64,000 nucleotides of DNA, taken from contig QPMI01000590.1 of the NCBI GenBank assembly GCA_004431415.1, positions 62,001 to 126,000 of the forward strand. Reading direction: 5' to 3'. This DNA is from Cyanophora paradoxa CCMP329. Lineage: Eukaryota; Plantae; Glaucophyta. Positions 1 through 64,000 of the stretch are shown here, one piece after another. The position numbers and the translations under genes are program-made. A model generated the notes under the pieces. That model worked only from the letters and a program-made list of their open reading frames with translations. It had not been told where the DNA came from and ran no database searches. Position 1 is the first letter of the stretch; each line of letters begins with the position of its first letter.

Positions 1-1398
1 GGGGGCAGCGGTTTGAGCGGGCGCGGCACGACCTGGCGACCTTCGCGAAGCAGCGGACGCAGCTCTACGCGGAGCAGAACCGCCTCAACGCCGAGGCGAG
101 CGCGGCCCGCGGCCCCCGCCCCTGCACTCACGGGGGCGGGGCCGGGGGCGGGCGGCGCAGTCGACGACGGCGGCGTCGGTGAACGGGACGCTGCTGGTGA
201 CGCCCGTGCGCTGCGAGGGCACCAAAGCCGGCTTCAACCTCTTCGGCACCGCCGACGTCTACGTCGTCTTCCGCGTGCGCCGCGCCCCGCGGGGCGCTCG
301 CCCGCCGGCGCGCCGGCCGCTGAGCGCGGGGCGGCGGTCGCGCGCGCGCAGGTGAACGACGGGAACCGGCTCACGGTGCCGGGGTACCAGGAGCGCGACG
401 ACACGCTCTGCCCCTGCGTCGGCGAGACGCCCGTCTACCCCATGCCCTCCAACAAGGTCCCCGGCCGGCGGGGCGGAGGGGCGGCCTCGCCCCCGCTGAC
501 TGACCCCGGGCAGGTGGTGATCTTCGACGAGCGGGCGGGGCAGGCGTCGGGCGGCTCGTCGCGCTGGCCCTACCCGGCCCGCGTCTCCAAGCCCTCCGCC
601 TACCTCATCGTCGACGTCTTCCACAAGGCCCGCCGCCCGCCGCACCGCCCCGCCCCGCCCCGCCCCGCCCCGCCCCGCCGGGCCGGGCCGCCCGGACCGG
701 ATCGGATCGGACCTGATCTGGACGCGCGCGCGGGGGGGCAGATCTCGGGGACGCCGCGGAAGCTGGTGCCGCTGGTAAACCGCTGCCTGGGGCGGGTCCA
801 CATCCCCCTCCTCGACATCCTCCACCTGCCCCCCGGCGAGGCGAGCCGGCGAGAGGGCGCGCGGGGGGCCACAGGAGATGGGAAACTAAGGCGGGGGCGG
901 GGGCGGGGGCGCAGCGGACGTTCGGGCTGGAGGGGGACCCGATGGAGGGCTTCTTCGGGTCGGACGCCACCGGCTCCATCACCCTCAAGGCGGGCCCGCC
1001 GCGCCCCGCCCGCCGCGCCCCCCCGGAGGCGGGGCCGATCCGACGGGGCGGGGCGGGGCAGTTCGAGTTCCGGCAGGAGGCGGCGGCTGCGGTGCTGCTG
1101 GACCCCGCGCTGAAGGCCTTCGAGGAGCAGGAGAAGCGCGCCACCCTCGACCTCATGCACCGCGAGGTCGGGGGCCCGCTCCCGCCCCGCGCCCCCGCGC
1201 GACCGGCGCCGCCCGGGCCGATCCGACGGGGCGGGGCGGGGCGCGCAGATCGAGTTCGTGACGGGGCAGATGCAGCAGGCGGAGGCGGACATGAAGCTCT
1301 TCGAGCAGCTGCGCCTCCAGTTCGACTCCGCCGAGAAGAACAACATGCTCGCCCGCTCCGGCACCACCAACATGCCCGTCCTGCCCCTCGCCACCTGA
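1..1398 (+). CDS. C2-domain protein, 3' part (multi-exon; 5' end lies outside the window)
   Basis: Manual splicing over 7 short introns (donors ~96 GC, 275 GT, 457 GT, 628 GC, 841 GC, 990 GC, 1167 GT; all end CAG) gives a continuous frame: GTLLVTPVRCEG..ADVYVVFRV..YLIVDVFHK..CLGRVHIPLLDI..GSITLKFEF, a typical C2 beta-sandwich pattern. A coiled-coil-like tail ends at TGA 1396-1398. Confidence 0.7.
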
Positions 1399-2418
1399 GC
1401 GGGGCGATCACGCTCCCCCCCCCCTCCCGCGGCAGTGGGGCCTGCATGTGGCCATGCATATGGGGGCGGCGGTGGGCGGCCGGTGGCCCGCCGGCACTGC
1501 GGCAGTGTAGGTCGCGGGACTTGCCAAAGTTGTTTCTGAACCGAATTCTCGAAGTCAGATCATCGACGCAGATGAGCGTGCCTCGAGCTCCGGTACCGGG
1601 TCCTCGGCGACTCCTCGCGCTCGAGCTAGCGCTCCGGTCCTCCGGTCAGATCGATTGTTTGATCGATCAGATCCCTGCAATTCCCTGGCTTTCCCAAGTT
1701 TCCCTGTCCGCCGAGTGACGGGCCTGACGGCCGCGGGCGGAGTCGCGGACTCGCGGCCGGACTCCGGCCGCCGGAGTCGCCGGACACATGTGCATTGTGA
1801 ATAGGACACACCTGTGCAACCTGCAGCTGAACGTTAATAGTGGCTCTGTACAGAGCCGAGTCAGCCGACTGGCTTCGGATCCCGGTGGAGAGTTTTGCTG
1901 CTGTACAGACAGTACAGCAGCCTGTCAGCAGGATTCCGGAGCACGCGCGCGTGAGTTGGGAGCCACCGGAGTCTGTCTGACTCTGTCATGCTGCTGCGCT
2001 GCCTGCGCATGCAGTAGCTGCAGCGACACACCGAGCCGAACGGGGCCTCGTGATCGTCGGGTGCTGCTAGCGCTGCTTTTCGTGTCGACGTCCTTCCCGA
2101 AGTTCGCCAGCCGCAGCCGCTTAACATCACTCTTCGATCTTTAGCTGCTTTTCTTGTTTCGCGGCAACTGGGCAACTGCTGGAGCTGCAGCCCGCAGCCG
2201 GGCCGGACGAGACGACCATGCACGCGTGGCGCACGGAGCAAGCTCCCATCCACGAGATCTTAAGCTTTGCAGCCGGTGCGCGTACACTCAACCGCCCTCC
2301 GCCCGCCCGCCCGCGCCCTAGGCCTTTGATCAAGCCACATGCGCACTTGCAGAGGGTTCCGAACAGCGCGTCTTCAAGGCGCAGCGGGGTGACTTGTCTG
2401 CACTCACGAGGGCTTGGT

Positions 2419-5334
2419 ATGAAGCCCCAGAGCCGCCGCCCGCCGGTGCGCGTGCCCACGCCCGGTCCGCGCCATGCCGCCCACGGTCCCCGGCCCAACG
2501 CCCGCCCGGGCGCGGCACCGGTCGCAGATTTCGAGGTGGCATCGGTGCCGTGGAGCGATGACGCAGAGCTGCCTGCGGAGCGGCGCGAGTCGCGCGCGTT
2601 GGAGGCGAACATGATGTCGGTCCTGGACCGCGTGGGCGCCGTCATGGAGCGCCTGCAGCTGGAGAACGACCCGCTGGAGTGCGAGGAGGAGCTCGACCGG
2701 CTCGAGCCGCCGTCGCCCGACGCCGTCGTCCCGGCCCCGCCGCCCGGCGAGGGCCCGGGGCCCTTCACGCGGCAGCGCGTGCCGGCGCCCTACCTGCTCG
2801 AGAGCCGCGCGGAGGGCGACGCGCTGATGGCGGCGGCGGAGGCGGCAGCGGAGGCGCTGGGGGCGAACCTGCGCTACCCCGGGAGCCCGCAGAGCCCCGA
2901 GAGCCCCTTCAGCAGCGTCGGGAGCGAGGCGAGCGAGGGCGCCGGCGCGGGGCGCGCCGCCCTCGCCGCCCGCCTCGCCGCCGCCCTCTGCGACGCCCGC
3001 CTGCTCGGCACGCGCCTCGTCGCGAGCATCCCGGGGCGGCAGCGCTTCCGCTCGATGCTGGCTGCCCTGCGGACGGCGGGGCGGCCGGGGCTGGCGGCCG
3101 GCGTCGTGGGGGCGCTGGTGGCGGCGCTGCAGCAGCCGCCGGTGCGGCAGTGGGGCGAGCGCGACGCGGAGGCGATGGTGGACCACGCCACCGCCCTCCT
3201 CCTGGCCCGCCCCAGCCGGCCCCCGCGCCGAGCCCGGCCTCTCACGCGGCCCGCGCAGGCCCTCACGGCCGAGGCGCCGCGCACGGCGCCGGACCTCTTC
3301 GCGCTCTCGTGGGAGCAAGCGCAGCGGCTCGCGGGGCGCGTGCAGCTGCTCGGCGGCGAGTTCCCCGCCGTCCGCCCCAAGGCCCTCGTCTTCTGCGCCA
3401 TGGCCCTCGACCGCGTCCGCCCGCCCCGGCCCCGCCCCGCCCCGCGCTCCGGCCGGGGCCGACGCGGGCGGGGCGGCAGTACGATAAGACGACAGAGGCG
3501 ATCGGGCTGTACTTCGAGGTGCGCGGGGCCCGGCCGCCGCCTGTCCCGCCGGCGCGTCGCCGAGGCGCGCGGGGCGGGGCGGGGCGGGGCAGGCGTGGGC
3601 GGAGCTGGTGAAGCGGCAGATGACGCCGGGCCCCCTCGAGGCGGCCCTGATCCCCGCCCTCGCCGACCTCCACTGTGCGCCCCGCCGGGCCGCCCCGCCC
3701 CGCCCGCCGCCCCGCCGATCCGCCGCTCAGCTGAGCTGAGTTCTCTTCGTGCTCCCGCGCGCAGTCGCGCAGGGGCAGGGCCGGATGGGCCTCCACATCG
3801 CCGACAAGGCGTACCACCTGCAGGGGAGCGGGCCCCCCGCCCTCTACTCCCAGTACCTCGTCCTCCACGTCAAGAGTCCGCGTCCCGCCCCGCGCCCGCC
3901 CCCCGCGCGGCCGCCCCGCGCGGGCGGCGGGGGCCTGACGGCGGTGGCGGGGGGGCAGTGATCGCGTGCCGGTGGCGGAACGACAGCGAGGGGGCGCTCG
4001 CGGCCTCGGAGAAGGCCCTCGAGGTCCTCGAGCGGCTCGGCGGCGCCAACGGCTACGCGTGCGCCGCCCCGCCCCGCCCCGCCCGCCCCGCCCCGCCCGC
4101 TCGGAGCCGATGCGGCGTGCCCCTCGGCAGGCTGCCGCTCTGCCGGATGCTGCACTGCCACGCGGTGAACTGCATGGTGGCGGGGCGCTTCCGGGGGCGC
4201 CCGGCGCTCAAGGCGCTCACGCGGACGGTCCACATCCTGCACACCCTCCAGGACCCCTCCTCCTGCGAGCTCGGTGCGGGGCCCGGCCCCTCCGAGCAGC
4301 CCCGCCGCGTGACCGCCCCGCCCCGCCCCGCCCCGCCGGGCGGCCGGCCCCCGCAGACTTCATCCCGGACCACTACTCGGAGGCGGCGCGGCGGCGGGTG
4401 CGGCCGCGGGACCGCGCCCGCAACTTCGCCATACTCGCCCGCGTCGTTGCTGTGCGCTGCCCCCGCCCCCGGCCCCGCCCCGCGCCCCGCCGCCCCGCCC
4501 CGCCGCCCCGCCCCGCCTCGCAAGAGCGAGCAGCCAAGGAGGGGGAGAGGCTGTAGAGGGGGAGGGGTCTGGAGTTCGCGCGCTGCCCGCAAACAACACC
4601 GAATCTAGAGGCCTCGCCCCGCATCCACGTCGTGGCGCGGGGCCGGGGCCTGACGGGGGGCCCCGGGGGACGCGCAGCACGCGGACAAGAAGATGCTGAC
4701 GCCCATCCTCGCCCACGTCCACTTCCGCCGCGGCGAAGTCCACCACGAGATGGGCCCGCCCCCGCCCCCGCCCCCGTCCCCGGCCCCGCTCCGGGCCCCG
4801 GCCGCGCCCTTGACCTGGGAGCAGGGGAGGCGAAGAAGGCGCGGGAGCACTACGGGGCGGCGCTGCAGATCTACCGCAAGGTGCGCGGCGCGGGGGAGGG
4901 CGGGGGGCAGGGCAGGGCGGCGAGGGGGCGGGCGGGGGGAGGCGGCCCCGCCCGGGTCCCCGCCCCGCTCCGCGCTCCCGCTGAGGGGCGGCGGGGGCGG
5001 CCGGCATGCGCAGGTCTTCCCGGAGCACTTTGGGGAGGAGAGCGCGCGCCTGGTCGCCATCCAGCGCGCCCTCGCCGAGCTCTCCAGGCCCGAGGCGGGG
5101 CCGGGGCCCGCAGGGCGCCCCGGGGAGCGGCCCCCCCGCCCCCGCACCGCCGAGAGGGAGAAGGAGGAGGGGACCGGCGACTCGGCCCGCGGCTCCGAGG
5201 CCGGCTCCGAGGCGGGGGCGGGGGCGGGGGCGGGGGCGGGGCCCGTGGCGCGCACCACCGGCATCCTCCAGCGGCTCCTCGGCCGCGGGGCCGCCTCCTC
5301 CCGCGTCCTCCCCGGCCCCCCCGTCTGGGCCTGA
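2419..5334 (+). CDS. Uncharacterised helical-repeat (TPR-like) protein, family member 1 (multi-exon)
   Basis: ATG at 2419 (MKPQSRR). Spliced exons give ..KALVFCAMALDR/YDKTTEAIGLYFE/AWAELVKRQMTPGPLEAALIP..LAHVHFRRGEVHHEM/GEAKKAREHYGAALQIYRK/VFPEHFGE..; TGA at 5332-5334. A clear paralogue lies at 25190-28748. Confidence 0.7.
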
Positions 5335-7828
5335 CCCCGCCCCCACTCCTCCTCTCCGCCCCCGCCGCGAGCCCGCGCGCTGTATCCGTACACCGAATCT
5401 TTTGCATGCCGTTCGGGCTTCAATTTCTTCAATTCGGCGAAGCCCGTTTCAATGTGCCCTGTAGAGTCCATGTATGTTCCTACGACCGTCGCCGGACCCC
5501 TTTTCGCTCCCTTTCTCATTGCGGTACTGAGTTAGGCTAGCTTTCGCTCCCAAGCACCGAACCATTTCCAGAATGGCTCGCGAACCTTGTATTTATTTGC
5601 CCACCGTGCCATCGTGCCACGGTGATCGGCTTAAATTGGGTCGATTTGCCAGTGTTTTCCTTTTCGCTCTCTTGTCGAGTACAACATCCTCCAACGACAA
5701 CTGCGTAGAGCTGCAGTGCGTTCCCTTCGAATTTTCCTCCGTCACTCGGAATTGCGGACCAAATTTGCGGTCCTTGCAATTGCCAGGTACCGGGTTGCCG
5801 GAAGTGCCGTATAGATGCATTTGATGAATCGTCCGCAAGCGCATATTACATGATCGATCATTTCCAGCAGTAGACTGTGTGTAGTTACCGTATTTCGGTA
5901 TTATACGTGTAATTCAACAGTTTAACGGTTCCTTCGCGTTCCTTCGATCGATGATGAACGCTCGAGCCTCGAGCGCTCCCGATTTTTTGAAGGTTTTATT
6001 CAAGTGATCGCTGATGATTGATCACGAGGGAATTCGAAAAGGGTGCGAAGCGTGTTTTTTTTAGGTTCATCGGTACCTAACCTAAGCTCTTTAGAGGCTT
6101 CTTGGGGTCAAAGCGGCTTCGAATTCCGCTGCAGGCTGCAGCTTCCGGTACTAGCGGCGACCAGTGCTGAGTAAAATTTACTCCCCAAAAATTGGCCTGA
6201 AAACTTTCTGCAAGCTTTGGAAAATTATGTGCAAATATTTGCGCCATTGAAAACATTCCGAGCACCGCAAAAGCACTGTTTCTCGTAGCAAATAAGAGTC
6301 TAAACGAGAGATATAGGCTTTACAATGATACCTGTGCGTTTAGACTCAAAGTTAGCAAGCGTTATGTCTTGTTTTGGCCTTCGAATTCTTTTCAGGGTCG
6401 CCGAGAGGGGGGTACCCATCTTAAGGAAGCGACCTTCGCCCTCCTGACGCCCATATGCATGTAACTCTCTCACCTCTAAAACTATGTCAGAACCGAAGGG
6501 GATGCCGCGAGCAGCCGATAGACCTTGCTCGTAATTGCCGGTGTGGTGGGGTGGGGAGGGGGGGTCAAGTGCAAATTTACTGAAAGTTTTCTATGGTTGC
6601 CGGCGGGGATGAAAATTAACTGAAAGTTTGCAAGAAAATTTTCAACTGAAAGTTTGCCCAGCGCAAAGATAGGCAGCACTGGCGGCGACACTGCGGCTGA
6701 GTCTGCGGGTGGGCCTTGGCCATCATGGCATGGTGAGTTATTGGTGACCCGACCGGCGACGTCGACGTCGACTCTCTCGGCGAATTCGAATTCGAAGCCG
6801 GCCGATGCGTTCGGCCTAGGGCTGCGCACAGTCCACCTCAACCCCCACCCGGTCGGTGGGCCCGCTGACTGTTACCCGCCGGTGGCGGTCGGTGGAGGGG
6901 GGGTACTTGCTGCAGTGCGTGAAAATTGACAGGAAATTCGCTTAATTCTGCACAGCTTCAAGGCGCTACGCGCCTGCTCTTTGTTCCCAACTGTACATGT
7001 CTAAAGCAAGTGCTTTGGGGCGAGTTCAAGCCAGTTGTGGGGAGGCTGGGGGGTTGATGCCCAGGAGGGGGGTACGGGATATTGCGATCGATGGCGTCAG
7101 CTCCCTTGGGCTCCGTCGGATTGAAGAGCGCAGGAGCGCAGGAGAGCAGGAAGATGAACTAAGCAGGACTTTCCTGGCCTGGGTGCACGGAATATGTATC
7201 TTTCGCGCGCGAGAATATGAAATTTTCGCGAGCCTACCCCCCCAGAATTTTTATTTGTATGGTACCGGGCGTTGTATGGCGGTGGGCCGGACTTTCCACC
7301 CGGTCGGTCGGTGGGAGGCCGCCACTGCCACCGGCCGCCACCGGCCCAGCCCTAGTTCGGCCGACTCGATCAGCCTGCTGGCAGCTGAGGGCGAGCCTCG
7401 GAGCAGCGCGGGATGCTGCGCATGATCATCGGATGCGCGGCGCGCTGCCGCAGTGCGCGCAACGTCAACGCGGCTATCGCGATCGATATCGCGCGCCAGC
7501 ATTAGCCTGAGAGCCGCATCCCGGAGTTCCGTCGATCGTTTATGATCATCGCGCCGCCTCGCGCAGTCGCGCCTACAGCTAGGCCTAGCCGCTGAGCTCC
7601 CGAGCCCTCCCGAGACACGAGCAGGCTCGGAGCAGCCCGCGGCAGCCGCGCGCGACTTCGGCAAGCATCAATATTTACCGCTGACGCTGACGCACAGCGA
7701 CGCAAGCGCAACGTTGTCGAGGCGCCGGCGTCCGCAACCGCGCATGCTTTTTGCAGCTGAGCAGCTGCGGGTGACGTGCAAGGCGCCGCACGGCGCGCAT
7801 TCGCGCCACAACTCGTAGTTGGCACGCC

Positions 7829-10800
7829 ATGTTCGAACCCGACGAACAGCTAGCGCTGCAGCTCTCCGGCGATCCGTGGCGCGCGCCGAGCCCGCCATGG
7901 CCAGAACCGCGCATGGACGTCGACGGCTCCTCGCACGGCGAGGCCCTCCACCCTTTCGGGGCCGATCCAGGACTCGATGTGGGCGCGGAGACGGCGAACT
8001 GCAATCTGGAGGAGGCCTTCGAGCCGGCGCCGGCGGGCGCCGATCGCGACGCGCACGAGGGGATGGAACTCCCGACGTCGATGCAACTCGCCCTGGCCGA
8101 CGAAATCGACGCCAGCCAGTCGACGTCGCCCTCGCAGCCGCAGCCGCAGCCGGCGCCGGAGCAGCCGCCGGCCGAAGCGCCGCGGCCCGCGAGCTCGAGC
8201 TCCCATGCAGCCGCAGCCGCAGCTGGCCCCGGCGCCGGCCAGCCCTTCACCCTCCTCCTCTGCAAGAAAGCGCGGGTGCGCTGTCGATCACGAACGGATC
8301 TAGAAAGGGCGCCGGCGTGCGCGCGCGCGCGAGGGCGAGCGGGGCGGGGCGGCAGGACGCGTGGGGCGGGCCGCCGGAGCCGGTGGGCGCCTCGCAAAAG
8401 ACGGGCAAGTACGCAGAGGAGGTCGACCTCGTCCTCTACGCCTTCCGGTCCGCCCCCGCCCGGGCCCCCTCCCCGCCGGCGCCCTCCCTTTCTGAGGTTT
8501 TAAAAATAAAACTGCATTTCCCGCTCTCCGGCTGGGGAGCCGACGTGCGCTGGGGCGGGGCCAGGGAGTACCGCCTGCAGGCCCCGCCCGGCGGCCGCTC
8601 GTGGGCCGACGAGAGCGTTTGCGTGCGGCTGGCGTACGCCGGTGCCCCCCCCCCCCCCCCCCCCCCTCTTCCCCCTCCCCAGCCCCACCCCCCTTCCCAG
8701 CCCCACCCCAACCCCCTCGCCGGCTCACTGGCATGGGGGCCAGAGTCGGCGGCGGAGGTGCCGACGCCGCTGATGCGCTTCAAGAACGGGTACAAGGTCG
8801 GGCCGGCGGGTGACTCCGTGGTCCTGGCGTTCCGCGAGGACGGCCGTACCCCCGAGGGCTTCGGCTTCAGTCCGCCCCCCGCGCCACCACCCCCCCCCCC
8901 CTCCCCTCCCATGGCCCCCGCCGCTTGCCGGCGCTCCCCGCCGCCGGCGCTCACGCGCGCGCCGCAGGGCTCGAGATCGCAAGCTACCAGCTGCCGCGGC
9001 GCCGGCCAACCGTCTTCCGGTGCGCCTGCCGGCCGCCCGCGGCCGGATCCGCGGCGGCTGCGGGCCTCGGGGGATAGGCCAGAAGGCGAGGGGCGGGGTG
9101 CGCGCAGGCTGACTGTGGAGGCGGCTCTGGACGCGACGCCCCTCGCGGTCTACCTCGTCCACGTCATCAAGCGGTCCGCCCCCTCGCGCCGCCACCCCGG
9201 CCCCGGCCCGCCCCCGCCGCCGGCCGCCGCCCGAGCGCCAGCGTTGCTCGCAGGCCGCCGCAGCGGAAGGCGGCGCTGGAGGCGGTGTCAACGTCGATGC
9301 TTCCGGAGGGGTCGCCCCCGCCGCTGCTGCCGTCGCCGCGGGGCAAGGCGGCGAAGCGGGCGGCGGAGAGGCCGGCGGAGATGGGGGCGATGCGGGGCGG
9401 GGGCAGCGCGTCGGACTCGGAGGAGGGGACGACGCCGGAGACGCCCCCCGCGCTGGGCGAGCAGGGGCTCGAGACGGGCGATGCCGGCGGCGCGCCGTCC
9501 GCGCCAAGCGGGAGCCCGGGGCGCCCTCGCCCGTACGCGTCGCGCGGAAGGCGGGGACGGGGCTCGAGGCCGCCCGCGACGGCCACTCTCTGCCGCGCCC
9601 GCCGCCGCCGCACCCGCCGGGGCCGGGGGAGGCGGAGGGCGGCTTCGAGGAGGACCCCGAGATCGACGAGCTCGCCACCATGTTTCAGGGCCTGACCGGC
9701 TTCGAGCGGGAGGGGGCCGCGGGGGCGGCGAGGACGGGGGCGGCGGCGCCCGAGCGCGACGAGCTCGGACCCGACGGCGACGACGTGGAGCTCCTGAGCC
9801 GCATCCCCGAGCCGCCCCGGTCCGCCCCGCCCCCGCCCCCGCCCCCGCCCCTGTCCCGCAGGCCCCCTGAGCCGCACGCAGAATCGCCGCCGCCGGCCAG
9901 CCATCCAACTGGCAACCCCGCATCCGCTCGTTCGCGGGGAGCAGCCTGGCGCCGCCGTACCGGCACGGGAGCGACGCGGCGCGGGAGGAGGCGACCGTCT
10001 TCTTCCGCGCGGCGCTCGCGGCCGTGCGCTCCTGCGCGCAGGCGGCCGGCGTGAAGCACCCCGTGGCCGCGGGGGACCCGCCCTCCCCGCACGTCCTCCG
10101 CGCCTGCGAGGACCTGGCCACCGTGCGCCCGCGCAGGCGCCGCGCCCCCGTCTGCCCCGCCGGCCGGCGCGGCTGAGGCGGGGGCAGGCGCTGAGCTCGC
10201 CGGAGCTCTTCGACACGCCCCTCTTCTCCACGCTGGACGGTGCGCGCGCGTCGCGAGGCGCCTTCCGAGCTCTGCCTGCCGGGCCCGAGCGGCGAGGGCG
10301 GCGCACAGGCCGCTTCCGGGCGCGGGCGGCGCTGGAGGACCTGCGCCTCACCGGCTCCACCGCGCTGGCGCGCCGCCCGCCCCGCCGGCGCCCCGCCCGG
10401 CCCGCCGCCCCGCCCAACCGGCCGCCGCCTGCGCGTGCGTGTGCAGGTCCACGTGGTGACGGCGGCGTGGCTCAAGGCGATCCTCGCCGCCAGCGCCGAG
10501 GCCTGCGCGGCCAAGTGCGCATGCGCATGCGCCGACCCCGCCGACAGCCGCGACGGGCTTGACGCAGGCGGCGCTCTGCAGGGAGGACGCCGAGCTCGTC
10601 GCTTGGCACGTGTGGAACATCTTCGAAGTCTGCAACGGGGCCGTGCGCCCCCGCCCACCGGCCGCCACGCCGCCAGCGCGCCGCGCGCCGCCGACGAGAC
10701 GCGCGCAGTGGCGGTGGCTGCGGGCGCCCGACCTCGGCCCCGTCGACCCCGCGTACATGGCGGCTCTCTTCGACCGCGCCAACCTCCTGCTCAAGGCGCG

Positions 10801-12757
10801 CCCCCGCCCCGCCCTAGGCCTCCCTGCCCACGTCGGCGCGCCGCGCGCCGGCGACGGGGATCCGGATCCGGACGGGCGCCGACCGAAGGGGACGCGCAGC
10901 CGCACGTGGCGCGGGACGCGCTGCTGAGCGCCCGCGCGACCATCTGGCGCGCCCGCCTCATCCACGCCGTCCGCCCCCGCCCCGCCCCGCCCTGCCCCGT
11001 CCTGCCATGGCCAGGCCCCGCCCGAGCCGGCGCCGCTCCCGCGCAGTACGAGAACTGGCAGCTGCCCAGCGGGGCGGGCGCGGAGGCTGCCGCGGAGCTC
11101 TGTGCGCTGAACTCGCTTCCCGCGGCCCCGGCCGCGGACCTGGCGGCCTCGCTGACGTGGCTCCGCGGGGCGGGGCAGACTTCGAGGCGTGGAGCGTGCT
11201 GATCCGGGCGGGGCTGACGCCGTCGCGCGAGGAGGCGACGATCCTCTCGGACCTCACCTGGGTGCTGACCTTCGTGCCGGCCAAGTGGGACCTGTGCGGG
11301 CACTTCGCCTCCAAGATGTACTGGTTCTGCGGGGACGCCGTGGAGGACCGCTGGTCCGAGGCCGTCGCCATCACCAACATGGGTCCGCCCCATTTTCGCG
11401 CCGCGAAAGTTCTAAATCGATTTTCGCCGCGAAAATCTTCGAGCCTCACGCCGGGGCGAGCAGGGCTGGAGGCGAGCCTGCGGGGGCGGGCGCGGCTGGC
11501 GATCCGGCACTTCGCGCGCGGGGCGGAGCTGATCGAGGCGCTCTCTGAGGGGGCCCGCCCCGCCCTCAACTGCTGCCACGAGATGACTGCCCACTCCTGC
11601 TTCCACATCGGTCCGCCCCGCCACCGCGTCGCCCGCGGCCGCGCCTCACGGGCGGCTCCAGGCGACTTTCGGGGGGCGCTCAAGGTGCGGGCGGCTCGGC
11701 AGAGTCGGCGCCCCGCGCCGCCGGCCCCCGCCGCAGCTGACGCCCTCCGCGCGCGCCAGGCGGGGCGGCTCGCGGCGTACGCGCTCCACACCACGCACGG
11801 CTACTCGTACCAGGACACCGACATCTGGGCCGAGGCCCAGCGCACCATCGTGCGCCGCCGACCCCCGGCCCCGCTCCGGCCCTGCGCATGTGCCAGCGCC
11901 GATCGATCGCCCGCGCGCGGCCGGGCGCCCGCAGTGGGGGATCCACAACGCGCGGCAGAAACCCGGCGTCCTGTCGAGGGTCTTCACGCTGTGCGCGGCG
12001 CCCTCCCCGCCCCGCGCCAGCGCCAGGGCCGCGCGGGGCCTGAGCGGCGGGGGCGGCAGGAACGACTTCGCGATCGGGATCAAGTGGTCGCTGCGCGTGC
12101 TCAACCGCGTCGACATCTGCCCGAAGCCGCGCCTCACGTTCCTCGTCGCCCACTCCTACTACCGCGTCCGTCCCGCCCCGCACCCCGCACCCCGCCCGAC
12201 CCGCCCCTCGCCCGACCGGCGCCCGCGCCCCTCCGTGCAGCTCGGGTGCGTGTACCACCTGCTCGAGAAGCCGGCCAAGGCCGCCCCCTACCTCGAGAAG
12301 GCCGCCGCCCACTACGCCGCCTACCCCGTCCGCCCCCGGCCCCCCGCCCCCCGTCCCCCCCGCCACCACCGCCAGAAGCGGCTGAGAGCGGGGGCCGGCA
12401 GGCGTACTTCCCGCCCGAGGGCGGCCGCATGCGCCGCCTCGCAGAGCTGCTCGCCACCTGCCGCGGGGCCCTCCCGTGCTCCCCGCAGCGGCCCCTCGCG
12501 GCGCCGGGGCTGGTGGCAGGGCTGGCGGCGGGGAAGGTGGTGCCGGCGCCGGTGGCGGTGGCGGTGGCGGTGGCGGGGCGGGCTGGGGCGAGCGCCACGG
12601 CTCCCTCTCCTCCTCCACCGAGTCCTCGGAGGCCGAGCAGCTCCAGCGCCCCGCCCCGCGCCCCGGCCCCGGCCCCGGCCCCGCCGACCCCGCCTCCGCA
12701 CGCCCCGCCCGCCGCCCGCCCCCGTCCTGGTCCGTTCCCGCCGCCCACGCCCTCTAA
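7829..12757 (+). CDS. Uncharacterised protein with C-terminal TPR-like region, divergent family member 2 (multi-exon; 3' end uncertain)
   Basis: ATG at 7829 (MFEPDEQ), then many short GT/GC-AG introns. C-terminal exons AWSVLIRAGLTPSREEATILSDL and LTFLVAHSYYR/LGCVYHLLEKPAKAAPYLEKAAAHY..YFPPEGGRMRRLAELL align by eye with members 1 and 3. Confidence 0.6.
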
Positions 12758-14921
12758 AGGCACCTGCAGCTGGGCTCCTTTTTTGCGGGCCGGGGCACGC
12801 CGCCGAAGGGCCGGGGCCGCGCCCATCGCTCCGAATCCCCCGGGCCCCGCGCGAGCAGTTTTCGTCTCGTTCGCTGTCTCATTTATCATTTTTTTGTCCT
12901 TGCGGGTCAGCCGTAGTTTTGGGCTACACTGTGACACCTGCGAGAATATTGTTTTCCGAGTATTCCTCTTCAAGGCTGTTCGGCTTCTCGATATCTTCAT
13001 CAGCATGATCGATAGCATCCACCATGATCATCATCCGATCGCAACAATCGTGTACGTGCTATAATTTGTTTGAACAGTTTATCACAGCCTTCAGCTGGCA
13101 GGTACCGGTTCGACAGTACTAGTCTTACTGATTGACACAGTATCAATAGTATATATATGAAGCTAGCTAGCCCTTTAGCATAGCAGGTCTGTCTCAACGT
13201 TTGTATGTAGACGTAGGAGCTAGCCGCAGCCTAGTCTGAATACCGTAGCTCTTTTTTCAGAAGCTGTGCAGGAGGTCAACTAAGAGAACTATGGAGGTCA
13301 GGATGGGGGGGAGGGGTCGGGGAGGGGCCTATACATGTGCATGCACGCGTGGGAGCGCGGGGACTCGCAATATTATTTAATGGTGATCATGATGTTGATT
13401 TGCGTGCGTACAAGGCCTACGTGCACGTGGGCCCTCGCGCGCCGAGTTGCCGGCGCCTGATCTCGCTTCGAATTCTTTATTTGCAAAGGTGGACGTCGCA
13501 TTAATATTCATGATCATGATCATGCACCACGGCATTTTTATCAATGTTCTACGTACGCGTAAGCGTACGTGCCCTTTCGACCGATCACTGAGTAAACTAG
13601 AGATCCGAATTCGAAGGTGCTAGCTAGTTGCCGGCGCGGCCATGGCCATGGGTCGCTGACTTGAATTCGAATTCGAATTGCGACAAATTGAATATCCACC
13701 TGCTATCATAGCTATAGTACTAGTACTAGTTGGGGAAGGGAAAATCACTTCCCCTGTCCCTGTCCCTCGGGCCCAACCCTACCCCAAATCCCATTTCCCC
13801 GACCTCCTCAAAACCCGGGCCGCGCGGTACACCCTGAAAGCCCATCCCCAGGGGACCCCGAAACCGTGTCTCCCGGTCCCGTCCGACCAAAGGGTGATCC
13901 AGGAACAGGCACCAACACCCGGGACAAAAAGGGGTCCAGCGAGGCACATGGAGCAGATATACAGGCCGGGCCAGTTCGAGGTCAATGCTTGCATTATGCC
14001 CGACATTCCGTACTGCAAGAGCGAGGCCGGGCGCGAGCGCGGTCGCGTAGGAGGACGCCGCGCGTGCTAGCCAATCGCATTGGAGAGTGCGAACTTACCC
14101 TGCGAAACCTCTTAAGGTACCCCCGGCCGCATTCTCCCCGGGCGCCGCAGCTCGGCTTGGCTCAACAATGGTTACGCCTCTCGCGCGCGCGGCAGCTTGC
14201 TGTGGCTCAGCGGCTAGCCGCGCCAGCCGCGCACGCTTCACCCGCGCCAACCGCGACCCGACGCAATTGCACAAGCCGGCCGCAAGCCGCCCGCACTTGG
14301 CCGGCTATGCCACTTGCAACAAGCCGACGCCCGCGCGGCGCGCGGAGCCCCCGCGCGCGCGATGCGCATGCCTGCTGCAGCCGGCCGCGGCGCCGCTGAT
14401 CATGAGCTGGCCCGCTGCGCGCTTTTGATCATGAGCGGAACGTGAGCTTGAGCAGCGTCCCGCGCCCGCGCCCAGATCGCGCGGAGGCCTAGGCCAGCCC
14501 CTAGCTATATAGCAACGCCGTGACGCACGTGCACCCGCAGCACATGCGCACTCGTGCACCCGCCACGCCTCACGCGCGCGAAGGCCGCGGGGCATGCGCA
14601 GCCTGGCAGGAGCTCGAGCACGTCCATATGCATGGCCAGACAAGGTTCCCTCCTCTTCCCAAGGCCCGCGCCTTACATAGCTATAGCTAGCTCGCTAGGC
14701 CCTGATCATGAAGCCTTCCTTTAAGAGGACAGCTCGCCTCGATCGCGAGGACAGCCGCTGAGCTCGCCTGGCGTGGCCAGCCTCGGCCGGAGCCGCCCCG
14801 GCGCCGCGGCGGCTCGCCGGCGCCCGGCCACGTGCACCGCGCGCGCGCCTTCTTAAGCTTAAGCGCTAACTTAAGTCCCTGCAGCTCCCCTCTGCATCTA
14901 GATCTTGGATTCGCCGAGGTT

Positions 14922-15477
14922 AGCGCATTATGCGCGGAGCGTAGAATAAGATTTGTGCGAGCCGTCAGTGCCCCAGCCGAGACTCGAAGGAATTATTATT
15001 TTTTCGCCGCACGAACCGCGGGTTCGACTCCGTAGCGCGGTCAAGGCCAAAAATAAATTCTCGCACCTTTGCATGCGAGGCCGCCGGCCAGAAGGCCGCG
15101 AAAAAAGGCGGCGGGCTGACAAGTAACAGCTCTCGGCTCCTAGACCGCCTAAGTGGGTACTAGCCTGATGAGCTAGCCTTCAGACAACGGCGAGACTTTC
15201 CGCAAGGAGGCCCTCTAAGAGCCTTGCGACGAAAAGTCCTTATAATAAAGAGCCCAGCACCGGCATCTAGGAGCCTGCCCCCATCGGCTGAGAGCCCGTG
15301 CCACTAGCTAAGAGCTGGCACCCACAGCAGAGAGCTCAGCCGCCTAAGAGCTCGGCGCAAAATTTGCGAGCTGCGCTTCCGAGAGAAGAGAGCATTTGCT
15401 CTGAGAAATCTAGCTGTCTTGCTAGAAGGCAGCACCTTAGACGTGCTGCACCTTAGTCTGCGCGAATCGCCTCGCGC
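14922..15477 (+). repeat. Split direct repeat A1
   Basis: 556 bp matching 23527-24082; one c/g difference (15005 vs 23610). Confidence 0.95.
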
Positions 15478-16322
15478 AGCAGCAGCATTCGATGTCTGCC
15501 CAGAAGCAGACCAAACGTGGCGCTAGCGCTATTGCTAGCGCCGACCAAGAAGCCGGAGTGCTGACGGAAGACGAGGCAGTCCGGCAGCCGCTGAGCATCA
15601 GCGACGCCTCAATTCGTGATTTCGGCACAGTAGCCATCCGGCGTTCTTATGCAGATTCTGAGCAGTACCGCCTGCCAGACAAGGCGGACAACGGCGTGCC
15701 GCTGGCCGCGTCCTTCGCCATTTCAGGTCAGTGGTGCCCTCCGGGGCACGTGCAGAGTAGGTGGCCCGCAGGTCGTCTGCAATTCCGGCACCTCTCTCCG
15801 CAACCACGACTCGAAGATGGCAAAGGACGCGACGCGGACCGCCGCATAGGCCAACGGCGAACATCTCAGTCCGAGTACGCGTTTTCGCCCGTTTATGCGC
15901 CATCGCGAAAAGACTGCACATCGCCGGCCCTCGTCCTTAATCCTGCCCGTGAACTCGCACATTTTTCACCTGTTGCGCGCAGTTCCTCGGGCACCGATCG
16001 TTTTCAACGGTCGGAATGCCGGTCGGCTCCGATTCCCAACACGAACAGAGCCAGGAAGCCTCCCACCCCACGCCCTCGTGTGGCGCGCCGCCTGCGCCGT
16101 GTCACTGATGGGAAAGCGTTGTCGTGGGGGACTTCGGGGGACATTAGCCCCCTATACATAAAAAGGCGCGGGCTCGGCCTTCTAAATTCGCCGCCGCCCA
16201 GCAGCCCGTGCGTAAATTCTCCTCCTTGGCGCGTACGTGCGTGGCGCGTGACCTCCAATCGGTCGTCGCAGCCTGCCGACCTCGCAGCCTCGCGCTCGCG
16301 CGCGCCTTCGGCGCTGCAGCGC

Positions 16323-19300
16323 ATGCGCAGCACATTGGAGACTGACCGCCTCCACTTAGGGGATCTCGATATAGATCCGCACCCCGAGGCGCAAAAAGCG
16401 TTGACCTTGTCGCGCGCAGATGACGCGATCAAGCTCATGAAATCTCCGGAGCTGCTCGAAGGGGCCGTCACCCAGTTCCAGCTCTCCCACGGCCGGCCGC
16501 TCACAGTGGGCCGTGTCGCCCCGACTCGCAACCAAGTCGTCTTCTGCCAAATCTTTCCTCTGGACATGAAGAAACATGGCGACACCGTCCTGTTTGTGCG
16601 CTCACAGAGCCCCTCTCCGTTACCTGCCGAGCTGCAGCTGACTGCAGCTGAACGCAGCATTCGATCACGGCGCGTGAACCGGCCCCGGACAGTGGCCTGC
16701 AGCGCTTCTACTTCATGCGTACAGTGGGCGCCCCGTTCCATATCGTCACGGACGCGGAGGACCCGAGTGCCTGTGTGGCGCCTCACGAGGGCGAACCTTT
16801 CCGGTGCACCTGCGAACGCCCCCTGCTCGTTGCGGTTGGAACCGACAACCAATTTTTCGAGCAGGAGCTTCCACGTTCCTGACGGCGCACCCAACGAGCA
16901 CCAGCTCCACCCTTGCGAGCTGGTCGGACTGATTTCGGCTGGCATCGCCTACTTGGTCAACGGCTTCCCGGGCGACACGAAGCGCCGCTCGGCAGCAGAG
17001 CTTGCCAAGCTGGTGATCCCGGAGCAGCGCCCATTCATGGCTCCGATCCTGACCTGGCTTGGGGAACTGGTACCACCCCCTCACACGCCCGCACGGCGTA
17101 GCAACGGCCAGGGCCGCTCACGAATAAACAGATCACGCGGCGCCTGGCCGGTACGGAGGGCGAAGCCCTTCGGAGCTACGCAGCATGCCCCACGGCGGCC
17201 TGGGCGGTGGCATTCGACGGTCTTGATGCCTTGGACCCCAGTGCCGACGCCGACTTCGGGATTCCCGAATCTGCGGTGCGGAGCCAATTGCAATTGCAAA
17301 ACGCTCAACTTTATTTTCGAACTGAATTTCGATCATACTCAGGACGCAGCGGCTGTCATCCAGGCGATGGCGACGCCGCCCGTCACTGAGCAACGGCTCA
17401 AAGGCGCCGCCGATCTGATCTTCCTGACCATCACGAGCGGCGCCAAGGAAGCCCGTGCCGCGAGGCAATCTGCCGTCGCAGCCCGTGCCGGTGGTGCGAT
17501 TTTGGATTGGGAAACGTGGATTTTTCTAGCGAAATTTGCTGCGGTGTTGCTGAAACCCGACAATTTTGCAGACAAGCAATCCGCGGACGCGGCCAAGGCC
17601 CCCGAGACTGCCAAGTCCGGGAAGGCTCAGAAGGCTCCCAAGACCACCAAGGCCGCGAAGGCGCCGAAGGCAAAGCCGGGGCCCAAGCCCGGCGCCAACA
17701 AGCGCAAGGAGCCACCAGCGGCGGAGCAGCCGATGGATGAGGACATGGAGGATGTCGAGGAGCCGAGCGTGGAGCAGCAGCCGGCCCCACAGCGCCGCCC
17801 GCTGTTCCCAGCCGCCCGGCGCCCTTTCCGCGTGGATGGGCTCCCTGCCATCCCGCGTAAGCAGGGGGCCCCCCCGTCGGGCCCCCGCCCTCTTTTTGGC
17901 GACGCCAACCGCCGGGGCGCGCCGGTGCGTTCTCGCCCCCGCGCCTTCCCGCAAAACGCCACGCAACCAACTTCGAGTCAGGTTGCGGCGGCGCGGTCCT
18001 CAGCCCCGCGCGAAACCGCCCGCCCGAATTCGAACGCGGCGGGTGGGAACTCAAGCATGGGAGGCAACATGGGTGGCGGTGCGCCCCCACCCCCTGAGCG
18101 CCCCTGCCGCCTTCCTCGCAGTCACGAACTTGACGCCCCACCAGCTTTTGCGAGCGACTCCTGGCAGCAGGAGGCGTGGGAGGAAGTCCCCCACGACGAG
18201 GACGACCCCATCGAGGAGGACGGCGAGGCGGAGGATATGTACGGCCCCGAGCCTTTCGGGGCCCACGGCCACGGCCAGCCCTGGGGCGGGCCGGTGCAGC
18301 CCTCGGCCCCTTGGCCGGCCCCGGCGCCGCAGCTCAACTTCCAGGGCGGCGCCAGCTCCGCCCCGTTCGCCCCGTCCTTCTCGTGGCCGTTCCAGGCGAC
18401 GGCCCCCACGGCGCCCAACTCCAGCCCCGCGGCTGACGCCACGCGCGCCCAGCACGGCCTGCCCTCAACGGCGGTCTCCGGCGAACAGCTGCGGCTGGTG
18501 CTCGAGCAGTTCGCCACCTCCTACCAGCACACAGTGCAGTGCTTCAAGGACGGCCGCATCGGCACCAAGCTGGTGCCCTCCGACAACCCTGCTGTCGCTG
18601 ACTGGGCAAAGGGCGGTGCAGCGATCGGTACCCAGCTGCTGGACGCCGGCTTCAGCACGGTGCTGCTGCTCATGCAGCAGGCCTTTGGCAGCGGCTCCTA
18701 CGCCGCCCTCCTCGCTGATCTGGAGGCGCGTGACGTGATCATGCAACGGCTGCGCGCCGCCGGCGCCCCCCACGACCTGCTGTCCTTCATGGCGACTCAC
18801 TTCGCCAATCTCGAGGCGACCCACATCGGGCTCCGCACGGCCTCCCGCGGCATCGTCGGCCTTCGCGCCCTTCTTCTCCCCACCGCGCCCTCGGCCCTCA
18901 ACATCGACCGCGCGGCGGCCAGCCCTGAGCTTCTGCGCTCACGGGGTTCAGTACGCGATTCCGATGGAGCCCCCGCCCCCTGGCAATTGGCTGATTTCCC
19001 AACCCCGGCAGGCCTCAGAGCTGCTGAAGGAGTCGGCGGGCTACGGCCTCGCGGGCGCACAGCACTGGCAGCGGCTCGAGGGAAGCGAGGCAGCCCTCAA
19101 GGACGCCCGCAAGGCGACGCCCACGCTGGTGTCTTCGCCAGCGGACTTCGTGGCCAGCACCACGACCGGTTCGCGCCCTTCGAAGTTATAGAATCTGCTT
19201 TGTCTGACGGATGCCTGAATGTGCAGCATCTGCAGCCGCCGCCGTCGCCTCGTACCCTCACAGCCAGCCCGCGGCCGCTGCCTGGGGCGCTGGCCCCTTC

Positions 19301-19558
19301 GGCTGGGCCCCCGGGGGCCAGGTGTACTCGGGCGGCCATCATTATCCCCCGGGACCCCCCTTCTACCCGGGGCAGCCCGGCGCTGGCCAACAGCAGGCCG
19401 GCGCCGGTGGCTTCCGCTTCCGCGGACGACGCGGAGGAGGCCCCGGACCTCGTGGTCCGGGCGCCGGCGGCGCCGGCACTCAGCAGCACGGCGGCGGCCC
19501 CGGCCGCGGCGCTGGCCCGGCCCACGGAACTGGCACCCAAGCCCCGCGGGGTGGCTGA
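16323..19558 (+). CDS. ORF1 (gag-like) of the YR retrotransposon, interrupted by about 9 predicted spliceosomal introns
   Basis: TATA-like ctatacataaaa at ~16153 and ATG at 16323 (MRSTLETD). Predicted GT-AG introns: 16596-16657, 16804-16864, 17070-17131, 17276-17342, 17494-17571, 17925-17981, 18079-18144, ~18855-18951 (donor uncertain), 19169-19226. The spliced product ends in a G/P/Q- and RGG-rich tail at TGA 19556-19558. The gag identity is inferred from position only. Confidence 0.6.
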
Positions 19559-19703
19559 GGAGGCCCCCGCTGCAGCTCGGCGCCCTTCGAGGCCGCCTAG
19601 GGCCCCTGCCGACCTCCCTTCCCGCAGATTTGCGGTTCGAAACATAGAGTCGTCGGCTCCTGCGGCAGATGTAGGCGCCCAGACCTGGGATTTAAATACA
19701 TCA

Positions 19704-21809
19704 ATGATTTGGAACCCGCTGCCTGCCGCTGCCTTGCCGAGAGCACCGATGGCGCCTCCGTCGCATAACGAATTTGCATTATTACGAGAATTTGTGAGAG
19801 GGCACGGTGATCCCGGCCCCTACAATTTTGCAAGGCATGAGGCCAACTTCCGGGCGGGGCAACTCACGCGTTTTGCTAACGCGTGGAGAGCTCATTTCCG
19901 CGCGGTCGGCACCGAGCTGCCATCGTGGATAGGACTTGTCATCCGCACTGGCTTGCGCCTGCCCCTCCAGGCATCTCCCGACAGGCCCGTTGCGTCCATT
20001 GACGACCTGCCCGAGTCGGCGGCCGAGCGGCCTCGCCCCTCGTGCTTTAAAACGCCCGAGCACACCATCTTTGTCGACCGCGAAGTCGACGCCATGGTGA
20101 GACTCGGCGTGGTGAGACTTGCGACAATAGAGGACGTCCTCCGCACGCGACATGTCTGTGCTCTTCATGTAGTTGATAAGAGCGGTCCAGACAAGTTTCG
20201 GTTGTGTTTAGACGCAACGCCTGTGAACGGATACATTACTTGCAAGCCGTTCCAGTACCAGTCGCTCGACCAGGTGGCCCCGCTGCTCACGCCGGGCTGC
20301 TGGATGGTCAAGTACGATTTGCGCAAAGGCTACTACCACCTTGCGCTGCACCCGGACACGCAACGCCTGCTGACTTTTCGTTGGCGCGGCCGTCTGTACG
20401 TGTACCAAGCGCTGTGCTTCGGCGTGAACGTCGCTTGCCGCGTCTTCACAAAGCTCATGCGCGCCTTCGCAAAATACTGGGCCGCTTTAGGTGTGCGTCT
20501 GTGCACCTACATCGACGACGGGCTTTTCATCTGCCCCTCTCGAGAAGCTGCTGAGCTAGTCTCGCAGCATCTGCGTTGGCTTGCCCCGCAGCTCGGACTG
20601 GTGTTTTCGTCGAAGTCCGATTTTACGCCCACTCAAGTGACAGAGTATCTCGGGCTCGAAATCGACACCCGCCCGGAGCGCGGTGTGTTCACTGTCACCC
20701 CAAGGAAAGTCGCAAAGATTACGGCCCTCATAGATGAGACCCTCTCGGCCCCGGCGGCCTCGATTCGCGCACTCCAGCGCCTTGCCGGCAAGCTCATCGC
20801 GTTGCGCATGGCCTTCCCGGCGGCCCGCCTCATGACCCGGCCTGTTTTTGCAGCGCTGGCGGCCGCCGAGACCAGGGGCCTCACCCCGTTCGATCCCTCT
20901 GCGGTACCTGTCCAAGGCGCACTGAAGGAAGCCCTCGTGTGGGTGCAGCGGGTCCTGCCGACTCGGCCTCATCATCCCATCTGGGAGCCCCTGCGATTTT
21001 TCAGGCTGTTCACGGACGCCTCCGGTTTCGGCTTTGCGGCCTTCTTGGATTGTGGAGAAGGTGCCCAACCTCGCGACGAGCGTCAGGGAGACGCTTGGTC
21101 CACATGGGGCACTTTCCCTCCGGAGCTGCGTTCGACAGCCATTCCAAAAGTTTCGAGTAACGAGCGCGAACTTCGCGCCGTACTGGCCGCCGCGCGCGAC
21201 CTTTTCCCCCGGCTGCCACAGGGCGCCAAGGTCTTTCTGCGCTCGGATAACTCGACGACCGTAGCCGCAGTGGGAAAAGGCAGCTCCGCCCCGCACTTAT
21301 TCGAGTTGTGCGTCGAGCTTTGGCACCGCTGCGCCGAGCTCAACATTATCCTTTGCGCTCGGCACATTCCCGGCATACGGAACTGTTGGGCAGACGCCGC
21401 CTCGCGTGAGCTTTGCCCGCGACTCCACCGTGAACTTTTCGTGGCCGCCTGCCGGGCAGCAGGATGCAAGCTCATACATGAGCACGTCGCCGACGACGAC
21501 AGCACCTGGCTCGCGGCCACCCGCCCCGACCGCACGGCTCTCTTAACGGTCGACTCGCGCCTCCGTGCGCGACTGATCGCGTCATTAGCGTTGCAACCGC
21601 CCACGGCGCCGCTGGCCCTTCTCTTGCCCTGGCAGCCCAGCACAACTTGGGCGGTGGCGCTAGCGGACCTCTGGCGGGACCCCGCAGTTCAGGCGGCGTC
21701 ACTCCGTCCGCGGCCAGCGCATGCCTTCTTCGCGAAACCGAAGCAGGCAAACTGCATCGGCCTCGGGCGCTGCCCGTGGCCTTTCGTACTGACGTGGTGG
21801 CAGGCGTAA
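19704..21809 (+). CDS. Reverse transcriptase + RNase H + degenerate methyltransferase-like tail (pol) of the YR retrotransposon
   Basis: DIRS-type RT motifs KFRLCLD, KYDLRKGYYH, LCFG..FTK, YIDD, EYLG. RNase H motifs LFTDASGFG, RELRAV, SDNST, HIPGIRNCWADAASR. The frame is continuous with the upstream 15492-21809 ORF; the true start is uncertain. Confidence 0.92.
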   Translation: MIWNPLPAAALPRAPMAPPSHNEFALLREFVRGHGDPGPYNFARHEANFRAGQLTRFANAWRAHFRAVGTELPSWIGLVIRTGLRLPLQASPDRPVASIDDLPESAAERPRPSCFKTPEHTIFVDREVDAMVRLGVVRLATIEDVLRTRHVCALHVVDKSGPDKFRLCLDATPVNGYITCKPFQYQSLDQVAPLLTPGCWMVKYDLRKGYYHLALHPDTQRLLTFRWRGRLYVYQALCFGVNVACRVFTKLMRAFAKYWAALGVRLCTYIDDGLFICPSREAAELVSQHLRWLAPQLGLVFSSKSDFTPTQVTEYLGLEIDTRPERGVFTVTPRKVAKITALIDETLSAPAASIRALQRLAGKLIALRMAFPAARLMTRPVFAALAAAETRGLTPFDPSAVPVQGALKEALVWVQRVLPTRPHHPIWEPLRFFRLFTDASGFGFAAFLDCGEGAQPRDERQGDAWSTWGTFPPELRSTAIPKVSSNERELRAVLAAARDLFPRLPQGAKVFLRSDNSTTVAAVGKGSSAPHLFELCVELWHRCAELNIILCARHIPGIRNCWADAASRELCPRLHRELFVAACRAAGCKLIHEHVADDDSTWLAATRPDRTALLTVDSRLRARLIASLALQPPTAPLALLLPWQPSTTWAVALADLWRDPAVQAASLRPRPAHAFFAKPKQANCIGLGRCPWPFVLTWWQA

Positions 21810-22004
21810 CGTTAAACGCCGACCACCGCCTACACGCAATATATATATATATAGATGCAGATATATATATAACTCGATCGTATACATCCGCAAAATTATA
21901 TATGTAGTCTTGAAGACGTCGACGCGGAGCACGTGGCTGATGTGCACGGTCGTCTCCCGCGCGCAGGCCCGCCGGCACCACGCGCACGACGCACGGCTCG
22001 CCTC

Positions 22005-22997
22005 ATGATCAGTGATGCCCTTGCGGAACTCGCGCGCTGGCGGGAGGCGGCCTGGGCCGCCCGCACCAACCAAGCAGCGACCCGCGTCTGGCGACGTTAC
22101 CTCGACTTCTTGGCAACGACGCCGGGCAAGTGGCACCCCGCCGACGAGAAAGCGGTCCTGCTCTTCCTGGCGTCCGCGGCCCATTCAAGGAACGAGGCGA
22201 CTGGACAGCCTCTGGCCCCCAGCACGATCCAGGGCATGGCGGCTCACATCTGGCGCATTCTCAAGGCCGAGCGCCTCATTGACCCCAACGAGCCCCGTTC
22301 TTGGGAGTACCTGCGCGCGATCCGGGGCATGACTCGGGCGCTGGGTCGCCCCCCGGCGCAAAAGCGACCCCTCGGGCTATCCCAGCTCCTCTCCTGGACC
22401 AACACGGCCGAGTTCCAGGCCCTGGCCCCTTTTGACAGGCTGTCGCGCCTGGCGCTAATGTCGCTTGGAATCAGCGGCCTCCTCCGGATCTCCGAGGTTG
22501 CCGCTCTTCGTCAGGGCGACGTCGTTCCCGTCCGATCGTCAAGCGGGCGAGTGCTTCTGCGTGTCACGGTTGCACGCTCAAAGACGGACCAAGTTGGTCA
22601 CGGCGAGCACATCCTGGTCGCGTCAGCGCCAGCCGCGGGCCGAGCCTGCCCGGTTCGGGCGACAGCAACGTACGTCAACGCGGTCAACCGCATTTACGGC
22701 CCCCGCCCGCCTTCGGCTCCATTTTTTCTGCGCGGCCCCCCGGGTGCCGCTGGAAGCTACACGGACGATCTCGGCCGCGCCATCATTAAGCAGTGCGCTT
22801 GTGACCTCGGGCTTGATCCGGATGACTACTCGGGTCATAGCCTTCGACGCGGCGGCGCCCGTTCGGCGGCGCGAGGTGGCGCCTCCGCCACATGGCTGCG
22901 CCGCCACGGCCGCTGGGCGCTGACCTCAATGGTCCCTCAGCGCTATGTTGACGACTACACTCTCGCAATTGAGACCGAGGGCGTTGCTTTCGCCTAG
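22005..22997 (+). CDS. Tyrosine recombinase of the YR retrotransposon
   Basis: Catalytic residues present: GLLRISE (R), SKTDQ (K), GHSLRRGGA (HxxR), HGRW (W), RYV (Y). First in-frame ATG is at 22005; the ORF is open from 21933. Confidence 0.95.
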   Translation: MISDALAELARWREAAWAARTNQAATRVWRRYLDFLATTPGKWHPADEKAVLLFLASAAHSRNEATGQPLAPSTIQGMAAHIWRILKAERLIDPNEPRSWEYLRAIRGMTRALGRPPAQKRPLGLSQLLSWTNTAEFQALAPFDRLSRLALMSLGISGLLRISEVAALRQGDVVPVRSSSGRVLLRVTVARSKTDQVGHGEHILVASAPAAGRACPVRATATYVNAVNRIYGPRPPSAPFFLRGPPGAAGSYTDDLGRAIIKQCACDLGLDPDDYSGHSLRRGGARSAARGGASATWLRRHGRWALTSMVPQRYVDDYTLAIETEGVAFA

Positions 22998-23081
22998 GGA
23001 TCTTGTGCTTTCAATGTACATGACTCACAATCGAACTTGTATATTGATCGAGCTGCTGCTGCTTGAGACCTGGCTTGTGTT

Positions 23082-23527
23082 TGGTGTGTGCCCGGCGGGC
23101 GAAGCCCGCCGGCCCCACCTTCTAATTTCCCTAAGCCTTGATCGCTGCACTTACCAGCGATCGCTGTACCCCTCTTCCCGCGACGGTACCCCGATCACGG
23201 GAGCAGGACTAGCCTGAGGTTCCCGCCTGACGGCACGAACCTGGGGGTACAGCATTTTCTCCCAACTCGCAGTAGCTCGTTAGAAAAAAGCACTTGATGT
23301 CGACCCCTGGGGAAGCATCAGCCGGTATCCTCGGCTTGAGAGGACTGATAAACCGTGATTTCAACACGGTGGAAGGCCCTCTCCGGTTCGCGTCGCGAAC
23401 CGTGCTCCCCAACTGCAAAGTAGACAGAAACGCAGTTGATGGTAGAGAAAAGTGAAATATTCTAGTGTGTTCAAATAATCTAGTACATCTCGAGTACGGC
23501 GAAAAAGCACGTGAGGCCACGCATAAA
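23082..23527 (+). repeat. Split direct repeat B1
   Basis: 446 bp repeated at 24282-24727 (offset 1200); starts with the hairpin ccggcgggc-gaa-gcccgccgg. Confidence 0.95.
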
Positions 23528-24082
23528 GCGCATTATGCGCGGAGCGTAGAATAAGATTTGTGCGAGCCGTCAGTGCCCCAGCCGAGACTCGAAGGAATTA
23601 TTATTTTTTGGCCGCACGAACCGCGGGTTCGACTCCGTAGCGCGGTCAAGGCCAAAAATAAATTCTCGCACCTTTGCATGCGAGGCCGCCGGCCAGAAGG
23701 CCGCGAAAAAAGGCGGCGGGCTGACAAGTAACAGCTCTCGGCTCCTAGACCGCCTAAGTGGGTACTAGCCTGATGAGCTAGCCTTCAGACAACGGCGAGA
23801 CTTTCCGCAAGGAGGCCCTCTAAGAGCCTTGCGACGAAAAGTCCTTATAATAAAGAGCCCAGCACCGGCATCTAGGAGCCTGCCCCCATCGGCTGAGAGC
23901 CCGTGCCACTAGCTAAGAGCTGGCACCCACAGCAGAGAGCTCAGCCGCCTAAGAGCTCGGCGCAAAATTTGCGAGCTGCGCTTCCGAGAGAAGAGAGCAT
24001 TTGCTCTGAGAAATCTAGCTGTCTTGCTAGAAGGCAGCACCTTAGACGTGCTGCACCTTAGTCTGCGCGAATCGCCTCGCGC
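23527..24082 (+). repeat. Split direct repeat A2
   Basis: Copy of 14922-15477, directly abutting B1 at the junction gcataaa|gcgcatt. Confidence 0.95.
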
Positions 24083-24281
24083 CCACCCACCCACACCTCT
24101 AGAGATCGAGCCCCATTGGAGTTCGCTCCAGGGGACAGGGCAGGAGGATATGGCAAAGTCAAACTCGTTTTTCGCGACGACCTGTTTTCAAAACGGCCGC
24201 GCTTCGAGATTTACACTCCTTTCTTAAGGATAGTACTTTGCTGGCATTCTGAACCTGGCCCCCACGTTCAGTCATGCGGTG

Positions 24282-24727
24282 TGGTGTGTGCCCGGCGGGC
24301 GAAGCCCGCCGGCCCCACCTTCTAATTTCCCTAAGCCTTGATCGCTGCACTTACCAGCGATCGCTGTACCCCTCTTCCCGCGACGGTACCCCGATCACGG
24401 GAGCAGGACTAGCCTGAGGTTCCCGCCTGACGGCACGAACCTGGGGGTACAGCATTTTCTCCCAACTCGCAGTAGCTCGTTAGAAAAAAGCACTTGATGT
24501 CGACCCCTGGGGAAGCATCAGCCGGTATCCTCGGCTTGAGAGGACTGATAAACCGTGATTTCAACACGGTGGAAGGCCCTCTCCGGTTCGCGTCGCGAAC
24601 CGTGCTCCCCAACTGCAAAGTAGACAGAAACGCAGTTGATGGTAGAGAAAAGTGAAATATTCTAGTGTGTTCAAATAATCTAGTACATCTCGAGTACGGC
24701 GAAAAAGCACGTGAGGCCACGCATAAA
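24282..24727 (+). repeat. Split direct repeat B2 (right terminus of the element)
   Basis: Copy of 23082-23527. Confidence 0.95.
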
Positions 24728-25189
24728 AATGCCCTTCCCCGGACCCAACTGACGCGCGCGGCAAGTCAGTGGCCCTTTTATATTGCTTCTTGTAAGCTGA
24801 CCGTCGGACGAGGCGTTCATGTGCATGGTGGAAATGAAACTTGAAAATCATGAAAATCACACGATATCGATATCTATCTCACTACATAAATATGCTTGTC
24901 CACATGATTTACATCTCAGTAATATAGTACAGATCCGTGCGCATCGCGATTGAATGCGGAATTAAACTAGCTCTAATCTGACAGGACGGACTAAAATCGT
25001 TGAAATGCACGCAATGCCGCGATATCGATGTACACGTGTGTTTAATAGAAACGTTAACCCTCCCTATAGCTAGGCCTGCAGCGGCCACTTAACAGGAGTA
25101 CTTGCAATCGCAAACTTGAAAATCTAGTGCACCGATTCATCTATACTACGGGACGAGCCTGCGTGCGGCGCGTCGCGCGCGGTCCGGCG

Positions 25190-28100
25190 CTAGCCGGCCT
25201 GGATCTCGCTGACGCTGGAGCTGGCCATGGGGTGGACGGCGCCGGTGCCGGCGCCGGCGCGGGCGAGGCCGAAGAGGCGGGAGAAGAGGCCCGGGGCGCG
25301 GGCGGGGCGGGAGGCGCGGAGCTCGGCGAGGGCGGCGACGATGCGGGAGATGCGGGGGCAGTCGGCGGGGAAGGCCTCGGGGAAGCGCGTCCGGTAGATC
25401 TGCGCCGCCGTCGCCAAGTGGCCCGCCGCCTTCGCCTCCTTCCCTGCGCCCCGCCCGCCCCACCCGCGTCAGCGGCCGCGATCAGCGCTCCTCGGCCCCA
25501 GCCCCGCTGAATTGATCTCGCTCTGCTGTCATCAGCGGTGCGGCGGGGCGCACGGAGGGTAAGGTAAGTCTCGCCGAGCCAGAAGTGGTAGTGGGCCGTC
25601 AGCGGCGTCCGCATCTCCGGGTCGTTCCTCTGCGAACGAAGCGAGGCTCGCGGTCGCGGGCGGGGCGCCGGCGGGGGCGGGGCGCCGGCGCACGACGGAG
25701 GCGGCGAGGCCGAGGATGGTCCATTGGAGGATCGTCTTCGGCTTCACCATGTCCGAGTGCGTGCTGTGCGCCCCTCAGCAGAGCTCCACGGCGTCTATTA
25801 TTTAATGCCCGCTCAAAACATGTATATATATATACATTGCATGCTATAAAAACCAGATTTCAATATCCTTAGCACAGGATGATCTGATCATGAGTCTGCA
25901 CTTGCAATTGTCGGGCTCTCTAGATTTGGAGCGCGGCTCACGTGCATCTACTAATATGACCGATATCGCTAGCGCTGGGGGCCGAGGAGGGGCGGGCGGC
26001 GGGGCGCACTTGCGGACGGAGAGGTTGGCGTTGACGTCGTTCTCGGGCAGCGCGGGGTCCCCCAGCGCGACCAGCTGCACCGCACCGCAGCGCCCGCTCG
26101 GTCGGTCCCTCGGTCCCTCCCGCGCGCCCGGCGGGCACGGGCACCTGCTGCACGACCGCCTGCCAGACGCGCCTCGCATCCGCCAGCCGCGAGGGGCCCG
26201 CCATGATCAGGTTGAAGAACTGCCGCGGCGAGGCGCTCAATGTCGAGCGGGGCGCCGGGCGGCCGCGGGGCCGGCGCACGTGCATCGTCCGCATCCGAAT
26301 GGTGACCGTCCTGCACGCGCCGACGGCATCGAATCAGACGGGACGGACAGGCGAGCTCGCGTGCAGGGGGACGGGGACTCGAAGGGGGCGGACGTGTAGC
26401 CGGGCCCGAGCTGCTCGAGGATGGCGAGGGCGCGCTCCGAGGCCGCGATCGCCCCCTGCAGGTCCCCCCGCCACCGGCACGCCCCCACTGCCCGCCCCCG
26501 CCCCGCCCCGGCCCCCGCGATCAGCTGCAGGTCACGAGCAGTTGCAAGGACCCGAGCGGAAGGGAATTCGCGTCGAGGAATTTAACGGCGCGCATGCGCA
26601 AAACTTTTTCGAGATTGTCCACACTCTAAAGCTCGCGATCGAGAGAGTGTGGGCGTCGGTCGTCCTAGGCCTAGGCGTGCTGGAGCTCGAGGCCGTCCTG
26701 TGGCGCGCGCACCGCGGGTGAAGAGAGCGAGGTACTGCGAGTAGCGCGCCTCGGGGCTCTCCCCCTCCAGGTGGTACGCCTTCTCCGCCACTGCCCCCGG
26801 CCCGCCGATCGCAAAAGTCGATCAGAAACAACGAGGAGGTCGTCGCAAGGAGTGCATGCGCAGGCGCTCGGGATCTAGATTAGGCCTGCGGCAGTGGGGC
26901 GCCGCACCGTGCATCGCGGAGCGCGTCTGCCCCGTGGTGACTGCGGGTTCAGAGGGCGTGAGCGCGCGTGCCGGCCGGGGGCGGCGCCGACGGGAGGGGC
27001 CGGCGGGGCCGCGGGGCCGCCGGGGCGCACAGAGGAGCTCGGTTAGGGGGGGGATGAGGGCCGCCTCGAGGGCCGAGGGGGTCATCTGCCGCTTCACGAG
27101 CTCCGCCCACGCCTGCGCCCCGGCCCCGCACGAGCGTTGACGTCGAGCGCTCATTGCATATTCGCGCGGGAGAGGGGCCGGCGGGCCTCGAAGTAGAGCC
27201 CGATGGCGTCCATCTTCTTCTCGTACTGCTCCCCCGGCGTCGGCCCCGGCCGGAGCGCTGGGCGGGGCGGGGCGGTGGCGGGGCGGGCGGACGCGGTCGA
27301 GGGTCATGGCGCAGAAGAGGAGGGCCTTGGGGCGGAGGGCGCCCTCCGCCGCCCCCAGCTCCCCGCCCAGCAGCTGCACGCGCCCCACCAGCTGCGCCCC
27401 GCCCCGAAGCTCGGCGACGCTCTCACGGCCCCGGCCCGCAGCCCAACGCCGCGCCGCCGAGCTTCTTCGCGCACGCACGCGGGCGGCGAGGTCCAGCGGA
27501 GGGCGAAGAGGTCGTCGGCCGCGCGCGCCCGCTCCGCCGTGAACGCCTGCCCGCCCCGCCCGCCGCCCCGCGTCGGCCCCCAGCCCCCCGGGCAGGCCGC
27601 CGCGAGGCGCAGGGGCGAATTTTGAAGAAGCGCGGTAAGAAGCTCTTTATATAGCTAGACGATTTAAAGGCATCCTGGAAATCTTAGAGGAGACGAGCTC
27701 GTTGAGCTGGGGCGCGTGGAGCGCGGACCAGGACGAGGGCGGTGGCGTGGTCGACCATGAGCTCCGCCTCGGCCGGCGTCCACGCGGCCGGCGGGGAGCG
27801 CTGCAGGGCCGCCACCAGCGCCCGCACCACGCCCTGCGCCTGCCCCGCCCTCCCCCTCGCCCTCGGGAGCTCGAGGGGGCCGGCGGCCGGGGCGCACCAT
27901 CCCGGGCTTCCCGACGGCGCGCATCGCGGCGAGCATGGCGCGGACGGCCGTGCGCCCCGCGAACGTGCGGAAGAGGCTCGTGCCGAGCAGCCGCGCGTCA
28001 GAGAGCGCCTGCGGCCGTCATGACCAGGCCGCCCTCGAATTTAATTTCGGCAATTGCAAGCGCCAGAGGGCGCACCGCCGCGAGCCGCTCGGCGAGCTCC

Positions 28101-28748
28101 ATGGGCGGCCGCTCGCCGCTGCGGGTTCGAATTCGCTCGGGTCGGAGACCTCGGAGCCGGCGGGGCGCGCTGGCGGCGGGGCGGCACACACACACCTGCG
28201 GACCTCCCGCACGAAGACGTCGCCCACGGCCTCCACCTGCGCCCGCAGCGCCGCCGCCGCCGCGTCGTCCCGCATGACGTACGGCGGCAGCGAGCCCGAC
28301 TGCCCGACGGGAAGCGCGGTAAGCGGCGCGGGAGGGCCGGCCGGGGACCTCGAGCTCTGGGCCTGCGCCCGGGCCGAGGGACGGGCGCGGGCGGGGTGGG
28401 CACCGGCTGCCGGAGGAGGCGCTGCTGGGCCTCGAGGTCCATCGGGGCCGCCTCGGGGAGCGGCGCGCCGTGCTCGGGCGTGGTGTTCGCCGCCGCCGCC
28501 GCGAGCTCGAGCGCCGTCGTCCCCGCGACGTGCATCACCCGGTCCAGGAACTCCGCGTCGTCCTCCGTGTCGCCGGACGTCGACGCGCTCAAGTTCGCAG
28601 TCGGCTCGATCTCCCTCGTCGCCACTTGCAGCATCCCTGCCGGCGCGCGCGCGGGCGCGCGTGCGTCGATCGTCGGCCGCGGCGGCGCGAGGCCGAGGGG
28701 CCGGCCCGGCGGCCGCGGCACCTTCGATGTCCGGGCCCCGTTCGGCAT
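25190..28748 (-). CDS. Uncharacterised helical-repeat (TPR-like) protein, family member 3 (multi-exon; start uncertain)
   Basis: Exons DARLLGTSLF.., MVDHATALVL, GRVQLLGGEL..RPKALLFCAMTLDR/YEKKMDAIGLYFE/AWAELVKRQMTPSALEAALIP and ACRWRGDLQGAIAASERALAILEQLG closely parallel the 2419-5334 gene, with several matching intron positions. Stop at 25190-25192. Confidence 0.72.
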
Positions 28749-31501
28749 CCTGGTGCTCGAGCTCCTCGGGCTCGCCACGCGCGGCGTGCGAGTGCGCGTG
28801 CCCCGCCATGCCCCGTTGTAATATAATTTAGGCTCGCTGACGCTGAGGCCTTCTGGACTTGGCTCGAGCGTGGAACGGTCCCAATTGCAACGCGCACTTG
28901 GAAGGCCCGCACTGCGGCAGCTGGTAACGCGAGTGGCTCTAGATCTGAAGTCTGGTGCCGGTCACCGAGCACAAATACGGGACGCGCCGGGTCGACGCGT
29001 TTGCTCGAGCTCCGGTCCCCGGGCCGCTGCTCGGCCTGCGACCCTAGGCCTGCCCTGCCCGATCGCGACCGCAGCGCTTTCGACGAGCTACCGGTAGCTG
29101 ATCACTGATGCCATGATGATCAGAGCCTTCTGATCAGAGCCGCCGCGGCGCAGTGCGCACGTCCATTAATATTGCAGAAGCAGCCTAGGCCTGAGGAGTC
29201 TGCTGCAGGACTCCACGTTAACGGGTTTCTTTGCCGGCGTACCCCCAGCTATCACTGAACTTGTCATGACTCATGATCAGTCACATCATCAGTGTTGTCA
29301 CTACTTGTCAGTGTAACTTGTCACTGAAGTTGTCAGCCTGGCAGACGGACTCAGCTGCAGAGACCCTAGGTGAGGCTAGGTCCCGAACTATATATTATAC
29401 ACTGTATCATCTGTATGGGTGGTTGAGTTCGACCTCGAAGCCTCCAAGGAGGTCGAGTCTTTTTTCAAATCACTTTCAAGTCTATTTTCTGAAATGTACA
29501 AAAAATCCATGGGTCCGCCCAATAAGAGGCTAAGAAATAGGTGAGAAATTGCCAATTTTTTGCAAGCTTTTAAGAGACTGCTAAGATCCTATCCGTTCGG
29601 ACCCCACAGCCAATCAAAAGCCCTCTCTTTGTACCGAGTACCTTCTCGTTCCGTGAATCGCCGCCAATCGCAAGCGCGCCTCCATTCTCCGTGCACGAAC
29701 GACGAACGACGAACGATCGCGGCGTGCGTCGCGTGCAGAGATGGTATTCCGAATTAACCCAAAAATGGACCATTTCGGAAACGTTTCCGAAATATTTCGG
29801 AAATATTTCCGAAATATTTCCGATATCAGGGGCCCCTCCCGAGGGCCCTTCTGCTGATGCCTGACGCTCCCTTTAACCTTCTTATGCTTTCTCTTATTGG
29901 TAACAGTCCAGTTTCGTGTCTTCCGGATCATCAGAACATGCGACAGTACAAAAGGGAAATTCACACCTCGTACCCCCTGCCAGCCTTGTTGGCGGCTGAG
30001 TTCCGGTTCTAGACGTCTACGATAGACTCCTATCGTGTTGTATAACCTTTCTATCACGTTTCCTATCATTTTAATGCGTTGTTTCGCCGTGTTTCGTGCA
30101 GAATGTGGCAAAAGGAGGGTACCCCCCTTTTTTAGAAACAATTCCTAATTAGGGGGGTCTCTCGGGACCTTTTCGGAAACAATTTCGAAATTGATTTCGA
30201 AATTGTTTACAAGCCCACACTCACGTGTGGTAAGCCCTGCCAATGCATGCCTGCTCGCTCAGCCTCCCTGTCTGTCTGCCTGATGGGGCTTAGATGGCTG
30301 CCTGCGGGTCCACGCCGCCAGTGAGCCCCCCCATGAGCTGCCAGGCTGCATGCCTCTGCCTCGCCCTGAGAGCCTCGCCGCCGCCCGTGGGGCCTCCACT
30401 CTGTCCACCAAGCCGCTGAGCCACGCCGCCAGGCCACCGCGCTCCGAGGCTGCACCCCACCCGGCGAGCCATGGCGCTGCGGCGCCCGGCGGCTGCCCCG
30501 CGCGCCTCCGCTCTGCCCGGCGAGCCACGCCGCCGCCCCTGGTGCCTCCGCCCCGTCCACCAAGTCACGCCGCCAGGCCGCTGCGCTCCGAGGCTGCGCT
30601 CCGCCTGGCGAGCCAGCGCCCCCGGGCCCGCCGCCACGTGCACGTGCACCTTATTCACCGCAGCGATATATTGGTACCGGCCGGGGTCGATGGAGGTCGA
30701 GCTCGAGCTCGAGGTTAGAGATATTAATATATATATATATATATATATATATTGGTTGGTGGAGCTCGAGCTCGAGGTGAAATCTAGGGGGGGATATATA
30801 TATATATATATCCCCCCTAGATCTCCAAATTTGGTGTCGACTGGGTTCTTGTGCTCTTCGAATTCGGCCCCCAGAGAGCTTGCGCAAAGCTTGGAAAAGC
30901 TCTAAAATGATTAATGTATGGATGGGCATGCGTGAGGATGCGAGGGCGCGCGGAAAGATGGGCAGGTTCGTCAAGGATCGAATTCTCGGGGTCGGCTGGG
31001 TCCTCGCGGCCCAGCGCATCTGCAAAGCGCGCGGAAGGGTTTGTCTATATCTCAAATGCTTATACTATTGTTCCGCGCATGCGCCGCGGCGTGGGCGCGC
31101 GGAAAGATGTCCAGGGCTGTGCAGGATCGAATTTTTGCCGAACGGGAGCCTTCCTGCGCTGTTCCGGCCCCGAAAACCGGATATCTGGAGTGCGCAAGCC
31201 GTGCTATGTCTATGCGCGCGAGAACGCATCGATTGCGCGCGTCGCGGGACAGGGCGGGACCGGCTGGGTCAAAGTTTCGGCCGATTCTTCGCACTGGAGT
31301 CTCGACGGCGCCCGAAATCGAGCTTGCAGCGGTGCGCACGCCCTTGGCTCTCATTCTGTACCGCTCTGGGGGGTTTCTGGTGCGCTTTCGTCGCGGGACC
31401 GGGCGGGACCGGGTCCCACATTTTGGGATTTCGTGATCGAAGCGGGGTATAAATATCGGAATCGATCTGCGAGAGAAATTCGATTTTCGCTCGACGCCCA
31501 C

Positions 31502-31681
31502 GGGAGAGCGGTCGTCTTAGGGAAGCCAGGATCGAAATTGATTCATGACAGCTCTCGAGATTGCAGCGTACAAGTTCGAGATAAGATCCATGGGAGAGCG
31601 GTCGTCTTAGGGAAGCCAGGATCGAAATTGATTCATGACAGCTCTCGAGATTGCAGCGTACAAGTTCGAGATAAGATCCAT
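31502..31681. repeat. Perfect 90-bp tandem duplication
   Basis: gggagagcggtcgtcttaggg...gataagatccat starts at both 31502 and 31592. Confidence 0.9.
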
Positions 31682-34371
31682 GAGACAGGGTCGATGGAAA
31701 GTTGCGTGACGTCATCGTCGAGGTAAGTGCGTGAATTGATTCAGGACGAGTACTGGGCGAACACGTGGGACGGACGTAACCTGGAAGTTACAGGAATTTC
31801 GCTCGCCGAGGGCTAGGAGATCTAGAGTGTTGAGGGGAGGGGCGAGGTTCTCGTGGCCAGGCGCATGCGCAGAGCTTATAAATCGCTTAAACAGAATCTT
31901 GGATGCGTACAGGATCGATATCCAGGGCTGCGGAGGCGAGGGCGCGCGGAAATATGTGAAGGCCTGTCCAGGATCGAAATTTTCGCGTCGGCTGGGTTCT
32001 CGTGCTCTGTCGCGGCCGCAGAACTTGCGAAAGGCTTCGTTTAGATCTCAAATGATTACTCTAGCGTTGGACATGGGTGAGGACGCGAGGACGCGCGGAA
32101 AGATGCACAGGTCCGTCCAGGATCGAATTTTCGGGGACGGCTGGGTCCTCGCAGCCCGGCGCATTTAGAGACCGTGCGGAAAGCTTCTTCTACATCTCAA
32201 ATGCTTATACTATTGCTCTGCGCATGCGCCGCGGCGTTGGCGCGCGGAAAGGTGCCCGGGGCTGTGCAGGATCGAATTTTTGATGTCGGACACCTTCCTG
32301 CGCTGTGCCGGCTCCGAAAAGCGGATATCTGGAGTGCGCAGGCCGTGCTATGTCTATGCGCGCCAGTACGCATCGATTGCGCGCGTCGTGGGACCGGTCG
32401 GAACCGGCAGGATCGAAATTTCGGCCGGCTCTCTGGACTGGAGCTTCGAGGGCGGCCGAAATCGAGCTTGTCGCGATGCGCGCGCTCTTGGCTGTCATTC
32501 TGACCGCTCTGGGGCGTCCCTGGCGCGCTTTCGTCGCGGGACCGGGTCCCACTTTTTGGAGTTTCGCGATCGAGGCGGGGTATAAATACCGGAATCGATC
32601 CATGAGGGAAATTCGATTTTCGCCCGACGCCCAAGAGGGGAGCTATGAGTACGGAAATAAATCAGTGGAGGTTGGCCGACTGTCAGTTCTACTGTGTCAC
32701 GTCGGAGACCGTTCGCCTTCATTGCGGAGGTTGCGACTCTGGACGCTCGGACCAATCGGACTCGAGTGGAAAAAAAATAAATGGGCACGTTCACCATCGA
32801 TCAACGGACAAGATCCGTGCTCCTGCGGAGCACTAAGTACGGCGAAGCCTCGCGGACGCCCTCGCGGCTGTCACAGTAGGCCTATAGGGCACTGGCCAGC
32901 GGCCTGGCCGATCGCGAACAGCTTTCTGGTTGGAAGCTGGCCGGCTGACGGCCAGTCCAGCTACCGCTGGCCGGCTAGAGGAATATAACTAGAGGAATAT
33001 TAATGTACTGAGGAAATAAAGGGAGGCCGGAGCAGGTTGAGATTAGAGGAGATGAATTATATATAATATTGTTGAGAGGGAGGCCCGGGAGGGGCAAGGT
33101 TCTCGCGGCCAGGCGCATGCACAGAGCTTGCGAATCGCTTAAACAGAATCTTGAATGCATATAGCTATAGCATCGATGTGCGGGGCTGCGGAGCTCGAGG
33201 CGAGGGCGCGCGGAAAGATGTGCAGGTCCATGCAGGATCGAATTTTCGGGGTCGGCTGGGTCCTCGCGGCCCGTCGCATACGCAAAGCGTGCGGAAGACT
33301 TTGCCTACATCTTAAATGCTTATGCTATCGTTCCGCGCATGCGCCGCGGCGTGGGCGCGCGGAAAGATGTCAGGGCGCGTGCAGGATCGAATTTTGGCCG
33401 TCGGGTACCTTCCTGCGCTGTTCCGGCTCCGAAAAGCGGATTTCGGGGGTGCGCAGGCCCTGCTATGTCCATGCGCGCCAGTACGCATCGATTGCGCGCG
33501 TCGCGGGACCGGGCGGGACCGGCTAGCGCTGGATCAAATTTTCGGCCGACTCTTCGCACTGGAGCGTCGACGGCGCTTGAAATCGAGCTTGCGGCGATGC
33601 GCTCGCCCTCGCGCGGCATTCTGTATCGTTCTGGGGCGTCCCTGGCGCGATTTCGTCGCGGGACCGGGCGGGACCGGGTCCCACCTTCTGACTCGGACTG
33701 CATTTGTCGGAGGTTAAGTACCGGAATTGATCCAGAGGGAAATTCGATTTTCGCGCGACGCCCACGGGCGAGCGGTCGTCTTAGGGGAGCCACGACGCTA
33801 AAAATGGATCTAGAGAGGTCTGTGGGGGTTAGGGTAGCTGAGTCATTAGCGGCAATCGCGTCCGTGTCGAGGCAGAATTAATAATTCGTCCTCGAGGGAG
33901 TGCGACGCGGAAATTATTTAGCAGGGGGGATCTTGAGTGGAAAAAAAGGTTAAAAAAGGAATTTATATCGGCGGTTTTTGGGTTTGAGACAAGATCCGTG
34001 CTCCTGCGGAGCACTAAGTACGGCGAAGCCTCGCGGACGCCCTCGCGGCTGTCACAGTAGGCCTACAGGGCACTCACCGACTGCCAGGCTGGCCAGCGGC
34101 CTGGCCGATCGCGAACAGCTTTCTGGCTGGAAGCTGGCTGGCTGACGGCCAGTCCAGCTAGCGCTGGCCGGCTAGAGGAATATTAATGTACTGAGGAAAT
34201 AAAGGGTGGAGCAGATTGAGAGGAGATTAATAATATAATATTGTTGGGAAGGAGGCCCGGGAGGGGCGAGGTTCTCGCGGCCAGGCGCATGCACAGATCT
34301 CGCGAATCGCTTAAACAGAATCTCGAATTCGAATTCATATAGCATCGATGTGTAGGGCTGCGGAGGCGAGG

Positions 34372-35300
34372 GCGCGCGGAAAGATGTGCAGGCGTGGCCA
34401 GGATCGAATTTTTGCGTCGGCTGGATTGCCGCGCCCTGTTGCGTCCGCAGAGCTTGCGAAAGGCTTTTAAAACATCTCTGATGAATATTGTAGCGATGCC
34501 CGTGCGTGAGGATGCGAGGGCGCGCGGAAAGATGTGCAGGTCTGTCCAGGATCGAATTTTCGGGGTCGGCTGGGTCCCCGCGGCCCGGCGCATCCGTAAA
34601 GCGAGCGGAAGGCTTCTTCTACATCTCAAATGCTTATGCTATTGTTCCGCGCATGCACCGCGGCGTGGGCGCGCGGAAAGATGTCCGGGTCCGTGCAGGA
34701 TCGAATTTTTGCTGCCGGCTGGGTTCTCGTGCTCTTTCGCGTCTTCGAAGCTTGTGGAAGGCTTTGATAAAATCCCAAATGAATATAGTAGCGATGTGCT
34801 TGCGTGAGGATGCGAGGGCGCGCGGAAAGACGTGCAGGTCCGTGAAGGATCGAATTTTCGGGGTCGGCTGGGTCCTCGCGGCCCGGCGCATCCGTAAACC
34901 GTGCGGAATGCTTTGTCTACATCTCAAATGCTTATGCTATTGTTCCGCGCATGCGCCGCGGCGTGGGCGCGCGGAAAGATGTCCGGGTCCGTGCAGGATC
35001 GAATTTTTGCCGTCCGCTGGGTTCTCGTGCTCTTTCGCGTCTTCGAAGCTTGTGGAAGGCTTTGATAAAATCTGAAATGAATATTGTAGCGATGCGCATG
35101 CGCGAGAATGCGAGGGCGCGCGGAAAGATGTTCAGGTCCGTCCAGGATCGAATTTTCGGGGTCGGCTGGGTCCTCGCGGCCTGGTGCATTTAGAGACCGT
35201 GCGGAAGTCTTCTTCTACATCTCAAATGCTTATGCTATCGTTCCGCGCGTGCGCCGCGGCGTGGGCGCGCGGAAAGATGTCCGGGCCCGTGTGGGATCGA
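34372..35300. repeat. ~149-bp tandem array (two alternating monomer types, ~298-bp dimer)
   Basis: Core gcgcgcggaaaga at 34372, 34520, 34669, 34818, 34967, 35116, 35265. Further monomers at ~30946, 31095, 31962, 32092, 32240, 33206, 33355, 35988. Confidence 0.92.
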
Positions 35301-35884
35301 ATTTTTGCCGTCGGGTACCTTCCTGCGCTGTTCCGGCTCCGAAAAGCGGATTTCGGGGCGCGCAGGCCCTGCTATGTCTATACGCGCCAGTACGCATCGA
35401 TTGCGCGCATCGCGGGACCGGCCGGAACCGGGAGGATCACCGAAATCGAGCTTGCGGCGATGCGCTCGCCCTCGCCCGTCATTCTGTATCGTTCTGGGGC
35501 GTCCCTGGCGCGATTTCGTCGCGGGACCGGGCGGGACCGGGTCCCACCTTCTGACTCGGACTGTGTTTGTCGGGGGTTAAGTTCCGGAATTGATCCAGAG
35601 GGAAATTCGATGTTCGCGCGACGTCCACGGGGGAGCGGTCGTCTTAGGGGAGCCAGGACGCTAAAAATGGATCTAGAGGGGTCTGTGGCGGTTCGGGCAA
35701 CTGTGTAATGTCCATCAATCGCGTCCGTGTCGAGGCAGAATTAATAATTCTGCCTCGAGGGAGTGTGACACGGAAATTATTTAGCAGGGGGGATCTCGAG
35801 TGGAAAAAAAGGTTAAAAAAGGAATTTCGCTCGGCGGTTTTTGGGTTTGAGAAAGAGGCTTCGCCTGAAAGAGGCTTCGCCTGA

Positions 35885-36621
35885 TCGGCTGGGTCCTCGC
35901 GGCCCGTCGCATACGCAAAGCGTGCGGAAGACTTTGCCTACATCTTAAATGCTTATGCTATCGTTCCGCGCATGCGCCGCGGCGTGGGCGCGCGGAAAGA
36001 TGTCAGGGCGCGTGCAGGATCGAATTTTGGCCGTCGGGTACCTTCCTGCGCTGTTCCGGCTCCGAAAAGCGGATTTCGGGGGTGCGCAGGCCCTGCTATG
36101 TCCATGCGCGCCAGTACGCATCGATTGCGCGCGTCGCGGGACCGGGCGGGACCGGCTAGCGCTGGATCAAATTTTCGGCCGACTCTTCGCACTGGAGCGT
36201 CGACGGCGCTTGAAATCGAGCTTGCGGCGATGCGCTCGCCCTCGCGCGGCATTCTGTATCGTTCTGGGGCGTCCCTGGCGCGATTTCGTCGCGGGACCGG
36301 GCGGGACCGGGTCCCACCTTCTGACTCGGACTGCATTTGTCGGAGGTTAAGTACCGGAATTGATCCAGAGGGAAATTCGATTTTCGCGCGACGCCCACGG
36401 GCGAGCGGTCGTCTTAGGGGAGCCACGACGCTAAAAATGGATCTAGAGAGGTCTGTGGGGGTTAGGGTAGCTGAGTCATTAGCGGCAATCGCGTCCGTGT
36501 CGAGGCAGAATTAATAATTCGTCCTCGAGGGAGTGCGACGCGGAAATTATTTAGCAGGGGGGATCTTGAGTGGAAAAAAAGGTTAAAAAAGGAATTTATA
36601 TCGGCGGTTTTTGGGTTTGAG
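35885..36621. repeat. ~735-bp apparently exact duplicate of ~33252-33988
   Basis: Same sequence at offset 2633; identical ORF translations appear in the track (33316/35949, 33320/35953, 33339/35972). Confidence 0.92.
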
Positions 36622-39600
36622 AAAGAGGCTTCGCCTGAAGAGGCTTCGCCCGAAATTGGCAGGGCTAATAGAAATGTTTCTAGAAAAAATGCCATCACTG
36701 GTCGCGTGTAGGAAGTTACTAGGAACTTACTAGGAAGTAGGTACCACAGGCTATACCGGTATATGCATATGATACGTAACACAATAATATATAGTGCGCG
36801 CATTATACATTATATTAGTGCGGTACCAAATTAATTAGTGATGGCGGAAAACGTACTAATTTGAGACCGCACAAATTAAAGCGTGCCAGCTAGGAAACAA
36901 GGGGTACAGCATATACCCCACGCCCCATACTGGGACATACATCCATCATCCATGGCACGGAAACGAAAAAACGCACTAATTATAATTTGAGACCGAGCTA
37001 ATTAATTAAATTTGGTCAGGCTTCGAATTCAATGATTCGCCTTTTATATATATATATGTACACCGTACGTACACCGTATCGTGGGGTACACTTAAGGAAA
37101 TGCTTAAGACCCCCCAAAATGTTTACTATGTAATTTTGGGGTTTGGCGGCAGGTGGAACTTTGCAATTGGCCAGTTTCGTAGGCCTAAACAAAATATGCT
37201 TCAGCAGGGGGTTCCCGGGTCCAGCCCTAATCTCCAGGGTGCACGTATTGCAGCAGTGATATACTGTCCAAGTCCCTGTAGCCCTGTACCCCTGTAGCTC
37301 AGTCCATCTGTACCCCAATACACCACCTTGCCAGCTATCTAGCCTGGCAATACACGTGGGCGCGGCGCGTGCAAGGGGGAGTGCTCGACGCCGGCGACGC
37401 CGCGCGCTTCTGCGCTTCCTTCCGAAGTTCGAGCAATTCAACTACGACCGCTCCGACGTTACTGCGCTACGTACCCCCTTGGCCTCGGGTTTAATAGTGT
37501 CAAGATTTACCAGCTGCTACGTATACTAGGCTAAACCGGCACTAGTACTGCGGCAGTTTTGATTTGGCCATGGCGAAGTACTATTTATTTTTCCTGTACT
37601 AAATTGACCAGTTCTCCAGACTCCAGTTCTTTCAACTGTCATGTGCACAGACTCAATCGTTAGTCAGAAAGTCAGCGGTAACCGTTGACTGTTTCATTTT
37701 CGACACCTTTACGTTTTTTTAATGATTATTTTATTCATTTTCATCCTTTTTATGCGCCCCCGGCCGCTTAAGCTTCTATAAGCTTATGCGCCCCCGCCGG
37801 CCCCCCGGCCGCTTAAGCTTCTATAGCTATAGCTAGCTTCTTCCCCGGCCCCCGGCCCTTCCCCCCTTAAGCTTAAGCTTCTATAGCTAGATCTGTGGAA
37901 GTTCTGACCGGACCCCACCACGGGCCTTGCAATAATAATTGCAAATTGCATTTCTGTCTCCAAGCTCCAAAACAATATAATTATAAACTATACAATACTG
38001 TCTGAGTCTGTCTCTCAGATCTTGAACTTCGAATTCGGAATGCTTATTGTGGTGTTATACTATGATATAAAAAGTGCTTCGCAGCTTTAACGTTGTGTCG
38101 ACGTCAGCGCATGCGGTGCGCAACGCATGGTACTATAGCTAGTATTGAGAATGGAGACGCGAAGACTCTGAGACGATATCGATATCGATCGCGAGGTGGA
38201 AGATCTAGAGTCCGACTCGGAACCCGAACGAGGCCGAGGGCAGGAGAATATTGGGCAGGGGGTGGGAGGCCGGGGCCCGCGGCCGCGGACACGACTCGCC
38301 CATCGGACTGCAGAGCTCAGAGCGATCACAGAGCTCGCACTGGGGTTGGCTGTGGGAGGGCCGCAGGCCTAGGAAGTGGCAGATTTGTGGAGCGGCAAGG
38401 GAAAAGGGCAAGGGTACGGCGAGGGATCGCGATCGGGGCAGATAAACGGGCCCGCAGCAGCCGGGCCGGGCGCGGCAGCTAGGCGCGCGCGGGGCACGCC
38501 GTAACGGGCCTAGGGCACACCCGGGCCCGTTAACGTTCTTGAAACTCTCGAGGCGCATACGAATTCGAAGCGCTGAAGCGCGTCAGCTGCGAAATTATGG
38601 CATCAGCTGTACAAGTGCGTGTCGAAGGCAGCTGCAGGCCAAGCTTAAGACAGCACATGCACCGCGTACCGGGACTGCCACGGCCGAGCCGGGCCGGCCC
38701 GTGGTCGCATACGTATACCGCGCCCTTCTAGGCGCCCCTTCTAGGCCCGCGGTGGAACCGACGGCCCTTCTAGGCGCCCCGGCTAGGCATCGGGAGGTGG
38801 ACTGTCTTGACGGCGGGTCACCACCTGCAATTTTGCAAGTGCACGCCGCGACACCGGGCAGAGCCGCGCGCGCGCCGGGCCCGGGCCTCGAGCTCTGGCG
38901 CGGGCGCCTGCGCCGGCCGCGGCGCCGCCTGCAGTTAATTAGTACGTTGAGCGCGGGCCCGCGGCCGGGGGCGCCGGTCGCGGGCTCGGAGATCTCACGC
39001 CGGTGGTGATACGACCGCGTCTCGTCTGTACCTCACTGAGTCAAACGTTAACGCAATTGCAAGCGCACAGTTGCATGCGACGAGTTCGGTAGGCCTAGCT
39101 ATAGGGCATGCGCACGCGCGCGTGGCGGCCTATGCGCCTAGGCCTAGGTAGGCCTATGCGCAGCGAGCTGGGTGCGGCGAGCTCGAGGCGAGCCACGCTG
39201 GCCATGCATATGGCGGCGCGATGTGGCGGCACTGCGCGCAGTCCGGTCAGAGGTCTCTGCGCACGCTCGCTCGTGGGCTAGCTGGCGCACCTCTCTGCAT
39301 CCGCTACATGGCCTCCTAATCTGCTACGAGTGAAAACTCAGATCAAACGACAGCCGACAGCCGGATCAAACTCAGATCAAACGACAGCAACGCGAGCGCT
39401 TCCCTCCTCTGGCGGGGCCCCGCGCGCCCGAGCTTGATGTACTCGATGGGCGCTGCATTTTTTTTGCGAGATTGGGTACAGGAAGTGTCAGGGTCAGTGC
39501 CCAAGGGGGGGGCCAGGCAGGGTGTACCCCAGGCAGAAAAGTGCGTCGCCCCTTGCCCACCATCCACAGGCCCGCGAACAGCGGGAGCTAGTGCGGGAGG

Positions 39601-39820
39601 TTGCATAGGCAGCGAGGGAAGCCGCTAAGGACGATCGGCGGCAACCGAGGCGGCGAGCCTGCAGCGCGAGCTAGCGCGTTCGTCGGCGCCGTCCGCCTAG
39701 CCTGTTTAGCGCCTGGATCGCCGCATCTAACGCGCTGCTTCGCCACTCGGCCCTGCCGCTCGCGACGCCTGCAGCCCGCTGACTACCTCCCGCCCTTCCC
39801 TTCCGCCCCGCAGCAGCACA

Positions 39821-40280
39821 ATGGTGAAGTTCCTGAAGTCCGGCAAGGTGGTGGTCCTCACCCAGGGCCGGTTTGCTGGCCGCAAGGCGGTCATCGTGAA
39901 GAACTACGATGACGGCTCGAGCGAGCGCCACTTCGGCCACGCGCTCGTCGCCGGCATTGAGCGCTACCCGCTCAAGGTCACCAAGGATATGGGCCAGAAG
40001 CGCATGGCGAAGCGCTCCAAGGTCAAGCCCTTCCTGCGCATGATCAACTACAACCACATCATGCCCACCCGCTACTCGCTGGACGTCGACCTTAAGTCGG
40101 TCAACCCGACTGAGGTGGCTGCCAACCCGACTGCCAAGCAGGCCGCCAAGAAGGAGCTCGCTAAGGTCTTCAAGGAGCGGTACCAGACTGGCAAGAACAA
40201 GGTGCGCGGGGGCGCTGCGTCGCGCCCCCCGCGCGCTCACGCCCCGCGCGCAGTGGTTCTTCACGAAGCTCCGCTTCTAA
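39821..40280 (+). CDS. RPL27: 60S ribosomal protein L27 (eL27)
   Basis: [67 protein letters not shown], then intron 40202-40253 (GT-AG), then WFFTKLRF* ending at 40280. Confidence 0.97.
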
Positions 40281-40685
40281 GCGGCTCGCTGCGGCATCCG
40301 CCGCCGTGCACCGGAGAGGCCAGCGGCAGTCGACGACCAGCCGCAGCCCCCGGCTAGCAATTCGAATCTTCGCTTCGCCACCTGTTCAGCTGCCTGCCGC
40401 CTATCGCAACCGCGTCGAGCGGTGCGAGCACGGACCGCGCCCTTGTAGCCCCTTAGTGCCACTCCCTCGTCACCTGTGCTTTCTGGCCTGAGGAATCAGA
40501 CGCGCGGCCCTCTTCTCTTTCTCTGTGCACAGCCATCGCACATCGGGAGTGGGCTATTTCCGGCAGTTCCCGGGGCGGGTCTCCCCTCCTTCCGTTTTCC
40601 TCCTTTTCCGATGCGCCGGTCGCGATCGGAGGAGGGACGCTGCCTGTTCCCGTTCGCGATCGAAGGGTTTTGGAGGGGTACTAGG

Positions 40686-43739
<3,054 letters not shown>

Positions 43740-43846
43740 CCAATCAACGCAGATGCTGCAAATCCGATCGAAGCCCTTGGCGACTTCTTCTCCAAAGTCT
43801 TCCTGCGGTGGGGTACGGCCAAGTGCAAGTTCGGAGGGTACAAGCG

Positions 43847-50956
<7,110 letters not shown>

Positions 50957-51058
50957 CCGCCGCCCCGCCCCGCTCCCCGGCGCCGGCGTGCATGTAGGCC
51001 GGCCAGCCTGTAGCAATGCGAGCCACACTTTCTTTGAAGATCGCTGGATCGCTGGCTG

Positions 51059-51340
51059 TGTCGCCTGGCTCGATTCCCAGGCCTTGCGGTGACTTAGTGA
51101 CTAGAGCTAGTTGGTGCCTGACGTAGTCTGAGAGCCCTGGCATAGTCTCTCTTCCTGTAGGCTTACCTCTCGGTAGCCTACGCTGGCCTGCCTCTACCTG
51201 TCTTAGGGGTACAGAGTCAGTAGTCTTCCGGGTACACAGTGAATACACCAGCCTGCATCTACAGCTGCTCCAGCACAGGGAGCCGGCCCCGCGCAGTACT
51301 GCGCGGTGCCTAATCGGGTGGGAATACCTCCCATCCGACA
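51059..51340 (+). repeat. 5' LTR (282 bp)
   Basis: TG...CA ends with 5-bp terminal inverted repeat; identical to the 3' LTR except for a 6-bp indel. Confidence 0.95.
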
Positions 51341-54300
51341 GGCGCCACTGCTCACGGAACTGGGCCCGTGGGCAGCCTCCGACAGCATCAGCCCGTCATC
51401 TTCGGCGACCAGCAGCGATGCGCACGCATCGCTAGTAGCTCTAGAAGATCTTCTCAGTGCCGATCGGCGACCCCCGCGCACCGGCGGGCCCGGATCGGCG
51501 TGCGATCGATACGCACACAGCGATCAGCCTCAGCGAGCCGCCAGGCTCCCCGTCAGCGCACCGGAAACGTAGAACTAGCTCTGGAGAACCGATAAATGCG
51601 GTCGGACGCGCCCTCCCGTCGCCCTCGCCGACGGACGCCGCAGATCTTGTCCAGATCCCCGAGGGACAACCTCGACGCCCATGCCCGTACGCGCGCCCCG
51701 CCGCGCAGCGCCGCGCGTACGGCCTCGCGCAGATGAAAGAAGACCTTTACGACGACCAGCGACTGGCGAGCCTCGCCCTGGACCGAGGCGTGCATGAGCA
51801 TGGTCGATCGGCTGTGCTGGCTCTCGCTAGCCTTGCACTCCGAGCCCAGCGCTTCGCGCCGGAGTTCATCACGGCCTGTGCTGGCGCAGCGCACGCGCAC
51901 AGCTCCCGGGGTGCGCGCCTGGCCCTTGTCCTTGAGATTTGATCTGCTGGGGTCGGCAGATTTGATCTTGGCACTGGACGCGTACGGGCTCGGACCTCGC
52001 CTGCGCCGCGCGCGCCCCACTAAGCGCGGGCGGTCGCTGGCCACCTATAGAGAGCCAGGCGAGCCGCTCGCCCGCAGATCCTTCAGCGGATCTGGAGGAG
52101 ACGTGGGGGCAGCCGCGTGGCTTAGCCTGGCGCCCACGGCCGCGGGCTGAGGTTCTGGCTCAGCGCGGTTACGACGGCCAGAACTTAGCCCTGTGGAAGC
52201 CAGGCCCGCGCACGAATACCCGAGGGTACTATTCCCGGTCGGATTCGTCGACGCCGCCTGCGCGAGCTGTCGAGCGAGCCCGAGGGTACTATTCCCGGTC
52301 GGTCGCCGGACACTCGCCGCGACGCCAGCCCTCTACGGCTGCTGCGATCGTGCTGGACAAGCTCGAGTGGACCGGATTGAGAACTGAGGCCGCGCGCCCG
52401 AGTTCCTTCCGGGCGAGAGGAAGAGCGATCGGATCGATGGCTGAGGCGTGCGCGCCCGAGCTGTCTCCAGAATCGCCGCAGCCGAGCTTGCTCGCCGCTG
52501 CTGTGGACCACGACGGCCTCAGATCTCGAGTAAGGCACATTCTCTCACGGACTAGCGTGGCTTTACGCCGTCGCTTGACCTGAGAATGCCCTCAAGACCT
52601 GGAGCTCAAGTGGCCCGACTGCAGAGCGGACCCACCTGCTGCCTCGCGCGCAGGCAGGGCCCTCTTGCCCCGCCATGGCCAAGATCTCGAGCTTGAGAGC
52701 ATTAGCCTTCCCTCGGCTGATGCTTCTCTCGGCCTCAACTCTTGATCATGATCATGAGCGCCTGCACGCTGGCCATGGCCTCGGATCCGACGCAACGCCG
52801 CGGTGGCGGTGATGCACTCGGCGCAGCCAGCGGCGCCGGCACACACACACCGAACGTCGACGCAAGGCTCAAACTTGATTAATTATAAGCTGAAGGCCTA
52901 GCTATGGGACGTGGTCTCGAGCTCACTTCAAGAGCTTGAGACGGGAACCGGAAGCGATATCGATATCGATAGCGCGGCCCTCGGCCTCGGAGGCTCGAGC
53001 TGCTTTATCTTTCGAATTCTGCTGTGCACAGCTATGCGCTAGCCGTCTGCCTCGAGCTCAAGCTTGTGGCAGCTGCAGCCGGCCGGTACCTGGCACACCG
53101 TGACACCTTCTCTCGCGAAGCACCGCGGACGGTGCTAGCGAGAAGGGGGAGTGACGCCATGATCATGATGGCAAGCCGCGGCAGTATCACATGCGTATGC
53201 ACAGTACGCGAGCTGCTGATCATGATCATGCATATGCAAGATCACGAGCTTGAGCTGCAAAATCGAATTCAAACGCGCCTCGCAACGCCTCCCCCGCGAG
53301 CCGCTGAGCTCACCAAGCTCGCCACGTCTGCTGGGTTCGCGAAGGCCAAGGCCCCCCGCCACGTGCAAGCAGGCGCGGCCAAAGGTCACTCTGCGCATGC
53401 GGCCTGGGCCAGCCCCGCGGCCCCAAGCTCCGAAGCAACGAGAGCTGGGCCCGGCCCCCGCCGTTGAGGAGCGTGAAATTCCCCCTGACGAGGGGATGCC
53501 CGACGACCCCGGCCCGGGACGCTCCGGGCGAGGCCGGCGACGAGTCACCGCCTTGTGGGCCCGCCCCGCCGGATGCCTGTGACACCAACGACCTTCCCCT
53601 CGCGCTTGCCGAGGAAGTCCCAAAGCGCTCAGAGACTGGACCTCGTCGGTGGGGCGCTCGAGGGTTCGCCGAGCCGCGGCCCCTGCACCCCGACGAGATC
53701 TTTCCCCGCGGCCCTGCCCTGAGGTGGCAGCCCTGGGACGAGTACAACACGCGCCACTGGCGCTCGCCGGCCGAACCCGAGGACCGGCTGACTCCCGATC
53801 GATATCCGCATCGGGTGGAATTCGAAGCCGGAGTTCCGGGGTCTGCCAGGCCAGCCCATGGCCGGCGCCATGCACATGGCACCGGACACTGAGTTCCACT
53901 AAGTAAGCTCTGGGTCGGACGGCATTGGCCGCCTCGAATGCCCAGCGGCCAGCTGTAATTTGGGCCCACTTCCGGCCCCGGGCCGGCCGGCCGCAAGGCT
54001 AAGCTCTAATGTCGGCCCCGGCCGATTGCAACTGGCATCCGGCTCCAATCCGGCCGCTATCGCTGCTTTGGAATCCGCAGTGCTGAATCGCATATCGAGC
54101 TACCAGCCGGCTTGGCGACCGGTGGTTAGAGCCTCGAGCTCAGAACTCGAGCTCAAGGTCACGCACCAGACGCTCGCGAGGGCCAGAGCTGATGCCCTGA
54201 TGCCGAGCTTGAGTGCGAAATTGGGAGATTTACCCCTCACGAGCTTCAAGCTCGGATCAGGGCCGCCAGGCCTCGCAACCGGCCCCTAGGCCTGTCCGAC

Positions 54301-55259
54301 GGTCTTCCCGCAGCACTGCGTGCTGCATTCGGGAGCGCCGGTCGGCATCCTGAGGCCTTGATGCTCGAATTCGAGCCGCTACCCGACCAGGCCTGGAGCT
54401 AGAGGCCCGGCCTGCACTTCTGAGGCTCGTCGAGCCTCGGAGAGTGGCGCGTTTCACGCACAGCCGGCCCATGCGGCCCCCGAGCTCGAGGTTCACCTGG
54501 CTACCTAGCCTGGGCCCCATGGTCCTCGAGCTCGAGCCTAGCGCTAGCGCTAGCGCCGGCGGCGATATCAACTGCGGATTCGAGCTCGAGAGGCGAGCTC
54601 CGGCCCGCGGCCCGAACCGTAATCACGCCGTCACGAGCCCCAGGCTCGAAAGGGGCCCGAGTTGCTGAGGCTCTCTGCCTACAGCTGTCGCAAAAAAGCG
54701 CAAGACGCCCCGCAGTCGGGCCTGGCCCAAGATTGAGGGCGCCGCGCGGCGCACCTCTCACTGCGAGCCAGCACCTGGCCTGGCCTGCTCGATGCAAGCT
54801 CTCAACTCCGGGTCCCGAGGCTCTCCGATCCGGACTGGAAGCTGTCAGGCCTAGATCCGGATCCGCCGGGCCGGACCCCGAAGCTCACGCTGCTTTTCGA
54901 GCGAGACGTCGACGCTCTGGGCCCCGGTTGACTAAGCCTTGGAGCAATCGCAAGCCGCCACTGTGCCAGCTCGAACGCCCGGCGGCCCGCCCGGCGCGGC
55001 GCCTCGCGATCGAGCTCGAGCTCGCTTCCGAGCCCTGGATCCGGTTATGGGTCGATTTCGGCCCTCATGATCAGGGCCTGCTGGCACTGCGAACTTCGGA
55101 ATTCGGCTCCCGCCGTTGCCGCTGCGTGCACGCAGACCGAGCTCATGATCAGCCGCGAGCTGAGGGCCGGAAGTCACGTGCATGAGCACGTCCACCACGG
55201 CTCAGAGCTGCCCAGCCTCCAAGGCTCCGCGGCTGCTGAGCCCCAGGCCCGCGATCAGA

Positions 55260-58200
55260 CCTGCGACTGGCAGTGCCAAGCCTCGCCAGGCACAAATTCG
55301 ATGCCGTCACGGCGTTTCGGTCTCGGCCGCCGACACCCGCCGGTCCCGGTCTCGGCCGCCGGGCCCCATCGAATTACGATCGGCAACTCGCCTTCGCGGT
55401 TGCCCTCGCCTTCGCGGTCAGGGATCGCGATCGCCGAGCTGCCGTTCGCATCGCCGAACTGCCGTTCGAGGTGGCCCGGCCCCGGCCCCACGGCCAGAGG
55501 CGCGATTGCGAAAATGTGCACTGCGGCAGCACGCCCAGACCCGGTGTGCTTGTCACAGCACACCGCGGCACGATCCGCAGCGCAGCTGTCACAGTGTGCG
55601 CGATCGGGATACCAATCCTCAAATCGAACCCCATGGCTGATCTCGCGTGCTGCGACGTCGGGATCCTTCGAGTTCCCGCGCGCGCGTCCAATGCCGTGCC
55701 TCACGATCGATATCGGCCTGCGGCCCCCAGGCCTCGGCCCTGTACCTCGCGCCGCTACGAGCCTCCAGAGGCCTGAGAACAGCGTCTCTCGCGCCGCTGC
55801 GAGCAAGGAGCGCTACAAAGCCGGGTCACAGCCCTACGCCGACCCGGGTGACCGATCGCAAAATCGCGGGCCTTGAATTCGAACTTTGAATTCCGAAGTT
55901 CCAACCCGGCCTCGGCCTCCGATCCGTGAACGTGGGATCGCCCTCGGCTCGAGATCGAAGCTGGTCACGTGTACGTACACGCTTACGACAGCGCCGTGCG
56001 CGCGGCACGGCGCCGGCCCGCTGTCGACGTCGACGTCGCGACCGCCTGCCTCGTGACCTCGAACTCGAGCCTTGGAGCCGCTGAGCCCGTTGAGTCTCGC
56101 CCTCTCTCAGAGGCGGAGGCACCCGGCCCGGCCCCAGGCATCATGGCATATTGGCTCTGCCCCCCCACCCGCACCGCGGCGGCTGGTGGGCGCAGATCGT
56201 GATCGCATGGCCATGCGAACGCCTGTAAATATTCAAGCCGATGCGTATACGGCCCTCGCCCCTCGGCCCGAGGCCCCGCAGCCCACGGCCAGCTTGCCGC
56301 TGAGCCCTGGAAGTCCTCTGCAGCTATATAGCTACCCGCAGAAGTAGCTGCGGTCCCTGGCCTCGAATCCAGAGGACGGGCTTAGCCCGCGATCGGCGCT
56401 TGCAATTGCCTGCAAACAGCTGGCGGCTGCGGCCCGGAGGCCCTAGGCCTGCCCTCAGCCTGGCAGGGCCCGAAGCTGACAGCGGCACCCACGCCCCGCG
56501 CCAAAGCGTCCAATGCGCCTGGCGCCCCGATGCGCGGGCGCCTCGCGATCGCCGACATCGTGCCACGTGAACGAGCCTCGGAGCTCGGGCACTGCGCTTC
56601 GAAGTCGTCTCGAGCCGCCTTTGGCCAAGGCGAGCTCGAGCTCACGATCAAAGTTACGCTAGCTCGCTTGGATTTAAACCCAGAGCCCGCTGCACGCGCT
56701 CCAGCCCGCCCGTGGCTGCCGTGCACGTGCCGGGCCATGCGTATAGGGTCCGATGACCCGCGAGAATCCGATAATCGAGATCCGTCAATTCGCAATCGTT
56801 GCCCCGATTCAGGGTGCCGGCCTGCGAATTTGGATCGCAAGGAACGACTATCGCGAGCCTCGCGATCGCGATCGGATTTGGAGCAGCTGCGGTCGCAGGC
56901 GGCCCTCGGCCCTTTTGAGGTCTGAGGTTGCCCGGGCTCGCAGCTCCGGCTCCCTCCTGCCAGACTATCCCCACCGCCGGGCCGGCACTGCGGAAGCCGT
57001 GCCCGTCCGATATCGATATCGCGAAAATCCGATAATCGGGACCGGACTCAAAGATTCGCCATCGAATATTCCGAGCCTCGGAGTGCCCGGCCAGCCCGTA
57101 TCTGACGGACGGCCCGTCACATTCGAGCCCCGAGCTCGGAGCAGTCGCACTTTCAGGCGACCCTCGGCCCTTACCTGGCACGTCCCCTCGCGGGCCCCTC
57201 GCCCAAGGGCCTCCTCGTCGGCGCCTGCGTCGACCCGCATCGGGATTCCAGCCCCGGCCCACCGGGCCGCACCGGCCTGCCCCGCGAAAACCGGCACGGC
57301 CACGAGCCCAGCGAAATTCGGGGCGAGCCTAGGCCCCGCGAATATCCGCGTCGCGGATCCACGATCACGCTCGATCGCTGGACGTCGCAAAGCTGTGAAT
57401 TAGGGCCTCGCCCCTACGAGAACGCGGATTGTGGCCCCCGGCCCCGACGCGAATCGAAGCTCGCAACGGGCTCGACTCGTCCTCCCGAGTTCCGGTGAAA
57501 CCGAGGCTAATCGCGAGCGTCAAGCTAGCGACTGGAATCGAATGTCGGGCTCCCACGCGTGGGCCAGCGCTACAACGTACAGCGGGCCCCAGAGCCGCTT
57601 GTCGAGCCGCGCACGACTCTTTTCACGTGCAATCGCGTGGCCGCGGACGCGGACACCGATCGCGAGCGCCACAAATATTCAAGCCGCAGCCACCATGGCC
57701 AGCGGGAATAAAGGCTGCAAACGTTAAACAAAACTAAACGGCTAGCCCTACCTTGCATAAACCGCGTGCACGTGCACGTGTGTGTTGCAGGCGCGGGTCT
57801 CAGCCCCGGCCAGGCCCACAGCATATGCATCGATATCGCGACCGGATATCGGATGCAGCCGCTGAGCAGCCGCGCTGAGCGCCGCGAAAAATTCGAAGCC
57901 TGAGCACTTATGCGGTAGCTTTCTCAAAGAGGCTGCGCACACGGCCCCGTGGCCCCGGACCGACTCGCGAAACGACGTCGACTCGCGATCGCGAACGGAC
58001 GATCGGCTGCGCTGAACAGCGCCCGGCTCTCTCTGCCAACGCCGGCACGCCGCTCGGCGAGCGCTGATGAGGCGCTGTAATGGAGCGCCGTGCTACAGAG
58101 CGCCGATCCAGCTATCGAATGTACGGTCGCGATTTGCAGCGGCATACATTCGCGCGAGCACTCCGAGAACGGCGCTGGCAATGCCAGCCCGCCAAGGGCA

Positions 58201-61200
58201 GCGCTAGCTCGAAAAGAGCATTGCCGCCGCCCTGAGCCGGGACCTGTGCACCACTTTGCCAAACCCGGCGATGCTGCAGCTGGTGCTGGCTGCAGGCATT
58301 TTTCGCACCGTAGCGCAGCCTTCAGGGCTCGCAGCCCGGCCCGCGAAATTTACACGTGACCGCACGGCGGCAGGCCCAGGCCTCGGCACGGCCGCTCGCC
58401 GCCAAGCCTGCGCACGCGGCCTTCAGCCCCACCCGCCTTGCGGCACGTTCATGCCTCGACCTCCCGCTAAAACGCGGTGGGAGAGAGGATGAGGCAGGGA
58501 AGACTGCATGAGCTGCAGAAATCGTAATTCGCTACCGAGTGAAGCGAACCTGTCGACCGCACTGCGGCACCCAAATTCGAAAGCATCGCAATTCGAATTC
58601 GGAATTCAATGATTCGGGACCGTGGGCGCGGCGCCGGATCCGATGATCCCCAGCCCGTTCTCGATCTGCGCGGCAGCGAGCCCTAGTGGCTGGCCCGTGC
58701 GCAAGCCACGCGTACGGTATCCAATTTTCGGAAAGCCGTTCCCACCTAGCTGGTGGAATCTGCCGGCTTCACACTCCGGAACACCCGCCACGGCCAACGA
58801 GAGACAGCGAGCAAAAGCCGCTGAGCTTCATCGTCTGCTCTCTCAAAAGCCGCCACGGCCCACTGCGAGACAGCGAGCGAGAGCTCTATCGTCAGTTCTC
58901 TCGAGAGCACCGGGGCCCGGCCCCCGGTCCGCTAAGGGAACGCTTGCGATCGTGCATGATATCGTCGGCACGATATTGACGCTCGTATGCACGAGCACGG
59001 CTCCTGCAACCGGCCGCTACCGGTCCCGCCCCTGCAGCTGGGAACCAATCGCGTCGGTTGCACGCCGCGGCGCCCGCCTGCCGATCCCTATGGTGCTGCT
59101 AAAGCTGCCGCGCGTACGGCGGCTGGCGCCCAGCCATCAATACCACGGCATGCGCAGCCGCGCCCTGCACACGCACTTGTGCCCGGCGGCCGCAGTGCAC
59201 GCCCGTGGCCGGCTGCCGCAGTGGCGAGGCCGTCGACGTCACGGCGCACGCCAGCGGACGTGAGGGCGCCCGCGTGCACAATCTTTGCTCCGGACGTTTC
59301 CCGGGCCCTCTAGATCTGTGCATGCGAATCACTTCGCGTCGCCACGAAAATTTTGCAGCACTAGAGTGCGGCAATTTAATTTCGCGCCCACGTGTGCGTG
59401 GCCATGCCCAGCGGCCCGGCCCTTGCACGGCCCTTCGGCCAAGCATATGCATCATCCTCAGCCTCAGACCAGCCTCTGAGCCTGGTTCTGACGCTTACTA
59501 AAGCGGTCACGGCTCTTGCGACTCACCCGAGTCCGACGGTTGATCATGACCTCGATCTCGTGATTCCGCCCCGACGCCACGCGCGGCTCGGAACCGAGAT
59601 GTAGGCTACGCGTCCGCGGCCCGCTCGAGAAGGCCAGACCGTCGGACCGTGCACGCACGGCCGATTTCGTACCTCTCGGCTCGCGAAATTTCGCGAGGGC
59701 CCAGCATGGCGAAAGTCGTCGATTTTCGCTGGCGACCCGCCGGCCGGGCTCTCGTCCCGAGCAGCGGCGCGGATTTTCTCAAATTCTGCCCCGCAACCCG
59801 GACCATCGGACGTTCGCGCATACCAAGTCACGCGGGCCCGGCTGCATGCAGCTGGCGCTCCTGCGAGCGAACGAGTTCGACATAGCTGTCAAATTCGTTC
59901 CGCGCTGGGCGGTGGCGACCCGGGATCTTATTCCCGGCAGTGGCGCACCCGCTTCATTCACTGAGGCCGCTCCCATAAATCTGGGTGCTGGCGCCCCGGC
60001 GCCTGGCCTACAAACCGCGAAAAGCAGCAACACGGGCCAACAGACACGAACATACACAGCCGAGCGCTATATATGCAAAATCGTGTTTCGGAAGCTCGGC
60101 CCAGGCCTTGAGCTGATCGACGACCGCTCGAGACTCGAAGCTCCGAGGCTCGATGCCCTCGTGCTCGACACGACTGGCGTCCGATCGAATCGCGACATTC
60201 GAACGGCGGGCACTGCAGTGCGATTGACTCGCGATCGGCACAATCGTGGCCGGCCGACGCAATTGCTCAGTTGCCCACAACTCAATTCAAATCGAAGCCA
60301 GCATCCATTCAACCTCGCTCTGGCCCCGCGGCTCACGCTTGCCCCTCGAGCTCGATTGAGCCCGAATCGAAAGCAAAGCGGCCCGGGACGCCATGGAATA
60401 CAACGAAAGAGAGACGGTTACGGTCGTGCATGATCACGCCTCGCCGTGCTTTCTGCCCGCACTCGCGAATTTCTGCACCACGGCCTACTGTCCTGATCCA
60501 ATCACGGATCCCAGCGGCCTCAGCGTGCCAAAATTTCGCGGAAGACGGTGGAGCACCGGGGACGGTGCTTAACCGAAGAGGGAGTGGCATCAGGAGCAGC
60601 TCGCCGTGCTACGGCTTCCGCTCTTCAGCGGAAGAGGAGTACGTGCACATGCACTCGAGCCGAAGGCCGCGCGCCTCTTGGCCCGACGCTGGAGCGCCTC
60701 TCCGATCGGCGCATTCCTGCCACGCCCCGACTTCCCCTCTTCAGTGGAAGAGGAGTCGGAATCAGACTCAAGCGCGCAGTCACGCCTGCTACGCGCGCGC
60801 CGCCCCATGGCCTGCAAATCAGCAGCCTGCCCCATGGCCAGCGCGCGCCGCCGCCCGCAGGCTGATCATGAGCGATCGAACCTAGCCGACCGCCTTGAGG
60901 TCCCCTCACACGGCGGCTTGCCGGGATCCGGGTCTCGCCATTAATATTGGCGAACTACATTCCGCCTCGGAAACCCATCGGTGGCGATGCCACTGGGGCT
61001 GACGGCCCGCAGGCCCTGTTGTTACGTGCACAGCCAGTGACCGTGTCCGGAACGGACTGGCAAGTGCTGTCTCGACAGAGCTTGAGAGCCCAGCTACGGC
61101 CAGTGCACTCGCTTGCACTACTCACCGATGTGGCCTTCTAAGGACCGGAATCGGATCTCAGCGGCCGACTGCATGCCGTGTAGCGGTCTGGCTACGCACA

Positions 61201-61430
61201 GAACACGAATTCGAATTCATGATCAAGAGATCTGAATCTCTGAAGGATTCGCCGTTCATCAGCCTCGCCCGATCGCCTGGTATATGGAGAGGCGATCGGA
61301 GACGAGCCCGTAGCGAAGGCTGGCGAATCGGTTGCAATTCCGAGGGTCTCGGCACCGCGAACATGCAGTCTCGCGGGTCGCTGCAGAACCCCTTCCTGCG
61401 ATCACGACCCGCCAAGCTCGCCAGCGAGCC
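55260..61430 (+). pseudogene. Heavily disrupted copia gag-pol remnant
   Basis: Fragmentary motifs read by eye. Zn-knuckle-like ~55262. Integrase-like IR..DSG..EF ~56790-56830 and PDYPH..GTAE ~56960. RT-like KF.KA ~58575, GIQFSE ~58716, LLKLPR.YG ~59095, VD.DL ~59540, AERYICKIVFRKLG ~60060, VR..DI ~60180. RNaseH-like STELE ~61072 and QNPFL..R..K ~61384. Confidence 0.55.
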
Positions 61431-63053
61431 CGGCTAGGGCCGGATCACAGGGAGGCCCGGCCGAAGGAACGACTGATGGGATTCGCGGCCAGCACTCGCA
61501 CGCGCCTTCAATCGATGGCCGCATCTCGCTGGAGCGTTGACACCCGGTCTCATCGCCAGCAGCTTAGCGCTGCGATGTCACGCACGCCGCGAGCGCGAGA
61601 CCCTCCCCGAGGCTCCCCATCTCGTTCCAGGCCATACACAAACGCCAGTGCCAGCGCACACGTACACTGCTCTGCGCTCGCCAAGCGGGCGCCTCCGTCC
61701 CGTGGCCATGCGTGGCTCTACGTGTGCACTGCAGCCCTCACGCCCCAGCGCGTGTTCGGGGCCTGGCGTATGCTTCACGAGCTCCGACCCTGCTCGATTC
61801 CCCTCCAATGTACGTGAGCGACCTTGAACTCGCTTGCCTTCAGCATCGAGTTCGGCGGCTCCGCGTCTTTGGCCTCGTGATCCCGCCGCGGAAGTGCAAC
61901 CGTGCACTCTGCGGTCCTCGTGATCAGAGCCGGGAGCCGTGCAGATCGGACCCTGCACTGCAAGCTGCGCAACCCGACTCGTACGGAAGCGCCAAAGCAG
62001 TCACGGGATCGTTGGAGCATTTACATTCTGCGATGTTGAGCGGCTCGAGGGCTCGTACTTGCATCGTGTGCACTTGGTCACGAGCCCGAGCTCGAGACGC
62101 ACGCGAATGCAAGGTCGCTGCTCATATCGACGTCGACGTCGACTGCATGCTTCATGAATCCACTCTGGCCGCACCGACAGCCGTCTGAGCCTGGAATAAA
62201 ATATTCCGCTCGACGCATTTGCAAGCCGGCTGTGGATTGGAAGCCGGCAGACGCAAACCCGCCTTTAAGGCGTGCGAACCGGACGGTCAATTGCAACAAG
62301 CTTCAGTAGACCCTTCCCCAACCAAACAACCCGAACCAATCTATACCTTGCCCCGATGCTGCTCGCGGTCGCTGCGCCGTGGGGCAGATTTCTTTGCTCG
62401 CTTTGCCTCAGTCTTGGCTGAGGAGCGGGTCGCTACTGGTCGGGCCACCGTCTTGTCGGGTGAGACGATCAGTAGCGGGCGCCGTTCAGAGCCTTTCGTT
62501 CACTTTTCTGGAGCCTGGGCCCACGAGCTTGAAAAAGAGTGGTTGAGCGTGAGCTTTGCTGGCACATCTGGCCCCGAGAAGCAGGTGTTGTCGGGCGGTC
62601 CGCTCAAGCCGTGCCCTGCTCTTTCGTTGGGCCTGATGGGCGGCCCGGATACCTCCTCGTTGGTTTCTTCCCGAGGCGGTGAAACTTCCCATCCGTGCCA
62701 CTCTCCAGCGGCCCTCGCCGTTTGGAGTGAGTTTGGGCCAGCGTTTACACCTTCCGAGTTTTTATGCTTTTCCCTTTCGAGCTTTCCCGCATGCACGCAT
62801 TTGCCTCACCTGCCATGCCTTGCATACGACCTGGACGGGATCGATCTACAGCTACCTGGCCTTCTACCTGGCCTGCAGCTGTCTGCGTTCCTGTCCCCGG
62901 GCCGTGGCTCAGGTTCCTCGTCTTGGGGCCTGTCGGTACCCTCGAGCGGTGCACCCATCGGCGGTGTTGGGGACGCCCTCTTGCGGTTATGCCGACTGGA
63001 GTCACGGTTTGACTGGCTACGTCGCGCGGACGCGACGTCAGCGGAAGAGGAGT

Positions 63054-63341
63054 TGTCGCCTGGCTCGATTAATATTCCCAGGCCTTGCGGTGACTTAGTG
63101 ACTAGAGCTAGTTGGTGCCTGACGTAGTCTGAGAGCCCTGGCATAGTCTCTCTTCCTGTAGGCTTACCTCTCGGTAGCCTACGCTGGCCTGCCTCTACCT
63201 GTCTTAGGGGTACAGAGTCAGTAGTCTTCCGGGTACACAGTGAATACACCAGCCTGCATCTACAGCTGCTCCAGCACAGGGAGCCGGCCCCGCGCAGTAC
63301 TGCGCGGTGCCTAATCGGGTGGGAATACCTCCCATCCGACA
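63054..63341 (+). repeat. 3' LTR (288 bp)
   Basis: Copy of the 5' LTR with an extra aatatt at 63071-63076. Confidence 0.95.
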
Positions 63342-63455
63342 GGCTGGAATCGTGAGGACGGGGCATAGGGGGGTGCGGGCGTTGGGCCATTGACATTAGG
63401 CCGGGCGGGCCGTTTAGGTGCCGCGGCGCTTGCACTGCGGCAGCTTTAAATTTTA

Positions 63456-63515
63456 CTTGAGCGCTCTCTAGAACTCTGGATATCGCTCGATTTGGAGTTC
63501 TAGAGAGCGCTCAAG
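63456..63515. repeat. Perfect 21-bp inverted repeat with 18-nt loop
   Basis: cttgagcgctctctagaactc (63456-63476) and gagttctagagagcgctcaag (63495-63515). Confidence 0.9.
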
Positions 63516-64000
63516 AGAGTCGCCCCGTAAGCCTAGGTTAATTTCCCTTGCCCAGACCCCGAGCCCAATTAACTGACGCGCGCGGCAGCAAGTCATGCGC
63601 ATGCAGTGGCCGGCCCTAATAACTTAATAACTTAGTATAAGCGATCACAATGTGATTCAATTGTAATCGAGATTGTAAGTGATCGAGGTGCTGATCATTC
63701 TTCGAAATCATGATCAGTACGGAGACAAACCTAGAGCTACGTATACAACGAAACTCTCTTCCTAGGCCTAGGCTAACTGATCTACCTCTATTGAAATCTT
63801 GCACTTGGGAGCTGATCATGATCATTCACAAATGAAAGCTTTTTAAGCGCCGGCGCGCGCAAGCAGAACCAATCCGGTTCCATGGTTAATTAGAGCGTGC
63901 ATACCGCACGTGCGAAAATCGCTCGGGTCGAGAGCGCAAAGGTCCTTGGGCTGTCTATCTGTCGTCTGATCTCTCTAGACTGGTTACACGTCGATCGCGA

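Follow-up and report, generated by a model that had tools for sequence, protein, structure and literature searches.

Retroelements are expected to lose introns, and this loss underlies the standard retrotransposition reporter. How could a retrotransposon retain some nine short introns within a single gene, in a family whose age has allowed divergence to 30% protein identity? The question is raised by a locus of Cyanophora paradoxa that we analyzed within a 64-kb stretch of DNA, hereafter the window, whose first base is position 1. Such an element needs a route for fully unspliced RNA into reverse transcription, and we propose that the stop-free unspliced frame found here is the footprint of that requirement. 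A multi-intron gag in a young tyrosine recombinase (YR) retrotransposon is a well-supported prediction from the comparisons below, and the stop-free unspliced frame is statistically unusual.

Architecture and age of the element

The features of the element are collected in Table 1. RT and RNase H lie in one ORF and a tyrosine recombinase stands in place of a DDE integrase, as in the DIRS order, and the direct repeats are split in the Ngaro-like order A1-ORFs-B1-A2-B2. Read from the sequence, the layout is the A1-ORFs-B1A2B2 plan common to Ngaro- and PAT-like elements; the split direct repeats of the latter are present, and a methyltransferase domain was not detected in pol. The RT domain matches PF00078 (E 3e-10), and the YIDD motif and the catalytic acidic residues of RNase H line up with those of five relatives, to which pol aligns without intron-sized insertions. 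The Pfam RNase H family gave no match of its own in pol. The 129-aa segment behind RNase H has no Pfam match; when its profile was run against 501 sequences, the methyltransferase-like tail of P0012 fell outside the eight best, and a degenerate domain is possible. The recombinase ORF matches PF00589 with an E value of 0.001, under the curated cut-off, and is 39-48% identical to the recombinases of relatives. No integrase or protease family was matched; Rfam gave one chance-level match and ARAGORN none. The labels "TATA-like" and "B-box" for sites in A1 and inside the element come from general knowledge.

A1 and A2 differ at one position in 556 nt, and B1 and B2 at one in 449 nt. At the B1/A2 junction only a 1-nt overlap between the element ends is seen, with no visible target duplication. 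In the model for YR retrotransposons the repeats are identical at the moment of insertion (PMC6681497), and the element is likely a recent insertion. Among the listed differences to sister families, 32 of 40 fall at third codon positions (85 more exist). The element is apparently single-copy, with a depth of 35 in sequencing run X1 vs 38 for an unrelated 21.9-kb contig, depth being a poor measure of copy number. An assembly error is unlikely: one contig of X1, which may itself be the source, is identical to the locus over 16150-21800 (5651 nt) without gaps. Sampled words of the locus were all present in 20 of the 24 listed runs, each of them flagged as a possible source.

Table 1. Features of the element, in window coordinates
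Feature	Position	Strand	Remarks
Element	14922-24727		9.8 kb; intact split-direct-repeat tyrosine-recombinase retrotransposon
Split direct repeat A1	14922..15477	+	self-comparison; contains TATA-like TATAATAA at 15241 and B-box-like 11-mer at 15021
Unspliced long frame	15492..21809	+	2105 aa from ATG 15492 to pol end
TATA-like box upstream of gag ATG	16153..16164	+	predicted internal promoter, presumed function
Candidate 5'-UTR intron	16208..16271	+	64 nt, GTGCGT..CGCAG; donor rank 9/305
ORF1 (putative gag)	16323..19558	+	10 exons, predicted 887 aa; paralog P0002
Predicted intron 1	16596..16657	+	62 nt, phase 0; motif-blind scan rank 2/736; in public model
Predicted intron 2	16804..16864	+	61 nt, phase 2; public model; extra V..Q paralog segment in register
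Predicted intron 3	17070..17131	+	62 nt, phase 0; public model; extra V..Q paralog segment in register
Predicted intron 4	17276..17342	+	67 nt, phase 0, GC 0.40; public model
Predicted intron 5	17494..17571	+	78 nt, in frame, phase 1, GC 0.45; public model
Predicted intron 6	17925..17981	+	57 nt, in frame; weakest call; donor rank 8/305; absent from public model
Predicted intron 7	18079..18144	+	66 nt, in frame, phase 1; public model; host-model ranking
Predicted intron 8	18951..19011	+	61 nt, phase 0; best supported; ties top of 1203 motif-blind deletions
Predicted intron 9	19169..19226	+	58 nt, phase 1, before G/Q/RGG tail exon; public model; weak tail conservation
TATA-like TTTAAATA	19691..19698	+	located 58 nt upstream of ATG 19749; may be an internal promoter of pol
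pol	19749..21809	+	RT (YIDD), RNase H, conserved 129-aa C-terminal segment; intron-free
TA-rich gap and phase-1 acceptor	21838..21966	+	acceptor at 21966, in frame with recombinase, rank 25/380
Tyrosine recombinase ORF	22005..22997	+	330 aa; R / HxxR / H-W / Y motifs; intron-free
Repeat B1	23079..23527	+	self-comparison
Repeat A2	23527..24082	+	self-comparison
Repeat B2	24279..24727	+	self-comparison; right end of element

Predicted introns of ORF1

The putative gag is predicted to carry eight to nine spliceosomal introns. The nine segments of 57-78 nt proposed by an earlier, sequence-only reading are all present, each with GT-AG ends. As it stated, the pairs 1+2 and 3+4 each move the reading away from the frame and then restore it. 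The two peptides that it quoted are in the +2 frame, and excision of all nine introns gives 887 aa from ATG 16323, ending at the stop at 19558 that it had named. The predicted protein has, in this order, a conserved N-domain, a low-complexity middle, a conserved predicted helical domain and a G/Q/RGG tail. The one intron of about 97 nt that it had also listed does not fit: the region has 37 GT-AG pairs with lengths of 95-99 nt, and the four of 97-98 nt that were tried scored 746, 231, 114 and 65 against the paralog described below, vs 812 for the model.

The resemblance to host introns holds in part. Host genes have a mean of 9.2 introns, with a mean intron length of 86 nt (PMC6704402). Branch-like motifs of the kind noted earlier (CT[GCA]A[CATG], 8-40 nt from the acceptor) occur in six of the nine introns and are missing from three, including intron 6. 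In a crude host splice model, the donors of six of the nine introns are within the top 21 of 305 GT sites, whereas the acceptors rank only 33-342 of 380, i.e., their context is not host-like; this model is a home-made, unvalidated gene finder in which several acceptors seem erroneous. A public protein labelled Cyanophora paradoxa, P0001, is identical to the locus except for one residue at a junction, and its gene model has eight of the nine introns with the same ends, omitting intron 6. Public C. paradoxa gene models were built with BRAKER1/AUGUSTUS (PMC6704402). Here and in relatives, the same predictor also excised parts of RT and RNase H that plainly encode protein, so the agreement of the public model carries little weight.

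Conservation in the spliced frames

Does the spliced protein resemble anything else? When the unspliced frame was compared with 1.84 billion representatives, a single protein matched, P0002 (881 aa, E 1.6e-23), which is another Cyanophora gene model and is 30% identical to the ORF1 product. P0002 scores 305 bits against the spliced model vs 195 bits against the unspliced frame. The earlier reading would have been contradicted by conservation limited to the 2105-aa frame, and the opposite was seen: the paralog follows the spliced frames. In tblastn, exons 4 and 9 match it in their off frames, and the exon-9 match begins at 19012, the first base past the intron-8 acceptor. In the spliced frame, the scores of exons 2, 4 and 9 were equalled by 2, 0 and 0 of 300 shuffles; the corresponding counts for the long frame are 199, 124 and 93. 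Read in the long frame, not one of the nine introns stands out from its shuffles (48-298 of 300). Exon 5 shows no conservation, its score being reached by 297 of 300 shuffles, and the low-complexity tail exon is weakly conserved (7 of 300, vs 21 of 300 in the long frame). Conservation departs from the long frame three times, each time over a non-conserved spacer of about 60 nt flanked by GT and AG.

A deletion scan blind to splice motifs was run on three of the nine junctions (introns 1, 3 and 8). The GT-AG of intron 8 is in a three-way tie at the top and intron 1 comes second (Table 1). For intron 3, the paralog as modelled gives rank 487 of 1146, which improves to 14 of 1146 once the 20-aa extra segment (aa 230-249) of the paralog is removed. 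P0002 has two extra segments, aa 128-158 and aa 230-249, both of which start with V and end with Q, which is how an unspliced in-frame GT..CAG intron would read. Without the two, the score is 261 instead of 199, and the alignment then closes in register at introns 2 and 3; among 4146 single deletions the two rank 329 and 78. This is suggestive, at the protein level, of a paralog that appears to share two intron positions (introns 2 and 3). The conservation argument rests on this one paralog, itself an automated gene model, and the restored-protein test is informative for introns 1-4 and 8, weak for intron 9 and uninformative for the in-frame introns 5-7.

Further relatives of ORF1 are scarce. 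ORF1 of P0009 has no detectable relation to this one, two word searches with ORF1 gave one and two matches, and metagenome contigs held no ORF1 relative. A pol profile search found two short, distant loci in metagenomes, both without gag, and none in viral sequences. AlphaFold modelled the ORF1 helical domain, from an alignment of two rows, with a mean pLDDT of 48.9; in the ESM Atlas, eukaryote clusters matched at 0.95, with 137-149 of 256 features, and at 0.88, which are leads only. PDB matches to TAL repeats were discarded as spurious and due to low complexity.

The near-identical repeats, the intact RT and the third-position differences suggest that the introns likely survived recent reverse transcription, and this passage implies an unspliced template. 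The earlier reading had proposed to look for intron-less copies: we found no GT-AG joints in DNA run X1, one of 20 DNA runs with all sampled words of the locus, whose contigs drop rare variants. No run on record as RNA was among those listed with these words. In X22 and X23, two of the three runs guessed to be RNA, the pieces listed contained only low-complexity matches shorter than 45 nt, a blank that weighs neither way because there was no host-gene positive control; run X21, of unknown kind, has one identical 165-nt piece. Young transposable elements in C. paradoxa are reported to be methylated and likely repressed (PMC12344493).

An unspliced frame free of stops

The open unspliced frame that the earlier reading described is there: no stop occurs from 15441 to 21809, and ATG 15492, from which it encodes 2105 aa, is the first AUG downstream of the A1 TATA-like box. 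Counted by frame, with the long frame first, stop triplets number 0/7/6 in the introns (none of 13 in the long frame), 0/8/9 from the end of A1 to 16322 (17 in total) and 0/4/1 from the gag stop to 19748 (5 in total). Over all non-coding stretches, 0 of 35 stops are in the long frame ((2/3)^35 = 7e-7), and control counts by frame are 15/7/3 in A1 and 8/8/6 in B1. When introns were shuffled and off-frame exons synonymously resampled, 9.6 stops were expected and none was observed (P 2e-5). Avoidance is seen in a 5' block of introns 1-7 with exons 2 and 4 (P about 0.002), in a 3' block from intron 8 to 19703 (P 0.009), in the 845 nt that precede the gag ATG (P about 0.001) and, less strongly, in the six frame-shifting introns taken alone (P 0.026). 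GC-rich host regions in the window are open for up to 827 codons, but the element is less GC-rich than these regions and the nulls preserve local composition. The openness of the long frame is not random.

What is preserved seems not to be a protein. The long frame shows no conservation across introns or off-frame exons, and its upstream codons lack third-position bias (GC3 0.64/0.65/0.61, vs 0.74/0.65/0.38 in exon 1). Since it is open yet unconserved and without such bias upstream, it looks maintained for its openness, and the amino acids encoded over introns and off-frame exons look unimportant. The upstream 277 codons could instead be an N-terminal extension of Gag, and their stop avoidance would then drop from the count. 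The openness reaches back to ATG 15492, so the likely target of selection is the genomic RNA in its fully unspliced form and not merely a switch at introns 8 and 9.

Two proposed kinds of RNA and possible routes to Pol and recombinase

We favor, with moderate confidence, an explanation in which the 887-aa Gag comes from spliced RNA, while the genomic RNA stays fully unspliced, is copied into new insertions and is kept stop-free by the demands of decay and of Pol. Transcription of the genomic RNA would begin in A1, from the TATA-like box at 15241, and the first AUG of this RNA would open the 2105-codon frame, which crosses all introns and ends with pol; the gag RNA would start from the second TATA-like box, at 16153. 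Nonsense-mediated decay degrades intron-retaining RNA that bears stops, and on this general ground selection likely holds the long frame stop-free, so that intron-retaining RNA would evade decay and could supply Pol in cis. The introns may first have been stop-free multiples of three, as the two candidates of the paralog (93 and 60 nt) appear to be, and later drift through compensating indels may have led to the pairs of 62+61 and 62+67 nt. We infer splicing, start sites, decay escape and a block to splicing of the genomic RNA; that Gag binding imposes this block is a guess by analogy, for which the marker-intron result in DIRS-1 may serve as precedent. A more ambitious version, which we offer tentatively and hold to be possible rather than probable, combines an all-or-none splicing switch without a Rev-like gene, a decay-proof genome of 2105 codons, frame-shifting introns tolerated only as compensating pairs, and a Gag, with its RGG tail, that blocks the splicing of its packaged RNA.

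Pol and recombinase could be expressed by any of three routes: intron retention, alternative acceptors or internal TATA-like promoters. The earlier reading had favored the first, with introns 8 and 9 possibly setting the Gag:Gag-Pol ratio. Its ORF1 introns and the copying of unspliced RNA hold up, indirectly, through the paralog and the near-identical repeats; the ratio switch is possible and is not singled out by the data. If introns 1-7 were spliced, keeping introns 8 and 9 would give an open 1677-aa Gag-Pol that reads into RT, as that reading predicted, and of 512 retention patterns the 32 that reach RT all retain both introns. The stop avoidance of the 3' block agrees with such a switch, and plant Ty1/copia elements offer a precedent in which spliced RNA gives Gag and unspliced RNA gives Pol (PMC5580714). 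We nevertheless consider it unlikely, since it leaves unexplained the avoidance in introns 1-7, exons 2 and 4 and upstream of gag, its fusion drops the most conserved motif of exon 9, and an RNA without introns 1-7, if copied, would give intron-less copies, of which DNA run X1, with contigs that drop rare variants, has none. Somewhat more probable, and a serious rival though less likely than not, is that Pol and recombinase come from RNAs of their own, made from internal TATA-like promoters or by joining a gag donor to acceptors at 19668 (Gag-Pol) or 21966 (Gag-recombinase), with the long frame serving decay escape only. Plus-strand TATA-like matches between A1 and B1 form only three clusters (16153, 19691 and 21838-21906), each directly preceding an ORF start, a pattern noticed post hoc. 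The pol models of relatives P0003 and P0005 begin at roughly Met 19749, and models P0006 and P0008 have no Met just ahead of the recombinase homology. The phase-1 donors of introns 5, 7 and 9 join in frame to both acceptors, giving 1019-1490 aa with RT at 19668 and 649-1120 aa with YR at 21966; however, such a phase match arises by chance in one case of three, and acceptor 19668 is weak (rank 125/380). This alternative is largely compatible with our preferred explanation, from which it differs in the source of Pol. A slippery-like TTTAAAT at 19691 was rejected as a Gag-Pol frameshift site; it cannot link Gag to Pol because it is located after the Gag stop.

Two further alternatives dispense with the introns or with the RNA genome, and we regard both as highly improbable. 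The segments could be no introns at all, the 2105-aa frame being the true polyprotein and the frame switches being frameshift mutations, ribosomal frameshifts or predictor artefacts. The open frame and the acceptor context unlike that of the crude host model would suit this view, but the three exits of conservation across GT..AG-bounded spacers and the start of the exon-9 match exactly past an acceptor argue against it, and mutational frameshifts would disrupt the long frame rather than preserve it. Or the element could now move as DNA, excised and re-inserted by its recombinase in a Crypton-like manner, and would then keep its introns without any unspliced RNA genome. The recombinase is indeed intact and the element apparently single-copy, yet RT and RNase H are intact too, both repeat pairs are near-identical, the listed differences to sister families concentrate at third codon positions, and movement as DNA gives no reason for the avoidance of stops.

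Implications and comparison with known systems

This single locus makes testable how the three ORFs of a DIRS-order element are expressed, in which ratios, and how intron-retaining RNA escapes decay. Gag regions described as frameshifted and degenerate in such elements may in fact be spliced and intact. Single introns (copia) and intron retention (Penelope-like elements) were already known, and a multi-intron gag in a YR retrotransposon was not found reported in the literature searched, a search outside of which lie the reviews by Poulter and Butler (2015) and Goodwin and Poulter (2004) and Repbase. Nor did that literature, supplements aside, yield a report of such elements in Cyanophora. Three surveys of YR retrotransposons (PMC3783388, PMC6681497, PMC3266345) do not use the word "intron" in their main text.

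The element shares with Ngaro- and PAT-like elements, as these are described, the A1-ORFs-B1-A2-B2 order, the succession of ORF1, RT-RNase H and tyrosine recombinase, the lack of a DDE integrase and of a protease, and the overlap of the 3' end of ORF1 with the pol frame (PMC8547959, PMC3783388, PMC6681497, PMC3266345, PMC13465315). It differs from them in an ORF1 predicted to be split by eight to nine introns and in a pol frame open back to the left repeat. The YR retrotransposon DIRS-1 of Dictyostelium can copy unspliced RNA with an intron near the 5' end, but there the intron was an engineered marker and the element is of the inverted-repeat kind (PMC7192593). Introns are also kept through retrotransposition in Penelope-like elements, including Chlamys, which belong to a class with a GIY-YIG endonuclease, have their introns mostly in the 5' UTR and leave most ORFs uninterrupted (PMC8557442). 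Plant Ty1/copia elements such as EVD use the host spliceosome to make a spliced RNA for Gag, while the unspliced RNA is both genome and Pol message; there, one alternatively spliced intron lies around the protease and the unspliced frame is a true Gag-Pol (PMC5580714). Here, in contrast, gag itself contains nine short predicted introns, and three conserved exons are garbled when read in the unspliced frame.

Alternative frames and repeats within the element

The list of candidate pairs includes a weak GT-AG pair across the stop codon of Gag, the predicted ORF1 product of the YR retrotransposon. Its excision would remove this stop and place the Gag tail in frame with pol, the frame having been derived by hand. 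However, use of the pair as an intron is unlikely, because an AG occurs earlier, at 19627. At the other end of pol, the segment following RNase H had no Pfam match, and a methyltransferase was not detectable in it.

In repeat A, we found a tRNA B-box-like word, for which 0.14 occurrences are expected per window, the two sites lying in the two copies of one repeat. The tRNA gene search found no tRNA gene. The word could possibly be a TFIIIC site or a tRNA remnant.

Features of the window
Feature	Position	Description
Weak GT-AG pair	19551-19647	97 nt
Segment 3' of RNase H in pol	21420-21806	129 aa; kept in Cyanophora relatives
B-box-like word	15021-15031; 23626-23636	11-mer; one per copy of repeat A
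Direct repeats	51073-51343; 63074-63344	271 nt; identical; 12 kb apart
Arrays	30785-36650	149-nt unit, with TA runs
GC-rich segments	3066-4876; 25392-27867	Inverted pair; ~75-94% similar

Other repeats and related elements

The direct repeats enclose no stop-free stretch exceeding 314 codons, and together with their interval they may possibly represent a young element, either non-autonomous or intron-rich. The arrays are also duplicated at a higher order, one 743-nt copy being 99.9% identical. The inverted GC-rich segments are likely to be paralogous host genes.

The same species harbors at least four further YR retrotransposon families (proteins P0003-P0011), with 41-60% pol identity to the element. 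Two are present in sequencing run X1, at ~2x and ~4.5x the depth of the element, although depth is a poor measure of copy number. Models P0006 and P0008 show recombinase homology without a preceding Met. On a metagenome contig, short RT, RNase H, and methyltransferase-like matches are scattered over different frames (L001:639-2614), and this locus reads as a YR element that is degenerate or interrupted.
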